Assembly: GCA_047619205.1 (NCBI GenBank)
Contig: JBLHJR010000006.1
Coordinates: 77 to 64,076 of the forward strand
DNA: 64,000 bases
Source of the DNA: Candidatus Endobugula sp.
GTDB taxonomy: Bacteria; Pseudomonadota; Gammaproteobacteria; Pseudomonadales; Cellvibrionaceae
Direction: 5' to 3'
Part shown: positions 1-64,000 of the stretch, one piece after another
Layout of the letters: each line of letters opens with the position of its first letter
Position numbering within the stretch: the stretch's first letter is position 1
The notes under the pieces: generated by a model
Database searches by the model: none
What the model was told of the DNA's origin: nothing
The model's input: only the letters and a program-made list of their open reading frames with translations
Program-made: the position numbers and the translations under genes

Positions 1-1
1 C

Positions 2-190
2 GTCACCGCACTCTGTATTACTAAGTATTTTGTAGATGACGGCTATCATGTCGATTGCATACCATTAAATAAAAATCTAGAACTGCCGCTTACATTTACT
101 ACGCTGCCAAACAAAGTAAAACTCACTAAAAATACGCTTAACGCTATACGAAAAAGACACCAAAAAAATTCTATAGTAAAAACAAAGTGA
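2..190 (+). CDS. 3' end of a CDS entering from the left edge, product unknown
   Basis: Frame 2 is open from base 2 to TGA at 188-190 (VTALCITKYFVDDGYHVDCIPLNKNLELPL...VKTK*); no recognisable motif. Confidence 0.4.
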   Translation, partial: VTALCITKYFVDDGYHVDCIPLNKNLELPLTFTTLPNKVKLTKNTLNAIRKRHQKNSIVKTK

Positions 191-270
191 TCAGATGAGA
201 AGTTATTTTTTCAAAAAAATTCTGAACACTTCATCATTTATTCAGAAAACCTCAAGATAGCCGCGCTCTC

Positions 271-615
271 ATGAACATTTACGAACTTATTGCCACAAGC
301 CCATTAATAGGCTTAGCCTACCTCATTTGGCAACATAACAACATTAGTATTATTGCACGCAACTCTGTTAAGCGATATTGCAAAGAGGCGGGAGTGCAAC
401 TATTAGATCAAAACATTATTTTAAAACGGTTACGAATAAAAATTTCTCCGCACTCCTTATTTGCATTACAACGTCAATACGTATTTGAATTTTCTTCTAT
501 TGGCGATTATCGTTACAAAGGCATTATCCATTTATTAGGCAAACGTATAGAACGAATGGAATTAGAACCTTTTAAGACACTGGTGAATGCGGACACTGAA
601 AATACAAGCGACTAA
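271..615 (+). CDS. DUF3301 family protein
   Basis: N-terminal hydrophobic segment, then CKEAGVQLLDQ and RQYVFEFSSIGDYRYKG, typical of the family. Confidence 0.75.
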   Translation: MNIYELIATSPLIGLAYLIWQHNNISIIARNSVKRYCKEAGVQLLDQNIILKRLRIKISPHSLFALQRQYVFEFSSIGDYRYKGIIHLLGKRIERMELEPFKTLVNADTENTSD

Positions 616-678
616 GCTGTTATCGCTCCATTATTTTAACTATAAGAATAAGATTCCCTTCTATATCCCCATCATCAG

Positions 679-978
679 TTAACTCTTTATATTTGCCGAT
701 ATTGGCGTCACTACTTTTTCGTTACTACTAGTATCCGATAACGCATCCAATAAAACTTCTGGTTTACCTTTGCATGCTTTCGCCAAATTTTCACGATGTT
801 TAGATAATAATATACCGATTGCTTCACTAGCCTTTTCATCAATGCCCTTAATATTTGACTCGATTAATGCGGTAATATTCTCTGCTAGCTCTAGCATTTT
901 ATCGTGTTCTTCTGCCTCTTTTTTATTTACAAACATACTTTCGTCTCGGTCACATTTCCACACTGCTATAACAGCCAT
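679..978 (-). CDS. yebG: YebG family DNA damage-inducible protein
   Basis: MAVIAVWKCDRDESMFVNKKEAEEHDKMLELAE pattern; LexA box directly upstream. Confidence 0.8.
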   Translation of the reverse strand: MAVIAVWKCDRDESMFVNKKEAEEHDKMLELAENITALIESNIKGIDEKASEAIGILLSKHRENLAKACKGKPEVLLDALSDTSSNEKVVTPISANIKS

Positions 979-979
979 A

Positions 980-1035
980 ATTTACCCCTTGATATAATAC
1001 TGTATTTTTATACAGTATTATATCAAGGGGTAAAT
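980..1035. repeat. Perfect inverted repeat, 26-bp arms with 4-nt loop
   Basis: atttaccccttgatataatactgtat (980-1005) is the exact reverse complement of atacagtattatatcaaggggtaaat (1010-1035). Confidence 0.95.
998..1017. promoter_or_regulatory. LexA (SOS) box
   Basis: TACTGTATTTTTATACAGTA = CTG-N10-CAG, close to the gammaproteobacterial consensus TACTGTATATATATACAGTA, upstream of yebG. Confidence 0.85.
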
Positions 1036-1040
1036 GTCAA
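1012..1040 (-). promoter_or_regulatory. Putative sigma70 promoter of yebG overlapping the LexA box
   Basis: Minus strand TTGACA (1040-1035)-N17-TACTGT (1017-1012). Confidence 0.6.
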
Positions 1041-1103
1041 TCACTATTTTGGCATTCTTAGTAATGAGGAAATAAATAATGTATTAGCGGAGAGCGCGCG
1101 AGG

Positions 1104-1589
1104 TTAATTATCGTCTGCTAATTTAAGCTCATAATTTGATACCAAGCGATGAGTTAGTACCATACTAGTAATAACAGACATAGCAAAAAACAATAAACCT
1201 ATATGGGCTTTAACGCTGGCCAGACCACCCAGCTTTAATGTTGCTGCCAAGATGGCAATTAAGAAAACATCCGCCATCGACCACTTACCAATAACAATGA
1301 GGTTTTTAACCAGTGATAATTGATGATCAGGCACTAGAGGCCGGTGATTGATTTTCCATAACAAAAGAAATTTATACAGTGGAACAAGCACACTGAAGAT
1401 AAGAATAACAATGGCTAAAAAAATTTCACCTTGTTTAGCCAACTGAATAATTCCCGCTAATAGAGAAAAAGAATCCTTTAAGATAATAAATTTTTCTAGC
1501 GAGAACATAGGTAGACTTATACCCAGAATAAATAGGCTCAATGCAAATAGCCACAACAGCTTATCCGTAGTATTTTTTTCTAAACTCAC
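1104..1589 (-). CDS. Paraquat-inducible protein A family membrane protein (single domain)
   Basis: GISLPMF, SVLVPLYK, IGKWSMADVF motifs with TM helices; GTG start. Confidence 0.8.
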   Translation of the reverse strand: MSLEKNTTDKLLWLFALSLFILGISLPMFSLEKFIILKDSFSLLAGIIQLAKQGEIFLAIVILIFSVLVPLYKFLLLWKINHRPLVPDHQLSLVKNLIVIGKWSMADVFLIAILAATLKLGGLASVKAHIGLLFFAMSVITSMVLTHRLVSNYELKLADDN

Positions 1590-1685
1590 TGCTTCCCCTG
1601 AACCGATATAGTGACATTAATTATCTTAACATCCAACCAAACACCTATGCAGGCACTTGCTAAGAATCTCAATCGTTTACATCAA

Positions 1686-2438
1686 CTATCCACTCTGCCA
1701 TTTTTTCAACTGTAAACAAATGCCCGCAAACAACGTATTTTTATCGTTAGGTAGTTGTTTATCTTCAGTCATTAATAATCGCCGGCTATTAGCAATAGCA
1801 TCCCATTTGAGCTTAGTAAGAGTCCAATGTTCATCTCTAGGTGGCTGAAGACCAATATAACTCAGCTTAAGCGTGTCCTTATCTTCGGCCCATAGATGTA
1901 ACGCTGGCGGGTGTTTAGTTACATTGGCTTGCGACCATTGCAGGTGTAAACGCGAGGGCGTATCGATACTTTTGCCATAAACGCTAATAACAAATTGAAT
2001 CTCTTTTTCTGCGTCATGGTAAGCCGACATAGTAGCCAAGTAACTAGGGCCAGTCGCTACAATTAACGTAGTGGGAACACTAAACCACAGCATAAATGCC
2101 AACATTAATGAGGCTGCCGCACTAAAACCTGTTGCCGCTTTCCATGAAAATATATTAACCCAAATACTGCTGGAAGTTTTCTTCTCTGACATTGTCGCTT
2201 GATCAATAGCACGCCAAATTTGATGCCGTTTTTTTATTGTTAACTCGACGGCTGGTAGCTGTGCATGCAAAACAGCAAACTCATCCGCCCAGTTTGCGAC
2301 TGCTCGCTCTAGCTCTGGGGTGGTTGCCATTAATTTTTCTGTGCGTGTACGCACTCGTGATGTCATCACACCAAGCACATACTGACTGGCAATATGCGCA
2401 TATATTTTTGGTTGCTGGTACCTTAAGCAGCGAGACAT
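1686..2438 (-). CDS. Anti-sigma factor, RskA-like
   Basis: ASQYVLG N-terminal motif, single TM segment, overlaps sigma gene; start moved to ATG 2438 with GGAG upstream. Confidence 0.7.
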   Translation of the reverse strand: MSRCLRYQQPKIYAHIASQYVLGVMTSRVRTRTEKLMATTPELERAVANWADEFAVLHAQLPAVELTIKKRHQIWRAIDQATMSEKKTSSSIWVNIFSWKAATGFSAAASLMLAFMLWFSVPTTLIVATGPSYLATMSAYHDAEKEIQFVISVYGKSIDTPSRLHLQWSQANVTKHPPALHLWAEDKDTLKLSYIGLQPPRDEHWTLTKLKWDAIANSRRLLMTEDKQLPNDKNTLFAGICLQLKKWQSG

Positions 2439-2995
2439 TGTTTTAACTCCTGCAATCCACGACGTATCCAAGCTTTTACAGTGCCAAGCGGCTCAGACAT
2501 TTCTTCACTTAATTCACTATGACTATAACCTTGCACGCAACTCATCAATATCGCTTGCTGGGAGCGGGGCTTTAATTGCGCTAAGCACTGCCCAATCCAA
2601 TGCCTATCAGAAAGATCATTAACCTCAGTCAACTGGTTTAATAGCTCGGGATATGTATCCGTAGAATCCTGTGGATGCGCCTGTAAACTGCGTAAGCGAT
2701 CAACAGCACGATTACGTGCAAGTACGCAGATCCAACCCCATGCACTACCACTACCGGTATATTTTCCTGCCTGTTGCCATACGGCTATAAATACCTCTTG
2801 CAAGACATCTTCCGCTTCATGCTTATTCTTTACTATCCGAACAATAAGTCCTAATAGCTTTGTTGAACTTAAGTCATAGAGATTTTTTAACGCGTGTTTA
2901 TCCTGTCGCTGAATGCGATAAAGTAATGAGTTTGTTTCTGTAAGCCAATTAATATCTGTCACTAAATTTTTTACCCTACTGAACAATCTGATCAT
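2423..2995 (-). CDS. ECF RNA polymerase sigma factor, SigK-like
   Basis: AEDVLQEVFIAVW, WICVLARNRAVDRLR, PLGTVKAWIRRGL. Confidence 0.9.
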   Translation of the reverse strand: MIRLFSRVKNLVTDINWLTETNSLLYRIQRQDKHALKNLYDLSSTKLLGLIVRIVKNKHEAEDVLQEVFIAVWQQAGKYTGSGSAWGWICVLARNRAVDRLRSLQAHPQDSTDTYPELLNQLTEVNDLSDRHWIGQCLAQLKPRSQQAILMSCVQGYSHSELSEEMSEPLGTVKAWIRRGLQELKQCLAA

Positions 2996-3048
2996 TGATA
3001 AGATGAGAGATCATTCAGAAGAGGCTAAGCCCCTCCTGAACATCCGTT

Positions 3049-3420
3049 TTAGTAGCCGTGCTTAGCTTTCTTTTTCGCTTTCTCAGCCGTATGCCAAACG
3101 CCACCGACGCCATTACCCGTTGTATCACCCGCTTTACTGTCGCCTACCCAAGTATATAGCGGCTGGTTGTTATAGGTCCATTGTTGTGCACCATCTTTAC
3201 GCGTCGTTAACCCCCAAGGTTTATTGACTGTTGCACCTTGCTTCGCTATATGCGGTGGCCATTTTACTGCACAGCCACCATAGCAGTTAGATGCTCCATC
3301 TGCGTCTTTATCAAAGGTATACAGTGTCATACCTGATGAGTTAGTCAGTATTTTCCCATGATGATCTGCTGCTGCTGACATAGCGATAAAAAGTGAAAGT
3401 GCAATAAATAATGTTTTCAT
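3049..3420 (-). CDS. Secreted Yx(FWY)xxD-motif protein (COG4315-like)
   Basis: Signal peptide; GMTLYTFDKD, CYGGCAVKWPP, QPLYTWVGD, GVGGVW. Confidence 0.85.
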   Translation of the reverse strand: MKTLFIALSLFIAMSAAADHHGKILTNSSGMTLYTFDKDADGASNCYGGCAVKWPPHIAKQGATVNKPWGLTTRKDGAQQWTYNNQPLYTWVGDSKAGDTTGNGVGGVWHTAEKAKKKAKHGY

Positions 3421-3465
3421 AGTCGTTTTTCCGTAGTAGTTATGTTTTTGGTGTTACATAACTAA

Positions 3466-3494
3466 AGACGAAGCTAAGAGATCAATTGGATGCA
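3466..3494 (-). promoter_or_regulatory. Putative ECF-dependent promoter
   Basis: Minus strand TGCATCC-N17-CGTCT upstream of the COG4315-sigma-antisigma unit, resembling SigK-type promoter motifs. Confidence 0.4.
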
Positions 3495-3583
3495 AAAATA
3501 ATTTATTTATTTTTGCTTAGCGGAAATTGAAGAAAATTTAAGATTCTACCTGATTAAACACCTCTCAGAGCGAGTGGTTATTT

Positions 3584-4087
3584 TTAGAATCCCAGTAATT
3601 CAACAACTGCACCTTCTAGCTTTTCTAAAGCTGGAATGGTTGCAAATTCATCATTAACCATGACATTAAAATCATCATAAGGCTTCAGCATTGTTGCTGC
3701 ATCTTCTTTGATGAGCTCAGGCGTTACCCGACTAAGCCGAGGAATGCCTTGTGTAGGAAAACACAAAAAAGGCAGTTTTGCACTGACACCCGTATTATTA
3801 AGTATCGTCATTTGGCTAGTTAGCTGGAGAGCCGGAATAGCATTACCATTGATGGCTTCATAAGAGACCATCGGCACCATAACACCGCGCCACAATACAT
3901 GACCTAAAAACCATCCGGGCAATTCATTAATCTGTGTATCGCGCATTTGTGGTTTTTTATAAGGCAGCATTTCCGCAACCGATACCGTAGGTAAGATAAG
4001 CTGACCATTGGCAACAGGAATAAGTAAACTAGGAATTTGATTACTAACTGTCTTTGCCTTTGTTGGCATGGTGTTCATCATATTCAT
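3584..4087 (-). CDS. chpC: CheW-like protein ChpC
   Basis: LILPTVSVAEML, WFLGHVLWRGVMVPMVSYE; position after chpB; start uncertain. Confidence 0.8.
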   Translation of the reverse strand: MNMMNTMPTKAKTVSNQIPSLLIPVANGQLILPTVSVAEMLPYKKPQMRDTQINELPGWFLGHVLWRGVMVPMVSYEAINGNAIPALQLTSQMTILNNTGVSAKLPFLCFPTQGIPRLSRVTPELIKEDAATMLKPYDDFNVMVNDEFATIPALEKLEGAVVELLGF

Positions 4088-4092
4088 ATTAC

Positions 4093-5049
4093 CTATCGAC
4101 TAGCTTTTTTTATTAATGCTTTTAAGTGTATTGCCAAACTCTCTGGCGTATCAATCTTCTTTACATAGCCAGTATTAATGGCTTCTTGTGGCATAGAGGC
4201 CACCACACAACTCGCAATAGACTGCGCCCATACTTGGCCACCCTGAAGTGACATCAAACGACAACCCACCACGCCATCATCGCCCATGCCGGTAAAAAAA
4301 ATGACGCCTGCATATTCACCATAAACACGAGCCACATTGGCGACAACATGATCGATTGATGGCTTATAGATACCTCGCCATTGACGATCCTGATAGAGCA
4401 CCATGGAACCATTTTCCTGTAACTCTATTACATTGTCTGCTGGCACCACCACGACACTATTGCGACACACAATATCACCGTGGGTAGCAACAAAGCTGTG
4501 GTAATGGCTATCTCGCGCTATTTTTTCACATAGCACCTGACATTGTGTCTGATCAATATGCTGTACATAAAGAAAACCAAGGTCGAGATCATTATCCATC
4601 GCATCTAAAAAACGCTTAACGGTTTCTGGGCCGCCCGTTGAGGCCGCAATCACCCAAACATTTTTTGCTTTTATTTTGTTTTGCTTACTGAGCTGTATTT
4701 GGCCTTCAAGGTTAAGCAGTTTAACTTTCAACTGTCGCGTCCAAGAACTATAATCGGCTTCTGCCGCATTATGCGTATTGCCCTCACTAAAAATAACCGG
4801 CTTATCTATATCGTATAACCATTGTTGAAAAGCTTGCTCCGCCGTCCCCGCACCTAAACGTTCAACATCCACAACAATGACCCAAGCATCAATATCGAGA
4901 GTTTGTCTTTGTAAATCCTCCTTACCCTCCATAACATCGTTAATTAACAGGCAATTAGGCGACCGGTAACCACTTTTTTCTACTTCAGCTTTAAGATAAT
5001 GCAGCTGAGCCAGTGTTTCGCTCACTACGCCTATTTTTAACGAATTCAT
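4093..5049 (-). CDS. chpB: Methylesterase ChpB (CheB-like)
   Basis: AASTGGP, VQHID, YKPSID, TGMGDDG catalytic motifs; degenerate N-terminal receiver-like region. Confidence 0.8.
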   Translation of the reverse strand: MNSLKIGVVSETLAQLHYLKAEVEKSGYRSPNCLLINDVMEGKEDLQRQTLDIDAWVIVVDVERLGAGTAEQAFQQWLYDIDKPVIFSEGNTHNAAEADYSSWTRQLKVKLLNLEGQIQLSKQNKIKAKNVWVIAASTGGPETVKRFLDAMDNDLDLGFLYVQHIDQTQCQVLCEKIARDSHYHSFVATHGDIVCRNSVVVVPADNVIELQENGSMVLYQDRQWRGIYKPSIDHVVANVARVYGEYAGVIFFTGMGDDGVVGCRLMSLQGGQVWAQSIASCVVASMPQEAINTGYVKKIDTPESLAIHLKALIKKASR

Positions 5050-5076
5050 GCACAGTGACTCATCAATCGAACCCTT

Positions 5077-8000
5077 TTATACGCTAGTCAATCCATTAGT
5101 AATCGTCAGTAGCTGACTAATATTTTTCAGCAATTGATCTTCTTGGAAAGGCTTGCCCATATATTCATTAGCACCCGCCGCTAAACCGGTTTGACGATGC
5201 TTTTCTCCTGTTCGTGAAGTAATCATAATAATAGGCAAGTCCGCTGTGCGTGAGCTGCTACGCACGCGTTTCGCCACTTCAAAGCCATCCATACGCGGCA
5301 TTTCAATATCGAGTAGCATTAAATCTGGGGAATGATCTTGCAACGTCGCGATAGCATCAACACCATCTTTTGCCGTAATTACATCAAAACCTTCACGCTC
5401 TAGAAAACGTGTCGTCACTTTACGCACGGTGACCGAATCATCGACAACCATAATTAAAGGGTTACGTACTGAGGCCTGCTGCTGAGGCACATCGGTAGCC
5501 AATAGTGTCTGCGAGTGAGATAGCGCATATTGCTGACGAATCATCGCATAGACATCCAGAATCACCACGACATGCCCATCACCCATAATAGTGGCACCCG
5601 ATAAGCCTTGTACGGAACTAAACTGCGCACCTAATGTTTTCACCACAATTTCACGACTGCCTTGCAATGAATCAACCTGAATCGCAACAGAGTGATCAGT
5701 ACTACGAACTAATAATACTGGCACGGGTAATACATGCCCCTCGACTTTTGGCGGTGCACTTTTATCCAACAAAGTGCCTAAGTACTGTAGTTGGTATTCG
5801 TTGTCTGCGTAGCTAAAGCGACTATCTGGGTCGCTATAATAGCCAGCCAACTCATCGGCTGGGACACGAGCAATACCCGCTATGGCTGTTAGCGGTATGG
5901 CATATCTGTCATCGCCCATGGTAATCATTAAGGCTCGGTTTACAGAAAGCGTGAAGGGTAAGCGGACGATGAATTGCGTGCCACGACCTTCTTCAGATTG
6001 TATCTCAACGCTACCTCCAAGCTGTTTAATTTCACTGCTGACCACATCCATGCCCACACCACGACCCGAGATTTGCGTAACGGTTTCCGCCGTTGAAAAA
6101 CCTGCATGAAAAATAAATTGCAAAATCTCTTGATCACTTAGTTCAGCATCGCGATTCATGAGTTGCCGCTCAATCGCTTTTTCACGAATACGATCAATAT
6201 TCATCCCCGCACCATCATCAGTGAGGTAGAGCAAGACGTTCCCACCTTCTCGACCTAGAGACAAACTAATACGCCCGGAACTAGGCTTACCTTTCTCTTC
6301 ACGCACAGTGGTATCTTCAATACCGTGGTCGACGGCATTACGTAGCATATGCTCTAATGGAGCCACAATACGCTCCATCATGTTTCGATCTAGTTCACCT
6401 TCCGGATTAGTAAACTCAAAGTTTACATCCTTACCCAACTCTGTGGCTATTTGGCGAACAATACGGCGTAAGCGCGGCACGATTCGCGAGAAAGGTACCA
6501 TACGAGAACGCATTAAACCTTCTTGTAGCTCAGTATTAATACGCGATTGTTGCAATAAGACGGTTTCAGCATCGCGTGCCTTATTCGATAAGGTGAACTT
6601 TAAATCTTGTAAATCGGAGGCAGATTCCGTTAAAGAACGGGATAATTGCTGCAATTGTGAATAGCGGTCCATCTCCAACGGATCAAAATCCTCGCGTTCG
6701 CTTAACTGCTCTTGACGAAAGATCACTTGCGCTTCCGTTTCTATATCTAATCGACGTAGTTGTTCTTGCAAACGCCCGACAGTATCATCCATTTCATTTA
6801 ACGAAGAGCCCATATCACTCATTTGCTCTTCCATGCGACCACGACTAATAGATGTCTCACCCGCAAGGTTAACCAGCTCCTCCATCAAGTCTGCTGACAC
6901 CTTAACTGTTTCTTGTGGGGCAGGTCGGCGGGCAGTATTAGCATTAGGGCTTAGTTCAATATTTCCACGTGTTTCTGTCTGATTGACGGGTGCCACTGAA
7001 TTTGGTGAGAACGACACGATATTCGTATTTTCATTAGCACTTAATTCAGCGGAAGGAACATGCGTTTCAACCACTGCATCATGATGACTTATATTGGGCT
7101 GAATGCTTTCTGACTCTTTAGGATATTGTGGAGACTCATTGCTGGGCATCACCACTTCATCGTCTATTACTGTAGTCACTCTGGGGGCAACAAAATCAGT
7201 ATGAATGGAGTCATCATCTATAGATGCTACTGTTTCAAGCTCAATACCCGCAACTGTTTCATCCGCATTGGAAACTTCATCATTTGCAACATTATTCGAC
7301 GTAATTGATTCTGGCAAACTAGCAGGGGTATCTAAGGCATCAACATTTTGAATTAATTGGTCCTGATATTGATGAATGACAGTTATCACATTAGCGGATG
7401 ACTCACCCCTTGACTGACCAATCAAATATGATTCAAAATCATGTGCCAGATCACCTAAAATTTTCAAACCTGCCAGTCGTGCACCACCCTTGAAGGTGTG
7501 CAGTACCCGTTGGATACCCGCATTACTGGATTGCGCATCTTCGCCGTCTTCCCAAGCGTGGATAATCTCGTCGATATCCTCAATAAGCTCAGCAGCTTCC
7601 TCCATAAAAATCTCAACAATCTCTTCATCGACTTCTTCATATAAACTATCGCCAACAAAACTACTCATATATTTTTTAGAAGTGTCAATATTGGCATCAC
7701 TACTACCAACATTTATAATTACGTTTTCTTGCTCATTTTTATTAATAGATAATGCATTTAATTGCTGCAGTAACTCTTCATTGATATCCGGCAAGTCTTG
7801 CCCGCCCGCGATCGCATCAATAATATCGAGAAGACTATAATGCGCATCTATAAGTACATCATATAAATGATCACTTGCCTGCACCTGACCTTCTATTAAA
7901 TATTGGTACTGTGTATAAAGGGCATTACTTAACTGAATCATAGAGCCAAGATTCGCCCGCTCTGCCCCATCCTGTACCTTAGCCAACTCTACCGCAACAG

Positions 8001-10800
8001 GCTGCCAATCCTCTGCTGAGGCAGAAGAATGACGCCACTTAGCAATTAAAGGATCTATATCTAACAATAGATTCATGCCTTCGTGCATCAGCATTTCTAA
8101 AAAAGCAGGATCAACTTTTGGACCGGCATGTTCATCTTCGTGACGAATAAGGTGGCCAACCGAACGTTCACGTAATTCAGTAGCACGAGCCAAAAATAAT
8201 TCTAACTTGTCCATAGTTGGATACATTAGCCGAGATACTTGCTCCAAAGCATCTTCTGTGTAAGTCACACTATCTTTAAGTAACTGTAAAATATCATCAT
8301 CGATGTTGACTTGATAAGCACGTAGATCTTTAGCAAACAATTCCATTGGTTTCATCAATTCCGCAATGGGAATTATTTCTGCCATATAAGCACTACCTTT
8401 CAAGGTATGCATCGCACGTTGCATAGCATCCGTTGGCGGCTCAAAAAATGGGCTGCATGCCTCCATTTTTTGAATGTATTCTCTAATCACAGCCAGGTGA
8501 GTTTCAGCTTCAGAACCAAATATTTCCCATAACTGAACATCTATATCATCGTCAAGCATCTCCGCTGCGTCAACGACAAAACTTTCATTTAGCGCTTGCA
8601 AAAGATCTTCTGGCTTTTCACCTTTGGCCAACTGATGAGCCCAAAGCTGATATTGCTCACAAGTTTTAAGATTTGGAGTGGCCTGCTGCTGACTATAAGC
8701 TTCAACCATTGAAGGAAACAATAGCAGTATTTTTTTAATAAGATCAATTTGTATTTGATCAGGAACTAATGTTTTATCTAAAATACAGTTGAGCATATTT
8801 TCAACTGACCATGAAAGCTCACCGATATCTGCCGCCTTAACTAAACGACCACTGCCCTTAAGGGTATGAAAAGCACGCCTAATTTCGATTAACTCTTCTT
8901 CACCCTTAAGGTTTGACTCCCATCCAGGTAGGTATTCTGCAATAGTCTGCTGAACCTCACCCGCTTCCTCCGTAAAAATTTCAATAATTTCGGCAGTAGA
9001 CTCAGCATCAAAATCATCGCCAGCGTCTTTCGCAGAAGTATCGCTTTCTCGCGTAACCGCAGACAGCGGTTCATTACCGTCTAACTCCGCGACATCATTA
9101 TCCTGCTCGTCACCAAAAATTATTTTTTTAACTCTAGAAGGCGGAACACCCAAGCTCACTAAACCTTTTTCCGCACCTTTAAGAATGGCTATATCTTCTT
9201 CTTTGGTCAAGGAGAGCACTTCTAAAAAATAATCAATGCTAGCAATAACATCAGCAAGACTATCCAGCTGGTCCCACTTAGGTTTTTCTGGCTGATTAAT
9301 TAATTTTATTTCTATGTAACTAGCGCACACCGATAGGATTTCAGCTGGCGCCGTCAAAGACAGGGTCGATAAATTATTGCTTACGTCCCGCAATATTTGT
9401 GGCACTGGCTGCAAATTTTTAATATTCCACTGAGTGGCGATATAATTAACCACTGCATCCTTAGCTTCTTCCAAGCCATTCCGACTCTCCTGCAACGCTA
9501 CTTCTTGAGACTCATCAAATTCTCGGCTTGCGGAATCACTAGATGCTTGACTGTCAATAAGTGATATTTCCAGCTCATCCTCAACATCAGTAATACTATC
9601 TTCAATAGTAGAAAATATCTGCGCAGGAAATAACACCTCATTATTTTCTTTTAATTCCTCAATCCGAGAAATATTAATTAACATTTCTTGACGCAAATAA
9701 CCCACACCCAAAATAGCTAAGGTATCTGCCACTCGCTGAAATGCATCTTGCACAAAATCAAGATGGATTAAAAATTTCTGTTCAGCGTGACATTGGGCAA
9801 GCACATATTTAACAGCAACAAATTCTTCTAGTATTGCCTTGGCAACTGCCCGCATAGCAGAAGACTCGATGGGTTTAATACCGTCACTATCTTCAACAGA
9901 CTGGACAATAGGTGAAGCATGACCCAAGTCATAACATTCAAATATACGATCAATTTCTGGCGTATTACCTTGCAACGGTGACAAGTAGTATAACCAGTTC
10001 TTTAAAAATTCATCTTTTGTTTTTTCATCTAAAGCGCTCACGCCACCTTCAATCAACTGCTTTAATTCAGCATCTAATTGTCGCAACAATTTTTTTATCG
10101 ATGCATTCTCTGGAACAACTTTTTCTTGCAAACCAGTAACAAATGCCGCCACTATTTCCCATAAAGCAAAACGCTGTGTACCCTGAAGAATTTTTTGTAG
10201 GCGCCGACTAACTTTTAGCAAGTAAACTAAATTATCTTCGACGTTACTATTATGGATGATGCTTGCGGCTGAAAACTGGTACATTTCGCGTAACTTAGAT
10301 AGCATCAGGCGGAACTTAGGCTCATCTTGAACAATAGCATTACGCGCACCCGTAACAGTATGTGCATAATCAAGATCGGGAGAAAATAGCATAGACTCAC
10401 TTAAAAAATTAGCACCGCGAACAGCACGCAAATCGTTAAGCAATGAAAAAACTAACCCCGGCTGGTCACGCTTCGCCTTTAGTGCATGCTCAAGATAGCT
10501 TGATAGCTGCACAATCGCTTTCATCAGCACATCACTGGCCTCAGCTTTCTGAGGAACGGTATCATCAAGCAGGCCTTGCACTAGAGCCTCGACCTCTGAT
10601 GCAATCATAGCTGCACCATGAAAACCAGCCATATGCAAGCCACCATAAACTTGATGAACATAGGTCAGACAAAATTTTAACTGGATGATATCCGCGGATT
10701 CACGAACATAAGCGTCCAATGCTCGCTGGGCCTGCGAGAGAGTATCCTTGATATCTCTTATGACCCATTCGAGAGCCATATATTGGCGATTATCTGCCAT
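5077..10800 (-). CDS. chpA: Hybrid Hpt/CheA histidine kinase ChpA
   Basis: Several Hpt motifs (FHTLKGSG, MHTLKGSA, LHTFKGGA), HMLRNAVDHG, SGRGVGMDVV, CheW domain, C-terminal receiver (LLDIEMPRMDG). Confidence 0.95.
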   Translation of the reverse strand: MADNRQYMALEWVIRDIKDTLSQAQRALDAYVRESADIIQLKFCLTYVHQVYGGLHMAGFHGAAMIASEVEALVQGLLDDTVPQKAEASDVLMKAIVQLSSYLEHALKAKRDQPGLVFSLLNDLRAVRGANFLSESMLFSPDLDYAHTVTGARNAIVQDEPKFRLMLSKLREMYQFSAASIIHNSNVEDNLVYLLKVSRRLQKILQGTQRFALWEIVAAFVTGLQEKVVPENASIKKLLRQLDAELKQLIEGGVSALDEKTKDEFLKNWLYYLSPLQGNTPEIDRIFECYDLGHASPIVQSVEDSDGIKPIESSAMRAVAKAILEEFVAVKYVLAQCHAEQKFLIHLDFVQDAFQRVADTLAILGVGYLRQEMLINISRIEELKENNEVLFPAQIFSTIEDSITDVEDELEISLIDSQASSDSASREFDESQEVALQESRNGLEEAKDAVVNYIATQWNIKNLQPVPQILRDVSNNLSTLSLTAPAEILSVCASYIEIKLINQPEKPKWDQLDSLADVIASIDYFLEVLSLTKEEDIAILKGAEKGLVSLGVPPSRVKKIIFGDEQDNDVAELDGNEPLSAVTRESDTSAKDAGDDFDAESTAEIIEIFTEEAGEVQQTIAEYLPGWESNLKGEEELIEIRRAFHTLKGSGRLVKAADIGELSWSVENMLNCILDKTLVPDQIQIDLIKKILLLFPSMVEAYSQQQATPNLKTCEQYQLWAHQLAKGEKPEDLLQALNESFVVDAAEMLDDDIDVQLWEIFGSEAETHLAVIREYIQKMEACSPFFEPPTDAMQRAMHTLKGSAYMAEIIPIAELMKPMELFAKDLRAYQVNIDDDILQLLKDSVTYTEDALEQVSRLMYPTMDKLELFLARATELRERSVGHLIRHEDEHAGPKVDPAFLEMLMHEGMNLLLDIDPLIAKWRHSSASAEDWQPVAVELAKVQDGAERANLGSMIQLSNALYTQYQYLIEGQVQASDHLYDVLIDAHYSLLDIIDAIAGGQDLPDINEELLQQLNALSINKNEQENVIINVGSSDANIDTSKKYMSSFVGDSLYEEVDEEIVEIFMEEAAELIEDIDEIIHAWEDGEDAQSSNAGIQRVLHTFKGGARLAGLKILGDLAHDFESYLIGQSRGESSANVITVIHQYQDQLIQNVDALDTPASLPESITSNNVANDEVSNADETVAGIELETVASIDDDSIHTDFVAPRVTTVIDDEVVMPSNESPQYPKESESIQPNISHHDAVVETHVPSAELSANENTNIVSFSPNSVAPVNQTETRGNIELSPNANTARRPAPQETVKVSADLMEELVNLAGETSISRGRMEEQMSDMGSSLNEMDDTVGRLQEQLRRLDIETEAQVIFRQEQLSEREDFDPLEMDRYSQLQQLSRSLTESASDLQDLKFTLSNKARDAETVLLQQSRINTELQEGLMRSRMVPFSRIVPRLRRIVRQIATELGKDVNFEFTNPEGELDRNMMERIVAPLEHMLRNAVDHGIEDTTVREEKGKPSSGRISLSLGREGGNVLLYLTDDGAGMNIDRIREKAIERQLMNRDAELSDQEILQFIFHAGFSTAETVTQISGRGVGMDVVSSEIKQLGGSVEIQSEEGRGTQFIVRLPFTLSVNRALMITMGDDRYAIPLTAIAGIARVPADELAGYYSDPDSRFSYADNEYQLQYLGTLLDKSAPPKVEGHVLPVPVLLVRSTDHSVAIQVDSLQGSREIVVKTLGAQFSSVQGLSGATIMGDGHVVVILDVYAMIRQQYALSHSQTLLATDVPQQQASVRNPLIMVVDDSVTVRKVTTRFLEREGFDVITAKDGVDAIATLQDHSPDLMLLDIEMPRMDGFEVAKRVRSSSRTADLPIIMITSRTGEKHRQTGLAAGANEYMGKPFQEDQLLKNISQLLTITNGLTSV

Positions 10801-10844
10801 GCTATCTTCTCACTTGATTTCCATCAAAAAATGAACATACATTA

Positions 10845-11699
10845 TTACACGCCCTTAATGTATGCTTGAACTTCACCACTATCAGTTTTTTGCATTTTTG
10901 GGTGCTGCCAATCAGTAGTTTCGCCTAGACCAATAACTAATAGCCCGCCAGGCTTCAAGCGATTAACTAGCTGGTTTAATATTTCTCGGCGGCGCCAACG
11001 ACGAAAATAGATGAGTACATTTTGACAAAAAATCACATCCATCAATTGCATCGGCATAACATTTAAATTATTAATATTTGCCTGAGAAAAACATACGCGT
11101 TTCTTTAATCTTGGCAACACTTCAGACTGGTCATCTTCGTAGGGACGAAAATGATTTTTTCTTTCACTCGCAGTAAGAAAACACATACTACGTGGGCCAT
11201 AGACACCCCTCCGAGCAATAGACAGTGCTGGCAAGCTTACATCAACAGCCGTCACACCAAAATAAAAGTGCTCGTTTGACTCCCTTAAACATTCACTCGC
11301 CACCATGGCAAGCCCATAGGGTTCTTCTCCGGTTGAACAACCAACGCTCCATACATCGAAGCTATTTTGCAATGTTTTTTGTTTTATTTTATTTTTTAAA
11401 TATTGGCGCACAAAATCCAGCGAGGGGCGGTGACGAAAAAAGGTTGTTTCTTTAACAACTAGGCGATCAACCAACACCTGCCACTCTACCAGTCCGGCTT
11501 TATTATCCTGTTTAACTTGCTCGTAGTAGTCGTCATAACTAATAACGCCAAGCTCACGCATACGAATAGCAATTTGCGTTTGCAGCAACACTTTTTGTTG
11601 TGGTGCCAGCTGAATACCCGTACGTGACTCAAGTAGCTTTTCCCACAATAAAAATTTGCCTTCGGGTAGTACATCAAATTTCTTAAAAGACCAGGACAT
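10845..11699 (-). CDS. pilK: CheR-type methyltransferase PilK
   Basis: ETTFFRH, VWSVGCSTGEEPY, DVIFCQNVLIYF. Confidence 0.85.
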   Translation of the reverse strand: MSWSFKKFDVLPEGKFLLWEKLLESRTGIQLAPQQKVLLQTQIAIRMRELGVISYDDYYEQVKQDNKAGLVEWQVLVDRLVVKETTFFRHRPSLDFVRQYLKNKIKQKTLQNSFDVWSVGCSTGEEPYGLAMVASECLRESNEHFYFGVTAVDVSLPALSIARRGVYGPRSMCFLTASERKNHFRPYEDDQSEVLPRLKKRVCFSQANINNLNVMPMQLMDVIFCQNVLIYFRRWRRREILNQLVNRLKPGGLLVIGLGETTDWQHPKMQKTDSGEVQAYIKGV

Positions 11700-11700
11700 A

Positions 11701-14070
11701 TTAGCTTACAGAATCTTTTTCTTTTTCATCGATAAAGTCAAAGTCACTCAGATCAAAATCATCAGCCGACAAATCAACCCCTTCACTTTCAGCCAAACTT
11801 AGCATCTCCTCTGAAAAATCATATTCATCCTCACTTAGCGCTGCGCTAGCTCTTGGCATATTGCCCGGGCTCTCAAAATCATCCGTCTCAAAATTAAACT
11901 CTTCATTATTGTCAAACAAGCCCGCTAAGTCGTCGACAATATTGTCATCGACCACATCTAAACCTAAACTTGCATCTGGAGAATACTCATCCTGCACATC
12001 ATCCAGCGCCATATCATTAGCCGACAGCCATGCATCACTATCAATATCGTCAATATCGGTATCCAACTCATCAGGCAACGTAAAGCCCGCTACTGATTCA
12101 CGCAACTCAAGCGCCATATCCGCTAGATCACCAATGGCCTGCGCCGTCGCACCGGTACCCGCAGATGTTTGCGAAGTGATTTCTTGAATAACATTCATCG
12201 TATTAGAAATATGACCGGCTGAAGATGCCTGCTGACGTGCCGCGTTCGAAATATTCTGAATAAGTTCGGCCAAGTTTGCCGATACACCTTCAATCTCTTC
12301 CAGTGCGACACCCGCATCTTGCGCTAGCCTTGCACCGCCAACCACTTCTGATGTGGTTTGCTCCATTGATTTTACCGCTTCATTCGTATCCGTCTGAATC
12401 GTTTTCACCAATGACTCAATTTGCTTAGTCGCACCAGCAGAACGTTCCGCAAGACGCTGCACCTCATCCGCTACCACCGCAAAACCTCGACCCGCATCAC
12501 CCGCCATCGATGCCTGAATGGCAGCATTCAACGCGAGAATGTTAGTTTGATCCGCAATATCATTAATCAAACTTACGATATCACCAATTTCTTGAGATGA
12601 TTCACCAAGACGCTTAATACGCTTAGAAGTATCTTGAATTTGCTCACGAATAGTATCCATGCCATGAATCGTATTTTGCACCAGCTTTGCGCCGTTATTG
12701 GCAATCGACACCGACTTACTCGCAACCAATGCAGATTCAGCAGCGTTAGCCGATACCTGATCAATAGTTACCGCCATTTCATTAATTGCTGCAGAAGCAC
12801 CCGCAATTTCTTGCGCCTGGTGATCCGACGCTTCGGCAAGATGTAACGCCGTTTGCTGTGATTCCTGCGCAGCACCCGATACCTGTACCGCGGTTTTATT
12901 AATACGGGAAACCAATTGCCTCAATTGGTCAATGGTATAGTTAACCGAGTCCGCAATGGCGCCAGTAAAATCTTCCGATACCGTTGTCGTTACCGTCAAG
13001 TCACCATCGGCGAGATCCGCCAACTCATCCAGCAAACGCAGAATAGCAGCCTGCACGTTTTCATTTTCAGATTGCTCCAACTGAATAATTTCACGAGACG
13101 ATTGTTTCTGAGCGTATATAAAACCAACAACACTTAACATAAAACCAATTAGGGCAAATAATACCAATATTGGCTGATAAAAACGTTGTGACTCTAAAGT
13201 TTCAAGACCCAAGCTCATATCATCCAGTGCAAGCTGCAAGCCATCAAAACTAGCGCTTACCTTACTCTGCGCATCTCGAGCCAGCAATAACGCTTCTACG
13301 GCATTAATGATGTAGGTTTCTGCCTGATCAATACCTACAATTAAGCTTTGCACATTTTCTATATCTGCTCTAACCGCTTTATCTTTAATTGCGTTAATTT
13401 TTTTAGCCGCGTCTCCGCCCAACAATGCCTCATAATTATTTTCGTAACCAACCACATCACCCCTATAACGATCAAACGCTTGGCTACTGGTGCTTACCAC
13501 TCCAGCAAATTTTTTCATATTATTTGCCATTGATCTAAGTAAAATAGGCTGATCATTCAACATGCTGACCTGCTCTTTAGTACCGCCTTTTGATACCGTT
13601 CTTGCTACCGTACCTACAATGATTTTTTGTGACTCAGTGGCCGCCTCGTCTAGCTTAGTTGCTGTCGCATTAATCAAAGCAATCGCATATTCAATATCAC
13701 CGATAATTGCCGAGTTATTACGAATGCTGCGCCAGAAATTAATTGCAGACTCATACTCGTCAGCTAGCTGTTCTTTAGTAAAGCTATCCGCTTGCAACAA
13801 AAAATTGATGGTGTTATCCATTGTATCAACGGTTGCCACCAATGCATCAATCGCAGCAGGGTCACCCGTGACCGTTTTACGCGAGAAGAATAAAACATTT
13901 TTTGAAAGTGTCTGAAACTCACTAATTTTCTGGATATTTTCAGTGTCTCTCTTGGTGTTTTCCCATATCTTATAGCCCCAAAAAATCGACACCATCAATA
14001 ATATTAACGCACTAACCGCAAAAACTAGCAGCCAGTAACGCTCCGAAAAAATACCTTTATCATTTTTCAT
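11701..14070 (-). CDS. pilJ: Methyl-accepting chemotaxis protein PilJ with long acidic C-terminal tail
   Basis: Two TM segments, HAMP, QTNILALNAAIQASMAGDAGRGFAVVADEVQRLAERS hairpin. Confidence 0.9.
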   Translation of the reverse strand: MKNDKGIFSERYWLLVFAVSALILLMVSIFWGYKIWENTKRDTENIQKISEFQTLSKNVLFFSRKTVTGDPAAIDALVATVDTMDNTINFLLQADSFTKEQLADEYESAINFWRSIRNNSAIIGDIEYAIALINATATKLDEAATESQKIIVGTVARTVSKGGTKEQVSMLNDQPILLRSMANNMKKFAGVVSTSSQAFDRYRGDVVGYENNYEALLGGDAAKKINAIKDKAVRADIENVQSLIVGIDQAETYIINAVEALLLARDAQSKVSASFDGLQLALDDMSLGLETLESQRFYQPILVLFALIGFMLSVVGFIYAQKQSSREIIQLEQSENENVQAAILRLLDELADLADGDLTVTTTVSEDFTGAIADSVNYTIDQLRQLVSRINKTAVQVSGAAQESQQTALHLAEASDHQAQEIAGASAAINEMAVTIDQVSANAAESALVASKSVSIANNGAKLVQNTIHGMDTIREQIQDTSKRIKRLGESSQEIGDIVSLINDIADQTNILALNAAIQASMAGDAGRGFAVVADEVQRLAERSAGATKQIESLVKTIQTDTNEAVKSMEQTTSEVVGGARLAQDAGVALEEIEGVSANLAELIQNISNAARQQASSAGHISNTMNVIQEITSQTSAGTGATAQAIGDLADMALELRESVAGFTLPDELDTDIDDIDSDAWLSANDMALDDVQDEYSPDASLGLDVVDDNIVDDLAGLFDNNEEFNFETDDFESPGNMPRASAALSEDEYDFSEEMLSLAESEGVDLSADDFDLSDFDFIDEKEKDSVS

Positions 14071-14202
14071 TAATTAACTCCTAGCGAACACCTAATAAGA
14101 GGATAATTTCAGTTAACAAGACTGACACTAACTTTATACTTACGCTATTTTTACTTATAATTATGTATAATTTTAAGTAGCAACATTACTTCATCACTAC
14201 AA

Positions 14203-14748
14203 TTAGTTTACCGCAACATTTAAAAAACTCGCATCCTGAGACAACACCTGCGAAGAAAATACCATCCATCGCCGACCATCCTGCTCATAGTAACCATTAA
14301 CAAAGTCACCCAACCTTGATGGCAATGCCATATCCACTGTCGCCACTTTCGAACTCGCATCAAAATATTGCATACCGAACACACGATCAACCCACAAACC
14401 TGCATACACTGATGAGTTATCAAGCACCAACAAACGTTGCTTTTTTTTATGGCCCGACAAACTACCTGAATAAAAAGCCGCTAAATCGAATAGTGGCAAT
14501 AAACGTCCGCGGACATTGGACACACCTTTCACCCAATCATGCACACTAGGCAAACGCGTGTAAGGAGGGATTTCCAACATTTCCGCCAACTCTTGCATGG
14601 GGATAACAAAGTCGAAGCCGAGTACAGAAAAACCAATACCACTCCATTGCTCAACAGTATCGATTTGGGCAGGTAATTGTTGCGCATTAGATAGGCTCTT
14701 CTTAGCCAAAGCTTGCAACACACTGTATGCAGACACCTGTCCTGACAT
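14203..14748 (-). CDS. pilI: CheW-like protein PilI
   Basis: WVKGVSNVRGRLLPLFDL; ATG 14748 preceded by GAGGTG. Confidence 0.85.
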   Translation of the reverse strand: MSGQVSAYSVLQALAKKSLSNAQQLPAQIDTVEQWSGIGFSVLGFDFVIPMQELAEMLEIPPYTRLPSVHDWVKGVSNVRGRLLPLFDLAAFYSGSLSGHKKKQRLLVLDNSSVYAGLWVDRVFGMQYFDASSKVATVDMALPSRLGDFVNGYYEQDGRRWMVFSSQVLSQDASFLNVAVN

Positions 14749-14837
14749 TCTTTTCACCTCAATAGTCAGCTTGCTTTATGCTTATTATTGCAAGCCCTAA
14801 AAACCACATTAACCTAAAATACCCATGCTTCAACGCA

Positions 14838-15200
14838 TTACGATAAAGCTTCACCCATTGCGTTAAGCAACTGCATCTCCGTAATTGGCTTTACCAAATA
14901 AGCGCTAGCCCCCTGCCTCATACCCCACACCTTATCTGTTGCCTGATCTTTGGTGGATACAATAACTACGGGGACATTAGCCGTTTCTGGGTAACGACTC
15001 AACTGTCGAGTCGCCTGAAAACCATTTAAACCTGGCATAACCACATCCATCAATATCAAGTCTGGGGGGCTAGTCTTTGCCATTTTTAGGCCCTGCTCAC
15101 CCGTTTTAGCGACCTCCACACTGTACCCATTCTTTTCAAGAATCGTGGTCAGTTTGTACACCTCTGTAGGCGAATCATCAATTATTAATACACGCAGCAT
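14838..15200 (-). CDS. pilH: Response regulator PilH
   Basis: VLIIDDSPTE, LMDVVMPGLNGFQATRQL, DKVWGMRQGA; ATG 15200 preceded by GAGG. Confidence 0.95.
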   Translation of the reverse strand: MLRVLIIDDSPTEVYKLTTILEKNGYSVEVAKTGEQGLKMAKTSPPDLILMDVVMPGLNGFQATRQLSRYPETANVPVVIVSTKDQATDKVWGMRQGASAYLVKPITEMQLLNAMGEALS

Positions 15201-15246
15201 AAACTTCCTCAAACTTTTTCATAAAATTACAACATAGAGTTACATG

Positions 15247-15624
15247 CTAGGTATAGGTTTCTATAGCGCCTAGCAGTTCAGTTTTACTAAATGGCTTGGT
15301 CAAATATTGATCAGACCCGACTATCCGACCCTTAGCCTTGTCAAATAAGCCATCCTTACTTGATAACATAATGACCGGTGTTGACTTAAACTCACTATTA
15401 TTTTTAATTAATGCGCAGGTTTGATAGCCATCTAGACGCGGCATCATAATATCAACAAAGATAATGTTCGGTCGGCAGTCCGCTATTTTAGCTAAAGCGT
15501 CAAATCCATCTATTGCAGTGACAACCTCACACCCAGCCTTGGTTAGTAATGTTTCAGCAGTCCGACGTATGGTTTTGCTGTCATCAATAACCATAACCTT
15601 TAGGTTTTTCAAAGTCGTACTCAT
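15247..15624 (-). CDS. pilG: Response regulator PilG
   Basis: VMVIDDSKTIRRTAETLL, FVDIMMPRLDGYQTC, KDGLFDKAKGRIVG. Confidence 0.95.
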   Translation of the reverse strand: MSTTLKNLKVMVIDDSKTIRRTAETLLTKAGCEVVTAIDGFDALAKIADCRPNIIFVDIMMPRLDGYQTCALIKNNSEFKSTPVIMLSSKDGLFDKAKGRIVGSDQYLTKPFSKTELLGAIETYT

Positions 15625-15903
15625 ACAACCGTAATCCTCTGTAATCTATCACTGTAATTGTTATTTTTTTAAGCTATGTCGACTATTATCAGAGTTAAGA
15701 CAATGACCTTCAATTCAACAGGTTTCATTTTTAACACAGAAGCCATTATATATCCATAAAATGCCCCTATAAAATTAACATTTCTCGTTAACAAAACGAT
15801 GTATGTCTCTCTTAACACTGATAAAAATATTAAACTATTGTAGACTGCGGAGATAAACTTAAACAAGAATCACCACACAACTATAGCCAGAGTGAATATC
15901 ACT

Positions 15904-16860
15904 ATGACCATAAGTCTCGGTGTAGTAATGGACCCCATTACACACATTAACTTCCATAAAGACACCACCCTCTCACTACTGCTATCTGCAGCAGAAAAAG
16001 GCTGGGAACTTATTTATTTTGAGCCCAGTGGGCTGTTTTTAGATGACAATATTGCCAAGGGCTATGGCAAGCCGCTAAAGGTATTTGCTAATGAACAGAA
16101 ATGGTATGCCTTAGGTAGTGAGACCATTTACACCTTAGGCGAGATAGACAGCATTTTAATGCGTAAAGACCCGCCTTTTGATGTGCCTTTTTTACAATCT
16201 ACGTTTATTTTAGAAGCCGCACAAGAACAAGGCTGCCTAGTCGTCAACAATCCTCGCAGCCTACGCGACTGCAATGAGAAGCTCTTTGCCACTCAATTCC
16301 CCCAATGTTGCCCTCCGCTAACTGTCAGCCAAAATGCCGCTCACCTAAGGGCATTTCACGCCTCACACAAAGATGTTATTTTCAAGCCTTTAGATGGCAT
16401 GGGTGGCAGCGGTATATTTCGCTGCAAAAGTGATGACCCCAATATTGGCGTAATCTTAGAAATCCTGACCGGCCAAGGGGAAATGGTAATGGCGCAAAAG
16501 TTTATCCCTGACATTAAAAACGGTGACAAACGCATTTTAGTCGTTAACGGTATACCCGTGCCTTATTGCCTTGCCCGCATCCCTGCGCAAGGAGAAACTC
16601 GAGGTAACCTAGCCGCTGGAGGTAGCGGTCACCCCCAAGCGTTAACTGCAAGAGATTACTGGATTGTTGAGCAAGTCGCGCCCACACTGATTGAAAAAGG
16701 CTTATTTTTTGTAGGACTCGATGTCATCGGCGATTACCTGACAGAAATCAATGTCACTAGCCCAACCTGCGTACAAGAAATCGATCGTGCATACGACACT
16801 CGAATTGGAGAACGCTTAATGGATGCCATCGCTCAACAACTGAAAGCAAAAACTCAATAA
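15904..16860 (+). CDS. gshB: Glutathione synthetase
   Basis: VMDPI, MRKDPPFD, NEKL, KPLDGMGG, RGNLAAGG, TEINVTSPT; divergent from pilG; start uncertain (15892 or 15904). Confidence 0.95.
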   Translation: MTISLGVVMDPITHINFHKDTTLSLLLSAAEKGWELIYFEPSGLFLDDNIAKGYGKPLKVFANEQKWYALGSETIYTLGEIDSILMRKDPPFDVPFLQSTFILEAAQEQGCLVVNNPRSLRDCNEKLFATQFPQCCPPLTVSQNAAHLRAFHASHKDVIFKPLDGMGGSGIFRCKSDDPNIGVILEILTGQGEMVMAQKFIPDIKNGDKRILVVNGIPVPYCLARIPAQGETRGNLAAGGSGHPQALTARDYWIVEQVAPTLIEKGLFFVGLDVIGDYLTEINVTSPTCVQEIDRAYDTRIGERLMDAIAQQLKAKTQ

Positions 16861-17757
16861 ATGCTAAAAGATAGCGCTGATACCGTAACCGCTACAGCGA
16901 AAACCTCTAGCGCCGATCGCCTGAGTTTCACCCTATTCTTAGCATTAGCCGTTCATGGCTTATTAATTTTTGGGCTAACATTCAACAGCAGCAAACCCAG
17001 TGAACATGCACCCAGCGTCAGCGTCACCTTGGCCACACATGCTGCCAAGCAAGCGCCCGATGATGCTGACTTCCTTGCCCAAAACAATCAGCTAGGCAGT
17101 GGCAGCGAGCAAAAAGCGAAAGAAATTACTACAGACATCATTCCCCCTCCATTCGACAGTACCATCATTAACGACGCGCTCATCACCGAACAACATAAGC
17201 TAGCCGTGAGTAAACCTGACGACAAACGTATAATGACTAGCACTCAAGCCGAAAACACCATTAATAATGCGCAACAACCCGATGAGAAACAAGATATAGA
17301 GTCGGGTAAAGACGCTGTAGACGTGGAAGCCATTAGTTCTCAAATTGCCAGCTTAAGAGCCAAACTAGCAGTGCAACGGCAGCAATATGCAAAGATCCCG
17401 CGAGAGCGAGTACTTACTTCGGTTTCCACGCTTGCATCCAGTGAGGCCGCTTACCTCAATCAATGGACACAGAAAATTGAGGCCATTGGTAACCAAAACT
17501 TTCCAACCGAAGCATTACGTAAAAAATTAACCGGACAATTACGACTGGAAGTCATCATTTTACCTAATGGCAGTATTTTTGAAGTTAATTTAAAACAATC
17601 ATCAGGGCAAATATTATTTGATCATGCGGCACAACAAATCGTCCGTCAGGCCTCGCCTTTTCTGCCATTTCCGCCCGAAATACGTAAAGATTACGACCAC
17701 CTCGTCATTATTCGTACATGGCATTTCAATATTAGCGGCTTAACCACTTCGCAATAG
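16861..17757 (+). CDS. tonB3: Energy transducer TonB, TonB3-like
   Basis: N-terminal TM anchor, ADFLAQNNQLGSG, TonB C-terminal domain; gshB-tonB-yqgE synteny. Confidence 0.75.
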   Translation: MLKDSADTVTATAKTSSADRLSFTLFLALAVHGLLIFGLTFNSSKPSEHAPSVSVTLATHAAKQAPDDADFLAQNNQLGSGSEQKAKEITTDIIPPPFDSTIINDALITEQHKLAVSKPDDKRIMTSTQAENTINNAQQPDEKQDIESGKDAVDVEAISSQIASLRAKLAVQRQQYAKIPRERVLTSVSTLASSEAAYLNQWTQKIEAIGNQNFPTEALRKKLTGQLRLEVIILPNGSIFEVNLKQSSGQILFDHAAQQIVRQASPFLPFPPEIRKDYDHLVIIRTWHFNISGLTTSQ

Positions 17758-17843
17758 CCGCGACCAGTGGTCGCCAACGAGCGATTTAGTGCGCAAATAA
17801 CCACAAATCCTTTTTCCTACTCACCGTTTTGGAGTAGACTGGG

Positions 17844-18401
17844 ATGATGAATAATCACTCATTTAAAGACCACTTCTTAATCGCCATGCCTGGGCTGGCA
17901 GATCCCCGATTTTCTCAATCGGTAACTTATATCTGTGAGCACAATAAGCGGGGTGCCATGGGGATAATCATCAACCAGCCCGCCAACATCTCTTATAGCG
18001 AGCTATTCAATCAGTTACAACTAAACGATCAATATGATGACCACTCGTCTTTATTAATAGGCGGTCCAGTACAAAAAGAACGTGGATTTGTTTTACATAC
18101 CAGTGAAAAAAAATGGTCCTCGACTCTGGCTGTTTCAGAAAAAATCTCAATTACCGGGTCAAAAGACATACTCACTGATATCGCCAACCACAAAGGCCCC
18201 GACAGCGCCTTAATTGCACTAGGCTATGCAGGCTGGAATGCAGGTCAGTTAGAAGATGAGATCAAACAAAACAGCTGGCTTACGGTACCCGCAGAGGAAC
18301 AAATTATCTTCAATACACCAACAGAGAAGCGCTGGACCTACGCTGCCAAACAACTCGGTATCGACCTAAACTTATTGTCCCCTCAAGCCGGACACGCATA
18401 A
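17844..18401 (+). CDS. yqgE: YqgE/AlgH family protein
   Basis: FLIAMP, YICEHN, GGPV, GYAGW..GQLEDEI..NSW. Confidence 0.92.
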   Translation: MMNNHSFKDHFLIAMPGLADPRFSQSVTYICEHNKRGAMGIIINQPANISYSELFNQLQLNDQYDDHSSLLIGGPVQKERGFVLHTSEKKWSSTLAVSEKISITGSKDILTDIANHKGPDSALIALGYAGWNAGQLEDEIKQNSWLTVPAEEQIIFNTPTEKRWTYAAKQLGIDLNLLSPQAGHA

Positions 18402-18423
18402 ACATTCCCTTAATGATTCAGCT

Positions 18424-18846
18424 ATGACTATAACGGCACTTGCATTTGATTATGGATTAAAAAATATTGGCGTTGCTTATGGCCAATCATTAACGGGTCA
18501 AGGTAAAGAACTGCCCCCGCTAAATGCCAAAGATGGCATCCCCAACTGGGATCAAATGGCTAATTTACTCAAAGAATGGAAACCCGAGATATTGATCGTT
18601 GGCCTGCCACTCAACATGGATGACAGTGAAAGTGAATTATGTATACGCGCCAGAAAATTTGGCCGCCGCCTAAAGGGACGGTTTATGCTAGAAGTTGAAC
18701 TTATGGATGAACGCCTATCGACATTTTCCGCTAAACAGGAAGCCAAAGAAAGAGGCCATAAAGGTAATTATAAAGATAACCCCATTGATTCAATTGCGGC
18801 TCGCTTAATTCTCGAAAGCTGGCTTAGCCAACAAAATGGTGCCTAA
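18424..18846 (+). CDS. yqgF: Pre-16S rRNA nuclease YqgF/RuvX
   Basis: AFDYGLKNIGVA, VGLPLNMD, DERLST, IDSIAARLILE. Confidence 0.93.
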   Translation: MTITALAFDYGLKNIGVAYGQSLTGQGKELPPLNAKDGIPNWDQMANLLKEWKPEILIVGLPLNMDDSESELCIRARKFGRRLKGRFMLEVELMDERLSTFSAKQEAKERGHKGNYKDNPIDSIAARLILESWLSQQNGA

Positions 18847-19991
18847 CGACTAAAAAAACCACCCGAGCTATCCTCATCACCCTCTAACTTAAGCCTATCA
18901 GCAGCACGCGATAACACATTCACATCTGATTCAGACTCCAACTTAATCAACAAGCGCAAATCATTCGCCGAATCAGCATAAGCCAAGGCGTCTTGATAAC
19001 TAATTTCACCCGCATCATATAGTGCGTATAGCGCCTGATCAAAAGTTTGCATGCCCAATTCTGTAGATTTTGTCATCAGGCTTTTCAATTCACTCAGCTC
19101 ACCCTTACGAATTAAATCTGCCGCTAATGGTGTATTTAACAAAATTTCCACACAAGCACGGCGACCGCCTCCACCTACAGTAGGAATTAACTGCTGAGCC
19201 ACTATGGCTTTTAAATTAAGTGACAAGTCCATCCACAATTGCTTATGTCGTTCTTCAGGAAAAAAGTGTGCAATTCTATCAAGCGCCTGATTAGCATTAT
19301 TCGCATGCAGCGTACACAAACATAAGTGACCAGTTTCAGCGAAGGCAATCGCGTGATCCATCGTTTCACGCGTACGCACCTCACCAATCATAATAACGTC
19401 CGGCGCTTGTCGCAGGGTATTTTTCAACGCCACCTCAAAGGATTCTGTATCCAAACCCACTTCACGCTGCGTCACTATACAACCTCGATGCTCGTGAACG
19501 AATTCAATAGGGTCTTCAATGGATATAATATGCCCTTTGCTATGCTGATTTCGATAGCCGATCATAGACGCTAAAGAGGTAGATTTACCAACGCCATTGG
19601 CGCCAACCAAAATAATCAGTCCTCTCTTTTCCATGGCTAAGTCTTTAACCAGGTCTGGCAAGCCTAAGTCATCTATGACCGGAATGGTCATTCCTATTCG
19701 CCGCACCACCATCCCCATAAAATTACGCTGATAAAACGCACTGCAACGGAAACGCCTTGCATCTTTTGAGGTAATAGCAAAATTTAATTCTTTCGTGCTA
19801 GTAAAATCATCGCGCTGCTGCTCGTCCATCACACTCAAGACAATTTTACGCGCGACTTCAGCCGAAATAGTCTTACTCGATAACGGCATCAGCTGGCCGT
19901 TAATTTTTAGTGACGGCGGCATACCCGCTGTTATAAATAAATCAGATGCTGATTTATCCACCATCAACTTGAGTAACTTTTCAATTTCCAT
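18843..19991 (-). CDS. pilU: Type IV pilus retraction ATPase PilU
   Basis: GANGVGKSTSLA, IEDPIE, LRQAPDVIMIGEVR, TLHANNANQALDRI. Confidence 0.92.
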   Translation of the reverse strand: MEIEKLLKLMVDKSASDLFITAGMPPSLKINGQLMPLSSKTISAEVARKIVLSVMDEQQRDDFTSTKELNFAITSKDARRFRCSAFYQRNFMGMVVRRIGMTIPVIDDLGLPDLVKDLAMEKRGLIILVGANGVGKSTSLASMIGYRNQHSKGHIISIEDPIEFVHEHRGCIVTQREVGLDTESFEVALKNTLRQAPDVIMIGEVRTRETMDHAIAFAETGHLCLCTLHANNANQALDRIAHFFPEERHKQLWMDLSLNLKAIVAQQLIPTVGGGGRRACVEILLNTPLAADLIRKGELSELKSLMTKSTELGMQTFDQALYALYDAGEISYQDALAYADSANDLRLLIKLESESDVNVLSRAADRLKLEGDEDSSGGFFSR

Positions 19992-20081
19992 GTAAACATA
20001 CCTATTTATTATTACTTTTTGCCTGCGCCAGTCATTAGCGACGCTCTCACAACACTATTATAGCCACTACTATTGCCACTA

Positions 20082-21116
20082 CTAAAAAGTATCTGGGTTT
20101 GCGGCTTTTTTCTTCGCCTCATCACGAGTCACCAAGCCTTTTTCAACCAAGTTCAATAAACATTGATCCAAGGTTTGCATACCCATTGAGGCCCCCGTTT
20201 GAATTGAGGAATACATCTGTGCCACTTTATCTTCTCGTATTAAATTACGAATAGCTGGAGTACCGCGCATAATTTCATGAGCCGCCACACGACCACCCCC
20301 CGTTCGCTTTAACAAGGTTTGAGATATTACTGCCTCCAAAGAACTGGCTAACATAGAACGAACCATCGACTTTTCCTCTGCGGGAAAAACATCAACAACC
20401 CGATCAATAGTTTTAGCCGCAGAGGTGGTATGCAAAGTACCCATCACCAAGTGACCGGTTTCGGCTGCAGTTAATGCAAGGCGAATAGTTTCCAGGTCCC
20501 GCATTTCACCCACTAAAATAATATCTGGATCTTCCCGCAACGCAGAGCGCAATGCCTCGGTAAAGCCGTGAGTATCACGATGCACTTCACGCTGATTAAC
20601 CAAACACTTCTTACTCTCATGAACGAATTCTATGGGGTCTTCGATAGTTAATATGTGCTCGTAACGCTGCTCATTCACGTAATCAATCATCGCAGCTAAG
20701 GTCGTTGATTTACCTGAGCCGGTTGGCCCCGTGACCAACACTAAACCTCTAGGCACCAAGGAAATGTCACGGAACACCTGCCCCATACCCAAATCTTCCA
20801 TCGATAAGACTTTTGAAGGAATGGTTCTAAATACCGCACCAGAGCCACGGTTATGATTAAAGGCATTGACACGAAAGCGCGCAACCCCAGGCACCTCAAA
20901 AGAAAAATCTGTTTCTAAAAACTCCTCATAATCTTTACGCTGCTTATCATTCATAACCTCATAGATCAGTGCATGTACCTGATTATGTTCCATTGAGGGC
21001 AAGTTGATACGACGTATATCCCCATCGATACGAATCATCGGCGGTAAGCCCGCAGAAATATGTAAATCAGATGCATTCTGCTTAGCGCTAAACACTAGTA
21101 ATTCAGTAATATCCAT
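20082..21116 (-). CDS. pilT: Type IV pilus retraction ATPase PilT
   Basis: MDITELL, GPTGSGKSTTLAA, LREDPD, AIRNLIRE. Confidence 0.97.
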   Translation of the reverse strand: MDITELLVFSAKQNASDLHISAGLPPMIRIDGDIRRINLPSMEHNQVHALIYEVMNDKQRKDYEEFLETDFSFEVPGVARFRVNAFNHNRGSGAVFRTIPSKVLSMEDLGMGQVFRDISLVPRGLVLVTGPTGSGKSTTLAAMIDYVNEQRYEHILTIEDPIEFVHESKKCLVNQREVHRDTHGFTEALRSALREDPDIILVGEMRDLETIRLALTAAETGHLVMGTLHTTSAAKTIDRVVDVFPAEEKSMVRSMLASSLEAVISQTLLKRTGGGRVAAHEIMRGTPAIRNLIREDKVAQMYSSIQTGASMGMQTLDQCLLNLVEKGLVTRDEAKKKAANPDTF

Positions 21117-21284
21117 GAGCTACCCTTAAATTAGTCTGCAATGTATAAAGTCTATTATTGAGTCAATACTGGTATTATTTCCTGCATCCTACCTCAAAAT
21201 GATAAGATGCATGAGTCGCATTAATATAATAATGCAGTTTTTCTTCTTTTCTTAGCATAGAGCCTATCGACACACGCCTTTTTT

Positions 21285-21989
21285 ATGCACAATATTACCC
21301 AACAAACTATCCCCATACGGCTAAGTTCCATACAGCAAAAAATTGCCGCTGTAGTGAAGCTACATAAAAGGTCAGCAGCAGAAGTTCAACTGCTTGCTGT
21401 CAGTAAAACACAATCCCCCTCCCGCATGCTAGAAGCTTACCATGCAGGGCAACGTGCCTTCGGCGAAAATTATTTACAAGAAGCACGGGACAAACAAGAA
21501 GTCCTCAAGGAACTTGATATCGAGTGGCATTTCATCGGGCCGATTCAATCGAACAAAACCCGCGAAATCGCCGAACATTTTCAATGGGTACATAGTGTCG
21601 ACCGTCTTAAAATTGCCAAACGACTCAGCCAACAACGACCCGTTCAACTGCCGCCACTCAACATTTGCTTACAGGTCAATATTGACGATGAACCGACCAA
21701 GGCAGGCGTATCGCTAGCCGAACTTCCTCCACTGATGAATAGCATTAATGCATTGCCGCAAATACACTTACGTGGCTTAATGGCCATTCCCGCTAAGCGG
21801 GATAGTATCCGCCAACAACAAGCGGTCTTTAGCAAAATAGCTAACGCACTCAAACACTTGACCCTTAGCAATCCATCATTAACACTAGACACTCTATCCA
21901 TGGGCATGTCTGCGGATATGGAAGCCGCTATTGCTGCAGGGGCAACGATTGTCCGCGTAGGCAGCGCCATTTTTGGCCCTAGACAGTAA
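21285..21989 (+). CDS. yggS: PLP homeostasis protein YggS
   Basis: LLAVSKT, FGENYLQE, WHFIGPIQSNK, LSMGMS, VRVGSAIFG. Confidence 0.95.
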   Translation: MHNITQQTIPIRLSSIQQKIAAVVKLHKRSAAEVQLLAVSKTQSPSRMLEAYHAGQRAFGENYLQEARDKQEVLKELDIEWHFIGPIQSNKTREIAEHFQWVHSVDRLKIAKRLSQQRPVQLPPLNICLQVNIDDEPTKAGVSLAELPPLMNSINALPQIHLRGLMAIPAKRDSIRQQQAVFSKIANALKHLTLSNPSLTLDTLSMGMSADMEAAIAAGATIVRVGSAIFGPRQ

Positions 21990-22045
21990 TCAATAGATTA
22001 AACATGAACCGATAATGAGCACAAATAATAAGTAGGCAGATCACT

Positions 22046-22870
22046 ATGACAACAGCATTAACATTTATTGGCGGCGGCAATATGGCAAGCAGCATCATTG
22101 GCGGCCTAATTGAACAAGGTTATTCCGCTAGCAGCATCACCGCATGTGACCCAAACCAAGATTCATTACTGTCTTTAAGCGAAAAATTTGCCATACACAC
22201 TAGCAACGACAACTTGTCTGCTTGTGCAAACACCGACGTGATTATCTTGGCAGTGAAGCCACAAATATTAAAAAACGTCTGCATAAATTTACGCTCAGCA
22301 TTAACTAACCGCCAAACACCCGCACTGATCATTTCTATTGCGGCAGGCATTAATAGCCAACAAATACAGCAATGGCTAGACCAAGACCTTGCCATTGTGC
22401 GCTGCATGCCCAACACACCCGCCTTAGTGCAACAAGGTGCTAGCGGCCTATATGCCAACCCGCAAACAACTACCGCACAAAAAGCCATCGCAGAGCAATT
22501 ATTACAAGCCGTTGGCTATGTGACATGGCTTGATAACGAAGACTTAATTGATGCCGTAACCGCCGTTTCAGGTAGTGGCCCCGCTTATTTCTTTCTACTG
22601 ATGGAAGCTATGATTGAAGCCGGCATAAAACAAGGCCTCAGTAAAGAAAGTGCGACCCAACTCACCTTGCAAACTGCGCTAGGAGCAGCCACACTGGCTA
22701 AGTCGAGTGATGTTCCGGTAGACGAGCTACGTCGGCGTGTTACCTCACCAGGGGGCACTACAGAGCAAGCCGTTATGCATTATGAACAAGCAGGCTTGCG
22801 AGAGATGGTAGAAGGCGCAATGAAAGACTGCGCAGAGCGTTCAAAAACTATGGCCACAGAATTCAGCTAA
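22046..22870 (+). CDS. proC: Pyrroline-5-carboxylate reductase
   Basis: FIGGGNMA, LAVKPQ, RCMPNTP, SGSGPAYF, VTSPGGTT. Confidence 0.97.
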   Translation: MTTALTFIGGGNMASSIIGGLIEQGYSASSITACDPNQDSLLSLSEKFAIHTSNDNLSACANTDVIILAVKPQILKNVCINLRSALTNRQTPALIISIAAGINSQQIQQWLDQDLAIVRCMPNTPALVQQGASGLYANPQTTTAQKAIAEQLLQAVGYVTWLDNEDLIDAVTAVSGSGPAYFFLLMEAMIEAGIKQGLSKESATQLTLQTALGAATLAKSSDVPVDELRRRVTSPGGTTEQAVMHYEQAGLREMVEGAMKDCAERSKTMATEFS

Positions 22871-22927
22871 ATTAAACGGTAGATCACGAAACAACGACTA
22901 CCAGCAACATGACAAGGTAAAGCAACA

Positions 22928-23473
22928 ATGGATAAATTGGTACAAGTCGCCCATCTTTTAATCACATTTGCCTCTTCGATTTACATCACTATCGTGATGG
23001 TTCGATTTCTTCTGCAATTAGTCCGCGCCGATTTTTACAACCCACTATCCCAATTTATCGTTAAAGCCAGCAATCCTCTACTATTGCCACTACGCAAAGT
23101 CATTCCCGGTTTATTTGGCATTGATGTCGCCAGTCTAGTCCTCGCACTATTACTTCAAATGGCCACGATTGAACTATTAGCTAGCGTAGCAGGCCAAGGC
23201 TTCATCCCTCTACTTCCCGTACTCATCTATTCTGTCTTCGAGCTGATAAAATTACTGCTCAACATTTATATGTTTGCCTTTATCGTGATCATTATTGTCA
23301 GCTGGATAGCACCCAACGGACATAACCCAGCCGTTGAACTACTCAGCACGATTACAGAACCTGTACTCAGACCCATACGCAAAATATTACCCCCTATGGG
23401 AGGGCTAGACCTCTCCATTATGGTCGCATTGCTAAGCATTTATATTTTAAAAATAGCCTTTGGCTTAGGGTAA
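22928..23473 (+). CDS. yggT: YggT family membrane protein
   Basis: RADFYNPLSQF, two YGGT repeats, PPMGGLDLS. Confidence 0.92.
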   Translation: MDKLVQVAHLLITFASSIYITIVMVRFLLQLVRADFYNPLSQFIVKASNPLLLPLRKVIPGLFGIDVASLVLALLLQMATIELLASVAGQGFIPLLPVLIYSVFELIKLLLNIYMFAFIVIIIVSWIAPNGHNPAVELLSTITEPVLRPIRKILPPMGGLDLSIMVALLSIYILKIAFGLG

Positions 23474-23494
23474 TAACCGCGCTGACAAAACCCC

Positions 23495-23760
23495 ATGTCT
23501 CATGCTCAATGGCAAGGTGATCACTTGCACTTATACTGCTGCCTACAAGCTAATTCTGCCAACAATGCCTTTGCGGGCCGACATGATCGGCACCTAAAGC
23601 CCCGCCTATAGGCGGTAAAGCCAACAAACAATTCACTGTATTCCTGAGCCAACATTTTGGTGTAGCCAAAGCCGCTATCACCATAATACGGTCACCTAAA
23701 TTTAAGCAGGCGCTACTGCCAAACGATGCAATGCTTGCAGCCAAGGCCCGGCATCCGTAG
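23495..23760 (+). pseudogene. yggU: YggU (DUF167) pseudogene
   Basis: Frame A MSHAQWQGDHLHLYCCLQANSANNAFAGRHDR...stop at 23609-23611; a second frame continues APPIGGKANKQFTVFLSQHFGVAKAAI; canonical yggT-yggU position. Confidence 0.8.
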
Positions 23761-23791
23761 ACTAGCCTTTTTCATTATTCGCATAATAAAT

Positions 23792-24940
23792 ATGTCCCCA
23801 CTACCTAACGACAGCGTCGGCATCGTTTGCCCGCAAACCCAGCATTTTGATCAGCCCTTAACATTAGCTAATGGCCGCAGCTTAGACAGCTACGACATAG
23901 TCTATGAAACCTACGGCCAGCTAAACCCTGCGAAAGATAATGCGGTGCTAATTTGTCATGCTTTGTCGGGACATCACCACGCTGCTGGATTTCATAGTAC
24001 GGAAGATAAACGTGGTGGTTGGTGGAATAATTATATTGGCCCTAATAAAGCTATTGATACCAACCGCTTTTTTGTCGTATCACTGAATAATTTAGGCGGC
24101 TGCCATGGCTCTACTGGGCCTACTAGCATTAACCCTGCGACAAACAAAATCTGGGGTAGTGACTTCCCCACCTTACGCGTACGCGACTGGGTAGAAAGCC
24201 AAAAACGCCTAAGCGATGTCCTCGGCATTGAGCAATGGGCAGCCATTGTGGGCGGCAGTCTTGGCGGCATGCAAGCCATGCGCTGGGCCTTAGAGTATCC
24301 TGATAGGCTACGCCATTGCGTCGTGATTGCCTCAGCACTGAAATTAACTGCGCAAAACATTGCTTTTAATCAAACGGCTCGGCAAGCGATTACTGCCGAC
24401 CCAGAGTTTTTTGATGGTGATTATTTAGCCCACGACACTATCCCCAATCAAGGCTTGTCCGTTGCCCGCATGATTGGTCACATCACCTATTTATCGGGTG
24501 ATGGTATGGGACAGAAATTTGGTCGTGACTTGCGCTCAGGAAGCTTTCAGCAGGGAATTGATGAACCACTGGAATTTGAAATTGAAAGTTACCTACGCCA
24601 CCAAGGCAGCGTATTTTCCACCAGCTTTGATGCTAATACCTATATTTTAATGACCCGCGCGTTAGACTATTTTGATCTCGCTCGTGAGTATGACGACAAT
24701 AATGTCGCTGCCTTTAGCCGCGCCACCTGTCAGTTTTTAGTGTTTTCCTTTACCAGCGATTGGCGCTTCTCCCCTGAACGCTCGCATGAAATTGTGAATG
24801 CATTAACCCATGCAAGAAAATCCGTCACTTACGCAGAAATTCAATCAGACTATGGCCACGACGCCTTCTTAATTCTTAGCGAGCGTTATAACACCGCCTT
24901 TAGTGCCTACATGCAACGTATTAGTCTAGGGAGTCTCTAA
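23792..24940 (+). CDS. metX: Homoserine O-acyltransferase MetX
   Basis: [16 protein letters not shown] nucleophile elbow, FDANTY, YGHDAFL; start moved to ATG 23792; acetyl versus succinyl donor not determinable. Confidence 0.93.
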
Positions 24941-24962
24941 GTGGCAACAAGGAAAACAACTA

Positions 24963-25559
24963 ATGCGTATTGATCTCGATAAGATACAATCCTACATCAC
25001 CGCCAAAAGTCACGTACTCGATTTAGGTTGTGGTAACGGTGACTTATTGTTACATCTACAAAAGAAAAAAAATATTAGCGGTATTGGTCTAGAAAATGAT
25101 GCGGCCAATATAAGCGAATGCATAAAACGTGGCGTTAATGTTGTTGAACACGATCTTAACAAAGGCCTAAGCCATATAGCGGATAACAGCTACGATGTAG
25201 TCATCATGACGCTAGCCTTGCAGGCAATGAATCGACCCGATGTAGTACTGGAAGAAATGTTACGTATCGGCAAAGAATGTATTGTGACCTTCCCTAATTT
25301 CGCACACTGGAAAGCACGCTGGCACTTATTGACCCGCGGGCGCATGCCAATATCGGACCTACTCCCATATGAATGGTACAACACACCCAACATTCACTTT
25401 TGTACGGTAAAAGATTTTGAAGCACTCTGCGATGAGCGCAACATTACAATCGTTGATAGCGCCGTCGTTTGTGAACAAGGGGCTAGCCAAACACTGGCAC
25501 AATTACACCGGAATTTATTTGGAGAAACTGCGGTTTACCATCTAAGCAAAACATCATGA
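24963..25559 (+). CDS. metW: Methionine biosynthesis protein MetW
   Basis: VLDLGCGNG, FPNFAHW, WYNTPNIH. Confidence 0.93.
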   Translation: MRIDLDKIQSYITAKSHVLDLGCGNGDLLLHLQKKKNISGIGLENDAANISECIKRGVNVVEHDLNKGLSHIADNSYDVVIMTLALQAMNRPDVVLEEMLRIGKECIVTFPNFAHWKARWHLLTRGRMPISDLLPYEWYNTPNIHFCTVKDFEALCDERNITIVDSAVVCEQGASQTLAQLHRNLFGETAVYHLSKTS

Positions 25560-26050
25560 GATCACGTATTTTTATGCCTTTGATTACAGCCGTTATGCAG
25601 CCCTTTATTACTTCCTTTTTATTGCTGCCGTTAATAAGTACCTGTCTTTTTTTTAGTGTAGCAAGCCATGCGCAAGACAACATTTCCCATGAGATGAAAG
25701 ATCACATTGTTTATTATAATGTTTTTAACAGCTCGCTAATTTCTGCTGAAATTGCCAGCAACTACAATCTTGTTCGAGCAAAAGATCGCGTATACGTTAA
25801 TATTGCGGTGGTTAAAAAATCGGGCGGTTACGGCATCGCACCCAAACACCTTACAGGCGTTTATCGTAATTTAATGCAACAAAAATTCTCACTGGAGTTT
25901 ATCGAGATCAAGGAAGCCACTGCCACCTATTACCTCGCCCCTATTCGCTTTAATAACGAAGACATTCTCCACCTTGACATCACCGTACAAGCAGAGGAAA
26001 ATTCTGCTAAAGACACTTTCACTATCACCAAAAAACTCTATGTCGATTAA
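25556..26050 (+). CDS. DUF4426 family periplasmic protein
   Basis: VYYNVFNS, LEFIEIKEATATYYLA; metW-rdgB context; start uncertain. Confidence 0.75.
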   Translation: MRSRIFMPLITAVMQPFITSFLLLPLISTCLFFSVASHAQDNISHEMKDHIVYYNVFNSSLISAEIASNYNLVRAKDRVYVNIAVVKKSGGYGIAPKHLTGVYRNLMQQKFSLEFIEIKEATATYYLAPIRFNNEDILHLDITVQAEENSAKDTFTITKKLYVD

Positions 26051-26051
26051 T

Positions 26052-26681
26052 ATGAAAACAACCGTCGTACTTGCCAGTAACAATGCAGGAAAACTGCGTG
26101 AATTTCATAACATGTTTGCCGATAGTGACTGGAATCTAGTTTCTCAAAGTGAATATTGCGTAGACGATGCTAACGAAACCGGCTTAAGTTTTATTGAAAA
26201 TGCCATTATCAAAGCCCGCCACGCTTGCGAAAAAACGGGCCTCCCAGCGATAGCGGACGACTCCGGTCTAGCGATTGATTACCTAAAAGGGGCGCCGGGC
26301 ATTTACTCGGCACGTTACGCAGGTGAACACGGTAACGACACAGCTAACAATCAAAAAGTGATCTCGGCGCTGGCAGGCCAAACGCAAGACAATCGTCGCG
26401 CGCGCTTTATTTGCGCACTAGCCTTTATGCAACACGCCGAAGACCCGACACCTATCGTTTGCCAAGCGAGCTGGGAAGGATTTATTTTAGAAGAAGAACG
26501 CGGCGAAAATGGTTTTGGCTACGACCCATTATTTTGGCTGCCTGAAAAAAACTGCAGTTCAGCAGAACTACCCGTAGAAATAAAAAATACCCTCAGCCAT
26601 CGCGCGAAAGCCTTACAATTACTGCTAGCTGCATTAAAACACAATGTACCTAACCACAGCGGAATTAACAACAGCGAATGA
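26052..26681 (+). CDS. rdgB: dITP/XTP pyrophosphatase RdgB
   Basis: VLASNNAGK, ADDSGL, APGIYSARY, FGYDP, SHR; start moved to ATG 26052. Confidence 0.95.
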   Translation: MKTTVVLASNNAGKLREFHNMFADSDWNLVSQSEYCVDDANETGLSFIENAIIKARHACEKTGLPAIADDSGLAIDYLKGAPGIYSARYAGEHGNDTANNQKVISALAGQTQDNRRARFICALAFMQHAEDPTPIVCQASWEGFILEEERGENGFGYDPLFWLPEKNCSSAELPVEIKNTLSHRAKALQLLLAALKHNVPNHSGINNSE

Positions 26682-27865
26682 GTAATGCGAACAAACCGAT
26701 GTTTTCATCACTCACGCTACCGCCGCTATCACTTTATATTCATATCCCTTGGTGTGTGCGAAAATGCCCCTATTGTGATTTTAATTCCCATGTTAGCAAC
26801 GAGAAAAACACGCTTGATGAACCGCGCTACATTGAAGCACTTAAACGCGACATCGACGCCGAAAAAAAATGGCGACAAGGCAGAAAATTACAGAGCATTT
26901 TTTTTGGCGGAGGTACACCCAGCTTATTTTCTGCAGACTCAATAGCTGACATCCTCGCCTATGCTGAAAAAAACCTAGGCTTTGCTAGCGATATAGAAAT
27001 TACTCTAGAAGCCAACCCCGGCACCTTTGAGCAAGAAAAATTTTCTGGCTTTTATCAGGCAGGCGTTAATCGTTTATCTATTGGCATTCAAAGCTTTAAC
27101 CCTCAACACTTACAAACCTTAGGCCGCATTCACAACAGCGACGAAGCTAAGCGCGCAGTTGGCATTGCTCAACAAGCAGGGTTCAATAATATCAATCTAG
27201 ATTTAATGCATGGGCTACCACAACAAACTATTGACAATGCCAATGATGATTTACAAACAGCCATTGATTTCGCTCCGCAACATATTTCATGGTACCAACT
27301 CACCATAGAACCCAACACGCAATTCTATCGGCAACCACCGCCACTACCTGCCGACGATACCTTAGCTGACATTCAATATCATGGCAGCCAGCTACTCGCC
27401 ACAAACGGCTTCCAACAATATGAAATATCTGCCTTTAGCCAAGCAGGACAACAATCCACACACAACCGTCATTACTGGGAGTTTGGTGATTACATCGGTA
27501 TTGGCGCGGGCGCACACGGAAAGTTTACGGACATTGATCAGCAGAGAATTATTCGTCGACAAAAAACTCGCTTACCCGAACACTACCTTGACTATCAACA
27601 GTATCCTAAAGCGAAAGAAACTATTGTCGATACAAACGAACTCGCACTAGAATTTATGATGAATGCATTACGCTTAACCGAAGGCGTACCTATCGACTAT
27701 TTTTCACAACGTACCGGTTTAAGCGTCGACAGTATAAAAGCCCCCCTGCAGCAACTACATCAGCAAGGTCTACTAGATGCTCATACAGAAAAATTGACCA
27801 CCACGGAATTCGGACAACGATTTTTAAATACCGTATTAGAAAAATTTAATACCGATATCAGTTAA
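26678..27865 (+). CDS. hemW: Radical SAM heme chaperone HemW
   Basis: YIHIPWCVRKCPYCDF, GGGTPS, EANP, GIGAGAHG. Confidence 0.93.
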   Translation: MSNANKPMFSSLTLPPLSLYIHIPWCVRKCPYCDFNSHVSNEKNTLDEPRYIEALKRDIDAEKKWRQGRKLQSIFFGGGTPSLFSADSIADILAYAEKNLGFASDIEITLEANPGTFEQEKFSGFYQAGVNRLSIGIQSFNPQHLQTLGRIHNSDEAKRAVGIAQQAGFNNINLDLMHGLPQQTIDNANDDLQTAIDFAPQHISWYQLTIEPNTQFYRQPPPLPADDTLADIQYHGSQLLATNGFQQYEISAFSQAGQQSTHNRHYWEFGDYIGIGAGAHGKFTDIDQQRIIRRQKTRLPEHYLDYQQYPKAKETIVDTNELALEFMMNALRLTEGVPIDYFSQRTGLSVDSIKAPLQQLHQQGLLDAHTEKLTTTEFGQRFLNTVLEKFNTDIS

Positions 27866-27904
27866 CACACCTCCTTCACCAACATAAAAAGATAAAGACC
27901 CATA

Positions 27905-28678
27905 ATGGAATTAACACTTAGCTATGATATTATCGCCTTATTATTTTTTGTAGCATTGATTGCAGGCGTGATTGACACTTTGGCGGGTGGCGGTGGGCTA
28001 ATTGTCTTACCGACCTTATTAATCCTACAAATACCTCCATTACAGGCATTAGCCACCAATAAGCTTCAAGGCTCATTTGGCACGTTCACTGCGTCACTGA
28101 CTTTATTACATAAAAAAGCACTGCATTGGAAATCGATTCGAATCGCATTTGTCGCCAGTCTTATTGGCTCAGCCATCGGCACTATCGCCGTACACTTTAT
28201 CGACACCTCTTTATTGGAATGGTTAATTCCCATAGTGCTTATCAGTATTGCGGGCTATTTTTTAATGGCAAAAAATAACCCACACACAAAAAATAAAACC
28301 CCCACTAGTCAGCGTCGTTATTTACTGGGCATCGTGCCCTGCATTGGTTTTTACGATGGTTTTTTAGGGCCCGGAACGGGATCATTTTTTACGGTTGCAC
28401 ATGTAGTGCTGATGAAACAAACCATTATTGAAGCGACTGTAAATGCAAAACTATTAAATTTTTCATCCAACATTGCATCGCTTTTATTGTTTATCGCTAG
28501 CGGACAAGTATTATGGATCATTGGCGGCGTAATGATTGCAGGACAAATTATCGGTGCCAGTATCGGCAGCCGTTTAATACTAGCTAAGGGCGCCATCATC
28601 ATTCGCCCGCTCATTGTCATTACGTGTCTTTCAATGTGTACTTATTTTATTTGGAATAAAATAGCTTACGCTTTTTAA
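27905..28678 (+). CDS. TSUP (TauE/SafE, YfcA-like) transporter
   Basis: LAGGGGLI, ATNKLQ, GFYDGFLGPGTGSF. Confidence 0.88.
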   Translation: MELTLSYDIIALLFFVALIAGVIDTLAGGGGLIVLPTLLILQIPPLQALATNKLQGSFGTFTASLTLLHKKALHWKSIRIAFVASLIGSAIGTIAVHFIDTSLLEWLIPIVLISIAGYFLMAKNNPHTKNKTPTSQRRYLLGIVPCIGFYDGFLGPGTGSFFTVAHVVLMKQTIIEATVNAKLLNFSSNIASLLLFIASGQVLWIIGGVMIAGQIIGASIGSRLILAKGAIIIRPLIVITCLSMCTYFIWNKIAYAF

Positions 28679-28806
28679 TTATATATGCAGCTCTACAGAG
28701 AAATATTGATCTACTTAAGAGCGACTTTAAAAACAGTAGCATTTCGTGAAGGCCAGAAGACACCGCGCGGAGAACCGCAGTGTATAAGGCATATGACCCA
28801 ACTCCC

Positions 28807-29039
28807 TTTAACCTAGAAACGACCGTTGGCGCGAAAAAGCGGTGCAAGTTATTGGTGTGCAGAGGACTTTCCCTAGCAACATAAGTTAGTATCGCGTAGC
28901 GACCTTATTGGTCGTGAGCGAATGGTAAGATTTTCTAGGTGCATCAATAACTTGTGCAGACTTTGCCTACAGGGATGTAGGTAAGGGGCGTGAGCAGGAG
29001 CGGAAGCTTTCGTGATTCAACTGCCGTTTCTAGGTTAAA
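28807..29039 (+). mobile_element. MITE-like element, copy A
   Basis: Perfect 14-bp terminal IR tttaacctagaaac/gtttctaggttaaa; internal IR caagttattggtg/catcaataacttg; about 85% identical by manual alignment to the reverse complement of 29787-29959. Confidence 0.85.
28961..29010 (+). repeat. 42-bp insert flanked by CTTT direct repeats, with a GGGA-loop hairpin
   Basis: Present in copy A, absent from copy B; hairpin ttgcctaca-ggga-tgtaggtaa at 28963-28984. Confidence 0.8.
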
Positions 29040-29086
29040 CACAGGGAACAGGGAGCCGACGCAGCAAGCGTAGAAAAAGTGCTTTG

Positions 29087-29731
29087 TTAGAGAGTCCCTA
29101 AAGCAATATCTTCCTCGTCTGCCTTATCCGCTAAGAAAGTATCGAGCACATTAACTAGCTCTTTTACTCCTTCATTTTTTAATGCGGAAAATAATTGTAT
29201 CGATACCAAGTCATCGACTTTGGCCTCTCGCAGATGCTTCTCTACCGCTAACAAGGTGTTTTTCGCCGCGCCTTTTTTGAGCTTATCGCTTTTGGTGAGC
29301 AAAATATGCACAGACATTTCCGCCTCTGCAGCCCAATTTAGCATCATCGTATCGAACTCTTGCAGGGGATGTCGAATATCCATCAATAAAATCAAGCCAC
29401 GCAAAGCATCACGGTTTTGCAAATATTCAGAGAGGTTCTTATCCCACTCTCGCTTCATAGCGATAGGGACCTTGGCATAACCATAACCCGGCAAATCAAC
29501 CAAGCAATGCCCGCTATCTACGCTAAAATAGTTAATAAGCTGCGTTCGCCCAGGAGTCTTACTGGTACGTGCTAGTTTTTTATTGTCCGTCAACGTATTG
29601 ATAGCACTAGACTTACCGGCATTCGAACGGCCAGCAAAAGCCACTTCAGCACTGACAGAGGTCGGACATTGGCTTAATTTGGCAGAGCTTTGTAAAAAAG
29701 TGGCGCTTTCATAGGGATTCTTACGTGACAT
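29087..29731 (-). CDS. yihA: Ribosome biogenesis GTPase YihA/EngB
   Basis: [28 protein letters not shown]. Confidence 0.97.
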
Positions 29732-29786
29732 AAAACCTCAAAAATGGTGTGTTATAAAGGGTTAGTATATAATCTTGCCCATCAAG

Positions 29787-29959
29787 CTAGAAACGGCAGC
29801 TGAATCACGAAAGTCTGTACAAGTTATTGATGCACATAGGGAATTTTAGAGTTCACTCACGACCAGTAAGTTCGCTACGCGATTCTAACTTATGCAGCAA
29901 AGGAAAGCCCTATACACCAATAACTTGCACAACCTTTTCGCGCCAGCGGCAGTTTCTAG
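29787..29959 (-). mobile_element. MITE-like element, copy B (inverted relative to copy A)
   Basis: 173 bp; CTAG ends; 14/16 terminal IR ctagaaacggcagctg/cagcggcagtttctag. Confidence 0.85.
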
Positions 29960-30036
29960 ATTTAAGCTAGAAAAACAGACATTGTATCCTTCTGCTAGCA
30001 TTAAGCGAACAGAAACTGAAAAAGACGGACTGATTA

Positions 30037-30696
30037 ATGATAAATAAAAGTAAGCTCCTAAGCATCGCAGCAATTACCTTTTCCCTTTCAGGCCTTAGCC
30101 TTGCAAGCGGCAACGAGCATGCAGGAGACCCTGAAGCAGGCAAGACTCTATCTGCTAGCTGTGCTGGCTGTCATGGTAACGACGGCAATAGCCCCGCACC
30201 CTCTTTTCCAAAGATAGCGGGTCTAGGTGAAAACTATCTTTACAAACAATTGAAAGATATACAGTCAGGCAGTCGTGCTATTGTGCAAATGACCGGTCAG
30301 TTAGACGCTAAAAGCGATCAAGACTTACGCAATCTTGCCGCCTACTTTAATAGCCAAACCCTGCAACTAGCAGGCGCCAAGGAGATGAAAGTAAAAATGA
30401 ACTCAGGCCTCGATCAAGATGCACTTAAATTAGGTGCTAGAGTCTTTCGCGCCGGTAACCACGAAGTCGGCACGCCTTCCTGTATTGGTTGCCATTCACC
30501 GCGCGGTCTAGGTAATGACCCTGCAGGTTTCCCTCGCTTAAGCGGTCAGTACGCTGAGTATATTGCTCAACAACTGCGCGCCTTTCGTGCGGGTGAACGC
30601 ACCAACGATAACTCTGCAATCATGCGTTCGGTTGCTGAACACATGAGTGATGCAGAAATTGATGCTGTCGCCAACTTTATTAGCGGATTAAACTAA
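30037..30696 (+). CDS. Diheme cytochrome c4
   Basis: Signal peptide, two CxxCH motifs (CAGCH, CIGCH), PKIAG, PRLSGQ. Confidence 0.9.
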   Translation: MINKSKLLSIAAITFSLSGLSLASGNEHAGDPEAGKTLSASCAGCHGNDGNSPAPSFPKIAGLGENYLYKQLKDIQSGSRAIVQMTGQLDAKSDQDLRNLAAYFNSQTLQLAGAKEMKVKMNSGLDQDALKLGARVFRAGNHEVGTPSCIGCHSPRGLGNDPAGFPRLSGQYAEYIAQQLRAFRAGERTNDNSAIMRSVAEHMSDAEIDAVANFISGLN

Positions 30697-30701
30697 ATTA
30701 C

Positions 30702-30934
30702 TTACTTGCGACCTCTGGCTTACAAACGAGTTCAGGATCAAGGCATCTTTTTGAAGGCATGCTGGACGCACGTCGAAAAAGGATAACGCAGAGCCTGGAC
30801 TCGTTTGTAAGCCCCGAAGGGCGAGACCTGAAGCATACATCTGCCGCGTTGCAAACCTTGCAAAGACAAACAGCCTTCCCTACGGATTGCGCCTTGCATC
30901 TACATCCTTCAGATCACGCAGAGGCCGCAAGCAA
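30702..30934. repeat. Composite palindromic intergenic repeat (two opposed hairpin modules in an outer IR)
   Basis: Outer IR 30702-30717/30919-30934 (14/16); module 1 IR 30717-30736/30794-30813 (19/20); module 2 IR 30828-30844/30896-30912 (12/17). Confidence 0.9.
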
Positions 30935-31103
30935 GCAAAAGAGCTGCCCTGCTTAAGGCTTTGTTCAGCTTTAATCGATTATAAAGAAGGCAGCCATATT
31001 GGCAGCTAAGCTGTTTTGCAAATGCAAGGAACTTACTGACTATAAACGGTCAAACTTACTTACACTCAATAACCACACATCACAGCCCCTTAGGAGAACA
31101 CCC

Positions 31104-31784
31104 ATGCGCGCGATTCCCGCTTTTGGATTTGCCATACTATGTGCCTTACTCGCAGCAGTCGCGATAATATCGGCGACAGTAACCGCCCCCGCACAAGCCC
31201 AACCGCTAGTCGCCAGTCAATATATTGAAGGCAAACACTACCAGCGCATCTCTAATCCGGTAAAAACCCGCAGCGTAGATAAAATAGAAGTCACCGAAAT
31301 ATTCTGGTATGGCTGCGGCCACTGCAATCAATTCCGTCCTGTATTTGACGCATGGAAAAATCAACAAGCCGATGATGTCTCCGTGGGTCATTCTCCCGCC
31401 ATGTGGAACAAACCGATGATTGTTCACGCACACATGTTTTACACAGCAAAAGCATTTCGCGTACAGGAAAAAATGCATAAAGAGATTTTTGATGCCATGC
31501 ATATCGGCAAGAAAAAACTCGTGAGCAAAAAACAAATATTTAGCCTATTTGAAAAGCATGGCGTTAACCAAGAAGATTTTGATAAAACCTTCGACTCTTT
31601 CGGGGTAAAATCCCAAGTACAGCAAGCTGGCGCTCGTGCGCGGGGCTATGGCATTACTGGCACACCAGAATTGGTCGTCAACGGTAAATACCGTATTTCT
31701 GGTCGTATGGTAGGCACTCAAGCAGAGGTGCTCAAAGTGGCTAGCTTTTTAATCGCAAAAGAGCGCGCGGCTACAAAAGGCTAA
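31104..31784 (+). CDS. dsbA: Thiol:disulfide oxidoreductase DsbA
   Basis: EIFWYGCGHC, GITGTPELVVNGKY; start moved to ATG 31104 after AGGAG. Confidence 0.92.
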   Translation: MRAIPAFGFAILCALLAAVAIISATVTAPAQAQPLVASQYIEGKHYQRISNPVKTRSVDKIEVTEIFWYGCGHCNQFRPVFDAWKNQQADDVSVGHSPAMWNKPMIVHAHMFYTAKAFRVQEKMHKEIFDAMHIGKKKLVSKKQIFSLFEKHGVNQEDFDKTFDSFGVKSQVQQAGARARGYGITGTPELVVNGKYRISGRMVGTQAEVLKVASFLIAKERAATKG

Positions 31785-31791
31785 ATCACTC

Positions 31792-31815
31792 TACGCCAGA
31801 GGCATCTCTGGCGTA
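31792..31815 (+). terminator. 10-bp perfect stem-loop after dsbA (no clear U-tract)
   Basis: tacgccagag-gcat-ctctggcgta. Confidence 0.45.
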
Positions 31816-31881
31816 TCCCTCTTGCCAATATGCGTCTATACTGGGGGAATAATTTAATCATAAAAATGATGGGTAAGCGAC

Positions 31882-33648
31882 GTGGCTCAAGAAGATAATC
31901 GCTGGCGCGGCAAATATCGTCAGGCACTCGACCAACAAGAACAGTTGGAAAAGACGTTAACGGCCCAGCAATTACTGCTTCAGCGCGCGGTGCAAACACT
32001 CAGCAATGCTGCTGAAGGGCACGATAGCGAAGTAGATAAACGCTTATCCGCTATTCGTACCAGCATGAAAAGTAACGATGTCGCCGGCTTTGGCCGAATG
32101 ATCAATTCGTTAGAGCGCGTTACCGTCGAAGCCGAAAAAAAACGCGAGAAACAATGGCTTGGGGTGCACAAAAACTTCAGTTCAATTGCGCAACAATTAC
32201 AACAGCTTAGCCCATCATCAAGTATTAAGCCTGCAATCAAGCACTACAAAAAATGTATCCCCAAGGGCCAACTACTCCCCGTCACACTGAAACGTCTACT
32301 TGAAGAGTTTGGCAATCTCCAAACTCAAGCAATAGCAGGGCAAGATACAACCAAAAGTACCGGTCTAATGGATCGTTTATTCAGCGCCAAAAAAAATCTA
32401 CCTGTAGAACGAGAACCGTTAGCAACAGAAAATGATACTGAATGGGAAGAAATGGATGAAGATGATTCCACTGCTTCAAACCCCGAGCTAGAAGGTGAGT
32501 TACTCAACACTACAGAAGAAAAAATTCCTCAACATCGTCAGCGCGCCATTCCAGAAGCCGTTCACGAACGCCCCACTCACGAGCCCGCATTCTCGCGTAT
32601 CTCTGCACGCATCACCATTATACTCACCGAGCTATTAGACTATTTTCCTATTGTCCCGTGCGTAGAACAAAAAGCGGTTAAAGCTCGCGAGCGTATCGAC
32701 AGGGGATTGAACTGGTACGAACTAGCGCCAACCCTAGAAGATATTCGAGATTTTGTTATTCAATCCTATATGGGCGCAGACGACAACTACCGCTTATACC
32801 TCAACAATGTTTATGCAGAATTAAGCCATATTACCGATGCATTAGGTGTTGCCATTCAGTCGGAAGAGCAGCAGCGACTAAATACGAATCAACTACAGAG
32901 CAATGTGGGTGATGGCATGGCAACGATTACACAGGCGCTTTCTGATCATCAAGATATCGACACCCTAAAAAGCGCCGTACAAGCACAAGTGCTATCCATT
33001 CAAGGGGCGCTGAATAGTTCTAAAGAGCAACACCAAGCTAGCGAAGAAGATTCTCTATCCTCTCAGCTCAGTGCGCTGGTTCAACGCGTGCAGAAGATGG
33101 AAGAACAAGACTCCGAGATTCGTGAAAAACTCGAACAAGAAAAAATACGCGCGATTACCGACAGTCTCACTGGACTGCCTAATCGCGAAGCGTATAACGG
33201 TAAAATCCATGAAGAAATGCTGCGCTGGCAACGCTACCAGCACCCCCTCTGCATTGCCGTACTCGATATTGATTTCTTTAAGAAGGTAAACGATATCTAT
33301 GGCCATCAGACAGGGGATAAGGTACTAAAGGCCGTGGCCACTTCCGTTGCCCAGCGCTTACGTGAAGTTGATTTTATTGCGCGCTTTGGCGGCGAAGAAT
33401 TTGTTATTTTATTGCCCGAAACTTCCGCAGAAAATGCCCTAAGTATGCTCAACCGTACCCGTGAACGCTTAGCCAAAACGCATTTACGCAGCAAACAAGG
33501 GGGTGAAGAAACGAAATTTACCGTTACCGTTTCTATTGGTATCGCCGAATTTAAAGATGGCGATACTGCCGAAAATGCATTTGAACGCGCCGACAAAGCC
33601 CTTTATGACGCCAAGGAAAATGGGCGCAATCAATGTCTAGTGGGATAA
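31882..33648 (+). CDS. Diguanylate cyclase, DgcP-like
   Basis: N-terminal WRGKY...coiled coils, DSLTGLPNR, RxxD I-site (REVD), GGEEF; downstream of dsbA as for Pseudomonas dgcP. Confidence 0.88.
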   Translation: MAQEDNRWRGKYRQALDQQEQLEKTLTAQQLLLQRAVQTLSNAAEGHDSEVDKRLSAIRTSMKSNDVAGFGRMINSLERVTVEAEKKREKQWLGVHKNFSSIAQQLQQLSPSSSIKPAIKHYKKCIPKGQLLPVTLKRLLEEFGNLQTQAIAGQDTTKSTGLMDRLFSAKKNLPVEREPLATENDTEWEEMDEDDSTASNPELEGELLNTTEEKIPQHRQRAIPEAVHERPTHEPAFSRISARITIILTELLDYFPIVPCVEQKAVKARERIDRGLNWYELAPTLEDIRDFVIQSYMGADDNYRLYLNNVYAELSHITDALGVAIQSEEQQRLNTNQLQSNVGDGMATITQALSDHQDIDTLKSAVQAQVLSIQGALNSSKEQHQASEEDSLSSQLSALVQRVQKMEEQDSEIREKLEQEKIRAITDSLTGLPNREAYNGKIHEEMLRWQRYQHPLCIAVLDIDFFKKVNDIYGHQTGDKVLKAVATSVAQRLREVDFIARFGGEEFVILLPETSAENALSMLNRTRERLAKTHLRSKQGGEETKFTVTVSIGIAEFKDGDTAENAFERADKALYDAKENGRNQCLVG

Positions 33649-33674
33649 AAAAACGGGATAGCGAGTGCTAGACG

Positions 33675-33733
33675 CAGACTAATATTCTTATACCTCGCAT
33701 AACTTCATCTAGCTTGCGAAAAATATTAGCCTG
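33675..33733. terminator. Imperfect hairpin between convergent genes
   Basis: cagactaatatt/aatattagcctg (11/12) with inner tcgca/tgcga. Confidence 0.45.
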
Positions 33734-33744
33734 TCCGCAACGAC

Positions 33745-34911
33745 TTATTTAAAATAACTAATCATCACACCAGCGGCAATCGCGGAGCCAATAACACCGG
33801 CTACATTTGGACCCATAGCATGCATCAATAAAAAGTTTTGGTTGTTCGACTCTAACCCTAACTTATTCGATACCCTTGCCGCCATTGGCACCGCCGATAC
33901 TCCCGCAGAACCGATCAGAGGGTTAATTTTAACTTTCAAAAATAGATTCATAAATTTCGCCGCTAATACCCCCGCTGCAGTACCAATACAGAAGGCCACT
34001 AAACCTAACACCAGAATACCTAAAGTTTCTGTATTAAGAAAACTCTCCGCACTTAATTTTGAGCCTACACCCAAACCTAAAAATATTGTCACTATATTAA
34101 TTAATGAATTTTGCACAGTATCGCTTAAACGATCAACTACTCCACACTCTTTCATCAAATTACCGAAACAAAACATTCCCAATAGCGGTGCAGCACTCGG
34201 TAGAAACAGCGCTACCAATAATAGTACCGCCAATGGAAAACAAATTTTTTCCACTTGAGAAACCGGTCGTAATTGCGTCATCACAATTCTTCGTTCGGCT
34301 TGCGTTGTTAGCGCACGCATAATTGGCGGCTGAATTAACGGTACTAGTGCCATATAAGAATATGCTGCTACCGCAATGGCTCCCAATAATTCAGGGGCTA
34401 ATTTACTCGCAACAAATATGGAAGTGGGACCATCCGCACCACCAATAATACCAATAGCTGCGGCTTGCAATAAGGTGAAATCAACCAGACCTGTTGCGGT
34501 CAAACCAACAGCACCAATAACCGTAGCAAAAATACCAAACTGTGCAGCCGCACCCAAAAATAGAGTTTTAGGATTAGCCAGCAGAGGACCAAAATCCGTC
34601 ATCGCACCCACACCCATAAAAATCATTAGCGGGAAAATTCCCGTCTCAATGCCAATATGGAAGATGTAATACAATAATCCACCCGCACTACTTAAATGAC
34701 CATCAACATCATAAATGGGCGCGTCAGACATACCGGCACCGGGGATATTAGCCAGCACGGTACCCATACCAATAGTCACTAATAATAATGGTTCAAATTT
34801 TTTGGCAATCGCTAAATACAGTAATAACAAACCTATCGGCATCATTATTGCTTGCCCAAGACTCATATTGGCCAATCCTGAATCCAATATTAACGCGTAT
34901 AATTTTTCCAT
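33745..34911 (-). CDS. oadB: Na+-translocating decarboxylase beta subunit
   Basis: [46 protein letters not shown] all intact. Confidence 0.95.
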
Positions 34912-34923
34912 GGAATCAAGCTC

Positions 34924-36720
34924 TTAAATAGTTATTAGGGTATCGCCAACAGAGACAGAATCGCCTTCTTTCACATGAATATTAGCAATCGTCGCCGCAG
35001 TAGCAGCCTTCACTTCTGTCTCCATCTTCATGGCTTCTAATATTAATAAGGTATCACCCTCAACCACTGACTGACCTGGGGCAACACAGACTTTTACAAT
35101 ATTACCTGCTAGTGGTGCGGCAATCGCTTCACCAGAGCTAAGCGCACTACTTCTACTACTAACCGATGAATCTGTATTGGCTTCATCACCTACTTCTACC
35201 TTCACCGTATATTCATGGCCGTTGATATCAATAGAGACTGAACCATCATCATCAACATTAACAATATAATTTTTACCGTTTAGCTTCATGCTGTAAATAT
35301 TTGATGCTTCATCATCCACAGCTATTGCTTGTGGTACAGGCTCAAAGGCTTCCGCATTATCACGATGCTCAAGGAAGTTCAGACCGGAGCGTGGAAATAA
35401 CCCCAAAATTAAAGCATCTTCAATGGCATTATCCGCAAGCACAAAGCCCTTGTCTTTAGCGTGAACGGCTAAGTCTTTAGTTAAGGATTCTATTTCTGGC
35501 TCTAACAAACTAGCTGGACGACTCTCCATCGCTGTATCACCGTTCAGTACTCTTGACTCAAGCTGCTTATCATAACTACGCGGTGCCATACCGTATTCAC
35601 CTTTCAGCAAACTTTGTGTAGCCTTTGAAATCGACTTATATCGCTTGCCCGCCAGTACATTCTGTACCGATTGGCTAACCACTAGGTCAACATTCGAGGC
35701 AATTAAAGGGATCGAACCTAAATCTTCCTGCGTTTGCAGTACCTCGCTGATCACATCATTCAACTGATCAGCAGCGCCCTGCTCCTTAAGTTGCGCCATA
35801 ATACTGCTTAGCACATCACTGGGTAAACGAGTGCGTAAAATACGTGGGTCGACGTTACGGGAAGGCACTTCAAAAGCTGAATATTTTTTGCGCAGATGAG
35901 AAAAATCATCGGCAATGTTTTCCAGTAACGACAAGTCTAATACTGAAGTCTGCGTACTTCCCTCTAACGCACTCACGATAGATTCCGTTGGTGAAAAACT
36001 ATGGCTCAATGACATTGAAGAAATTGCAGTGTCCACATGATCGACGCCGGCCTCAATGGCTTTTAGTAATGTCATAGACGACAAACCTGCCGCTGCATTC
36101 ATATGCAATGCAATAGGGATACTTAAGGATGCTTTAAGTGCAGTTACCAACTCAAATGCTTTATAAGGGTTTAACGCGCCCGAACTATCATTAATTACCA
36201 GTGAATCTGCACCTAGATCTTCAACTTTTTTTGCTAAATCAACGAAATCGACTTGCTCCGCTGCCGAGCTAGCACTATAAATAATCGACCCCTGAGCATG
36301 AACACCTTGTTTTTTTGCGGCTGATACTGCCGTACGTAAATTACGACTATCATTCATCGCATCAAAAATACGCAAGACGTCAATACCGTTCGCAACCGCA
36401 CACTCAACAAAACTCTCGACCATATCATCCGCATAATGACGTGAACCCATTAGACTCTGGCCATGCAATGACATTTGCTGTTTAGTCTTTGGCATAGCCT
36501 TTTTAAGTTCACGCAATCGATCCCAAGGGCTCTCACCTAGATATCGAATACAGGATTCAAAGACTGCCTGGTCACAAGACTCTACCGACCAATAACCTAC
36601 CTGGTCGAGTTTTTTTGCCAGTGGAAGAATATCATCTAGGCGTAAGCGAGCGGCCAATAGTGAATGATTGGCGCCACCTAAGGCAAGCTCTGTAATGTTA
36701 ATAGGTTTTTTATTTATCAT
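34924..36720 (-). CDS. oadA: Oxaloacetate decarboxylase alpha subunit homolog with degenerate carboxyltransferase active site and intact biotinyl domain
   Basis: Scaffold motifs RLRLDD, LKKAMPKT, RHYADD, FDAMND, VDTAISSMS, LKGEYG and EAMKM retained; catalytic motifs altered (see findings). Confidence 0.9.
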   Translation of the reverse strand: MINKKPINITELALGGANHSLLAARLRLDDILPLAKKLDQVGYWSVESCDQAVFESCIRYLGESPWDRLRELKKAMPKTKQQMSLHGQSLMGSRHYADDMVESFVECAVANGIDVLRIFDAMNDSRNLRTAVSAAKKQGVHAQGSIIYSASSAAEQVDFVDLAKKVEDLGADSLVINDSSGALNPYKAFELVTALKASLSIPIALHMNAAAGLSSMTLLKAIEAGVDHVDTAISSMSLSHSFSPTESIVSALEGSTQTSVLDLSLLENIADDFSHLRKKYSAFEVPSRNVDPRILRTRLPSDVLSSIMAQLKEQGAADQLNDVISEVLQTQEDLGSIPLIASNVDLVVSQSVQNVLAGKRYKSISKATQSLLKGEYGMAPRSYDKQLESRVLNGDTAMESRPASLLEPEIESLTKDLAVHAKDKGFVLADNAIEDALILGLFPRSGLNFLEHRDNAEAFEPVPQAIAVDDEASNIYSMKLNGKNYIVNVDDDGSVSIDINGHEYTVKVEVGDEANTDSSVSSRSSALSSGEAIAAPLAGNIVKVCVAPGQSVVEGDTLLILEAMKMETEVKAATAATIANIHVKEGDSVSVGDTLITI

Positions 36721-36745
36721 TGGTAGACAAGCTCATTTAATCTGT

Positions 36746-36961
36746 TTATAAAGTTTTCGATTTTGTATGTCGCATAAAAGCGACGGCAGCGACGGCAGCA
36801 ATATCGGCATCTAATGTATTCATTAGCGGTGCAGGCACTGGCGATAATTTTCTCACCACAAATGACATTAACATGGTCGAAAACACCAGCAGCACCAAAA
36901 ATACAAATACACTGCCCATGCCCATTAGCATTAGCTGAAGGCTAGATTCAAAAAGACTCAT
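36746..36961 (-). CDS. oadG: OadG family gamma subunit
   Basis: Small, single TM (LMLMGMGSVFVFLVLL), upstream of oadA; ATG 36961 after GGAG. Confidence 0.85.
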   Translation of the reverse strand: MSLFESSLQLMLMGMGSVFVFLVLLVFSTMLMSFVVRKLSPVPAPLMNTLDADIAAVAAVAFMRHTKSKTL

Positions 36962-37043
36962 AAGTGTTAACTCCACCGTTTTATTTTGAGTGATTAAAAC
37001 AATAATTGATAGAAATACTGCGTCAGAAAAAACGCGCCCAAGA

Positions 37044-40000
37044 TTAAAGTTTTACCAAGTGAACCAACTTAGAGACCAAAACAGCCACCATTGAAAAATT
37101 ATAGGCAGGCTTTGACTTAGCCAACCACACTAAATCTAAATAACTTTTCAAAGAAGGAAATATTTTATCTGTTTGGTTATTTTCATGGGGTGACGACAAT
37201 AAGTGCCTCAAGGCTTTGACATGATGACTTTCTATTTTTGACACTAAAAATTTCTTATTTTTTCTTTTCCAGCTATCGTCTACCGCGATTTTTTCCATAA
37301 GTTCGTACAACCAAAATATATCTAGCTCTTCACCAATACGGAAAAAGTTATGTAAAACCGTATCACAATCTATAGAAAACTCTTCCGCTATTTTAGCTAA
37401 AGGCAAGACATAATAAGAATAATTTAAAGAATATACTGCTTTAGCAAGATCGAGGCCGACGCCTTTGTTGACCTCTAAACCTACAAGATTATTAAAGCTT
37501 TCTAGATCTTGCGGCGGCATATAAGCCTGTATATTTTCATCTAAGGCAAGCAATATCGACTGATAAGTTTGCACTAAATGATTCACATCTCCCTCTATAC
37601 CCTCTTGTATCAGCCACGTCATAGCTTTATCTAATGGGTAATGAATAGCTAACTGCAGATCCAGTAATACACTACTATCAACAACATACATCAATTGATC
37701 TATTGCATCATATAAATGATTCACACCGAAAATTTCTACAGCAACTATATGTGCTTTTACGAGTGGTGTAATACTGGCTGTATCCTCTTCCAGAACATAG
37801 TTACAGAAAGTAGCGCCCATGCGATTAGCAATATCATTGGTGAGGTAGCTCGCCAATATTTCTTTGCGTAGCGGATGGCTTTTAATATAGCTAGGGTAAG
37901 TTTCCACCAGTTTTTTAGGAAAATAATTAAGCAATAAGGTTTGAAAAAACTCATCTTCAATGAGATCAGAATCAACCAGTGTGTTAAACAATCGACTTTT
38001 ACTATAAGCTAACAACGTTGCCAGCTCTGGCCGTGTAAAACTTTTCTGTGCAGCGATTCTACTTTCTATGTTTTCAGGGGAAGGTATGCAAGCCAGTTCA
38101 CGATCAAGTACATTGTCTCGCTCTAACAAATTAATTAACTGGACAAAACTATCAAAGAAAAAAGGTGAGGTGTAATTTGATTGGCTCAGCATTTTACTCT
38201 GTCTAAAGTTATTATTTAACACCAAATCGGAAACAGAAGAAGACATGCTGGCAAGAAATTCATTGCGCTGCTCATGAGTCATCAAACCATCTTTTATTAC
38301 TTCCTGTAATAAAATCTTAATATTCACTTCATGGTCAGAACAATCAACCCCTGCCGAATTATCGACCGCGTCCATATGAATCAAACCACCACTCAAGGCA
38401 AATTCAACTCTAGCTTTTTGGCTCAAGCCTAAATTTCCGCCTTCAGCAACTACGCTCGCATGTAACTCCGTCGCATTAATACGCACTCGATCGTTAGCTT
38501 TGTCACTAACATCAATATCCGTTTCATCAGACGCTTTCACGTAAGTGCCAATACCCCCATTCCACAACATGTCCACATTAGCGCACAAAATAGCTTTGAT
38601 GAGAGCGTCAGGCGTCATACTTAAATCATCAGTCGAAATATTCAGGCATCGAGCAGCCTCCACAGAAATGACAATATATTTTTTAGTCCGGTCAAAAATC
38701 GCGCCGCCCTCTGACAATAGAGTACTGTTGTAATCTCCCCAAGAAGAATAAGACAGCTCAAATAAACGCTTTCTTTCACCGTAACTTCGCTTAGCATTAG
38801 GGGTAGGGTCAATAAAAATATGTTTATGATTAAAAGCCGCCACTAGCTTAATATTTTTTGACAACAACATTCCGTTACCAAAAACATCACCAGACATATC
38901 ACCAATACCGACAACCGAAATGGCATCGTTATCAATATTTTTTCCGCTTTCTGAAAATAAGCGTTTTGCCGACTGCCATGTGCCCTTTGCCGTAATACCC
39001 ATTTTTTTATGGTCATAACCATACTGGCCACCAGAAGCAAAGGCATCACCTAACCAATACTTATATTCAGCTGCGATGGTATTAGCGAAGTCAGAAAATG
39101 TTGCAGTACCTTTATCGGCAGCCACAACCAAATACGGGTCTTCATCATCATGCCTAACCACCTGTGCTGGCGGTATTGTTTTACCGTCAATACGATTGTC
39201 GGTAAGATCGAGTAAGGCACGAATAAAAATTTCATATCCTGCTTTAATATATGCCGGGTATGAACGCTTGGAGGCATCAATATTATCGACTTTACAAATA
39301 AAGCCACCCTTAGCGCCGACAGGAACAATGACAGAATTTTTCACCATCTGAGCCTTCACCAAACCGAGCACTTCGGTGCGATAATCTTCTGCTCTATCAG
39401 AAAAACGGATACCACCGCGCGCGACTTTACCTCCACGCAAATGCACACCTTCTACATATTGGTTATAGATAAAAATCTCATAAGCGGGAACAGGCTTAGG
39501 AATACCGTCGATATGACGAGGTTCTATTTTAAAACTCAGCGCACTACCGCCATCATCAACATAACTAGGCTTGTAAAAGTTAGTTCTAGTAATAGCTTTC
39601 AACACGGAAAAATACCGCCGACATATTAAGTCATCATCTCTGCCATGAATCAAATCGATACAAGTAGATATTTTTTCTGCCACTTCACTTAAATCGGTTT
39701 TCTCATCGTCAACAGAAGGGGAAAACTTCAATGTAAAGTATTCAATTAATAGCTCGGCGACTTCTTTATGCTTAATTAAGCTCTTAAAAAGAGTATCCAC
39801 ACTAAAGTTAATTTTTATTTGCTGAAGATACTTAGTCAGCGCTCTTAACACTGGCAAGTAATGAATAGAAACATCAGAAAAAAGTGCTAACTTATTTAAC
39901 ACATCATTCTCCGCATGTCCGGAGAACAATTCCGCCAAAAAATCTTCCAGCTCCTTATTTAAGCCATTATTTTCTTGTGGTATTTTTGGCGAATCTTGAA

Positions 40001-40217
40001 CCTCAAAGGCCAGCTGCCATGACTCGCTATCTTTTTCGCTTAAATTACACTGTGCAATAGACAAACCCAAATTTTCTAAAATTGGCACTGCCCTAGAAAG
40101 AGTCAGTTTTTTACCTGTTCCATCCACATACAAAAATAACTTATTGTTTATTTTATCCAGTGAAAAATGTGTCTCACTGATTGATAAATCGTCAACTGCC
40201 GCACTGAAAATGTTCAT
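37044..40217 (-). CDS. Large-type NAD-glutamate dehydrogenase, N-terminally shortened (1057 aa)
   Basis: HLRGGKVARGGIRFSDR, KAQMVKNSVIVPVGAKGGF, DPYLVVAADKGTATFSD, GIGDMSGDVFGNG, EGGNLG, DNSAGVDCSDHEVNIKI. Confidence 0.92.
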   Translation of the reverse strand: MNIFSAAVDDLSISETHFSLDKINNKLFLYVDGTGKKLTLSRAVPILENLGLSIAQCNLSEKDSESWQLAFEVQDSPKIPQENNGLNKELEDFLAELFSGHAENDVLNKLALFSDVSIHYLPVLRALTKYLQQIKINFSVDTLFKSLIKHKEVAELLIEYFTLKFSPSVDDEKTDLSEVAEKISTCIDLIHGRDDDLICRRYFSVLKAITRTNFYKPSYVDDGGSALSFKIEPRHIDGIPKPVPAYEIFIYNQYVEGVHLRGGKVARGGIRFSDRAEDYRTEVLGLVKAQMVKNSVIVPVGAKGGFICKVDNIDASKRSYPAYIKAGYEIFIRALLDLTDNRIDGKTIPPAQVVRHDDEDPYLVVAADKGTATFSDFANTIAAEYKYWLGDAFASGGQYGYDHKKMGITAKGTWQSAKRLFSESGKNIDNDAISVVGIGDMSGDVFGNGMLLSKNIKLVAAFNHKHIFIDPTPNAKRSYGERKRLFELSYSSWGDYNSTLLSEGGAIFDRTKKYIVISVEAARCLNISTDDLSMTPDALIKAILCANVDMLWNGGIGTYVKASDETDIDVSDKANDRVRINATELHASVVAEGGNLGLSQKARVEFALSGGLIHMDAVDNSAGVDCSDHEVNIKILLQEVIKDGLMTHEQRNEFLASMSSSVSDLVLNNNFRQSKMLSQSNYTSPFFFDSFVQLINLLERDNVLDRELACIPSPENIESRIAAQKSFTRPELATLLAYSKSRLFNTLVDSDLIEDEFFQTLLLNYFPKKLVETYPSYIKSHPLRKEILASYLTNDIANRMGATFCNYVLEEDTASITPLVKAHIVAVEIFGVNHLYDAIDQLMYVVDSSVLLDLQLAIHYPLDKAMTWLIQEGIEGDVNHLVQTYQSILLALDENIQAYMPPQDLESFNNLVGLEVNKGVGLDLAKAVYSLNYSYYVLPLAKIAEEFSIDCDTVLHNFFRIGEELDIFWLYELMEKIAVDDSWKRKNKKFLVSKIESHHVKALRHLLSSPHENNQTDKIFPSLKSYLDLVWLAKSKPAYNFSMVAVLVSKLVHLVKL

Positions 40218-40219
40218 AT

Positions 40220-41146
40220 TTATGAAGTGATTTTAAAAAATTGTTTATGTAAAATGAGTTCTGCTTCTGCTTCACTCACATCGATAGCATGAAAAGACAC
40301 TTTTGTTCCCGGCAAACTTTGTGCAAGTTTTGAAAGATCAAGGTACGTTACGCAACCAATAAGGGGATAGCCCCCCATAGTTTGCCGATCTCTCATGAGC
40401 ACAATAGGTTGCCCGTCTTTTGGCACCTGAATGGCACCCATAGAGATCCCCTGAGAAATGATCCCCGCCAATGGTGTAACAATAGGCTCGCCAGACAACC
40501 GATAGCCCATGCGATCAATGTTTTGAGTCACTTCATATTGCTTATGACTAAATTTTTTCTGCGCATCGATACCCGCCGAGGTTTGCGATACATTAGGCAT
40601 ATAGCGCAAGATAATGTCCTTGGGATACTCTGGAATAAAACGAAAAGGCACCTGCTTGGCGGTTTCTGCTGAATGGGACGTGTAAGGTAAAACATCATCC
40701 TTAGCTAGCTTTGCACCATTTTGTGAAAGGCCACCTAACTTTTCTCGCACCACGGTTGAACTACTGGATAATTGCTTAACAATATCAAAACCGCCCTTGA
40801 CCGCTAGGTAACAGCGCAACCCAGACACAGGAGAAGAAAACTGTATAACATCTCCCGACTTAACTGCATACGAACACCAAGGAAAAATTTCCTGCTGATT
40901 TAGCGTGCAGCCTAAATTAGCGCCACAAATAGCCATCATAGTATCTTCGGTGAACACAGCAGAAAAGCTGCCGTAACTGATTTCTAGCTGAGCCGCGTCA
41001 TAATGATTATCCAATAGATAATTTGCCCACAAAAAGGCGTGCTCATCTAATGGGCCACCATTAGTCACGCCAATACTTTGGTAACCATATCGGCCGTAGT
41101 CTTGTATTAGCGCTAGAAAATTAGAATGTACTATTTTTAGTGACAT
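40220..41146 (-). CDS. pxpC: 5-oxoprolinase subunit C
   Basis: IQDYGRYGY, YLAVKGG, DRMGYRL, DRQTMGGYP. Confidence 0.9.
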   Translation of the reverse strand: MSLKIVHSNFLALIQDYGRYGYQSIGVTNGGPLDEHAFLWANYLLDNHYDAAQLEISYGSFSAVFTEDTMMAICGANLGCTLNQQEIFPWCSYAVKSGDVIQFSSPVSGLRCYLAVKGGFDIVKQLSSSSTVVREKLGGLSQNGAKLAKDDVLPYTSHSAETAKQVPFRFIPEYPKDIILRYMPNVSQTSAGIDAQKKFSHKQYEVTQNIDRMGYRLSGEPIVTPLAGIISQGISMGAIQVPKDGQPIVLMRDRQTMGGYPLIGCVTYLDLSKLAQSLPGTKVSFHAIDVSEAEAELILHKQFFKITS

Positions 41147-41829
41147 TAGAATGTTCCGCCCAATTTAATATATTCTGCCTTGCTGATAGCGTTAAATTTC
41201 ACTTTATCACCAGCAGAGAACTGGGTTAAATTTTCACTATCGTAATCAATCAGCTGTATTGGCGTCCTACCAATAATTTGCCAACCGCCCGGAGAATCCG
41301 AGGGGTAAATTGCCGTTTGTTGATCAGCAATACCCAAGCTTCCTCGAGCCACTTTTTTTCTTGGCGTTTCTTTTCGCGGAGTTGAAATACTGTCATCCAC
41401 ATTACCAAGATAAGCAAAGCCCGGCGCGAAACCAATGGCATAAACATCGTAAACCTTATCGGAATGAATTTGGATAACTTGCTGCGCACTTAACTGTGCT
41501 TGATCTGCAATAAAAGGCAAGTCGAGAGCAACTTCCTCACCATAATAAACAGGGATTTGAATGATCGTCTTAGACTCAACACTAGCCGCTTCATCATTAC
41601 AAGTTTTCAGCAGGCTATTTAATTGATTTTTAAAATCTAAACCAGAAATATTCAACACATCAAAAGTAATATGAATAGAGGCATAAGAAGGAATAATATC
41701 GATAATCATATTATTCATCTCCCGCTTAATTTCATTCACCAAATAACTGATGACTTTAAAATTTTCGTGTTCGATGGTTTGTTTGAATAAAATAACCAGG
41801 GTGTTTTCAGAAATGACAACGATATTCAT
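41146..41829 (-). CDS. pxpB: 5-oxoprolinase subunit B
   Basis: IIPSYASI, IPVYYG, IGFAPGFAYLG, SPGGWQIIGRTP. Confidence 0.9.
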   Translation of the reverse strand: MNIVVISENTLVILFKQTIEHENFKVISYLVNEIKREMNNMIIDIIPSYASIHITFDVLNISGLDFKNQLNSLLKTCNDEAASVESKTIIQIPVYYGEEVALDLPFIADQAQLSAQQVIQIHSDKVYDVYAIGFAPGFAYLGNVDDSISTPRKETPRKKVARGSLGIADQQTAIYPSDSPGGWQIIGRTPIQLIDYDSENLTQFSAGDKVKFNAISKAEYIKLGGTF

Positions 41830-41830
41830 A

Positions 41831-42559
41831 TTAACTTAATACATCTCGAATTTTTTGCGCCGATGCAACCGCTAGGCTACCATCACCGTGAATACAAAGG
41901 GTGTCTGCCACTATATTCATTGCTTTCCCTGAAGTGGTTATGACTTGCTTATCGACAATTAACGATCGTGCTTGCTTTGTAATCGTATCTACGTGACTAA
42001 ATACTGCGCCTTCCTCCTGCCGAGATTGTAAACTGCCATCGTCCATATAGGCGCGATCACAAAACGCCTCAAACAATAAAGTGACTTTACATTTATTGGC
42101 AATATCAATATATCGTTGATTATCTGGCGCAGCCATAATCATCAAAGGAATGCCTGATGGCATTAAGGAAACGGCTTTCACTAGCGCTGTGTAGGTGCCC
42201 TCATCGCGCATCATTACATTGTAAAGAGCACCATGGGGCTTCACATAATCAACATCGACACCATGGGCCCGACAAATGGCTTGCAAGGCACCCACTTGGT
42301 AAAGCGTAATGTTAATCAGTTCCGCCGGAGTAAATTTTATTTCTTTTCTACCAAAACCTAATAGATCAGGATAGCCAGGGTGAGCGCCAATAGCGACGCC
42401 ATGCTTCACCGCAAGCGCCACTGTTGAACTCATTATTTGCGGGTCTGAAGCATGAAAACCACAGGCAATATTGGCCATATCAACATAAGGCATTACCTCA
42501 GCATCCGCGCCCATCTTCCAAGGCCCGTAGCTTTCACCCATATCACAGTTGAGTTTCAT
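41831..42559 (-). CDS. pxpA: 5-oxoprolinase subunit A (LamB/YcsF family)
   Basis: LNCDMGES, ACGFHA, GAHPGYPD, YVKPHGALYN, TLCIHGD; start set at ATG 42559 by SD spacing. Confidence 0.92.
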   Translation of the reverse strand: MKLNCDMGESYGPWKMGADAEVMPYVDMANIACGFHASDPQIMSSTVALAVKHGVAIGAHPGYPDLLGFGRKEIKFTPAELINITLYQVGALQAICRAHGVDVDYVKPHGALYNVMMRDEGTYTALVKAVSLMPSGIPLMIMAAPDNQRYIDIANKCKVTLLFEAFCDRAYMDDGSLQSRQEEGAVFSHVDTITKQARSLIVDKQVITTSGKAMNIVADTLCIHGDGSLAVASAQKIRDVLS

Positions 42560-42575
42560 AGAATACATTCCCTAG

Positions 42576-43880
42576 CTAATTGTTCACTGCTTGAGGCAGA
42601 TAAAGCACAATTTCAGGGAAGATGGTAATAATAACAATGCCGATAGCAATCATAAAAAAGAACGGTAACGCGGCCTTAGCGACATATAAAATATTCTTAC
42701 CGGTCAATGCCTGTATGACGAACAAATTAAACCCTACTGGCGGCGTAATCTGTGACATTTCGACCACTAGCACCAGAAAGATGCCAAACCACATCAAATC
42801 TATACCCTGCTGCTGAACCATTGGCAGTACGATAGAGGTCGTTAACACAATGACCGAAATACCATCAAGGAAACAACCTAAAAGTATAAAGAAAATGGCC
42901 AAATAAATAATAAGCTCAATAGAAGATAAGCCCTGCTCTGCAATCCAAGCCGCTAAGGTTAGTGGAATACCGATAAAGCCCATCGCCAAGGTAAGAAAGT
43001 GTGCGCCGACTAAAATTAAGCCCAGCATACAAGAACTTTTTACCGCTCCTAATACACTACTGCGAAACCCTTTTAGTGAAAAACTACCCGTCACCATGGC
43101 AATAACCAAAGCACCGGTAACACCAAAGGCAGCGGCCTCTGTTGGCGTTGCTATACCCGCATAAATTGATCCTAAAACACCAAAAATCAAAGTGGCAATT
43201 GGAAATAATTTTTTCAGTGCAATAATTTTTTCAGTAGTCGAGTACTTGATATCTTCGTCATTGGTTGCATTTTTCTTACTAAATAAAGACCACGCCATGG
43301 TGTAACACATAAACAAGCCGATCAACATAAGGCCGGGGAAAACACCCGCTAAAAATAAGCGAGAAATAGAGACTTCCGCAGCCACACCGTAAACAATCAA
43401 AATAATGGAGGGTGGAATCAACAAGCCTAAGGTTCCCGATCCCGCCAAGGTACCAATAGACAAGGAATCACTATAACCACGCCGGGATAGCTCTGGTAAC
43501 GTCATACGACCAATGGTCGCCGCCGTTGCAGCCGAAGACCCCGATACCGCCGCAAAAATACCGCAACTTAAAATATTCACATGCAGCAACTTACCAGGCA
43601 ATTTAGCCAGCATAGGGGAAAGCCCCTCAAATAAGTCTTGCGATAGCCGAGTACGAAATAGAATTTCGCCCATCCATATAAATAAGGGCAAGGCCGTCAA
43701 CGACCAGCTGGACGCTGCGCTCCAAGAAGACGTCCCTAGCAGCAAACCCACATTACTACTATCAATTAAAAACAAGCCCAGCATTGCCAATCCCATTAGG
43801 GTTAAGGAAATCCAGACACCGCTCACCAACATTAACAGCATGCAGATGGCTAAAATTAAACCTACAATTGATACATCCAC
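42576..43880 (-). CDS. TRAP transporter large permease DctM
   Basis: SGSSAAT, GTLGLLIPPSI, TPTEAAA, ITPPVG. Confidence 0.93.
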   Translation of the reverse strand: MDVSIVGLILAICMLLMLVSGVWISLTLMGLAMLGLFLIDSSNVGLLLGTSSWSAASSWSLTALPLFIWMGEILFRTRLSQDLFEGLSPMLAKLPGKLLHVNILSCGIFAAVSGSSAATAATIGRMTLPELSRRGYSDSLSIGTLAGSGTLGLLIPPSIILIVYGVAAEVSISRLFLAGVFPGLMLIGLFMCYTMAWSLFSKKNATNDEDIKYSTTEKIIALKKLFPIATLIFGVLGSIYAGIATPTEAAAFGVTGALVIAMVTGSFSLKGFRSSVLGAVKSSCMLGLILVGAHFLTLAMGFIGIPLTLAAWIAEQGLSSIELIIYLAIFFILLGCFLDGISVIVLTTSIVLPMVQQQGIDLMWFGIFLVLVVEMSQITPPVGFNLFVIQALTGKNILYVAKAALPFFFMIAIGIVIITIFPEIVLYLPQAVNN

Positions 43881-43884
43881 AGTC

Positions 43885-44406
43885 TTATACCTCAGATTCT
43901 AATTCTAGTGCGTTTTCGGCATGAACATAGCTAGGCACTTTGCCCATCAGCATGGTTACCAATGCATCCAACATGGCAATAAACAAACACGTCGAGCCAA
44001 TCGCCATCGGCATTTGTATCATCCACAATGGCACGGCTAAATAAGTGTCGGTAACATCGGCAAAATCATAAGCCTCATATACCGTAACCGCAGTGTAAAA
44101 TGCCAAGTATCCACTGATACTCAAACCAATGAATATATTGATATATTCAAAAAACTGTTGTCGTCGACCAGAAAAGCGATTTAATAAGATGGTCACTCGA
44201 ATATGGCCGCCTTCGTTAAAGGTATAGGCGAGACCAAAGAAAATAGTGGCTGACAATAACCAGCCAGCGAAGTCCTCAGAAGAGGGAATGATTTGACCAA
44301 GAAGTCGCGCTGCAATTTGCGCTAAAATTAATGACACCATAAGAATCAAACAGAATCCCGATGCCCATGCTGAAAAAAGATAAAAACTGTCTTTAATTTT
44401 TTTCAT
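43885..44406 (-). CDS. TRAP transporter small permease DctQ
   Basis: Four TM segments, GGHIRVT. Confidence 0.9.
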   Translation of the reverse strand: MKKIKDSFYLFSAWASGFCLILMVSLILAQIAARLLGQIIPSSEDFAGWLLSATIFFGLAYTFNEGGHIRVTILLNRFSGRRQQFFEYINIFIGLSISGYLAFYTAVTVYEAYDFADVTDTYLAVPLWMIQMPMAIGSTCLFIAMLDALVTMLMGKVPSYVHAENALELESEV

Positions 44407-44491
44407 AGGAAGATACCTTTGTATTAAAAATTATTTTAAATTGGGCTCCCCTATAGTATAGAAAGTAACAAATAAAAATGCCCACTACTTT

Positions 44492-44524
44492 ATGAAAACA
44501 CGCCCAAACTGGACGCGTTTTCAT
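44492..44524 (-). terminator. Intercistronic stem-loop between dctP and dctQ
   Basis: 15-bp stem, 13/15 Watson-Crick; both deviations are G-U pairs on the transcribed minus strand. Confidence 0.65.
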
Positions 44525-44551
44525 ACTACAAGTTAGAGTGTATCAAAGTAA

Positions 44552-45517
44552 TTACTTGTTATATGCATCGATAATCGCTTGACCTTCTGCGCCAGCTTCA
44601 GCTAACCATTCATCAAGCATAGTTGCACCGATAGCTTGCAGCTCGGAAGTCAACGTAGCCGACGGAGCAGAAACAATAATACCCTTATCGCCAAGGATTT
44701 TAGTGTGCTCTACCGCATTTTTAGCACCTAACGCCCAGCCTTTTTTCTCAGCATTAGCCGCAGCTGCCCAAATAACGTCTTGAGTCGCTTGATCTAATTT
44801 AGCCAACACTTTCGAGTTTACAAAGACCATGTTTTTAGGGATCCAAGCGCTAACGGTAGTAAAGTTTTTGATGTAATCCCAGCTTTGATTATTAACACCC
44901 GTACTTGGTGATGTAATCATGCCGTCAATAACACCAGTAGTAAATGCTTGTGCAACTTCACCGAAAGCAACGTTAACTGGAGTTGAACCCATTAAGTCAG
45001 CCAAGCGCGAAGTGGTTGGGCTATACGCACGCATCTTCAAACCTTTCAAGTCAGCCAAACTGTTAACTACCTTATTTGAATATAAATCCTGCGCAGGCCA
45101 AGGCACGGTATAAAGCAAGGTCATGCCATCTTTAGCCAACTGCTTAGTAATTTCAGGCTTAGTGGCTTGATATAACTTTTGCGCCGAATCAAAGGTTGTC
45201 GCTAAAAAGGGCAAGTTATCCAATTTAAATACCGGGTGATTATTGCCTAAGCGGCCACCAAAAACCTCACCAAGTTGAACTTGTCTAGAACGTACTGCAC
45301 CGTAAATTTCAGGATGCTTAATTAAAGATGCGCCTGAGTGAACTTTAATAGTTAACTTATCGCCCGTGTTTTTAGCAATTTCTTCCGCAAACGATCTTGC
45401 TACTTGCGTTGGGTGGTTAGCATCGCCATAAGGTGTAGGCATGTTCCAAGTTTCAGCTAAAGCACTCGCAGAAACTACCATACCCAGTAGCATCGGTAAA
45501 AGTGTTGTTTTCTTCAT
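44552..45517 (-). CDS. TRAP solute-binding protein DctP
   Basis: Signal peptide, WNMPTPY, LKGLKMRAY, VIDGMITS. Confidence 0.92.
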   Translation of the reverse strand: MKKTTLLPMLLGMVVSASALAETWNMPTPYGDANHPTQVARSFAEEIAKNTGDKLTIKVHSGASLIKHPEIYGAVRSRQVQLGEVFGGRLGNNHPVFKLDNLPFLATTFDSAQKLYQATKPEITKQLAKDGMTLLYTVPWPAQDLYSNKVVNSLADLKGLKMRAYSPTTSRLADLMGSTPVNVAFGEVAQAFTTGVIDGMITSPSTGVNNQSWDYIKNFTTVSAWIPKNMVFVNSKVLAKLDQATQDVIWAAAANAEKKGWALGAKNAVEHTKILGDKGIIVSAPSATLTSELQAIGATMLDEWLAEAGAEGQAIIDAYNK

Positions 45518-45621
45518 GTTGATATCCTCATTTCTTAGTTATTGGTTTAATTTTTTCTTTCTTACTATTTCTTGCCTTAACCAGCCATAGCTATTCAGCT
45601 AAATAACTATGTGTGCTGCCT

Positions 45622-46434
45622 TCAACAATGGCTTACGCTTAAATCCTTATAAGCAAAATCGGTGATTAACATTTTTCCTGGTGCATGCGTAATGACCAAG
45701 GGTAATTTAGCACTTCTAACCGCGGCCTGCGTGGTAACACCACAACCCCAGAACACAGGAATCTCATCATCTTCAATCGGCACAGCAGAACCATAATCCG
45801 GTTGATCCATATTCATAATCCCAATCGACTCAGGACTACCAATATGTACAGGAGCGCCATGAGCTTTAGGAAATTCACTAGTAATGCGCACCACCTCATC
45901 AATATCTTCTTTTTTATAGGGGCGCATCGACACCACCATATTACAATTGAAGTTTTGCGTGCCATTCATCTTGATATTGGTGTCATACATGGAGACATTG
46001 ACACCTAGGCTAATATTTTTTACTGGCAAACCTGCGGCCAGTAAAGCACTTTCGAAGGAAAACGAACAACCTAGCACTACGGCAACCGAATCATCAGCCC
46101 AATACTGTTGAATATCCGCTACGCTAGCAACAAAATTGCCATGTTCAAAAATATGGTACTCAGGGAGGTCGAGCCTAATATCTAGATTTTTTCCTAGGTT
46201 ATCGATGGCGGGGTCACCCGGCTTGGAAACACCCAACAAGGGGCAAGGCTTTGGATTTTTTTGGCAGAATTCGATAAATTCATCAGCAAAGGCCTTAGGC
46301 ATAATCACTAAGTTACCCTGCACCAGATCTGGCATCAAGCCACTAGTGTTATCAACATAATCACCGCTGCGTATGGTTGCTCTAAGCTGCTGAAGATTCG
46401 TCATAACAAAAAACCTATTATTATTAATAAACAA
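45622..46434 (-). CDS. DUF1445/UPF0317 family (YcsI-like) protein
   Basis: QGNLVIMP, NPKPCPLL, LGCSFSFE, VVSMRP, HGAPVHIG, PVFWGCGVT, THAPG; start may be 46404. Confidence 0.88.
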   Translation of the reverse strand: MFINNNRFFVMTNLQQLRATIRSGDYVDNTSGLMPDLVQGNLVIMPKAFADEFIEFCQKNPKPCPLLGVSKPGDPAIDNLGKNLDIRLDLPEYHIFEHGNFVASVADIQQYWADDSVAVVLGCSFSFESALLAAGLPVKNISLGVNVSMYDTNIKMNGTQNFNCNMVVSMRPYKKEDIDEVVRITSEFPKAHGAPVHIGSPESIGIMNMDQPDYGSAVPIEDDEIPVFWGCGVTTQAAVRSAKLPLVITHAPGKMLITDFAYKDLSVSHC

Positions 46435-46477
46435 AAAAGCGTGCTTATTTTCTAAAAATAATATTATTCAAGTTGAT

Positions 46478-46527
46478 TCATAAATTCAAATTATGATTTT
46501 TTCTAGAATTTGATAAGATTTTGTTAT
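46478..46527. promoter_or_regulatory. Two LysR-type T-N11-A boxes
   Basis: TCATAA-N7-TTATGA (46478-46496) and ATAA-N7-TTAT (46513-46527), centres 33 bp apart, upstream of DUF1445. Confidence 0.65.
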
Positions 46528-46574
46528 GCCCGCAATAAAAAGAGGCCTAATATATGGAAATCGATCAGAATTCT

Positions 46575-47465
46575 TTATTGACTGTAGTCAGCAATCACCG
46601 ATTTAGCCAATTCAATCATCGATAACAATTCAGGTTTATGGGGACTCATGGGATAGGAAGCGGTAAAGGTCATATCGGAGGGGTGCCAATCGGTATTAAT
46701 AATGTGTAAACGCCCCTTACGGAGGTCTTTTGCCACCACATCAAGAGGCACTGCTGAAATACCCATACCGTCAACGACCAAGCGTCGACAAACGGCTAAA
46801 GAACTAGACGCGAACAGCCTGGCAGGCCGCTCAGAGCCACGGGCAAATTCACGGGTAATTTCATTGTAAGGTACGGTATTGCGAGCATAAGTAATAATAG
46901 GCCAACGCGATAACGCAGAGGTAGATTGCACCTCAGAACCAATACCTAATGATGGGCTAGCCACCCAAATCAAGGGCATGGTATCGAGATGATCGTTGAC
47001 GATAACAGGGTCTGACAAAGGCCCCACTAAGAAGGCAATATCAATCGCGCCAGTCAATAGTTGCTTTGCTAGGGTGACGGAAACATCCACCGTTAATTCA
47101 ATGGCAACGCTGGGCACATCTTCTTGAAAACGCTTCAAAAAAGTCGAAAGCCATGAGTGCGCGATAGTTTCCGAAACACCAAGACGCAACAAGCCCGAAT
47201 AGGCAGCCTCATTATTTGCTGTGTTAGTGAGTTCTTTAGCAAAGTACACTAGCTTTTCGGCATAAGGCATCAACTCATGCCCCTTGGGTGTTAAAAACAC
47301 CTTACTGTTACCTTCACGTTCAAATAACTTAACGCCTAATTCTTCTTCCAGCAATGATATTCTAGATGAAATGGCAGGCTGGGTTGTACACTGCTGCTCG
47401 GCCGCTTTACTAAAGCTATGCAACTTTGCCACCCAAAAAAATGCTTCTATGCGTTTAAAATTCAT
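46575..47465 (-). CDS. LysR family transcriptional regulator
   Basis: SFSKAAE..TTQPAISSRI..LE.ELGVKLFER HTH; LRLGVSET. Confidence 0.95.
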   Translation of the reverse strand: MNFKRIEAFFWVAKLHSFSKAAEQQCTTQPAISSRISLLEEELGVKLFEREGNSKVFLTPKGHELMPYAEKLVYFAKELTNTANNEAAYSGLLRLGVSETIAHSWLSTFLKRFQEDVPSVAIELTVDVSVTLAKQLLTGAIDIAFLVGPLSDPVIVNDHLDTMPLIWVASPSLGIGSEVQSTSALSRWPIITYARNTVPYNEITREFARGSERPARLFASSSLAVCRRLVVDGMGISAVPLDVVAKDLRKGRLHIINTDWHPSDMTFTASYPMSPHKPELLSMIELAKSVIADYSQ

Positions 47466-47790
47466 TATTTAAAATAACCAATATAAGACTGAGCTGTCAA
47501 CTCGTTTAAGTCTACTGAGTATAAGCGAAAAAAAGCCTAGGGTGGAAAAATTTAAATAGCGTTTTTTTTGTAAAGAAAATGAGGGCTACACTCTTACCTT
47601 TTACGCTTAAACATTGATAAAGGCGTTAGGTTTTTAGTCGCTATCGAGACTACTACAGTCGCAAAGCTAACGCATTTCAATAGACGGGTTAAATTCACTG
47701 TGCATCCGTGCATTAGTCAAAATATCATCATCTCTGTCTCTTTCGATGATGATTTACACGTATAATACAGAGAATGAATACTGACATTAT

Positions 47791-48603
47791 GTGCTTTTTC
47801 TAGGACGCCCCATGCCAAAAAACTATCACTGCCGAGCGCTTACATGCATCACAGCATGCTTAACTGCATTACTCTTCAGCCTATCAAATGTGGCTGCAGC
47901 AGAAGTAAAACTGGTGTTACAACCAGCAAAAAATGGCATCGAAAAAAGAATTAATAAACGACTGGCGACCTCACCTACCATCATCAACGCTATCAAATTT
48001 CTTAATGATACCTTCATCACACCAACAGATATTACACTAGCATTCGGTTCCTACGAAAAGATTTGGTATGAACATCACGAAATTCAAATCCCCTATCAAT
48101 TCATCCAAAATATTCGCGAAGGCTATAACAACACCCGCATCCCCCACCGCTTCGCTGAAATAGACGAGTTTACTGGCAACACCTTATTCCATGTTATCTT
48201 TCACGAAATGGCGCACGCACTCATAGAACAATATCGTCTACCCGTGATTGGCAGGGAAGAAGACGCCGCCGATAGTTTGGCAGACGTGCTATTGATTTAT
48301 TTTTTTGAGGCCGGAGACCAAATTGTTATCAGTGCAGCAGACTTGTTTTACATCAATAGTGTACATGAAGGACGATTAACAAAAGAGGATTATTGGGCAG
48401 ATCACAGTTTAGACAAGCAGCGCTACTATGCGAGAATTTGCCACGCATACGGCAGCAACCCGACAGAACATGCTTCACTCAAACAGCGGGTACAGTTCAC
48501 TGATGAACGCGCCAAGCGCTGCATCAGACAATATCGAGAGGTGGAGCGCAGCTGGTTAACGCTGCTAAAACCTGCGTTAAAAAACTCACAAGCAACACAA
48601 TAA
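47791..48603 (+). CDS. DUF4344-like putative metallopeptidase
   Basis: FHEMAH (HExxH), GREEDAAD, DHSLDKQRYY..IC..YGS; signal-like N-terminus; start uncertain. Confidence 0.75.
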   Translation: MLFLGRPMPKNYHCRALTCITACLTALLFSLSNVAAAEVKLVLQPAKNGIEKRINKRLATSPTIINAIKFLNDTFITPTDITLAFGSYEKIWYEHHEIQIPYQFIQNIREGYNNTRIPHRFAEIDEFTGNTLFHVIFHEMAHALIEQYRLPVIGREEDAADSLADVLLIYFFEAGDQIVISAADLFYINSVHEGRLTKEDYWADHSLDKQRYYARICHAYGSNPTEHASLKQRVQFTDERAKRCIRQYREVERSWLTLLKPALKNSQATQ

Positions 48604-48634
48604 AAATTAAAACAAGTTTGAAAAAACTACACAC

Positions 48635-49714
48635 TTACCGCTTTTCAAAGTGTTTTTGCGTTAACTTACCCGCATCAGATGCTGGCAAATCCCAACCTTG
48701 TAAATTATCTTTCACCAAGGCCGTCAAAGTAGCAATATGTTCTTCGCTCGCATTTAGCGCTGCAATATATTCATAGCGCTCGCCCCCCGCCTGTATAAAA
48801 TAGTCACGATTTTCTTCACCAATTTCTTCGATTGTCTCTAAGCAATCGGCAGAAAAACCCGGGCAAACGATTTGAACCGTCTTAACACCGTCTGCAGGAA
48901 AACCCTGTAAGGTGTGATCGGTATACGGCTTTAACCATTCTTCACGCCCAAAACGTGACTGAAATGTAGTCATATATTCAGTGGCGTTTAAACCTAAACG
49001 CTCTGCCAATAAACGCGAAGTTTTATGACATTCACAATGATACGGATCACCATTTTTCAAATAACGTAAAGGGATACCGTGATAGGAAAACAACAATTTA
49101 TCTGCCCGCCCATACTCCTCCCAATGCACTTCGATACTATTTGCCAAGGCCTCAATATACGCAGGGTAATCATGATAATGGCTAATAAAGCGCAAGTCGG
49201 GTAACCAACGACGACGCATAAAATCTTCCGCTAGCGCATCAAAAGTAGAGGCCGTAGTAGCCGCCGAATACTGTGGATACAAAGGCAATACGACTAATTT
49301 TCGTACACCCTCTTGCTGCATAGCTTCTATGGCATGGCTCACTGATGGCTGCCCATAACGCATAGCAAACTTCACTACTACATGCTCGCCGTAAATAGCG
49401 TGTAAAGATTTTGCAAGTGCGTCACATTGCTGCTGCGTGTGCACCATCAAGGGGGAACCTTGCTCTGTCCACACCGTTTTATATGCCGCCGCCGACCGTC
49501 GTGGGCGAAGTCGTAAAATCACCCCATGCAAAATACATCGCCACAATAATCTCGGTACCTCAACCACTCGAGGATCAGCTAAAAACTGCCCCAAATACTT
49601 GCGCAACGCTTTAGCCGTGGGAGCTGTTGGCGTGCCTAAATTGGTAATTAACACCCCTATTTTAGGCTGCTGCTGGTGAGAAAAATTAGTTTGGCCAATA
49701 TATTTCATAGTCAA
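48635..49714 (-). CDS. hemH: Ferrochelatase
   Basis: NLGTP, AMRYGQP, LPLYPQYS, SYHGIP, FQSRFG, FSADCLETIEE. Confidence 0.96.
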   Translation of the reverse strand: MTMKYIGQTNFSHQQQPKIGVLITNLGTPTAPTAKALRKYLGQFLADPRVVEVPRLLWRCILHGVILRLRPRRSAAAYKTVWTEQGSPLMVHTQQQCDALAKSLHAIYGEHVVVKFAMRYGQPSVSHAIEAMQQEGVRKLVVLPLYPQYSAATTASTFDALAEDFMRRRWLPDLRFISHYHDYPAYIEALANSIEVHWEEYGRADKLLFSYHGIPLRYLKNGDPYHCECHKTSRLLAERLGLNATEYMTTFQSRFGREEWLKPYTDHTLQGFPADGVKTVQIVCPGFSADCLETIEEIGEENRDYFIQAGGERYEYIAALNASEEHIATLTALVKDNLQGWDLPASDAGKLTQKHFEKR

Positions 49715-49777
49715 TACGCCGCAAGTCTGTAAGAATCCATATTCCGTTATTGTACGTAAATTTAAAGTAATAAGCTC

Positions 49778-50120
49778 ATGTTAGATACCCGTAAATGTTA
49801 CTGCCCCTATTGTGGTGAAGCGATAGAAATCGTCGTTGATACTTCGATAGAACAGCAAGAGTATATTGAAGATTGCTCTGTTTGCTGTCGACCTATTTAC
49901 CCGTAACGCTTGAACTTTAGGTGTTCAGAGTGCGTCTTTTTTTGTTTGTGGCAAGGCGCGACGACGCAAAATAGCCATTCTATTTAAGGAGGAGCAACGC
50001 AGCCACGAACAAAAATAGGCGTGCTATGGAGGCCTAAAGCTCAAGTGCTACGGGTATACCATCAACGCCAGCGTTAATGACACAGGCGCCTTAATTGAAG
50101 TCCGCAGCGAAAATGAGTAG
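49778..50120 (+). pseudogene. CPXCG cysteine-rich protein gene split by a MITE
   Basis: 5' part [40 protein letters not shown]; 3' part TINASVNDTGALIEVRSENE*; removing the insert restores one 61-aa ORF. Confidence 0.9.
49898..50056. mobile_element. MITE with long terminal IRs and TA duplication
   Basis: 54-bp arms 49898-49951/50003-50056, 42/54 complementary, ends TACCCGTA...TACGGGTA; TA at both junctions. Confidence 0.9.
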
Positions 50121-50126
50121 CCGACC

Positions 50127-50501
50127 ATGAAGAAGCACGTGTTAATAATAATGGCTCACGGCAGCCGTAAAACCGAAGCCAACAACGAGTTTGAACAACT
50201 AATTAAGGTCATGAGCGCACAAGGCCTAGATTATATTATGATCAAACACTGCTTCTTGGAAATGGCCGAACCCAACTTACCATCAGTAATAGAAGAGTGC
50301 CTATCTTTAGGCTACAAGCAATTTGATCTATACCCTTTATTTTTCAACCAAGGCAATCATGTGTCACGAGATATCCCCGAACAAATACAAGCCGTACAAC
50401 AGCAGCACCCAGAATGCTCCGTACGACAATTAGACTACTTTGGCAGCTTTGATCAATTAGCGCACGGTATCACAGAACATATTTATCGGCAGAACACTTA
50501 G
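50127..50501 (+). CDS. Short CbiX/SirB-type class II chelatase
   Basis: MAHGSR, FLEMAEP, PLFFNQGNHVSRDIP with both conserved His. Confidence 0.85.
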   Translation: MKKHVLIIMAHGSRKTEANNEFEQLIKVMSAQGLDYIMIKHCFLEMAEPNLPSVIEECLSLGYKQFDLYPLFFNQGNHVSRDIPEQIQAVQQQHPECSVRQLDYFGSFDQLAHGITEHIYRQNT

Positions 50502-50649
50502 GTAAAAAAATAGACTATAGGGTGCCTTAGCGAAGACCACAAAACTTGCCAATGAAATGGGTAAATCACAAGGTTATAAAAATATTAATTTTACACATTT
50601 AAAGAGGCCAAACGCCTCATTAGTACACTAATAGAAGGCGCTGATAAAC

Positions 50650-51432
50650 ATGCATAAGATATGTAAGTTATTTTTTATTTTCTATTGTGCTTATAGTACT
50701 GGCGCGACACTCTCATATAAGCAATTATCTACAGATACGTTTCAACTTATCTTAAAGAATGATACCCCGTTAGGAATTGAACAGGCACAATCTTCACTTT
50801 ATTCTAGTGCGGTTAAAATTTGCAAAGGAAAAACACCTTCTTTTGAAAAATATTCATTTGAAAGCTCAGAGCCAATTTCAAAAGGCGTTAGCACTGCCTC
50901 ATTCACATTCCAGCAAGAAATTAAATGCACTGACAAAACAGAAGCTACTCCAACACTAAAAAAACTAGATGTTTCAAAGAGCCAAGAAGAGGCTATAAAA
51001 TCAAAAGTCAGAGAAATGACCGCACAATTCCTAATAGCCAAAGAAGTCGGAAAACTGAAAGAAGCGTATGCCATGCTTGGGGAGGGCATGAAAAGCATGA
51101 CTAACCTTCCCTCTTGGGAAAGTAAAGAGTCAGATTATTTTGGCGAAAAAAGTGGAAAATTAGTAAGCCGAGAAATTTGGCGCATCACTTTGTACAACAA
51201 CCCTCAGAACGCGCCAAAACCAAGCTTATACATTGCAGCTGACTACGAAAATAGTTATACAAGATCGCCTATACACTGCGGATATGTGATGTGGTATCTG
51301 CCAACAGCCAACTCCGAGGTATTCACAGTCATGAGAGAGGAGTATGGAAACATGACTAAAGACATTCTTAATAAAATACCAAAAGAAGATCTGCAGAACG
51401 TTCGAAAAAAACTGGGCTGCAGAGCACTTTAA
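50650..51432 (+). CDS. Exported hypothetical protein, possible DUF4019-like C-terminal domain
   Basis: Signal-like N-terminus, several Cys; domain call tentative. Confidence 0.6.
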   Translation: MHKICKLFFIFYCAYSTGATLSYKQLSTDTFQLILKNDTPLGIEQAQSSLYSSAVKICKGKTPSFEKYSFESSEPISKGVSTASFTFQQEIKCTDKTEATPTLKKLDVSKSQEEAIKSKVREMTAQFLIAKEVGKLKEAYAMLGEGMKSMTNLPSWESKESDYFGEKSGKLVSREIWRITLYNNPQNAPKPSLYIAADYENSYTRSPIHCGYVMWYLPTANSEVFTVMREEYGNMTKDILNKIPKEDLQNVRKKLGCRAL

Positions 51433-51514
51433 CGCCGCCGCAGGACTAGCTAGTGCCCATCCAGAAATAGGACACTAGCTACTCGCTGTATGAGTATCCA
51501 TTGATGGCGGCATT
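51431..51514 (-). repeat. Nested hairpin repeat with GGA-containing loops
   Basis: Inner stem 51447-51458/51470-51481 (11/12), outer gccgcc/ggcggc; minus strand carries ATGGA and CTGGA. Confidence 0.6.
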
Positions 51515-51556
51515 AAAGAAATTCATAGGACTCAAAAGCTATAAGCAATTACGCTA

Positions 51557-52291
51557 CTAATCTTTCTGATCACATAGCGCTTGTGCTTCTTTAACGTCCA
51601 GCATGCCTTCATAAATTGCGCGCCCCGTGATCGCACCACAGATACCCTGATGCGCCTGCGCTTTTAGTGCTTTGATATCATTAATATCGGTAATACCACC
51701 CGAGGCAATAACAGGGATGCAGGATGCCCGCGCCATGGCAACAGTAGCTTCTACGTTGACTCCTTGCATCATGCCATCACGAGCAATGTCTGTGTACACA
51801 ATCGATTCCACTCCATCGGACTCAAAGCGTTTGGCCAAATCCGTCGCTTTTACTTCAGAGACTTCTGCCCAACCATCGGTAGCGACTAGACCGTCTTTCG
51901 CATCCAATCCCACAATAATATGCCCAGGAAATTGTTTACACATTTCTGTCACAAACTCAGGCTCTTTAACCGCCTTAGTACCAATAATAACGTAGCTCAC
52001 ACCCGCCTGCAGGTAGCTTTCAATAATTTCACCGCTACGAATACCACCACCGATTTGAATGGGTAGTTTAGGAAACGCTTTAGCAATCTCAGTGACAACG
52101 TCACCATTCACTGGCTCACCAGCAAAAGCGCCGTTTAAATCAACCAAATGTAAACGTCGGCAACCTTGATCGACCCACTGTTTAGCGAAGTCTACGGGAT
52201 TGTCGCCAAATACTGTAGAGTCGTCCATTAAGCCTTGACGCAAACGTACACATTGTCCGTCTTTCAAATCAATTGCAGGGATAATTAACAT
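51557..52291 (-). CDS. hisA: ProFAR isomerase HisA
   Basis: [42 protein letters not shown]. Confidence 0.97.
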
Positions 52292-52942
52292 TTATACTTC
52301 ACCATTCCAATTCATAAAATTTTTCAACAATTGCAAACCCACTGCATCACTTTTTTCTGGGTGAAACTGTGTAGCAAATAAATTATCTTGCGCTAAGGCA
52401 GCAACAAATTCTTGCTGATACTCACAACGACCCGCGACTTGTGCAGCATTAGTCGCTTCCACAAAATAACTATGCACAAAATAAAACCGGCTATTATCAT
52501 CAATGCCCTGCCATAAAGGATGATCAATAGTTTGTTGTACTTGGTTCCAACCCATATGCGGGACTTTTAATTTTCGTCCCGCCTCATCTTTCATGTCGTG
52601 ACCAAAAAATTTCACTGCACCTGGCAATACATTCATGCACTCCACGCCACTATTTTCTTCACTGTGGTGCATCAATGCTTGCATGCCCACACAAATGGCT
52701 AACACTGGCTTACCATCGGTAATCAGTTGAGGGACCAGAGTATCAAAACCTAATCGACGAATTTCCGCCATGCAATCACGAATAGCGCCAACACCCGGAA
52801 AGAGGACTTTATCCGCATTAGCAATCACTTCGGGATCAGCGCTAATGATGATTTCGCTGTCCCGCGCTACATGGGCAAACGCACTTGCCACCGAGTGCAA
52901 ATTGCCCATACCATAATCAATAATCGCAACAGACGTTGTCAT
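52292..52942 (-). CDS. hisH: IGP synthase glutaminase subunit
   Basis: DYGMGNL, PGVGA, ICVGMQ, PHMGWN, QFHPEKS. Confidence 0.97.
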
Positions 52943-53070
52943 TTAAAAAGTAACCTAAAATAAAAAGAATCAATGCAGTGAGTAATAAATAGGCTCAGAG
53001 TAAAGTCTACTGGACAGTCAATGGAACCGGGAACGATGTGTTTACAATTTTACTCGGTCCTATTTTTTTA

Positions 53071-53664
53071 CTAAAGCGTTCCCTTAGTCGAAGGCATCAC
53101 ACCTTCCATACGAGGATCAAGCTCTAAAGCCATGCGCACTGCGCGACCAAAAGCCTTAAACACCGTTTCTATTTGGTGGTGAGCGTTATGGCCTTTTAGG
53201 CAATCAATATGTAGCGTCACCTGAGCGTGGTTAACAAAACCTTGGAAAAACTCCCAAAACAACTCGGTATCAAATCCACCCACACGCTTTTGTGTAAACG
53301 CAATATTCATCAACAAAGCAGGGCGACCGGAAAAATCAATCACCACGCGAGATAATGCTTCATCTAACGGAACATAAGCATGACCATAACGACGAATGCC
53401 CTTTTTATCGCCCACAGCCTTAGCCACGGCCTGACCCAGGGTAATACCGATATCCTCAACACTATGGTGATCATCAATATGGGTGTCACCGTCACAGGTC
53501 ACATCTAGGTCGATTAACCCATGGCGAGCGATTTGGTCCATCATATGCTCAAGGAAAGGCACCCCTGTGGCAAACTGGGCTTTACCCGTACCATCAAGGT
53601 TAACTTCCACTTGGATCTTGGTTTCCAAGGTATCGCGGCGTACACTGGCTATGCGAGCGCTCAT
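53071..53664 (-). CDS. hisB: Imidazoleglycerol-phosphate dehydratase
   Basis: [27 protein letters not shown]. Confidence 0.97.
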
Positions 53665-53928
53665 GAGATTCTCCGATAAAGCGACAAAAAGAGGATTATA
53701 CGCAGAAAATTCGGAAAAGTGGTGCCAGAGTCAACTTTTACTGCAACCTAAGAGAATAATCACTCTAGCGGCTAAAAAATGGACTCTACGCTCACTCATT
53801 CTGCATTAATTAGATGCCGATAGATGCCGAACTCATTCGCACTACCGCTGTCTATGAAACACATAAAAACAAAACAAGCGCCCAAGACAAATCCCAAAAC
53901 CACACCATAGCTTCTATTGAGGATGACA

Positions 53929-56223
53929 ATGAAAACACTCAAGGTTCTGCTTAGCCTGCTCGCCATTACCCTACTACTCTTAATTGCTGCCGTTATTCTG
54001 CTGCCGCAATTTATCGATCCCAATGACTATAAAGAGGAAATCACCGCTAAGGTTAAGCAACATACGGGGCTAGAGTTGGCGATTAATGGGAAGCTCTCAC
54101 TTTCCGTATTTCCATGGTTAGGCGTCAATACGGGCAACGTAGTCTTGTCCCAACCTAGTATTATCCGTGATAGCGTTAGCAACGCAGGCGCGTTTGCAAA
54201 TATCGAGGCAATCGATATTAAAGTGAAGCTGAAGCCGTTATTTAGTCGCAAGATAGAAGTCGATACAATCTTATTAAAAAAACCAAGAATTGAATTTATC
54301 ACCAATGCCTCGGGTAACAATAGCTTGACCGGTTTATCCCCTAGCAGCGCAGAAAAACCAAGCACTAAAGCCAGCACCACTGCAGCCAGTAATTCAGGTA
54401 AGCAAGCGACAGTGATTGCTGCCTTCACCATTGCAGGAGTGAATATTAGCGATGGCGAAATCATTATTGACGATAGACAAGCTAAAACACGTTATGAAGT
54501 GACACGCCTGAATATTACTAGCGGCAATGTACTCAGCGGGGCCAAAGCACCATTATCCCTATCCGGCATATTTAGCGCACAAAACATAACCCCGATCAGT
54601 GTTAATCTTGATACTCAACTCAGCTTTGACCAAAACAGTCTCGCCGCCACCATCAATGACTTCAGCGCCTCCATGCAACAAGCGGAAACCACCCTAAATA
54701 CTCAAATTGAAAGTATTACCTACTCGCACCAAACCGCTGCCAGCCGTATTATCAACTTAGCACTTTCTGGCAACTTTGCTAATGCCACAAACAACATACC
54801 TTTTTCATTATCGGTTCCTGACACTAGCATCGATCTGAAAAAAACTATCGTTAAAATACCGACAATCAGCGCAAGCAGTTTAGGCATAGATTTTTCAGGA
54901 AACCTTAGCATTAAAAATTGGAACGACATGCTGATGGCCTCAGGGAAGATTCAATTTAGCCGCTTTGATGCAAAGCCAGTCATCCAAAAATTAGCTCTGG
55001 ACTACCTTCCCAGCAAAAAAACTGCACTAGAAAAAATAGCCTTTGCTAGCAACTTTAATGGCACCACGAAGGGTCTATCCCTAAGAAACATTCTCATTAA
55101 TATCGACGACACAATAGTAGAAGGTAACATTGCTCTTATCGATTTTTCTAAACCCCGTTATCGATTTGATCTTTCTTTAAACGCCATCGTCATCGACGAC
55201 TACTTACCTATCACCAAAAAAACAGCCTCCACATCAGCGGCCCAAGACACAACCACGGCAACCCAAGCGCTCGCAGCACCCATTGTGTTACTACAACACA
55301 TTGATGCCAACGGCGTGTTTCGTGCGAAAAAAATAACGGCGAATAATATTCACTTAGAAAACAATATCATTACCGTCGCCTCCACTAAGAACCAAGTGAC
55401 CATCACGCCCGAAGTAGAATTATACAAAGGCAAGCTGGATGGAAAAATCACTCTCGACAAGAACAAAAATACACTCGAGATAGTTAGTCAGCTAACCAAT
55501 GTAGAGCTAGAACCTTTATTAAGCGATGCTAAAATTACTGAGCAGTTTTCAGGTATTGGCAACCTTAGCACCAATATTGTAGTGACAGAAACCAACACCT
55601 CCCCTAACTCGCCATCTATTGCTGGCACCATTAAATTAGCAGCAAAAAATGGCGCCATCAAAGGTATCGACATTAAAAAAGTGCTCGATGATGCACAGGC
55701 AACTATCGATAAAATTCGCGGAAAAAATGTTAGCGAACCCACTAAAGCATCAACAGATGAAACTCGCTTTGCAGAAATGACTGCCACATTACTACTCAAC
55801 GACGACATTATTAGCAACAATGATTTATCGATCAAAGCGCCCGCCTTTCGCATCAGTGGCGATGGCACAGTGAACACATCAACCCAAACTCTAGACTATT
55901 TAACCTCTATTATTGTCGTCAACACTAATTCCGGGCAAGGCGGGAAAAATACTGACGAACTAAAAGGCGCCACTATACCCGTTCGGTTTACAGGCCCATT
56001 GGCCGCACCAAAATATAAAATTGATACCCGCGCGCTAATCAAAACCAACACTAAACAAGCCGCTGACGAGGAAAAAGAAAAATTAAAAAATAAATTATTA
56101 AAAAAATTGGGCATCAAAAAAGAGACGAGCACCAATGCAACTACCACACAAGCCAAGCCGACAGAAAATAAAGAGGACCTAAAAGAACAGTTAAAAAGAA
56201 AGTTATTTGACAAGTTATTCTAG
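53929..56223 (+). CDS. asmA: AsmA family protein
   Basis: N-terminal TM, DPNDYKEEI, SVFPWLG, C-terminal NNDL...GDG; divergent from hisB; ATG 53929 after GAGGA. Confidence 0.88.
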   Translation: MKTLKVLLSLLAITLLLLIAAVILLPQFIDPNDYKEEITAKVKQHTGLELAINGKLSLSVFPWLGVNTGNVVLSQPSIIRDSVSNAGAFANIEAIDIKVKLKPLFSRKIEVDTILLKKPRIEFITNASGNNSLTGLSPSSAEKPSTKASTTAASNSGKQATVIAAFTIAGVNISDGEIIIDDRQAKTRYEVTRLNITSGNVLSGAKAPLSLSGIFSAQNITPISVNLDTQLSFDQNSLAATINDFSASMQQAETTLNTQIESITYSHQTAASRIINLALSGNFANATNNIPFSLSVPDTSIDLKKTIVKIPTISASSLGIDFSGNLSIKNWNDMLMASGKIQFSRFDAKPVIQKLALDYLPSKKTALEKIAFASNFNGTTKGLSLRNILINIDDTIVEGNIALIDFSKPRYRFDLSLNAIVIDDYLPITKKTASTSAAQDTTTATQALAAPIVLLQHIDANGVFRAKKITANNIHLENNIITVASTKNQVTITPEVELYKGKLDGKITLDKNKNTLEIVSQLTNVELEPLLSDAKITEQFSGIGNLSTNIVVTETNTSPNSPSIAGTIKLAAKNGAIKGIDIKKVLDDAQATIDKIRGKNVSEPTKASTDETRFAEMTATLLLNDDIISNNDLSIKAPAFRISGDGTVNTSTQTLDYLTSIIVVNTNSGQGGKNTDELKGATIPVRFTGPLAAPKYKIDTRALIKTNTKQAADEEKEKLKNKLLKKLGIKKETSTNATTTQAKPTENKEDLKEQLKRKLFDKLF

Positions 56224-56416
56224 AAGAAAAATTTAATGACTACACTACCAGAACGAAAGAAAAATTACCTACACGGGAGTAGGCGGCGAGCGCAAAAGCG
56301 GGTTAAGTTCCAAACGATGTTCATAGTGCCTCACGGAATATCGCATCACCCCCTCCCAAGTGTCTTTAAAATGCATAATTATCCATTAAGACATAATAAG
56401 AGTACTATCCTGCAAG

Positions 56417-59140
56417 CTACTCCTCCGACCCGTCAATTCTCGATTGCAAACGTATTATCCGCTCTTCAACATTCCTGTCGGTACCTAATTTTCGAGCCAT
56501 ATAAAAACTCTGCATGGCATCCTGATTTTGCTTAAGCCAAGATTGCGCTTTTCCTAGCACATACCATGCATCTGCAGACTGAGGCTCAAGTTTAATCGCT
56601 TTACGTAATAAGAAAATGGCACTTTCGAACAAGTCGCGGTTATACAATTGTTCACCATGCTCATAAAATGCCGACGCGGTACCTAACTCAGCGGCCACAT
56701 TTATCGCTGCCTGAGCATAATCTTGATCGGTGACGCCCAATTGCTGGCGACTATTTTTTGACAGTAATTGATACATATTACTGCCTGAACTTAGTCGCAT
56801 ATCAGAGTAATAGAGAAACTCTCCAGCGTTCCATGGTACGGTTGCAGATACTCGCTGCTGAACAGCTTGCAGATCTTGGTGGTTACGCAACCGCTGTTTG
56901 AAGTCTCCGAGACTGGTGTATTCTTGTAACCTGGCCATTTCAAATTCTAGTATTGGATGATCTAAAGTATTAATGGGAATATCAGCATCTCCTTTGAATT
57001 TTGCAAGATCAGTCACAATCACGCTATAAGGCAATAGCCGTAACGGCAAGTCGAACTCCTCTGCAAAATGCTTTTTTAATACCTCTTGCTGAGCAACATG
57101 TTCATGCTGCCTCACGCTAATGGGGCTTTGCGAACAGGCTAATAAAAAATAGTTTTTCGTCATATAACTGAGCCAGCATTGCTCGAACGATTGGTCAAGC
57201 GTCTGTAAAATAATATCCAGCCCACGATCACCCACATGCCAATCAACCCAGGTCACATAAACACCATCGGGTGTCAGCTTACTTTTGGCTAATTCAAAAA
57301 AATCTTGGGTGTAAAGTTTCGACGAACTAAAATAAAGCGGTGAGGTGACGGTATTGAGTATCAGTGAGTATTTCTTTTCCGTGGTTTTAAGAAAATGTAT
57401 CCCGTCGTCGTGAATGATATTCACCTGTTTATTTTTTTCAATATCCAAGTTGTATTCTGCCATACGGTGAAGGTTGTCCAATACGACTTTATTAATCTCT
57501 ACCACATCGGTGGATTCAAATGCGAGCCCCACAACGCTAGCAGATGCACCCGTTCCCATACCCAGCACCAACGCCTGATCTACCCGTGGTGCTAACATTG
57601 AAGAGATCGCGCCTACATGTTTCTCCGATGGTGACGATAGCGCGACACTAATGTATCCGTTGATAAAAAAATAAGGCTCGCCACCACGCCAAGTAATAGC
57701 GAATACATCCTGCGGCCCCTTGAAACGATCAGCATAAAAACGCTGATCAAGCTCTTCCTGTAAATCGCTGAGAGAATGCAAGTTTTTGTGACCCACATAA
57801 AGCAACAACTCATTCCATGAAAAGGCATAACTTGTCAGCGCAAAACCCATCAGGCTACTGGCGACCCACATGACCTTATGACGAAAGCCCTTTTGGATAC
57901 CTATAGCAAGTAATACTAAGCCAGTAATTGTCATTAGTATTACCCCGTAATCTAACCATTGGTGCAATATAAACGCCATCAAACAGAACCCTAGCGCATT
58001 AGCGGTAGCCGACCAAAACAGCAACTGGCCAGATTCCCGAGCAATATCATTATAGCTGCGCAGCAGAGCGGGAATAGTAGCGCCAAAGCCGATAGCGGGT
58101 AACCCCATCAGTACAGCGACCAGGCCAAATTTTAATAGCACATGCAGCACATAATACTCGGCAGCCATTTCATACAAACTTGCATACCAGCTGATGGCAA
58201 TGGGATGAATAAACAGCAACCAAGCAAGTCCTGTCATAGCAATCAGTAGCGCGGTTGTGAAGCTAATAGATAATCGGTTGCACAGCGTCGAACCAATAGC
58301 CAACCCAATCAGCACCATCGCTAGCACCAGGGAAAACGTTTCATTGAATGGACCGAAGACAAACTCGGTAATTTTCATCATCAATAATTGGAAGATAGCC
58401 GATGCCACACTGGCAACGGCCAAGCCTAATAAAATCCGGCGGGGGAAACTAGTAAGTGACCTTAGCGATTCTATTTTTAAGTCTATTTTTTGCACATACC
58501 CCAGAAGCGCGGCGGCAACGAAAAAATTCAAACCCGCGAGTAGCAAAGTCGTTGCCTTTAGGCCAAAATTCCGTATCAGATAAAACTCCATCGCAATCGC
58601 GGTAGCGGCAGCGCCGAGGTTATAAATTGCGTAGGTGAATGAAAATACCGAGCGTGTGCCAGCCGCCTGCAAAAGGCTGGCAAACAGTGGTAGGCTACAA
58701 CCAACCAAAAACGCAGGTATGATTAACAATACAAAGCAAACTACCACACCCGCCAGAATACTGACCCCAAGAAAAGGCAGGTTGGTATAGATAAATTCGT
58801 CGATCATGCTATAGCCAAACGCCATGAAAAGTGCGTAAAGCCCAATGCAAACCTCCACTAGCCAGAGCCATCTTCGAAAGCGGTGTGCATACAGAGTACC
58901 AAAACCAATGCCGAGTAAAAAAGTTAATAACACCGTGGCATTGATGAGAAATTGATTCCCCAATATATTGCCCAGTAAACGGGTATAAAGAATTTCATAT
59001 GAAATCCCACAAAATCCTGAAAGCAACACGAGTAATGGCATTACCCAGTAACTGGATCGTGGAGTATTGGAGACAAGCAATGTTTGCATTTTTTCAGAAC
59101 CTTGAGAAGTATTCGTGCTAAGTAACGAAGCTCCGTGCAA
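56417..59140 (-). CDS. Multi-pass membrane domain fused to a spermidine-synthase-like SAM-binding domain and C-terminal TPR
   Basis: SGFCGISYE, YAIYNLGAA TM repeats; LVLGMGTG, VVEIN, DDGIHFL; TPR-like AIKLEPQSADAWYVLG; true start probably downstream of 59140. Confidence 0.78.
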   Translation of the reverse strand: MHGASLLSTNTSQGSEKMQTLLVSNTPRSSYWVMPLLVLLSGFCGISYEILYTRLLGNILGNQFLINATVLLTFLLGIGFGTLYAHRFRRWLWLVEVCIGLYALFMAFGYSMIDEFIYTNLPFLGVSILAGVVVCFVLLIIPAFLVGCSLPLFASLLQAAGTRSVFSFTYAIYNLGAAATAIAMEFYLIRNFGLKATTLLLAGLNFFVAAALLGYVQKIDLKIESLRSLTSFPRRILLGLAVASVASAIFQLLMMKITEFVFGPFNETFSLVLAMVLIGLAIGSTLCNRLSISFTTALLIAMTGLAWLLFIHPIAISWYASLYEMAAEYYVLHVLLKFGLVAVLMGLPAIGFGATIPALLRSYNDIARESGQLLFWSATANALGFCLMAFILHQWLDYGVILMTITGLVLLAIGIQKGFRHKVMWVASSLMGFALTSYAFSWNELLLYVGHKNLHSLSDLQEELDQRFYADRFKGPQDVFAITWRGGEPYFFINGYISVALSSPSEKHVGAISSMLAPRVDQALVLGMGTGASASVVGLAFESTDVVEINKVVLDNLHRMAEYNLDIEKNKQVNIIHDDGIHFLKTTEKKYSLILNTVTSPLYFSSSKLYTQDFFELAKSKLTPDGVYVTWVDWHVGDRGLDIILQTLDQSFEQCWLSYMTKNYFLLACSQSPISVRQHEHVAQQEVLKKHFAEEFDLPLRLLPYSVIVTDLAKFKGDADIPINTLDHPILEFEMARLQEYTSLGDFKQRLRNHQDLQAVQQRVSATVPWNAGEFLYYSDMRLSSGSNMYQLLSKNSRQQLGVTDQDYAQAAINVAAELGTASAFYEHGEQLYNRDLFESAIFLLRKAIKLEPQSADAWYVLGKAQSWLKQNQDAMQSFYMARKLGTDRNVEERIIRLQSRIDGSEE

Positions 59141-59395
59141 TATAAATTTGCACAGCTAACCTCTTACCCTTACATTCATAATATTAGCGTAAACTATAAC
59201 ATGGGACAATTTTCAGAATCGCTTTCACGGTGACCGGTTATAACGAAAAAGCCACTACATCACTAGCGCCATAGACTCGGACTACGTTCGGTACTAAATT
59301 TTTTTTTGGAAAGGGAGGAGACAGAGCTATTGGATGAAAAAACCAAGGAGATCGACTTAACTACATTTCATAATGAGTAAGCCCGTTAATTCATC

Positions 59396-60508
59396 TCACA
59401 AAATATCGTACTTATCCCCATAAAGACCGACTAAAGCTGCGTTCAGCTTATTTGTCACTGCCGCATAATCGTCGGCCACCACCGCAATATGGCCTAACTT
59501 ACGCCGCGGTCGCTCGACTTTTCCATACGCGTGATAAAACATACCCGCCTGCGAAAAATCTTCAGGCTTGCCATGCAAGCCCAACATATTCACAATACCA
59601 CCAATCGACTTAGCCTTAGTAGACCCTAAATCACTATTCGCAATGGCACGGCAATGGTTTTCAAACTGGCTCGTCTCACACCCTTCGATAGACCAATGTC
59701 CTGAGTTATGCACACGCGGCGCCAACTCATTTACCACTAGCCCTTGATCCGTATCAAAGCACTCCATGGTAAGCACACCCACATAATCTAACGAAGACAA
59801 CACTGTTTCCATATAGGCTACGGCACCCTCTTCTAAAATCGCATCGGTATTCGGTGCTGGTGCAATCGTTGAAATCAGCACGCCTTCTTCATGACGATTT
59901 TCCATCAAGGGATAATAAACAATATCGCCCCGCGAATTTCGCGCAGCGATCACAGAAATTTCACGCGAATAGTCCACATGCTTTTCAGCAATCAGTTGTA
60001 CGTCATCCTGCAAGGTAACCTGCGCCAAATCCTCTGCACTTTGAATACGCCATTGATGATAGCCATCATAACCGGCCTCGGCAGCTTTAATATAAATGGG
60101 ATACGCTAAACGCTCAGGCAAACTATCCAACTGCGCTTGAGACACAATAATTTCAAAGTCAGCGGTAGGAATACCGTGATGACGTAAAAAGTTTTTTTCG
60201 CGGATACGATTTTGAGAAAGGTAAATAGCATTATCGTTAGGGCAAACAGACGTCAGCTTTTGCAATGCCGCTAACAGCTGAGCATCGACCATTTCTTTTT
60301 CAACAGTCATAATGTCGGGATGATCCAAGGCAATAAATAATTGTTCTGGCGACCAATCCGCCTGCCGGAAAATAACTTTACCTAGGGCATCAACACAGCG
60401 AGCATCCTCACCAAGCTCGGCAATAAAAGAAAAACTAAAACCCAATTCAATACCGGCTTGCGCCGTCATTTGAGCTAGTTGGCCGCAGCCGAAAATTGCA
60501 ATATGCAT
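59396..60508 (-). CDS. purK: N5-CAIR synthetase
   Basis: IAIFGCGQL, YDGYHQW, NELAPRVHNSGHW, RRKLGH; start moved to ATG 60508. Confidence 0.95.
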   Translation of the reverse strand: MHIAIFGCGQLAQMTAQAGIELGFSFSFIAELGEDARCVDALGKVIFRQADWSPEQLFIALDHPDIMTVEKEMVDAQLLAALQKLTSVCPNDNAIYLSQNRIREKNFLRHHGIPTADFEIIVSQAQLDSLPERLAYPIYIKAAEAGYDGYHQWRIQSAEDLAQVTLQDDVQLIAEKHVDYSREISVIAARNSRGDIVYYPLMENRHEEGVLISTIAPAPNTDAILEEGAVAYMETVLSSLDYVGVLTMECFDTDQGLVVNELAPRVHNSGHWSIEGCETSQFENHCRAIANSDLGSTKAKSIGGIVNMLGLHGKPEDFSQAGMFYHAYGKVERPRRKLGHIAVVADDYAAVTNKLNAALVGLYGDKYDIL

Positions 60509-60527
60509 CGCGTTACGATCGCCAGTA

Positions 60528-61064
60528 TTATTCAGAATTAGAACCAAAATCAGAACTAAAATCAGAACTAAAATCAGAACTAAAATCAGAGACAGACCAA
60601 GGCACACTATCGGTCTGCGCTTTGCGCCAGGTTTGAATGCGTTCAGACAACGCCTCGTCCGCCAAGGCTAACATTTGTGCAGCCATAAGACCGGCATTAT
60701 AAGCACCCGCCTCACCAATCGCCTGAGTCGCTACCGCAACACCGCGAGGCATTTGCACAATCGACATCAAGCTATCCATGCCTTTAAGCTGCTTGCTACT
60801 CACAGGCACACCTACCACTGGTAAATGCGTTAATGCCGCCGCCATACCGGGCAAATGTGCAGCACCACCAGCGCCAGCAATAATCACTCGAATGCCACGT
60901 GTATGAGCTGCTTGCGTAAACTCCACCAAACGCTCAGGCGTCCGGTGTGCCGACACCACATTAGTTTCATAGGCCACAGCCAACTGATCCAATACCCCCG
61001 CCGCTTCCGACATCGTTGGCCAATCCGAACGTGAACCCATAATAATGCTAACAATTGCACTCAT
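60528..61064 (-). CDS. purE: N5-CAIR mutase with repeat-expanded C-terminus
   Basis: [33 protein letters not shown]; start moved to ATG 61064. Confidence 0.96.
60540..60590. repeat. 12-bp tandem repeat, about 4.25 copies
   Basis: agaaccaaaatc + 3x agaactaaaatc + aga; encodes (DFSS)3-DFGS. Confidence 0.95.
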
Positions 61065-61335
61065 AACCGCATCTCTACTTATATACACAGGGTCGCTAAA
61101 CTCATTTCAGCAAAAAATACCACGACACCCTATTCGATAAACCAGGATGAAAAAGGCATAACATAACTGAAAACAGCCAAAAAAAGGCAAGAACAAAACG
61201 ACTTGATTACAAAAAAGGCCGAAATTGTAACAGTAGAACTGGCTAGAGGCTACTATTTCGTAGGCTTTGCTCAATAAACAAACAGACACATTTGCTTCTC
61301 GAGTAAAGCTAACTTAGCTTAACCACTGAGCGGAG

Positions 61336-62211
61336 TTAGCTATGTTGTTGGCGAGCAACATAATATTGCCCAAATACAACGATTAAAATACCTCCAAGCA
61401 CCATAGCGGCTGAGATTATTAGACGCGATGTAATATTTTCAGACATAAATATAACCCCTCCCACAGAGGCAATAATAGGCACCGACAACTGAAAAACAGC
61501 GGCTTGCGTAGACGACAACCCAGCTAGTGCGACATACCATATTGCATAACCGATGGCCGATGTTATCCCGCCAGATAACAGCGCTAAAACTATGCCCTCA
61601 GGTGAATAACGCAAATCATTCATGGTCACAATCGCCAACAACGCAACAAACGGAATCGTACGTAAAAAATTATAAGCCGTATCCATCAGCGGGCTCTTCG
61701 AGCCGCGCCCTTTCAGCGTATAAATTCCCCACGCAACCCCAGCTACCGCCATCAGCAAAAATCCGATAACAGATGGCGTGGTAACACTAGGCAAAACCAA
61801 ATAAATAAAACCGGTAAAAGTAACGAACACACCCAGCCATTCAGACGGGTGTAATCGTGTGCCAGACAACAGCGATAGCAATATCATTGTGATCTGAACC
61901 GAACCAAATAAAATAAGCGCTCCCGTGCCGGTATCTAAAGAAATATAAGCATAGGAAAATGTGATCACATAAAAAAACAACATAAAGCTGGCAGACCAAC
62001 TACCTTTAGCCGATGGCTCTGTAGTGCCGCGAGAGAAGCCGATAAGTATTAGAAGAACCATGGTGCCCGACAACAAGCGTACAATCGAAAAACTTGACGC
62101 GTCAATAGCCCCACTAGCCAATGCCAAGCGACATAAAACAGAATTAGCGGCAAATGCAATTAGCGCCAACAGCGTAAAAACAATGGTTTTCAATAAATAG
62201 CGATTAATCAA
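61336..62211 (-). CDS. DMT/EamA family transporter
   Basis: AFAANSVLCRLAL, two EamA repeats, AVFQLSVP. Confidence 0.88.
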   Translation of the reverse strand: MINRYLLKTIVFTLLALIAFAANSVLCRLALASGAIDASSFSIVRLLSGTMVLLILIGFSRGTTEPSAKGSWSASFMLFFYVITFSYAYISLDTGTGALILFGSVQITMILLSLLSGTRLHPSEWLGVFVTFTGFIYLVLPSVTTPSVIGFLLMAVAGVAWGIYTLKGRGSKSPLMDTAYNFLRTIPFVALLAIVTMNDLRYSPEGIVLALLSGGITSAIGYAIWYVALAGLSSTQAAVFQLSVPIIASVGGVIFMSENITSRLIISAAMVLGGILIVVFGQYYVARQQHS

Positions 62212-62416
62212 TGATTACTCTTAGAGAGCATAATATTTTTCATTTTTTGTGCACACATAAGAGGAAATTCAACGGTTCAATCAACATACGCAGAGCCGCA
62301 AAGCATACGTCTATACTCTCATCTTAACCGTAGAAGTAAAACCCTCTGATTCGAGATGTGACCAACCATCAATTAAAAAGTGTAAACATGATTGCTAATG
62401 ACCGGCTATCGTTCAA

Positions 62417-62588
62417 CTAAATACTGCAGTTGAATTGTTGCGAGAGTGACTAAGGTGCTGAATATAAAGTAATTTTTTGCTTTTTTCGGCAAACTCGTAG
62501 CCACCCTACGGGTGCAGCCTAAAAAAGTGAAAAACGCTTTAGATTCAGTGTCTTAGACAGCCGCAGTAAATTCAACTGCGGTATTTAG
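62417..62588. mobile_element. MITE-like 172-bp palindromic element (element C)
   Basis: Terminal IR ctaaatactgcagttgaatt/aattcaactgcggtatttag (19/20), second IR 16/20, central cgtag-ccacc-ctacg hairpin. Confidence 0.85.
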
Positions 62589-62741
62589 GTACAAGGATAG
62601 CAAAACTAAAAAGCAGCCTTCCCTTCCGTAAATACACTTCCCGCTACGCTGCAGATTATATTAAACTAAACCCTATATTTTATGTCTGAACGCTATATTT
62701 ATATTAATCCAACATACTATTATTTAGCAAGAGTTCGCACT

Positions 62742-64000
62742 ATGAACACAAGCACAATACAAACGAGTCCTTGGGCGCCCTTCAAATCAAAGATTTTTAG
62801 TGCACTTTGGGTCTCTGGCATGATATCCACTATCGGTGTCAGAATGCATGAAGTGGGCGCTGCCTGGCTAATGACCTCGTTATCTTCAGACCCTTTAATG
62901 GTCGCATTGGTACAAACTGCCACCACCCTGCCTATTTTTCTATTTGCCCTTCCCGCTGGTGCAGTGGCCGATGTTGTCAGCAAGCGCAAGCTGCTTATTA
63001 TTGTACAAATAATGATGGCCATCGTAGCGGGCTTGCTCACCTACATTGTATTTAAAGGCACTATCACGCCTTTATTATTATTATCCTTTGTTTTTGCCCT
63101 CGGCACTGGCGCGGCCTTTGTTGCACCCGCTAAACAAGCGATAGTACCTCAACTAATACCCAAAGAAGAACTGCAATCAGCTATTGCCTTAAACAGTGTT
63201 GGCTTCAATTTAAGCCGCACTATCGGCCCTGCAATAGCCGGCATAGCAATTACCACCATTGGCATTGCTGCACCCTTTGCCTTCAATGCCATTAGCTTTC
63301 TACTCATTATTGGCGCGCTATTACAGTGGTGTCCCTTTAGAGTAATAGGCGACCTACCTAAGGAACAGATCCCCGGTGCCATAATGACCGGCTTGCGTTA
63401 TGTCCGTTATAGCCAGCCACTAAAAGCAACACTCTGGAAAGCATTCTCCTTTTTTATTTCTGCCAGTGCATTTTGGGCAATGCTGCCATTACTCGTCAAG
63501 ACAGAACTTAATGGTGATGCCAAATTATTTGGATTATTAATTGGCATGATCGGTTTGGGGGCAGTTATAGGAGCCATTTCTCTGCCTAAAGTGAAACAAG
63601 CACTGACACCCAAACAATTAGTCACTGTTGCATCGTTATTATTAATGGTGGTTTTTATCGTATCGGCATCAGTACAAATAGAAGCGCTAATCATGTTAGT
63701 TTGTGTCGTTTTTGGCGCTTGCTGGATTTGGATATTATCCACCTTCAATGTGTCTGCGCAATTATGTCTCCCTGATTGGGTCAGAGCCCGCGGCCTTTCC
63801 ATTTATTTGATGGTATTCTTTGGCTCCATGAGCTTTGGCAGCCTTATATGGGGGCTGATAGCCAGTCAAATAGGCATATGCAATGCATTGTTTATCGCTG
63901 CCATCACGCTTGGCTTGGGTACATTTTTCAGCCGAAAATTAGACTTAAATCAAGGTAAGGCTCTAGACCTTTCACCATCAACACACTGGCCAGAACCTAT
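62742..64000 (+). CDS. MFS transporter (MFS_3/DUF894-like), 5' part, runs off the window
   Basis: Not in the ORF track; MNTSTIQTSPWAPFK...GAAWLMTSLSSDPLMVALVQTATTLP...AGAVAD...NLSRTIGPAIAG...HWPEP. Confidence 0.85.
   Translation, partial: MNTSTIQTSPWAPFKSKIFSALWVSGMISTIGVRMHEVGAAWLMTSLSSDPLMVALVQTATTLPIFLFALPAGAVADVVSKRKLLIIVQIMMAIVAGLLTYIVFKGTITPLLLLSFVFALGTGAAFVAPAKQAIVPQLIPKEELQSAIALNSVGFNLSRTIGPAIAGIAITTIGIAAPFAFNAISFLLIIGALLQWCPFRVIGDLPKEQIPGAIMTGLRYVRYSQPLKATLWKAFSFFISASAFWAMLPLLVKTELNGDAKLFGLLIGMIGLGAVIGAISLPKVKQALTPKQLVTVASLLLMVVFIVSASVQIEALIMLVCVVFGACWIWILSTFNVSAQLCLPDWVRARGLSIYLMVFFGSMSFGSLIWGLIASQIGICNALFIAAITLGLGTFFSRKLDLNQGKALDLSPSTHWPEP

Follow-up and report, generated by a model that had tools for sequence, protein, structure and literature searches.

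Introduction

The prokaryotic 5-oxoprolinase PxpABC is a three-component enzyme (Niehaus et al. 2017, cited in PMC13274462), and in B. subtilis and C. glutamicum its genes adjoin one for a 5-oxoproline transporter (PMC13274462). According to the current view, PxpBC phosphorylate 5-oxoproline using ATP (PMC13274462). In B. pertussis, the structures of the TRAP solute-binding proteins DctP7 and DctP6 (2PFZ and 2PFY) contain bound 5-oxoproline, the KD of DctP7 being 0.3 μM, and the corresponding genes are located near a eukaryotic-type 5-oxoprolinase (PMC13274462).

PxpB and PxpC are homologous to the carboxyltransferase domain of urea carboxylase/urea amidolyase (K. lactis 3VA7, 5I8I). In urea carboxylase, carboxybiotin carboxylates an amide nitrogen and the amide can then be hydrolysed. 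PxpBC are not known to require biotin, and no biotin or Na+ link for PxpABC was described in the literature searched. In complexes of MSMEG_0435-0436, the M. smegmatis homologues of PxpC and PxpB, with biotinyl-BCCP, the biotin is described as "positioned to participate in a carboxylation reaction"; the PxpC homologue sequestered the biotinyl-BCCP in the cryo-EM structure, and urea carboxylase activity was not detected (bioRxiv 10.1101/2025.10.28.685139).

For the Na+-translocating oxaloacetate decarboxylase OadGAB, structures exist of the V. cholerae alpha carboxyltransferase domain (2NX9) and of the Salmonella beta-gamma complex (6IVA/6IWW). Its genes are found in a citrate context or stand-alone, whereas in the locus described here the oad genes lie behind pxpABC-gdh. 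No paper on this combination was found in the literature searched, in line with the initial annotation, which did not know it as a described system.

Results and discussion

The locus was analysed in a window of 64,000 nt from contig JBLHJR010000006.1 of the marine bacterium Candidatus Endobugula sp. (assembly GCA_047619205.1). The initial annotation had reported twelve co-oriented genes, with very short gaps from dctQ to gdh, about 80 nt between gdh and oadG and no evident terminator after gdh, and this description was borne out. Twelve minus-strand ORFs were found, every gene call being confirmed by Pfam and NCBIfam, in the order LysR, UPF0317/D-Glu-cyclase-family protein, TRAP DctPQM, PxpABC, short NAD-GDH, OadG, OadA-like protein and OadB. 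Consecutive genes from dctQ to gdh lie 4, 7, 1, -1 (overlap) and 2 nt apart, while the three upstream gaps (LysR to dctQ) are 140, 104 and 145 nt; oadG and oadA are separated by 25 nt, and oadA and oadB by 12 nt. The gdh-oadG spacer (36962..37043) measures 67 nt if oadG starts at the first GTG and 82 nt if it starts at the ATG (36961). The latter is likely the true start of OadG (71 aa), as judged from its conservation in two relatives, and the 40 nt upstream of it, including a GGAG Shine-Dalgarno, are kept in the related loci L024 and L027. The spacer contains only a weak 5-bp hairpin, which is not conserved in L024 and folds no better than shuffled sequence (z = -1.2).

The LysR-family regulator (46575..47465; Pfam HTH_1 and LysR_substrate), with a gap of 140 nt to the gene that follows, scored under every NCBIfam equivalog cut-off. 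It heads an eight-gene core, LysR-DUF1445-DctPQM-PxpABC, that is kept in other genera, and has this place in L023, L036, L038 and L039. The UPF0317/DUF1445 protein (45622..46434; PF07286, 210.7 bits; NF003969 score 368 against a cut-off of 324) belongs to the D-glutamate-cyclase family and is also named "putative hydro-lyase". Neither of its solved relatives, 3DB9 and 2PIF, has an assigned function; the protein probably handles an isomer related to 5-oxoproline. DctP (44552..45517; PF03480) was placed in the pyroglutamate-binding subfamily of TRAP solute-binding proteins. Its best solved relatives are 2PFZ and 2PFY, aligned over the full length (E 2e-84 and 5e-82), and 5-oxoproline is the ligand predicted from homology; unlike the B. 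pertussis genes, dctP lies beside pxpABC. The membrane subunits are DctQ (small; 43885..44406; PF04290) and DctM (large; 42576..43880; PF06808, 277.9 bits), the latter 78-90% identical to its counterparts in L023, L134 and L135.

As in the known 5-oxoprolinase, all three Pxp components are present, tightly coupled and adjoining a predicted 5-oxoproline transporter. PxpA (LamB/YcsF; 41831..42568; PF03746, 308 bits) reached 349.9 with NF003816 (cut-off 213). KipI-like PxpB (41146..41829; PF02682) corresponds to urea-carboxylase-type carboxyltransferase subdomains C and D and scored 165.9 with TIGR00370 (cut-off 145.55). KipA-like PxpC (40220..41146; PF02626), corresponding to subdomains A and B, scored 256 with TIGR00724 (cut-off 230) and 208 with the equivalog NF045499, below its cut-off of 500. 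The solved relatives of PxpC are YbgK (5DUD), MSMEG_0435 (3MML/9YX5; E 6e-38) and K. lactis urea carboxylase (3VA7; E 1e-23).

The NAD-GDH of 1057 aa (37044..40217; PF05088, 768 bits, plus GDH_C and HM3) starts 2 nt after pxpC. It shares the catalytic and C-terminal domains of the large NAD-specific GDH of M. smegmatis (7A1D, 1611 aa) and aligns to residues 548-1524, but the N-terminal ~520 residues are absent. Within the genus this short form was found only in the present assembly and in genome G005. A second GDH was matched in all nine genus genomes (~39-49% identity; ORF ~1600 aa where the contig permits); the cluster enzyme is an extra, cluster-specific paralogue beside it. The linkage to a GDH is repeated in L134 and L135 with a non-homologous ELFV-type enzyme.

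The sequence data thus describe a coherent unit for 5-oxoproline/glutamate catabolism, and both homology and synteny give good support to the succession of uptake, PxpABC and GDH. The initial annotation had gone further, proposing a complete route from TRAP uptake to a final decarboxylase. This stands up to GDH, with homology, synteny and the DctP7-type receptor in its favour. The oxaloacetate/malate exit is not supported, as the alpha subunit is without a canonical carboxyltransferase site; moreover, in sister systems the carboxyltransferase domain of alpha is truncated or absent, while OadB, biotin carrier and PxpABC remain together. The annotation was right in calling the last step unexplained.

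The oad trio retains the gene number and order of OadGAB. OadG (gamma subunit; 36746..36976; PF04277 at 36 bits, cut-off 27) is recognisable, although under the NCBIfam cut-offs. OadB, the Na+-translocating carboxybiotin decarboxylase subunit (33745..34911; PF03977, 523 bits; TIGR01109 score 568, cut-off 191), is by sequence fully canonical, every conserved stretch matching Salmonella OadB. The OadA-like alpha subunit (34924..36720) scored under both OadA equivalog cut-offs (623 against 756.5; 733 against 892). It had been described as dead-looking, and comparison with V. cholerae OadA agrees: R16G, D17G, K178N, H209N and Ala for the Thr of VTPTSQ. Only one of the four metal ligands is left, and both the catalytic Thr and the Arg residues that bind the substrate are missing; H207, the OadG-docking region and a biotinyl domain with the AMKM motif are retained. 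The fold is predicted to be preserved, the AF2 model superposing on 2NX9 with a TM of 0.93.

The extent of the remodelling was evaluated over 286 columns conserved in ≥97% of 63 canonical OadAs and read in four close variants. In all four, 62 of these columns were altered: the TIM barrel was changed at 37 of its 169 columns, PYC_OADA at 24 of 88, the docking region at none of 6 and the biotinyl domain at 1 of 23. The remodelled site is shared by five intact variant genes (54-89% identical). Their overall dN/dS came to 0.10 at a dS of ~0.6, with 0.07 for the TIM barrel; OadB, which evolves slowly, is 90-96% identical within the clade and has an omega of 0.02-0.07. Relative to OadB, the alpha variants evolve 2-4 times faster than canonical OadA. 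As judged from these rates, the OadA-like protein is not decaying and is kept by selection.

That the oad genes are a relic on its way to loss, with no present function, would fit the flux of Oad in the genus: oadA and oadB are interrupted by many stop codons in G001 and missing from G002, and in L023 the same cluster has its gdh reduced to a 60-aa remnant. The dN/dS values make this very unlikely; the intact variants, the conserved OadB and the retention of intact degenerate alphas in two further lineages also speak against it.

A new function of the OadA-like protein was considered as well, in which the rebuilt pocket moves the carboxyl of another substrate to biotin and OadB pumps Na+ as usual. 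The substrate would perhaps be a carboxylated compound entering through the TRAP system or arising from the UPF0317 reaction. The strong purifying selection on the TIM barrel agrees with this, as do the 27 of 62 clade-wide replacements that show an identical new residue in all four variants. Moreover, the degenerate alpha of Gallibacterium trehalosifermentans keeps K178 and H207 and shows a conservative D17E change, yet has lost the substrate-binding Arg and Gln. On the other hand, the carbamylated-Lys position is free to vary within the clade (N, K, T, N, A), so the metal site has not been rebuilt there; the three degenerate alpha lineages share no common new motif; related systems manage without any carboxyltransferase domain; and the AF2 confidence is lowest precisely at the former catalytic loops. 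We regard such a function as unlikely.

Known PxpABC operons differ from the present one and those of at least four other lineages, in which the operon runs on into a biotin carrier and OadB. In the Halomonadaceae loci L142 and L216 the order is pxpABC-oadG-alpha-oadB, with overlapping genes in L216. Their alpha is ~410 aa long, truncated in the carboxyltransferase domain and without PYC_OADA; in L142, K178 is replaced by Q and HxH by SxS. G. trehalosifermentans, with its different degenerate alpha, shows pxpBCA-pxpT-oadG-alpha-oadB. G005, from the same genus, carries OadG::biotinyl::biotinyl-OadB-short GDH ... DctPQM-pxp(A)BC, and L134 and L135 carry DctPQM-pxpABC-OadG::biotinyl::biotinyl-OadB-ELFV GDH-bioBAFGC. 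The carriers of these last three lack the carboxyltransferase domain entirely. Their free carrier and OadB homologue resemble the glutaconyl-CoA/methylmalonyl-CoA decarboxylase Na+ pumps, in which the biotin carrier is a separate subunit, but the clusters have no acyl-CoA-type carboxyltransferase (PF01039). In the present assembly, an incomplete MAG, PF01039 was not found beyond AccA and AccD, and proteins of carboxyltransferase type are limited to AccA, AccD, the OadA-like protein and PxpBC. Among 79 other gammaproteobacterial loci, none had pxp within 8 kb of canonical oadAB. The recurrent pairing points to an undescribed link of lactam opening with the sodium gradient.

Adjacency alone could also reflect a link at the pathway level to a real oxaloacetate decarboxylase, since canonical OadA occurs at the pxp-oad synteny in four of six Pasteurellaceae relatives, where pxpBCA-pxpT adjoins oadGAB. 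In line with the initial annotation, a working Na+ pump would then provide the C5 carbon with a way out of the TCA cycle, as pyruvate. The OadA-like protein would still catalyse this step through an unconventional site, or a canonical OadA from another locus would carboxylate the biotin carrier in trans. Growth on glutamate needs a cataplerotic step, which counts for this proposal. In G005 the only oadB lies beside GDH and pxp, and a canonical oadG-oadA pair at a different site has none of its own; that OadB may therefore serve the canonical enzyme. Likewise, both ends of another, small contig of the present MAG (C110) run into further oadB fragments, so a canonical oad operon may be missing from the assembly. 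Against it, D17, K178 and H209 are replaced, and the loss of any of these ligands reportedly inactivates V. cholerae OadA. Canonical OadA was found neither in the present assembly nor in G465 and the isolate genome G061, the degenerate alpha being the sole OadA-type protein in the latter two. The loss or truncation of the carboxyltransferase domain in the sister loci is a further objection, and we consider the pathway-level link unlikely.

The reading to which we give about an even chance is that a Pxp-coupled Na+/biotin module follows the route from 5-oxoproline to 2-oxoglutarate, and that the oad genes most likely do not form an oxaloacetate decarboxylase. The DctP7-type TRAP system would import 5-oxoproline (pyroglutamate), PxpABC would open it to glutamate, and the dedicated short NAD-GDH would oxidise glutamate to 2-oxoglutarate, so removing the Pxp product. 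The oad trio would act as a biotin module that translocates Na+, in which canonical OadB and OadG join an alpha left with the roles of folded scaffold and biotin carrier. PxpB/PxpC would exchange CO2 with the biotin on the OadA-like protein, and as carboxybiotin is formed or lost, OadB would move Na+ through the membrane. Gene content, the missing canonical site, purifying selection and the recurrent pairing are observed, while the Pxp-biotin coupling, physical or chemical, is inferred, and flux could run either way. The strong constraint on the alpha TIM barrel is accounted for only in part if alpha is purely a scaffold.

Urea carboxylase offers a chemical precedent for the proposed coupling. 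It forms carboxybiotin by an ATP-dependent biotin carboxylase domain, whereas the cluster has none and OadB is its sole carboxybiotin-acting enzyme. MSMEG_0435-0436 demonstrate that biotinyl-BCCP can be bound by a PxpC-type protein, with the biotin in a reaction-like position; the carrier there, AccA3, is however part of the ATP-dependent mycobacterial long-chain acyl-CoA carboxylase, with no function established for the pair and no membrane pump. The sequestration seen there, together with the undetected urea carboxylase activity, could alternatively suggest that PxpBC bind the carrier biotin without chemistry, gating the Na+ pump or Pxp activity. This leaves unexplained why a pump lacking a carboxybiotin source is kept under such strong selection, or why the L134/L135 operon also takes in GDH and genes for biotin synthesis, and it seems distinctly improbable.

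Against the Pxp-coupled module, PxpBC are currently viewed as using ATP to phosphorylate 5-oxoproline, with no known need of biotin. Close PxpABC orthologues from the same genus (60-68% identical), as well as the whole eight-gene core, also occur without the Oad module; therefore, Pxp does not need it.

Organization of the gene cluster

ORF calling gave 12 minus-strand ORFs in the 47465-33745 part of the window. Their Pfam and NCBIfam identities were LysR, UPF0317/DUF1445 (D-glutamate-cyclase family), DctP, DctQ, DctM, PxpA, PxpB, PxpC, a 1057-aa large-type NAD-glutamate dehydrogenase (GDH), OadG, a 598-aa OadA-like protein (34924-36720, minus strand; termed OadA*) and OadB. The UPF0317 protein (45622-46434) has 3DB9 and 2PIF as solved relatives. 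The three gaps at the upstream end of the cluster measured 140, 104 and 145 nt, and those from dctQ to gdh only 4, 7, 1, -1 and 2 nt, with 1 and -1 nt for pxpA-pxpB and pxpB-pxpC. The gdh-oadG spacer was 67 nt long up to a GTG and 82 nt up to the ATG at 36961. This ATG, its GGAG Shine-Dalgarno sequence and the preceding 40 nt are kept in two related contigs. The only terminator-like element in the spacer was a 5-bp hairpin, which is not conserved and folds no better than shuffled sequence, and the terminator and promoter scans returned fewer hits than in shuffled sequence. The initial annotation, which described twelve co-oriented genes with very short gaps from dctQ to gdh and no evident terminator between gdh and oadG, was accurate on these points.

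Uptake, ring opening and glutamate dehydrogenase

The nearest solved relatives of DctP were DctP7 (2PFZ, E = 2e-84) and DctP6 (2PFY, E = 5e-82) of B. pertussis, matching over the full length (residues 22-321). The crystals of both contain 5-oxoproline, and the KD of DctP7 is 0.3 μM (PMC13274462). By homology, the window DctP is predicted to belong to the pyroglutamate-binding subfamily of TRAP receptors. PxpA and PxpB scored above their cut-offs (NF003816, 349.9 vs 213; TIGR00370, 165.9 vs 145.55). PxpC passed the domain model TIGR00724 (256 vs 230) but failed the equivalog NF045499 (208 vs 500). All the subunits of a PxpABC 5-oxoprolinase are present and adjacent; the ATP-dependent conversion of 5-oxo-L-proline to L-glutamate by PxpABC is known from other species only (PMC13274462).

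A LysR-UPF0317-DctPQM-PxpABC unit lacking gdh and oad was found in a genome of the same genus (G007), in another genus of the same family (G036) and in another family (G056). This recurrence indicates that the eight genes form a conserved pyroglutamate uptake and ring-opening module, and that the gdh-oad extension is a lineage-specific addition. In genome G008, the flanks of the window's cluster (cytochrome c, DsbA and GGDEF on one side, DUF4344 and HemH on the other) are present, but they enclose pxpABC only.

The GDH showed the catalytic and C-terminal domains of the large-type bacterial enzymes (PF05088, 768 bits; PF21074, 229 bits). It matched only residues 548-1524 of the 1611-aa M. smegmatis GDH (7A1D) and therefore lacks the N-terminal regulatory region found in the ~1600-aa enzymes. 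Within the genus, this short GDH occurs only in the window's assembly and in G005, the two copies being 67% identical. A second GDH was matched at ~39-49% identity in all nine genus genomes, the window's included, with an open frame of ~1600 aa where the contig allows. This makes the short GDH a paralogue specific to the cluster.

Loss of the carboxyltransferase site in OadA*

OadA* was compared with V. cholerae OadA (2NX9, whose numbering is used) and 63 canonical OadAs. The metal site, composed of Asp17, carbamylated Lys178, His207 and His209, reads G, N, H and N in OadA*. The carbamylated lysine is thus gone (K178N), and His207 is retained. In addition, R16G accompanies D17G, the WGGATFD loop is replaced, the RGQN arginine is His (H or Q in the alignment with the variants), and GHSPTE has become SFSPTE. 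The change of VTPTSQ to IASNVD removes the catalytic (proton-shuttle) Thr. Both this residue and the substrate-binding Arg residues of the carboxyltransferase site are absent. The AMKM biotin site (LEAMKMETE) and the OadG-docking region are preserved. The initial annotation had called OadA dead-looking, and this impression was borne out by the replacement of R16, D17, K178, H209 and the catalytic Thr. OadA* also fell under both OadA equivalog cut-offs (TIGR01108, 623.5 vs 756.5; NF010643, 732.7 vs 892).

Searches of large protein collections revealed four relatives sharing the remodelled site, all of them intact: P0002 (89%), P0003 (79%), P0007 (60%) and P0122 (54%). Their metal sites are likewise incomplete, P0002 having a Lys at 178. 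Among 286 columns that are at least 97% conserved in canonical OadAs, 62 were altered in all four close variants. These changes were located in the TIM barrel (37/169) and the PYC_OADA region (24/88), with 0/6 in the OadG-docking region and 1/23 in the biotinyl domain. In the AlphaFold model of OadA* (pLDDT 77) the (β/α)8 pattern is kept and agrees with 2NX9 (TM 0.93, rmsd 2.3 Å). The low-confidence stretches coincide exactly with the former catalytic loops. The residue at the position of the lost lysine varies freely across the variants (N, K, T, N, A), which argues against a rebuilt metal site, and we consider a transferase with a new substrate distinctly unlikely.

Regarding the last step of the pathway, the initial annotation had proposed a complete route from TRAP uptake through DUF1445, PxpABC and GDH to a decarboxylase. 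The part comprising uptake, PxpABC and GDH is supported, but the ending in an oxaloacetate decarboxylase is not.

Selection and divergence

Compared between the window and P0002, the TIM barrel of OadA* has a Nei-Gojobori dN/dS of 0.07 and the complete protein one of 0.10, with a dS of about 0.6. Other pairs of OadA* variants gave 0.06-0.2, and the values for OadB and GDH were 0.02-0.07 and 0.04-0.07, respectively. OadA* is under selection and is not decaying. In view of these ratios, it is highly improbable that the oad genes are a relic. A neutral spacer kept open solely for translation of the C-terminal biotinyl domain was rejected as well, since no part of OadA* shows a lower dN than the TIM barrel.

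The OadA/OadB divergence ratio was 1.0-1.7 (mostly 1.1-1.4) for canonical pairs, one near-identical pair aside, 1.6-2.5 for variant versus canonical and 4.0 inside the variant clade. The OadA* domain evolves faster than normal. OadB is 90-96% identical inside the clade, and all of its conserved stretches match Salmonella OadB (6IVA), including identical stretches of 33 and 10 residues. It scored 568 vs 191 with TIGR01109, and the carboxybiotin-decarboxylase and Na+-path motifs are present.

Oad genes in the variant clade and in the genus

On the contigs of P0002 and P0003, gdh lies immediately upstream of oadG. The contig of P0007 (L023) has the same LysR-to-OadB cluster, with a short-GDH remnant replacing gdh. 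This remnant of 60 residues (L023:9264-9425; residues 225-284, 52% identical) lies in a 500-nt pxpC-oadG gap and indicates that gdh was ancestral there and was lost by recent deletion.

The canonical OadA of same-genus relatives is 53-55% identical to OadA* and adjoins a different TRAP system, not pxp. In G001 (C2:45509-48107) both oadA, with 1 stop codon, and oadB, with 9, are pseudogenes, and G002 has neither gene. Turnover of the Oad system is rapid in the genus. The complete genome of G005, from the same genus, has a canonical oadG-oadA pair (L028:9024-11137) with no oadB beside it. Its only oadB lies 350 kb away in the locus L040:3703-8925, after a gene fusing OadG to two biotinyl domains and before the short GDH. 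The single OadB may hence serve the canonical enzyme.

A true oxaloacetate decarboxylase, its transferase being supplied in trans, would be in line with such an arrangement. As currently assembled, the window's genome encodes no OadA-type protein other than OadA* and no PF01039 carboxyltransferase other than AccA and AccD; a degenerate alpha subunit is also the sole OadA-type protein of a Gallibacterium isolate genome and of a Halomonas MAG. Supply in trans therefore appears rather unlikely. The assembly is a 132-contig MAG from which one or two further oad operons may be missing, as suggested by the OadB ends of its 5.8-kb contig C110 (L133:1-5817). Both ends of C110 are inverted 78-aa C-terminal fragments of OadB (arms 88% complementary), 85-86% identical to the window OadB and 87-90% to canonical same-genus OadB. 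Each fragment adjoins one of two paralogous 454-aa ORFs (54% mutual identity), with a 636-aa gene between them; these ORFs share 46-47% identity with a Cache/histidine-kinase gene from G005. A second biotin enzyme was considered for hits on contig C44 and set aside; the hits share a single frame of 649 aa and probably represent the lipoyl domains of an E2 subunit.

Recurrence of the pairing of pxp with oad

A neighbourhood search for co-occurrence of pxp, gdh and oad had been suggested in the initial annotation. The pairing does recur in other lineages, but the eight-gene core also occurs without gdh or oad. No paper describing a Pxp-Oad link was found in the literature searched.

In G005, the fusion protein (264 aa) consists of an OadG domain and two biotinyl domains and lacks a carboxyltransferase. 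OadB and then the short GDH come next, and beyond them an opposite-strand sensor kinase and then DctPQM and pxp(A)BC. Two contigs of other organisms, L134 (GCA_041156805.1) and L135, carry the co-oriented order DctPQM-PxpABC-OadG::biotinyl::biotinyl-OadB-GDH-bioB-bioA-bioF-bioG-bioC. Their TRAP systems are orthologous to that of the window (DctP 70-72% identical), and their GDH is of the small ELFV type, unrelated to the window's. The bio set is complete, on the same strand and directly after GDH (L134:8916-14088, L135:8299-13515). That a non-homologous GDH occupies the equivalent position, and that biotin synthesis genes follow it, argues that GDH activity and biotin both matter to the unit. 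A regulatory complex that sequesters biotin would explain neither these additional genes nor the strong constraint on OadB, and is very unlikely.

In a Halomonadaceae clade (P0194, P0392, P0393 and P0394; 58-100% identical), the alpha subunit is reduced to ~410 aa and has no PYC_OADA domain. P0194, the copy translated, shows K178 replaced by Q and HxH by SxS. The gene order is pxpA-pxpB-pxpC-oadG-alpha*-oadB, where alpha* is the degenerate alpha, and the genes overlap in locus L216. The alpha* of this clade had an omega of 0.29, compared with 0.06 (OadB) and 0.12 (PxpC).

A further degenerate alpha (LCEGSAS, H209N, RGQN Arg to Gln) occurs in Gallibacterium trehalosifermentans, in the order pxpB-pxpC-pxpA-pxpT(Nramp)-oadG-alpha*-oadB. 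Four of six Pasteurellaceae relatives (L127, L128, L130 and L131) have the same pxpBCA-pxpT-oadGAB synteny with a canonical OadA, which indicates that the Gallibacterium subunit degenerated in place. Its identity to the OadA of its relatives is 51-54%, against about 82% predicted from OadB. Nramp and oadG are separated by 237 nt in L127 and by 57 nt in G. trehalosifermentans. The adjacency in Pasteurellaceae could reflect a link at the pathway level. Of 79 further canonical oadAB loci from Gammaproteobacteria, not one had pxp within 8 kb.

Interpretation and possible mechanism

To our knowledge, only four substrates of biotin-dependent Na+ pumps are known, with a dedicated carboxyltransferase for each. 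Here and in several independent lineages the transferase is dead, truncated or absent, and the pump, biotin carrier and PxpABC remain together. Two components are retained, the Na+-translocating beta subunit and a biotin carrier; the carboxyltransferase site normally responsible for loading this carrier has been lost repeatedly, and PxpABC is the constant neighbour. As the best reading, held with about even confidence, we propose a Na+/biotin module that is associated with Pxp and has a vestigial alpha subunit. Even read conservatively, the locus clearly exemplifies a pseudoenzyme subunit that purifying selection maintains as carrier and scaffold.

PxpC and PxpB of the window correspond to the carboxyltransferase A-B and C-D subdomains (PF02626, PF02682) of the urea-carboxylase type, PxpC matching K. 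lactis urea carboxylase (3VA7) with E = 1e-23. As in that type, a biotin carrier is encoded alongside, namely the biotinyl domain of OadA*; this also applies to G005, L134, L135 and the Halomonadaceae loci L142 and L216. Unlike that type, none of the twelve window genes encodes an ATP-grasp biotin carboxylase domain. The mycobacterial PxpC/PxpB homologues MSMEG_0435-0436 bind biotinyl-BCCP, with biotin placed as for carboxylation (bioRxiv 10.1101/2025.10.28.685139).

In a Pxp-associated module, PxpBC may act in place of the lost carboxyltransferase, exchanging CO2 with the biotin carrier, and OadB would tie this exchange to Na+ movement in either direction. If so, the module would add a fifth kind to the Na+-coupled biotin enzymes, the first to act on an amide or lactam. 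It would also give a function to the puzzling homology of PxpBC with urea carboxylase and to the biotin binding of the mycobacterial PxpC homologue, and marine bacteria could fund an ATP-requiring reaction from the sodium gradient.

A more specific proposal, to which we attach little confidence, is a Na+-gradient-driven, ATP-sparing 5-oxoprolinase with OadB running in reverse. Reversal of the canonical oxaloacetate decarboxylase pump has reportedly been observed in the work of Dimroth. Inward Na+ flow would carboxylate the biotin of OadA*, and the carboxyl group would be transferred by PxpBC to the 5-oxoproline lactam nitrogen, in analogy to the action of urea carboxylase on urea. Opening of the activated ring by PxpA would follow, the N-carboxyglutamate formed would shed CO2, and the adjacent GDH would draw the unfavourable equilibrium forward. 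On this view, the five lineages whose OadA carboxyltransferase domain is dead or missing would represent successive stages of one evolutionary take-over of the Oad pump by Pxp. Obligatory coupling is doubtful, because in close relatives orthologous PxpABC and the eight-gene core function in the absence of Oad, and because PxpBC are currently thought to phosphorylate 5-oxoproline using ATP (PMC13274462).

Other fusions and OadA-like proteins

No OadG-biotinyl fusion was found at E 1e-18 among 401 genomes of the order, the threshold being strict and G005 possibly lying outside the sample. When metagenomes were scanned with the fusion alignment, the generic LEAMKME motif dominated the matches, and L142 was the sole useful one. 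A general rule that a degenerate alpha implies pxp was rejected, as the non-canonical OadA/PycB-like proteins P0177, P0192 and P0231 are not linked to pxp. P0177 has a biotin carboxylase adjacent, P0192 is accompanied by OadG and a biotin ligase without OadB, and P0231 is on a short contig. Non-canonical catalytic positions were seen in two OadA/PycB-like proteins (L043:2331-5617 and L044:6829-9815), where the alignment at ~30% identity may be imprecise. One of these two loci includes OadG and a biotin ligase in the vicinity, without OadB. At the other, purine genes as well as a biotin carboxylase lie beside the OadA/PycB-like gene.

Follow-up and report, generated by a model that had tools for sequence, protein, structure and literature searches.

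A degenerate oxaloacetate decarboxylase alpha subunit under purifying selection in a PxpABC-linked sodium-pump operon of Candidatus Endobugula

Introduction

The closest described relatives of the locus reported here are the OadGAB oxaloacetate decarboxylases of Vibrio cholerae (2NX9), Salmonella (6IVA and 6IWW) and Klebsiella. The three genes and their order are the same in our locus, OadB and OadG are intact and the biotinyl motif EAMKM is present; its alpha subunit, here called OadA*, matches canonical OadA along the whole length at 50-55% identity. In contrast, the carboxyltransferase (CT) domain of OadA* is without the Asp, the carbamylated Lys, one His, the pyruvate-binding Arg and Gln and the catalytic Thr, and the genes are joined to pxpABC and gdh, not to citrate or C4 genes. 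In GcdABCD, MmdABCDE and the Enterococcus decarboxylase with OadD, an OadB-type pump likewise works with a carrier lacking its own CT, which is supplied by another protein. That CT is either of the crotonase fold (PF01039) or a separate OadA, neither of which is encoded in the oadA* operon, whose carrier, unlike theirs, is an OadA of full length in which the CT domain is dead. To our knowledge, Na+-translocating biotin decarboxylases are known for four substrates only, and a dedicated carboxyltransferase serves each of them.

PxpC and PxpB are homologous to the CT domain of urea carboxylase, the biotin enzyme of urea amidolyase (K. lactis 3VA7, 5I8I), and the chemistry proposed below, in which carboxybiotin N-carboxylates an amide that is then hydrolysed, follows that of urea amidolyase. 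However, urea carboxylase obtains its carboxybiotin from an ATP-dependent biotin carboxylase domain, whereas the oadA* operon encodes no such domain and has OadB instead. A PxpBC-type complex, MSMEG_0435-0436, binds the biotin carrier protein (BCCP) of a mycobacterial acyl-CoA carboxylase with biotin in its pocket (PMC13012033; 9YX5, 3MML), but it sequesters the biotin and lowers carboxylase activity, and it has neither a Na+ pump, nor a PxpA partner, nor demonstrated carboxyl transfer. The PxpABC 5-oxoprolinases (B. subtilis, E. coli YbgJKL, C. glutamicum pxpTABC) share with our locus the same three families, a transporter and a DUF1445/YcsI-like gene; unlike it, the known enzyme is reported to be ATP-dependent and has no link to biotin or OadB.

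Results

Operon organization

The window, the whole stretch of 64,000 nucleotides that was analysed, contains a predicted 12-gene operon with the following features:

46575..47465, minus strand: LysR-type regulator, heading the co-oriented cluster
45622..46434, minus strand: D-glutamate cyclase family protein (DUF1445/YcsI-like)
42576..45517, minus strand: TRAP transporter (DctM 42576-43880, DctQ 43885-44406, DctP 44552-45517)
41831..42568, minus strand: PxpA (LamB_YcsF, E=5e-92), lactam-opening subunit of 5-oxoprolinase
41146..41829, minus strand: PxpB (CT_C_D, E=1e-62), urea carboxylase CT subdomains C/D
40220..41146, minus strand: PxpC (CT_A_B, E=2e-79), fold of urea carboxylase CT subdomains A/B, candidate carboxyl-transfer partner
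37044..40217, minus strand: large-type NAD-glutamate dehydrogenase (GDH), short (1057 aa), starting 2 nt past pxpC
36746..36976, minus strand: OadG (76 aa), membrane anchor subunit (OAD_gamma PF04277, E=1e-8)
34924..36720, minus strand: OadA* (598 aa), alpha subunit of oxaloacetate decarboxylase, its CT site dead
33745..34911, minus strand: OadB (388 aa, short form), carboxybiotin decarboxylase/Na+ pump with all conserved blocks intact

The three pxp genes are encoded together and co-oriented, in one cluster with oadB and the biotin carrier. The same tight operon is present in a relative (L033) whose OadA* is 60% identical. A promoter and terminator scan found just a weak 5-bp stem, in the gap between gdh and oadG, and no sign of a separate transcription unit.

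Loss of the carboxyltransferase active site

The OadA* reading frame (598 aa, zero stops) comprises a TIM barrel (residues 1-290), a PYC_OADA domain (291-460), a linker/association region (461-528) and an intact biotinyl domain (529-598) with the biotin Lys at position 565, and Pfam assigns HMGL-like, PYC_OADA and Biotin_lipoyl domains to it. V. cholerae OadA (2NX9) aligns end to end with residues 5-457 and no large gaps (phmmer, E=2e-135), and PycB 5KS8 also matches (E=3e-122). The frame is full length and the biotinylation motif EAMK565M is retained, both as first noted from the sequence.

Three of the four metal ligands are gone (D>G16, the carbamylated K>N177 and H>N208; H206 is kept), together with the pyruvate/substrate-binding residues (R>G15, Q>H19, R>H86) and the proton-shuttle/catalytic Thr (T>N343). 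At the level of motifs, RDAHQ has become G15-G16-A-N18-H19, WGGATFD C49-D-Q-A-V-F-E, LLRGQN SLH86GQS, IKDM IN177DS, HxH H206-M-N208, VPGGM LPSDV and TPTSQ A341-S-N-V-D. Every active-site substitution against canonical OadA and pyruvate carboxylase listed in the original prediction is present, and two changes extend that list, GH(S)PTE>SFSPTE (241-242) and LLGYRHY>LMGSRHY (93).

As a reference for invariant positions, 29 canonical OadA from the same order were used. In each of the four proteins of the degenerate clade, 50 of the 222 columns invariant in this set have changed; the TIM barrel accounts for 28 of them and the PYC_OADA domain for 22, with none of the 14 in the biotinyl domain affected. 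Judged on these alignments, the active-site loss in OadA* far exceeds chance. Identity between OadA* and every canonical OadA lies at the 50-55% given above, against 64-91% among the canonical proteins themselves. AlphaFold2, given an alignment of eight sequences, returned a low-quality model of OadA* (mean pLDDT 58.5, pTM 0.30). OadA* descends from the OadA of its own genus, and its CT active site has been dismantled.

Purifying selection on OadA*

Three metagenomic orthologues, 89, 79 and 60% identical to OadA*, all carry the same degenerate motifs. Within this clade, dN/dS (omega) is 0.084-0.095 for the pairs with usable dS, and the dead TIM barrel gives 0.05-0.07, compared with 0.012-0.03 for a canonical OadA pair from the same genus; the evolutionary rate of OadA* is 3-5 times that of canonical OadA. 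Ten replacements are fixed across the four clade members (G15, G16, N18, C49, N208, A210, S241, F242, N343 and V344), and other former key positions drift (N/K/T/N at 177, H/H/H/Q at both 86 and 19). At least six independent assemblies, representing four lineages and with dS up to ~2, contain a full-length degenerate OadA frame. Full-length homology, shared loss of catalytic residues and purifying selection after that loss point to OadA* as a pseudoenzyme under purifying selection, not a gene in decay. The original prediction had proposed such a pseudoenzyme, selected for a non-catalytic role in an otherwise intact Na+-pump operon, and had named dN/dS near 1 together with intact close orthologues as the mark of simple decay. 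Omega is not near 1 and the orthologues carry the degenerate motifs of OadA* itself. The biotinyl domain is intact, as are the OadB and OadG subunits; the prediction is supported and decay is not indicated. Our literature search returned no description of an OadA pseudoenzyme.

Intact pump subunits and additional oadB genes

Over two blocks of 40 and 19 residues, OadB hardly differs from its Salmonella counterpart (6IVA), in agreement with the intact motifs first reported. The blocks that hold the functional residues D203, Y229, S382 and R389 (Salmonella/Klebsiella numbering) are identical. The protein is very strongly conserved (within-clade omega 0.02-0.07) and 80% identical to OadB of the same genus. 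With oadG upstream of oadA*, the system has the beta-subunit blocks, the gamma subunit and the biotinyl MKM motif of OadGAB, and departs from that family in its alpha CT site.

A search of the 97.6% complete assembly for a second oadA or pycB found none, nor was there an acyl-CoA carboxyltransferase other than AccA/AccD; AccC is the sole biotin carboxylase, and AccA/AccD are the sole other carboxyltransferases. This check, suggested by the original prediction, is thus clear as regards acyl-CoA carboxyltransferases, but the absence of a canonical OadA is unsafe: because contig C110 of the same assembly carries two additional oadB genes, both truncated, the assembly may have missed a canonical OadA. 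The remainder of these genes was sought through OadB homologues, which yielded only canonical relatives with differing C-termini, and a look-up of the C110 MCP gene led to one Logan contig, which breaks off at the same point. Logan assigns C110 to run SRR28416798.

Recurrence of the module

From sequence comparison, the combination of PxpABC, a biotin carrier without a working CT and OadB has arisen at least four times independently, in marine bacteria. In another genome of the same genus (G005), the module consists of an OadG-BCCP-BCCP fusion, OadB, GDH, a TRAP transporter and PxpABC, the CT domain being wholly absent. The Arenicella module, also without CT, has PxpABC, OadG fused to two biotinyl domains, OadB, bio genes and an ELFV-type GDH, non-homologous to the large-type GDH that occupies its place here. 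Shewanella hanedai and a sister species, the latter with a complete genome of 5.94 Mb, carry PxpABC, OadG, a degenerate OadA and OadB; their OadA (omega 0.22) has lost the same elements as OadA*, replaced by different residues, and the sister species lacks one further ligand. In all these modules, as here, the carrier has no working CT of the OadA or acyl-CoA type. In trees, each degenerate OadA groups with the canonical OadA of its own lineage, and each OadB likewise. The two degenerate OadA lineages share 22 lost invariants, compared with 12.2 expected (P=3e-4).

CT loss accompanies pxp adjacency in four of four independent cases, whereas none of the 18 canonical oadGAB loci examined has pxp genes within ~10 kb. 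A canonical OadA elsewhere in the genome is kept by Arenicella, S. hanedai, its sister species and G005. The first three retain a whole oadGAB with its own OadB; G005 has an intact OadG-OadA without an adjoining OadB, and its sole OadB is the module copy. Canonical oadGAB of the genus adjoins a TRAP transporter as well. Genomes of the same genus also encode orthologous stand-alone PxpABC, among them one without any OadA or OadB (G002). In G001, also of this genus, oadA contains stops and oadB is broken. PxpB and PxpC are no more divergent in module-bearing genomes than in stand-alone clusters, giving no signal of co-adaptation. No biotin carboxylase or accC gene was found near pxp at 42 loci; LamB-PxpBC-AccBC clusters may occur in Pseudomonas. 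Low-identity OadA-like matches in two genomes (G014 and G026) proved to be ordinary PycB adjoining biotin carboxylase, and G010 has a split yet canonical OadA. The literature that we searched contained no PxpABC-linked module of OadG, biotin carrier and OadB.

Discussion

OadA* very probably no longer decarboxylates oxaloacetate and instead carries biotin, serving at the membrane as the scaffold from which (carboxy)biotin reaches OadB. The original prediction had suggested a carrier loaded by another carboxyltransferase or, alternatively, a metabolite-sensing subunit. The carrier role gained strong comparative support from the independent lineages that dispensed with the CT in the same pxpABC context, and from one more in which it degenerated separately; no evidence for the sensing role emerged.

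As to the partner, it is quite possible that the carboxyl group is exchanged at PxpBC, so that the product of the operon would be a biotin enzyme coupled to Na+, with 5-oxoproline as its substrate. [quoted passage not shown] Several observations count against this role. PxpABC is described as ATP-dependent and biotin-free (PMC13274462), and MSMEG_0435-0436 is an inhibitor for which no carboxylase activity was seen (PMC13012033). Furthermore, PxpABC stands alone in sister genomes, PxpB and PxpC show no co-adaptation, and the Arenicella, Shewanella and G005 carriers keep a canonical OadA elsewhere, as the present genome may do in unassembled sequence (C110).

In the direction that we prefer for the PxpBC reading, OadB would run in reverse and Na+ influx would place carboxybiotin on OadA*; Dimroth and Hilpert reportedly found in 1984 that OadB is reversible under a Na+ gradient. 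PxpBC would then N-carboxylate the 5-oxoproline lactam, as urea carboxylase does urea, and PxpA would open the activated ring, the carbamate losing CO2 to leave glutamate for GDH. Opening of the 5-oxoproline ring is uphill, with Keq ~0.035 (PMC13274462). The OadA CT may have been repeatedly inactivated or deleted because, in the proposed direction, a live CT would drain carboxybiotin into pyruvate. In its boldest form, speculative and in our view rather unlikely, this reading makes the operon an ATP-independent 5-oxoprolinase driven by the Na+ motive force, a 'lactam amidolyase', in which a dead CT would avoid a short-circuit into oxaloacetate synthesis.

The main rival to the PxpBC reading, which we regard as possible but doubtful, is that the operon provides ordinary oxaloacetate decarboxylase capacity under 5-oxoproline/glutamate control, the carrier biotin being loaded in trans from another locus, by a canonical OadA. 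Its purpose would be cataplerosis of C5 carbon, with Na+ export paying for Na+-coupled TRAP uptake, and the module's own CT would be redundant and so decayed or deleted. Such loading fits the intact OadG-OadA of G005, to which only the module OadB is available, the canonical oadGAB kept in Arenicella, S. hanedai and its sister species, the extra oad loci hinted at by C110 and the TRAP transporter beside canonical oadGAB of the genus. The link between a Na+ symporter and oxaloacetate decarboxylase is moreover a known theme, as in citS-oadGAB of Klebsiella. However, canonical OadA is absent from the 97.6% complete assembly, redundancy alone does not predict the tie between CT loss and pxp adjacency (4/4 versus 0/18), and purifying selection continues to act on the dead TIM barrel. 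The extra module OadB in Arenicella and Shewanella would also need its own reason, since the canonical operon already has OadB.

Other explanations appear far weaker. AccC, as the genome's only biotin carboxylase, with AccA/AccD the only other carboxyltransferases, could use ATP and bicarbonate to carboxylate OadA* biotin, from which OadB would export Na+, but this ATP-driven pump is very improbable: it would be wasteful beside known Na+ pumps and leaves unexplained the pxpABC link, accC lying near none of the 42 pxp loci. Simple decay, with the oad operon on its way out and OadA* a pseudogene so far uninterrupted, finds some backing in the broken genes of G001, their absence from G002, the 3-5 times faster evolution of OadA*, and the omega of 0.22 and further lost ligand in Shewanella. 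It is nonetheless highly unlikely given full-length frames in at least six assemblies from four lineages at dS up to ~2, omega of ~0.09, untouched biotinyl invariants and the low omega of OadB (0.014-0.03). We give equally little credence to OadA* being still an enzyme, its site rebuilt for another substrate or for metal-free chemistry. Some replacements are indeed fixed in all four clade members, but former key positions 177, 86 and 19 drift, parallel modules lack any CT domain, and the Shewanella copy lost the same elements through different residues.

In summary, a sodium pump and its biotin carrier have been kept while the CT was killed or deleted, repeatedly and only beside PxpABC. Canonical OadA, degenerate but selected OadA* and outright deletion of the domain form a rare and dated series in the making of a pseudoenzyme. 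If PxpBC is the partner, the module would add a class to the Na+-coupled biotin enzymes, may show for the first time an amide opened at the cost of a sodium gradient and not of ATP, and would give a catalytic rationale to PxpBC/KipIA-type proteins, whose binding to a biotin carrier was newly seen in mycobacteria. Should the 5-oxoprolinase reading be true, the window would capture an intermediate between classical oxaloacetate decarboxylase and a new enzyme. The module-bearing Shewanella species are culturable, making the idea directly testable.

Results

OadA*, the degenerate OadA of the window, is encoded between oadG and oadB. The last two genes of the trio, oadA* and oadB, stand at the closing end of a co-oriented cluster that runs LysR, D-Glu cyclase family, DctP/Q/M (a TRAP transporter), PxpA/B/C (5-oxoprolinase), glutamate dehydrogenase (GDH), OadG, OadA*, OadB. 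A terminator scan found no convincing terminator inside this cluster.

33745-34911, oadB, 12 nt from oadA*
34924-36720, minus strand, OadA* ORF, 598 aa
36746-36976, oadG, 25 nt from oadA*
37044-40217, minus strand, large-type NAD-glutamate dehydrogenase, 1057 aa, beginning 2 nt past pxpC

Pfam assigns OadA* HMGL-like, PYC_OADA and Biotin_lipoyl domains, the first match being weak and partial because the N-terminal half is altered. Residues 5-457 align with V. cholerae OadA (2NX9; E=2e-135), and PycB and the transcarboxylase 5S subunit also align. The original prediction was that the protein looks like a pseudoenzyme in an otherwise intact Na+-pump operon, and every substitution it listed is present in the alignment to 2NX9. 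At the RDAHQ site, R, D, H and Q are replaced by G15, G16, N18 and H19; WGG reads C49-D-Q, the Arg of LLRGQN is H86, the carbamylated Lys is N177, and the second His ligand is N208, with H206 kept; VPGGM has become LPSDV and TPTSQ has become ASNVD. We take the altered sites to be metal ligands, pyruvate/oxaloacetate-binding residues and the proton-shuttle Thr, following the structures of OadA, 5S and pyruvate carboxylase. The EAMKM motif is kept (EAMK565M), as the prediction also stated, and OadB agrees nearly letter for letter with Salmonella OadB (6IVA) across all conserved membrane blocks. The system has the sequence features of OadGAB except the defining one, the carboxyltransferase (CT) site.

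Canonical OadA, with an intact CT site, occurs in 36 of 41 same-order genomes. Canonical copies are 64-91% identical among themselves, whereas OadA* reaches only 50-55% identity with any canonical copy; the window OadB is 80% identical to same-genus OadB. Among 5.8 billion proteins, the degenerate motifs were shared by three relatives, P0002 (89%), P0003 (79%) and P0007 (60%), beyond which no degenerate match appeared and all remaining matches were canonical. Fifty of the 222 columns unchanged across 29 canonical OadAs differ in every one of the four clade members: the TIM barrel accounts for 28 of them and PYC_OADA for 22, and the 14 columns of the biotinyl domain are all kept. The Nei-Gojobori method gives clade dN/dS values of 0.095 (dS 0.59), 0.088 and 0.084, and 0.05-0.07 for the dead TIM barrel alone, compared with 0.012-0.03 for a canonical same-genus OadA pair and 0.02-0.07 for clade OadB. 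OadA* is therefore relaxed three- to fivefold, yet clearly under purifying selection.

The window GDH keeps its catalytic and C-terminal domains and lacks most N-terminal regulatory domains. A similar GDH follows pxpC or oadB in the same-genus genome G005, Arenicella sp. (L072) and Motiliproteus (L073). Two relatives (P0002, P0003) show the order GDH-OadG-OadA*-OadB. The contig of the 60% relative (L033) has the gene order of the window, with a 60-aa GDH remnant between pxpC and oadG (L033:9264-9425; 52% identical to residues 225-284), so GDH is dispensable for the module. Same-genus canonical oadGAB adjoins a different TRAP transporter (29% DctM), unlinked from pxpABC, and pxp genes lie within ~10 kb of none of 18 canonical oad loci. 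A locus in genome G008 (cytochrome c4, DsbA, GGDEF, pxpCBA, DUF4344, HemH) is syntenic with the window flanks. The pxp locus therefore came first, and the oad genes and gdh are later additions to it.

Canonical OAD is under loss in part of the genus: TAA/TAG stops disrupt the canonical oadA of G001, and its oadB is broken into three (L042 = G001:C2:35801-55800, ~9309-12250); G002 has neither gene. The pxpA of G001 (L059:5847-6755) also appears split.

The module recurs in other lineages. In G005 the carrier is a 264-aa fusion of the OadG membrane segment to two biotinyl domains (BCCP), without a CT domain; OadB and GDH follow it, and TRAP-PxpABC lies nearby across the circular-contig origin. 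The G005 canonical locus is DctM-OadG-OadA without OadB, the genome having a single OadB. With this fusion as query, similar OadG-BCCP-BCCP proteins were found on Arenicella/Arenicellaceae contigs, in the order LysR, D-Glu cyclase, DctPQM, PxpABC, fusion, OadB, GDH, bioBAFGCD. The GDH there is of the ELFV type, non-homologous to that of the window, and this functional displacement argues for a real pathway link. The biotin cluster directly after the module is complete (bioB, bioA, bioF, bioG, bioC, bioD; L064:8916-14836, L066:13506-19426). The Arenicella module OadB is 95% identical to canonical OadB (L112:7279-8406, L069:6133-7260), although the module is older than the divergence of two Arenicellaceae species with carriers that share just 58% identity; this implies extreme constraint or gene conversion between paralogues.

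A set of 42 pxpC loci from named genomes includes that of Shewanella hanedai, which reads LysR, D-Glu cyclase, TRAP, PxpABC, OadG, OadA, OadB, with an OadA degenerate in its own fashion (RDIDQ, WSEATFD, VLSGQK, HCQAT, LPEYML, GSSWQ). Of 148 Shewanella species, just two, S. hanedai and a sister species, have a module copy, and that of the sister species additionally lacks the first His ligand. Intact canonical oadGAB lies elsewhere in the S. hanedai and Arenicella genomes. Between the two Shewanella species dN/dS is 0.22 for the degenerate OadA; canonical OadA stands at 0.03, module OadB at 0.014 and PxpABC at 0.08-0.10. dS is ~0.4 for the whole pxp-oad module versus ~1.9 for canonical oadAB (L077/L119, L111/L120); the module region appears to have passed between these species recently, or else to be far younger than the rest for some other reason.

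Two other OadA arrangements were seen. G010 (L118, G010:C2, ~10117-11890) has its canonical OadA divided between a CT protein (~469 aa) and a separate biotinyl protein (~144 aa) before OadB, a natural split-alpha arrangement within the same family. In G007 (L040, G007:C45) oadA (~9218-10948) lies in a frame open for 847 aa, with a partial OadB match; a fusion or a fault of assembly might account for this.

In the maximum-likelihood OadA tree, the window clade joins the canonical OadA of its own genus (stem 1.03 substitutions per site) and the S. hanedai module copy joins S. hanedai canonical OadA (support 96/92); in the corresponding OadB tree every OadB groups with its own lineage. These placements indicate independent degenerations, and the two degenerate lineages are not drawn together, contrary to long-branch attraction. 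Invariant positions lost in both number 22 against 12.2 expected (P=3e-4), including the H of RDAHQ, GG of WGGATF, Arg of LLRGQN, the second His ligand, GH(S)PTE, GG of VPGGM and TPTS.

The window's own assembly contains a 5818-bp contig, C110, that carries at each end the 3'-terminal 78 codons of an additional oadB gene; the two genes differ from one another and share 84-90% identity with OadBs of the genus.

L114:1-235 and 5584-5817, truncated oadB 3' ends, convergent, facing each other
C110 403-1767, plus strand, dCache-type histidine kinase 1
C110 1961-3871, minus strand, MCP, between the oadB ends
C110 4131-5495, minus strand, dCache-type histidine kinase 2

The break recurs at this point in an independent Logan assembly (L115). 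C110 fits the genome in its tetranucleotide profile, although it is low in GC. Further oad loci are therefore probable in the organism, probably in a collapsed repeat outside the bin, and a statement that it has no second OadA carries this caveat.

Discussion

The best-supported reading, which we hold with considerable confidence, is that OadA* is a catalytically dead OadA retained as biotin carrier and scaffold for OadB, as originally proposed: the CT site is dead, purifying selection persists and no biotinyl-domain invariant has changed. Residual decay is highly unlikely: the original prediction named dN/dS near 1 across the gene, with intact close orthologues, as the mark of simple decay, and the values stand at 0.084-0.095 with the degenerate motifs shared by the three relatives. 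A rebuilt enzyme is similarly hard to credit; former key positions drift within the clade (177, N/K/T/N; 86, H/H/H/Q), as would be expected if these residues no longer matter. Loading of the biotin by AccC is very improbable too.

For the exchange of carboxyl groups with OadA* there are two main candidates. The carboxylase-type inventory of the assembly comprises only AccA/AccD, one AccC, AccB and lipoyl proteins. PxpBC may be the partner, a serious candidate though by no means an assured one. It is the sole other CT-fold protein of the operon, PxpC is matched by urea carboxylase ORFs of relatives (E ~1e-28) and by 3VA7 (1e-23), and CT loss is perfectly linked to pxp adjacency. Na+-driven reversal of OadB is known in principle, reportedly from Dimroth's work. 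Reversed by Na+, OadB would supply carboxybiotin for N-carboxylation of the lactam, and hydrolysis would follow on the pattern of urea amidolyase. Carboxybiotin would be squandered if the OadA CT were live, and we propose this as the reason for the repeated loss of that CT. Opening of 5-oxoproline is uphill (Keq ~0.035), a cost normally met by ATP (PMC13274462), and in a 2026 cryo-EM study mycobacterial PxpC/PxpB homologues bound BCCP domains with biotin posed for carboxyl transfer, without measurable activity (PMC13012033). Against PxpBC, orthologous PxpABC occurs on its own in sister genomes, one of which lacks OadB altogether, and no extra divergence of PxpB/PxpC was seen in module genomes. 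Loading of OadA* in trans by canonical OadA is possible but doubtful. It is favoured by the canonical OadA in every other module-bearing genome that could be checked, by the G005 copy that has no OadB of its own, and by the plain metabolic sense of inducing OAD alongside a glutamate pathway (cataplerosis, and Na+ balance with TRAP uptake).

As in the Gcd/Mmd type, the carrier of the window's system is separate from the CT; unlike there, the CT is presumed to belong to the urea-carboxylase/PxpBC type, and the carrier is a fossil OadA. A literature search found neither an OadA pseudoenzyme nor a Pxp-OadB system described. What the window adds is the presence of this module among marine Gammaproteobacteria, its independent origin at least four times from the oad genes of the lineage concerned, and an intermediate stage at which a dead CT domain is still selected.

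Follow-up and report, generated by a model that had tools for sequence, protein, structure and literature searches.

The window analysed here is a stretch of 64,000 nucleotides from Candidatus Endobugula sp. Its minus strand carries a co-oriented gene cluster encoding a LysR-family regulator, a DUF1445 protein (the second gene), the TRAP transporter subunits DctP, DctQ and DctM, the 5-oxoprolinase components PxpA, PxpB and PxpC, and a NAD-specific glutamate dehydrogenase (NAD-GDH). The LysR gene (46575..47465, minus strand), whose product has HTH_1 and LysR_substrate domains, lies upstream of the operon, a position which is kept in relatives. It is co-oriented rather than divergent and is followed by an AT-rich spacer of 170 nucleotides (46405-46574), in which simple scans found neither a sigma-70-like promoter nor a terminator.

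The DUF1445/UPF0317/YcsI-family coding sequence (45622..46404, minus strand) encodes 260 amino acids and is supported by profile matches, PDB matches and homologue length. It is present in a single copy in the 3.04-Mb genome, which is 97.6% complete. The open reading frame as listed is longer, spanning 45622-46434 on the minus strand and encoding 270 amino acids from a TTG codon. The start at TTG 46434 was rejected for the ATG at 46404, which is probably the true start, because the homologue P0002 (96% identity) has a length of 260 amino acids, the alignment to the NCBIfam profile NF003969 begins at residue 11 of the 270 amino acid form, and no Shine-Dalgarno-like sequence was seen upstream of the TTG. 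All residues are numbered from ATG 46404.

Concerning family membership, a first-pass annotation had assigned the protein to DUF1445 and had pointed to two cysteine motifs, LGCSFSFE and WGCGVTTQ. Both observations were borne out. The protein matches PF07286 (D-Glu_cyclase, formerly DUF1445) with an E-value of 9.9e-63 and 210.7 bits against a cut-off of 25 (profile 1-143/143), and NF003969 ('putative hydro-lyase') with 368.1 bits against an equivalog cut-off of 324 (profile 9-264/266). In the PDB it matches 3DB9 (E 2.8e-69) and 2PIF (E 1.8e-66) by sequence. LGCSFSFE, containing Cys113, is encoded at 46051..46074 and WGCGVTTQ, containing Cys221, at 45727..45750, both on the minus strand, and with them the family-wide motifs GCSF and CGVT are present. 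The window protein is a typical member of the already annotated family UPF0317/PF07286, for which we found 3241 significant cluster representatives at 50% identity. In the literature searched, neither an enzyme assay nor any other study of bacterial DUF1445/UPF0317 members was found.

The remainder of the operon suggests a metabolic setting for this protein. DctP (44552..45517, minus strand) belongs to a pyroglutamate-binding subfamily of TRAP solute-binding proteins and matches 2PFZ (E 2.1e-84) and 2PFY (E 5e-82), which we take to be Bordetella pertussis DctP6 and DctP7. Both B. pertussis proteins were solved with bound 5-oxoproline, DctP7 having a Kd of 0.3 uM, as PMC13274462 summarises. The membrane subunits DctQ (43885-44406) and DctM (42576-43880), assigned by Pfam, are followed by PxpA (41831-42568), PxpB (41146-41829) and PxpC (40220-41146), assigned by Pfam and NCBIfam, all on the minus strand. 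Transporter and PxpA, PxpB and PxpC are thus co-oriented and tightly spaced, as in prokaryotic 5-oxoproline utilisation operons. The last gene encodes a short-form NAD-specific glutamate dehydrogenase (37044..40217, minus strand; Bac_GDH_CD, E 5e-231), which would provide the last catabolic step to 2-oxoglutarate. This dehydrogenase has merely 1057 amino acids, its Pfam catalytic domain being intact, and at E <= 0.001 it matched no NCBIfam model. The combination of a pyroglutamate-type DctP, Pxp proteins and GDH therefore indicates an operon which imports pyroglutamate, opens it with ATP and deaminates the resulting glutamate.

At 97.6% completeness, the genome reveals PxpABC as the only 5-oxoprolinase, with one copy of PxpA, and no Hydantoinase_B of an OPLAH-type enzyme was found. 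The idea that a second, housekeeping PxpABC makes the one in the window a specialised paralogue was rejected, as only one PxpA was found. DUF4392 (PF14336) was found neither in the genome nor in the window. A MurI-type racemase is encoded in the genome.

To place the gene in a wider context, we compared 80 loci from species-representative genomes whose DUF1445 proteins are 47-70% identical to the query. A subset of 53 loci is well flanked, with at least 5 kb on each side, and neighbours were considered within 10 kb. Of these well-flanked loci 35 have a 5-oxoprolinase within 10 kb, either PxpABC (26 loci) or the non-homologous, single-chain OPLAH-type enzyme (9 loci); 17 have none within this distance, and 13 carry DUF4392. 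The architecture of the window, LysR-DUF1445-TRAP-PxpABC, recurs at 13 of the 80 loci compared; cultured relatives sharing this operon include Marinobacter flavimaris and Marinomonas spp. Nine further loci show LysR-DUF1445-TRAP with OPLAH replacing PxpABC, one of which (L016) was checked gene by gene with Pfam. At L016 (3020-12662), and also at L010, L022, L070 and L079, a LysR-DUF1445-DctPQM operon ends in an OPLAH-type protein of 1213 amino acids consisting of HyuA and HyuB. Operons of this type occur in Burkholderiales-like and other Pseudomonadota genomes, and a second DctP gene is present at L016. The exchange of PxpABC for OPLAH is a case of non-orthologous displacement inside an otherwise conserved operon. 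The second common form, found at 16 of the 80 loci, is an operon of DUF1445, PxpABC and DUF4392; at L013, for example, genes for a class IV aminotransferase and a LysR regulator lie close to a cluster in the order DUF1445-PxpA-PxpB-PxpC-DUF4392.

Protein fusions tell a similar story. Among the best 150 of the 3241 cluster representatives, 42 are of fusion length. In 25 of these 42 the partner is DUF4392, in both domain orders, and in six it is an oxoprolinase domain. Complete OPLAH-DUF1445 proteins of about 1480 amino acids are represented by P0180, from Planctomycetota, and by P0232. Four of the 42 (P0128, P0131 and two others) have an MGMT-type DNA-binding domain (PF01035) N-terminal to DUF1445, and a PLP-dependent PALP domain is present in one representative, P0175; both arrangements may be gene-calling fusions. 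Since PxpABC and OPLAH replace each other in relatives and OPLAH is fused to DUF1445, the domain is tied to 5-oxoproline. These links, in operons and in fusions, to two unrelated 5-oxoprolinases are strong evidence that DUF1445 acts on 5-oxoproline, on glutamate or on both. The first-pass annotation had likewise proposed a 5-oxoproline link, and the PxpABC operon, the OPLAH operon of the same architecture and the OPLAH fusion all sustain it. We regard it as secure that the window protein is a predicted catalytic member of UPF0317 whose function is linked to the uptake of 5-oxoproline and the opening of its ring.

The loci lacking an oxoprolinase raise the question of a related but different substrate. 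Acting before or after 5-oxoprolinase, DUF1445 could be a gamma-D-glutamyl cyclotransferase-type lyase that sets 5-oxoproline free from a gamma-glutamyl compound, or a lactam or amide hydro-lyase for a different imported amino-acid derivative. The 17 of 53 well-flanked loci mentioned above speak for this. Loci without an oxoprolinase are flanked chiefly by LysR regulators and by uptake systems of the TRAP or LIV-type ABC kind, and a Pfam scan of neighbouring open reading frames at 37 non-Pxp loci repeatedly gave TRAP DctP, LysR, binding proteins of LIV-type ABC systems and, in some cases, M20 peptidases. Moreover, PxpABC paralogues of Pseudomonas putida hydrolyse other lactams (bioRxiv 10.1101/2021.12.09.472016), and one Cys-less DUF1445 variant is translationally coupled to peptidoglycan genes (see below). 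Against it stand the closest relatives (47-78% identical), which have a pyroglutamate-type TRAP transporter and an oxoprolinase, and the 45% identity to the animal D-glutamate cyclase domain, which argues for D-glutamate/5-oxo-D-proline chemistry. For the protein in the window we consider such a different substrate rather unlikely.

Structural information was obtained from an AlphaFold2 model of the window protein built from 42 homologues (pLDDT 92.8, pTM 0.88). A Foldseek search against the PDB matched 2PIF (E 2e-29, TM 0.85), and an independent fold search with VIA across 48,161 PDB representative chains gave a family match with Z 30.8 over 245 aligned residues. These structures, PSPTO_5379 (2PIF) and Atu3911 (3DB9), share the fold of the window protein (Z 30.8, TM ~0.85), 40-44% sequence identity and both cysteine motifs; both are structural-genomics entries without an assigned function. 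According to the VIA match ranges, the fold consists of two ferredoxin-like subdomains, one formed by residues 112-227 and the other, which is discontinuous, by residues 25-111 and 223-254. The sole notable match outside the family is the NrpR-like domain MJ0159 (3NEK), with Z 9.3 and an rmsd of 3.6 A over 165 residues; by Foldseek it reaches E 3.8e-6 with a TM of only ~0.4. The remaining matches are ferredoxin-like or PII-like subdomains at Z < 5.

NrpR is a 2-oxoglutarate sensor, and in view of the NrpR-like match the DUF1445 fold might serve to bind C5 dicarboxylates in general. The same match permits a reading in which DUF1445 assists 5-oxoprolinase in a non-catalytic or regulatory way, perhaps as a ligand- or redox-sensing subunit with the cysteine pair as a disulfide switch, and the frequent embedding of DUF1445 among pxp genes would fit such a role. 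3NEK is a ligand-sensing domain of a transcription factor rather than an enzyme and is 12% identical to the window protein. Against a regulatory role, the conserved polar and charged residues described below are typical of an active site, DUF1445 also occurs with transporters alone, and the animal fusion protein is an enzyme. A regulatory partner is thus very improbable.

Conservation was assessed in 150 representatives of 50%-identity clusters, the best 150 of 3241, with identities to the query of 35-54%. Some 20 alignment columns reach a conservation of 95% or more, and for some 30 others it is 85-95%. Among the former, the polar or charged residues are Arg8, Tyr83, Ser114, His182, Thr224 and Asp249, and among the latter Asp75, Asp79, Arg161 and His240. 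Position 113 is cysteine in 139 of 147 representatives (serine in five, glycine in three) and position 221 in 132 of 137 (serine in three, histidine and threonine in one each). Two other cysteines, Cys47 and Cys54, are semi-conserved and far more variable across the 150 representatives. Cys113 and Cys221 are both invariant in the 42 multidomain relatives, among which are the D-glutamate cyclases of snake and fish. At the level of sequence, the occurrence of this pair exceeds chance. Covariation is uninformative for the two positions, as they and their neighbouring residues are nearly invariant.

Both cysteines occupy equivalent surroundings. Cys113 follows a strand (residues 106-111) and stands at the N-terminus of a helix (115-123), while Cys221 follows the strand 214-220 and stands at the N-terminus of the helix 223-232. 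By the subdomain ranges given above, they mark the two points at which the chain crosses from one ferredoxin-like subdomain to the other, and from this placement they would be expected to be near neighbours in the cleft between the subdomains. Our claim of a pseudo-repeat is confined to an hhalign profile comparison of residues 100-160 with residues 205-257, two segments that do not overlap; overlapping pairs gave trivial self-matches and were disregarded. The comparison aligned 26 columns with cysteine on cysteine (P 2.2e-4, probability 45%); a control segment pair gave P 0.22. The two cysteine elements are therefore pseudo-equivalent, as in two-base racemases.

Three variants lacking the cysteine pair (S/S, G/T and S/H) were examined, and all of them are located outside pxp contexts. 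The variant with serine and histidine replacing both cysteines, at L087 (1612-4895; also L088 and L089), lies downstream of an AMIN-domain AmiC-type amidase, and its start codon overlaps the stop codon of a class A penicillin-binding protein gene, so that the two are translationally coupled. This is a peptidoglycan-linked context, unlike the pxp operons.

The two cysteine motifs had led to the earlier suggestion of a cofactor-independent racemase. In this reading DUF1445 is a 5-oxoproline racemase whose cysteines form a two-base pair that inverts C-alpha, turning 5-oxo-D-proline into 5-oxo-L-proline for PxpABC or OPLAH. The aspartate/glutamate and hydantoin racemases of PF01177, MurI among them, as well as DapF and proline racemase offer a working analogy, as they too have two conserved cysteines at the N-termini of helices, one from each of two pseudo-symmetric halves on either side of a cleft. 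The near-invariance of the cysteines (~95%), their strand-Cys-helix surroundings, their cysteine-on-cysteine alignment and their position at pseudo-symmetric crossovers are all in line with this. So is the proposed product, which is the exact substrate of both unrelated 5-oxoprolinases with which DUF1445 is fused or shares operons. Where DUF4392 is present as well (16 of 80 loci, among them L013), a DUF4392 cyclase, a DUF1445 racemase and a Pxp ring opener would give every gene a role. The confinement of the three examined Cys-less variants to sites outside pxp contexts also agrees with it, and the searchable literature describes no 5-oxoproline racemase, which leaves the niche open. If this reading is true, 5-oxo-D-proline, imported or made from D-glutamate by DUF4392, becomes the L-form which is opened by the ATP-driven 5-oxoprolinases.

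Nevertheless, no relation in sequence or fold to the known cofactor-independent racemases was seen. The Pfam scan of the window protein at E <= 0.001 gives PF07286 alone and no match to PF01177, and the PF01177 genes of this genome are located on other contigs (C75 and C26). Neither Asp/Glu racemase, DapF nor proline racemase is among the Foldseek and VIA fold matches, although such an absence of a match is not equivalent to a different fold. Two conserved cysteines alone do not establish racemase activity.

A further argument comes from the animal enzyme. Vertebrate DGLUCY (C14orf159; EC 4.2.1.48) has an N-terminal PF07286 domain which, in the snake protein, shares 45% identity over 251 residues with the window protein, and it keeps both motifs as LGCSF(S/T)FE and FW(G/A)CGVT (LGCSFTFE and FWACGVT in the snake). 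The earlier statement placing this domain in the D-glutamate cyclase of mammals is accordingly correct (PMC5339696), as our comparison with the vertebrate N-terminal domain confirms. Mouse DGLUCY converts D-glutamate to 5-oxo-D-proline, as demonstrated with resolved D and L standards, and has neither glutamate racemase nor oxidase activity; its loss raises D-glutamate in the heart, and humans excrete mainly the D form of 5-oxoproline (PMC5339696). Since the mouse enzyme yields only 5-oxo-D-proline, and the snake and fish orthologues retain both cysteines, the racemase reading is weakened. What stands of the earlier proposal is a pair of near-invariant cysteines in pseudo-equivalent strand-Cys-helix elements, arranged as in two-base racemases; what speaks against it is the lack of detectable similarity to a known cofactor-independent racemase and the behaviour of the mouse enzyme. 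That DUF1445 is a 5-oxoproline racemase of the proposed kind is therefore doubtful, and we think it equally unlikely that the family represents a cofactor-independent two-thiol racemase with a fold unrelated to known racemases, serving a previously undescribed ATP-driven D-to-L glutamate salvage. The first-pass annotation had offered, as an alternative, that the protein cyclises D-glutamate to feed the L-specific PxpABC. This proposal is chemically incomplete: cyclised D-glutamate is 5-oxo-D-proline, and is therefore unusable by L-specific PxpABC unless racemisation also exists. Katane et al. 2018 are said to have found D-glutamate cyclase to be stereospecific in both directions.

The comparison with known systems also reveals differences. 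The animal enzyme is a fusion of DUF1445 and DUF4392 (PF14336) with a function in mitochondrial detoxification, whereas the window protein has a single domain of 260 amino acids and is encoded in a bacterial TRAP-PxpABC-GDH operon. For the DUF4392 protein TON_0340 an invariant di-manganese site has been described, and its authors suggest that the fusion serves sequential reactions (PMC5132392). In none of the papers we examined on the animal D-glutamate cyclase is the activity attributed to a particular domain. In Bacillus subtilis, YcsI, a name that JGI annotation also gives to relatives, belongs to the same family PF07286 and is likewise embedded with PxpABC, in the operon order pxpA (ycsF)-ycsG-ycsI-pxpB (kipI)-pxpC (kipA) (PMC10448178). 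There, however, the partner transporter is the Mn2+ importer YcsG and not a pyroglutamate-type TRAP system; an activity of YcsI is reported neither in PMC10448178 nor elsewhere in the literature searched.

Most plausibly, the coupling of DUF1445 to 5-oxoproline degradation serves the D-enantiomer, which the L-directed pathway would otherwise leave unused. We tentatively favour, at somewhat less than an even chance, the reading that DUF1445 catalyses the ATP-independent, reversible reaction 5-oxo-D-proline + H2O <-> D-glutamate (EC 4.2.1.48) and thereby provides a D-branch. In such a pathway, the LysR-controlled operon would take up pyroglutamate by the TRAP transporter and degrade it via PxpABC and NAD-GDH. 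The L-enantiomer would be opened by PxpABC with ATP, and 5-oxo-D-proline imported by the same transporter would be opened to D-glutamate by DUF1445. D-Glutamate could then be converted to L-glutamate or 2-oxoglutarate, here via the MurI-type racemase of the genome and in other organisms via a D-amino-acid transaminase. Both cysteines, placed in the cleft between the ferredoxin-like subdomains, might act as an acid/base pair or as nucleophile and proton donor. Family membership, conservation of the cysteines, the place of their motifs in the secondary structure and the links by operon and fusion are established by the data. It is in the above terms that we infer the substrate, the direction of the reaction, the catalytic role of the cysteines and the domain of the animal enzyme which carries the cyclase.

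This D-glutamate cyclase, run toward ring opening, is consistent with several lines of evidence and requires no new chemistry. The window protein exceeds the curated thresholds for both PF07286 and NF003969, and it is 45% identical over 251 residues, with both cysteine motifs kept, to the domain of a vertebrate enzyme whose mouse counterpart makes 5-oxo-D-proline from D-glutamate (PMC5339696). The association with a 5-oxoprolinase in 35 of 53 well-flanked loci, the recurrence of the window's architecture in 13 of 80 loci and of its OPLAH version in nine, and the full-length OPLAH-DUF1445 fusions P0180 and P0232 all point to the proposed substrate, as does the operon DctP, which is closely related to the 5-oxoproline-binding DctP6/7. 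The class IV aminotransferase near the DUF4392-linked operon at L013 is sensible if D-glutamate is an intermediate, and the MurI-type racemase in the genome of the window could use D-glutamate. Moreover, an ATP-independent 5-oxoprolinase has been reported in Alcaligenes, according to a reference cited in PMC13274462, and to this extent ring opening without ATP is physiologically feasible.

Several points weigh against the cyclase reading. DUF4392, with its di-manganese site (PMC5132392), could be where catalysis takes place in the animal enzyme, and no DUF4392 was found in the genome studied here, at 97.6% completeness. If the cyclase were freely reversible, it could deplete the D-glutamate pool that serves the cell wall, and two symmetric cysteines are not obviously required by a simple hydro-lyase. 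5-Oxoproline ring opening without ATP is thermodynamically uphill, and therefore concentrative uptake or a strong downstream pull is needed. Also, the literature searched gave no bacterial member with measured activity.

What this study adds are the cysteine statistics, the pseudo-repeat at the crossovers, the displacement of PxpABC by OPLAH, the OPLAH fusions and the argument from the mouse enzyme against a racemase. With PxpABC and OPLAH interchanged in one operon, and with OPLAH fused to DUF1445, the choice of substrate is narrowed to 5-oxoproline/glutamate. The family UPF0317/YcsI is large, with >3000 clusters at 50% identity, and is distributed from bacteria through vertebrates, and the window offers a clean, minimal setting for it, with no DUF4392 partner, one 5-oxoprolinase and a pyroglutamate-type transporter. 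An answer to the question of cyclase/hydrolase versus racemase would show which of its domains the animal D-glutamate cyclase uses for catalysis, and would explain the bacterial use of D-pyroglutamate and cell-wall D-glutamate.

Follow-up and report, generated by a model that had tools for sequence, protein, structure and literature searches.

The window analyzed here is a 64,000-nt stretch of DNA corresponding to C6:77-64076, a portion of one contig in a 3.04-Mb genome (G000) that comprises 132 contigs and is 97.6% complete, with 2.7% contamination. Within it, a small gene of the CPXCG family (PF14255) is split by a MITE, just upstream of a cbiX-like gene and divergent from hemH. The features of this locus are as follows.

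48635-49714, - strand: hemH (ferrochelatase; PF00762), divergent from the CPXCG-cbiX pair
49778-49897, + strand: native 5' part of the CPXCG gene (PF14255), codons 1-40 (M..CCRPI), with the CPYCG and CSVCC motifs; identical to three uninterrupted alleles described below (L050-L052)
49898-49906, + strand: read-through into the MITE, TAC CCG TAA (Y, P, stop); the present ORF is 49778-49906, 42 aa
49898-50056, + strand: MITE of 159 bp, TACCCGTAACG...GCTACGGGTA, with arms at 49898-49952 and 50002-50056; its ends were set by analogy with the copies in a Cellvibrionaceae MAG (G043)
49944-50010, + strand: core module of the MITE, comprising a closing stem, a 5' strand AAGGCGCGACGACGC (49953-49967), a covarying apical hairpin (49968-49985) and a 3' strand AAGGAGGAGCAACGC (49986-50000)
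50057-50060, + strand: extra bases TACC, missing in the empty site; the reverse complement of the last four bases of the element, GGTA
50061-50120, + strand: orphaned 3' part of the CPXCG gene, INASVNDTGALIEVRSENE followed by TAG (ATC AAC ... GAG TAG), without a start of its own; 100% identical to L050 and L051
50127-50501, + strand: cbiX-like small chelatase gene, 124 aa (PF01903, 81 bits), with its ATG 6 nt past the CPXCG stop codon

The CPXCG frame opens with the ATG at 49778 and, just as the initial annotation had read it, stops at the TAA at 49904-49906 after 42 codons with its Cys motifs kept. Residues C9, P10, C12, C33, C36 and C37, invariant in the family, are all present. Nineteen C-terminal codons persist at 50061-50120. 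An ORF scan for + strand frames of at least 20 aa with a start codon gave none that covers this remnant, and reading of the sequence showed its frame to be open from 50019 only, with ATG, GTG and TTG absent before 50061. Deletion of 49900-50056 (157 bp) joins the two parts into an in-frame ORF of 61 aa ending CCRPIYTINASVNDTGALIEVRSENE. Scored against the PF14255 profile (cut-off 25.2 bits), the joined frame gave 63.6 bits over profile positions 2-49 of 52, versus 56.5 bits over positions 2-34 for the truncated frame. Because the joined frame outscores the truncated one, the downstream piece contributes real homology, and the kinship of the reconstructed ORF with Cys_rich_CPXG proteins, which had been named as a check, was confirmed. 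The family is full-length in 241 database relatives. The arrangement of a CPXCG gene with a small cbiX-like gene a few bases behind it, the pair facing hemH, was seen in five genomes, all of this genus. As a general functional clue this linkage was rejected, since it is restricted to the genus and the gene occurs in other contexts elsewhere.

The inserted element has the hallmarks of a hairpin. Its 55-nt arms form an inverted repeat with 78% complementarity, and its predicted fold (-82.3 kcal/mol) is far more stable than those of shuffled sequences (-42.6 +/- 4.2 kcal/mol; z = -9.4), with none of 200 shuffles as good. The sole ORF within it is a 25-aa chance frame. Iterated nhmmer searches of the same genome found ~14 copies of the family, 119-285 bp in length, on 11 contigs and nearly all flanked by TA. 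Hairpin statistics, family copies and the PF14255 match together bear out the earlier proposal that a MITE lies inside a CPXCG gene. The window copy shares 76-77% identity with the remaining copies in G000, and its best match (83%) is a copy in G043. A near-identical donor copy was found neither in the window's own assembly nor in JGI metagenome contigs. Related genomes carry the family in larger numbers, with 43 cores in G043 and at least 21 copies in an Exilibacterium MAG (one genome, held as both G020 and G044) of the same GTDB family as the window's genome. Among the ~14 copies in G000, 3-5 have the core seen in the window, and the rest combine the common terminal repeats with another interior (e.g. 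...GTGAGCGGAAGCTTTG...). Shared ends with differing interiors indicate that ends and interiors are modular. One core-bearing copy, at G000:C26:5364-5523, sits exactly between hscB and hscA in the isc operon; joining its flanks gives a single frame open across both. Rfam searches with the window copy and eight core-bearing loci returned only chance matches to plant-miRNA hairpins, and blastn of a plasmid collection gave no match to the element.

Alleles that lack the element, the search for which was a check named in the initial annotation, came to light in a search with the protein encoded by the joined frame. This recovered a protein of 60 aa with 97% identity (P0001), encoded on three independent contigs from JGI 3300054976, Logan SRR28416802 and JGI 3300041951 (L050, L051, L052). 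The neighbors are alike on all three, in the order DUF4344, hemH, CPXCG, cbiX and then hisA/hisH. Identity of the flanks to the window is 99.8-100% on the left and 96.9-99.0% on the right, and L050 and L051 are identical to the window over the 180 nt before and the 80 nt after the site. Across the site, the empty allele reads CCTATTGTTATCAAC. More distant relatives tell a similar story. An intact CPXCG orthologue (63-66% identity) is present in five of eight same-genus genomes, in the hemH/CPXCG/cbiX setting; the same-genus orthologues carry V at the insertion position (ATT GTG, ATC GTA; RPIVVNA), and the element family was found in none of the eight genomes. Searches for the occupied allele in other records, by exact look-up of the 42-aa product and by scanning metagenome contigs with window-specific 22-mer and 35-mer element probes, gave no match. 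The three uninterrupted, near-identical contigs argue that the insertion is both real and recent, and the 3' remnant, still 100% identical to intact alleles, has had no time to decay. Judged from these sequence comparisons, then, the MITE insertion is recent, as the suggestion of a fairly recent transposition had anticipated.

Comparison of the two alleles defines the junction. The empty site reads CGA CCT ATT GTT ATC AAC (R P I V I N) within the 60-aa frame (CCRPIVINASVN). The occupied site reads CGA CCT ATT-(163 bp)-ATC AAC, with the 159-bp element and TACC standing in place of GTT. The initial annotation had held that excision restores a 61-aa ORF. Removal of 157 bp does give 61 aa in frame, but the natural empty allele encodes 60 aa and reads RPIVIN, not RPIYTIN. 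A TA duplication at this copy had also been claimed. TA does occur at 49898-99 and again at 50055-56, bracketing CCCG...CGGG (49900-50054). Copies in G043, however, read TA/TACCC...GGGTA/TA (slashes mark the ends of the element), as do most copies of the family, and one copy in that genome (L191, on G043:C94) reads TT/TACCC...GGGTA/TT. With TT on both sides of L191, the duplicated pair falls outside TACCC..GGGTA, an arrangement shared with Correia elements. This suggests that pairs other than TA can be duplicated and that the element proper runs from TACCC to GGGTA. By this alignment of ends, the two TAs of the window copy are the element's own termini. Under the G043 definition, the window copy has TT outside its left end and TA outside its right end, and there is no TA at the join of the empty site. 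Duplication of TA, TT or TTA was considered as a path from the empty to the occupied site and rejected, as at least two extra events are needed under either definition of the ends. A 2-bp TA target-site duplication is therefore seen at the level of the family but not at the window copy, where no 2- or 3-bp model fits, and the claim for this copy had to be dropped.

Similar terminal irregularities were observed at other copies. At G000:C15:50181-50194, GGGTATACCC lies within a palindrome, TAGGGTATACCCTA, beside another copy of the family. Tail-to-head end fragments (GGGTA/TACC(C)), comparable to window positions 50057-60, were also seen by the right flanks of L183, L188 and L193. Such fragments could arise if a hairpinned end were opened off centre or if abutted ends were cut; sloppy repair and self-targeting are other possible sources.

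Which transposase might mobilize the family? In G043, we identified an IS630-family IS (L201) whose beginning reads ...CTCTA/TACCCGACACACATGAAATTTAGGTGTAAATC, with TA/TACCCGACACACATGAAATTTAGGTG ahead of the transposase gene; this terminus is clearly homologous to TACCCAAAACACTTGAGATTTAGGTGTT at the end of the MITE. DDE_3 (121.6 bits) and HTH_33 domains were recognized in the 322-aa product of the IS. At TA sites, MITE copies interrupt the transposase genes of other copies of this IS, their likely partner, both in G043 (L205:261-444) and in the Exilibacterium MAG (L049:1445-1522). The homology between IS end and MITE terminal repeat makes an IS630-type mobilizer likely, in keeping with the IS630/Tc1-type mobilization originally put forward. 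The window's own assembly contains no DDE_3 match, no tblastn match to the G043 transposase and no pair of terminal repeats at IS-like spacing. Given the lack of a transposase in this assembly, the enzyme would have been supplied in trans by a source that is unassembled, has been lost or was transient. In a further genome (G042), the right end of an IS630 element resembles the end of the core-bearing MITE in that genome.

Taken together, these data make it very probable that the locus records a recent, imprecise insertion of an IS630/Tc1-mariner-type MITE into the CPXCG gene. A non-autonomous, protein-less element of 159 bp with long terminal inverted repeats would have entered codon 41 of the 60-codon zinc-ribbon gene, the first of the CPXCG-cbiX pair, with the transposase supplied in trans. 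Integration would have been imprecise, the target GTT being lost and TACC, which mirrors the element terminus, being gained at the right end. The CPXCG frame now ends after 42 codons, leaving a stub that is probably non-functional, and expression of cbiX would probably be lowered by an early ribosome stop combined with a very stable stem, of the sort cleaved by RNase III in transcripts that bear Correia elements. Several points count against this reading: the absence of a cognate transposase or full-length IS from the assembly searched, the distance to the nearest other copies (83% identity at best, and 76-77% within the genome), the non-canonical junction, the presence of the occupied allele in a single record and the lack of terminator- or promoter-like sites in the element. 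The event itself is of an ordinary kind, an IS630-type MITE disrupting a small gene.

To assess the consequences for the protein, we modeled the product of the intact allele with AlphaFold, using 52 aligned relatives. The model (pLDDT 92.9) has five strands, at residues 2-8, 15-21, 26-32, 39-47 and 50-57. Truncation after residue 40 spares every invariant Cys, whereas the fourth and fifth strands of this model are lost. No solved relative was found by sequence or fold (best Foldseek E 0.75). The model suggests that the stub is probably unstable or inactive. The 3' remnant, having no start codon, is untranslatable alone. Translation of the CPXCG frame now stops ~220 nt before the cbiX ATG, versus 6 nt in the intact allele, and the Shine-Dalgarno-like site of cbiX is weak (GAG). 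A scan of the element for promoters and terminators found none, and no T-run follows the stem. In Correia elements, RNase III processes the stems within transcripts (PMC10969869). By analogy, a polar effect on cbiX is plausible, and could come about through lost translational coupling, Rho or cleavage of the RNase III type.

The same features bear on whether the insertion has been kept because it is useful, either by tuning cbiX or by leaving a working 42-aa metal-binding peptide. The stub retains the invariant Cys residues together with CPYCG and CSVCC, a copy of the family sits between hscB and hscA, and Correia elements are known to change the expression of neighboring genes (PMC10969869). 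Yet two of the five predicted strands are gone, the element has no promoter- or terminator-like site, and the interrupted allele was seen once, against an intact gene in three related assemblies and a full-length family in 241 relatives. On this sequence evidence, we regard a useful insertion as quite unlikely.

Slightly less credible is that a metagenome assembler joined the element into the gene. The draft nature of the genome (132 contigs, 2.7% contamination), the repetitive character of the element, its non-canonical junction and the lack of the allele from other records would all be compatible with such an artefact. Nevertheless, a single 66-kb contig carries both halves of the gene, correctly ordered and oriented on either side of the element, and gene and element share no k-mer able to mislead an assembler. 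Moreover, the window copy is unique in the assembly (no more than 77% identical to other copies) and so was not borrowed from another locus. Least probable of the readings is an ancestral insertion, with the three empty alleles arising by excision: IS630/Tc1-type elements do move by cut-and-paste, and a footprint could in principle explain the allele differences, but the empty alleles have ATT GTT (I-V) like same-genus orthologues and the usual length of the family, removal of 163 bp with exact re-creation of GTT would be required, the element family was found in none of the eight same-genus genomes searched, and the 3' remnant has not diverged at all from intact alleles. A recent insertion is hence the reading we retain.

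The interior of the element proved to be of wider distribution than its ends. We searched species-representative genomes with a core pattern (GCGACRACRC, 17-22 nt, AGGMGGAGCAACRC) and found at least 120 stretches, L053-L132 among them, lying between unrelated terminal repeats. Hosts among the matches listed include Burkholderiales, Rhodocyclales-type genera, Pseudomonadales and Cellvibrionaceae, as well as two Thermoanaerobaculia contigs, two Holophagae MAGs and one Omnitrophota MAG. Single matches in Desulfobulbus and Anaerolineales MAGs are also among those listed; their arms are of the Burkholderiales type, so these two may represent contamination. Outside the core, the arms differ wholly between groups. 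Several elements are flanked by CTAG, the classical IS630 target.

Conservation and structure in the core were then examined. Within the window's family, the core strands are best conserved, with a majority fraction of 0.96; the terminal repeats reach 0.88-0.91 and the inner arms 0.80-0.86. Across the wider set, columns covered by the search pattern are conserved by ascertainment, but GGCAAGGC, which lies outside the pattern, just upstream and before GCGACGACGC, is near-invariant as well. Apical hairpin and closing stem covary (CATAG/CTATG, CGGGC/GCCCG, TGTGG/CCACA), and RNAalifold found compensatory changes in 15 of 20 pairs, although hairpin MITEs are palindromic regardless. RNAalifold also pairs the two 'loop' strands with each other, through invariant G-C pairs interleaved with tandem G.A/A.G mismatches. 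A covariance model (R1), built from 28 non-Correia cores, scored 83.3 bits on the window core, at G000:C6:50020-50086 (window 49944-50010). Neither R1 nor the core pattern gave a match at 28807-29959 of the window, around yihA.

This core resembled that of the Correia element of Neisseria, and the two were then compared. The 1987 paper on gonococcal PIII, in which the repeat is described, contains CAAGGCGAGGCAACGC. Within the GTDB order Burkholderiales, 11, 228 and 157 copies of CAAGGCGAGGCAACGCCGTAC were counted in three genomes (G096, G149 and G238 being the set), and the copies fetched from them (L173-L180) are textbook CREEs, TATAGTGGATTAAATTTAAATCAGGACAAGGCGACGAAGCCGCAGACAGTACAAATAGTACGGCAAGGCGAGGCAACGCCGTACTGG...CCACTATA, with ends that agree with those published (PMC2649163). 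Model R1 matches 72, 102 and 10 CREE copies over its full length, at ~32 bits and with E-values of ~1e-4 to 2e-5 per genome. An intermediate form was found in a Pseudomonadota MAG (L080), which combines the window's exact core strands with an apical hairpin like that of Correia; 46 of 55 positions (84%) agree between it and the Correia core, with 0 of 2000 shuffles as good (z ~20). Direct alignment of the window element to Correia was weak, 33 of 2000 shuffles being as good, so the link between the two rests on the profile and the intermediates. Through these sequence comparisons, the window core is homologous to the Correia core.

The two elements are alike in general build. Like the window element, Correia has a long form of ~155-160 bp, is TA-ended and usually flanked by further TAs, folds as a hairpin over its whole length and can disrupt genes. 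The centres of both consist of CAAGGCG(CG)ACGA(C/A)GC, a short hairpin and AAGG(A/C)G(G/A)(A/G)GCAACGC. In contrast, the terminal repeats are unrelated (TACCCGTAGCGTTTGAGATTTAGGTG in the window versus TATAGTGGATTAAATTTAAATCAGG in Correia). The 26-bp Correia terminal repeat TATAGTGGATTAA... is absent from the window, where the ends read TACCCGTAACGCTTG..., and neither the IHF site nor the promoters described for Correia were found in the window element. The hosts differ too, Correia belonging to Neisseria and the window to a marine-type gammaproteobacterium in the family of the Exilibacterium MAG. CREE has been described as unique to Neisseria, with its mobilization mechanism undetermined (PMC5039591, PMC2649163). 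A literature search found no report of Correia-like cores outside this genus. The CREE-rich genome G149 harbors a 905-bp IS630-family IS (L202:1057-1961; 11 copies in the genome) with two overlapping ORFs, HTH then DDE_3. Its terminal repeats (TATAGTCAATTAAAA...; 28 nt, TATAGTCAATTAAAAACAAAATGG...) resemble the Correia repeat noted above. This IS is a candidate mobilizer of Correia elements.

Two other known systems were compared. Like the window element, RUP of Streptococcus pneumoniae is short and non-coding, has ends that resemble those of a resident IS630-family IS, and prefers TA; it also often inserts into IS transposase genes, the pair described being RUP and IS630-Spn1 (PMC2229807), and insertions of this kind were seen in the window's family. 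The sequences of RUP and the window element are nonetheless unrelated. To our knowledge, no conserved internal module has been reported for RUP. ERIC (MITEEc1) is likewise a TA-ended hairpin MITE, of ~127 bp, that can lie within transcripts and change mRNA fate (PMC10969869). The initial annotation had compared the window element with ERIC. Blastn with 11-base words and E up to 10 against 5,426 complete E. coli genomes gave no match, which speaks against such kinship; the nearest described element is Correia/CREE, by way of the core.

These comparisons lead to a broader and more tentative proposal, for which we would put the chances somewhat short of even. The central ~50 nt may be a previously undescribed, strongly conserved, structured module, built on two near-invariant 15-nt strands around the covarying hairpin, that lies between differing IS630-type ends in Gamma- and Betaproteobacteria, Acidobacteriota and an Omnitrophota MAG and includes the Correia core.

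At the locus itself, both alleles are available, which opens the functions of the uncharacterized CPXCG family and its partner cbiX to comparison between near-isogenic wild strains. The unusual junction, with 3 bp lost and 4 palindromic bp gained, indicates that integration of such elements is not always clean. If the proposed module has been selected, be it for mobilization (as a hairpin or cruciform, or for binding of a host factor or transposase) or for a role as RNA, a Correia-like superfamily spanning phyla would be defined, and a handle on how Correia elements move would be gained. Through its core, this marine MITE is linked with dozens of MITE families that have other ends and with the Correia elements, all sharing one conserved module and a connection to transposases of the IS630 type.
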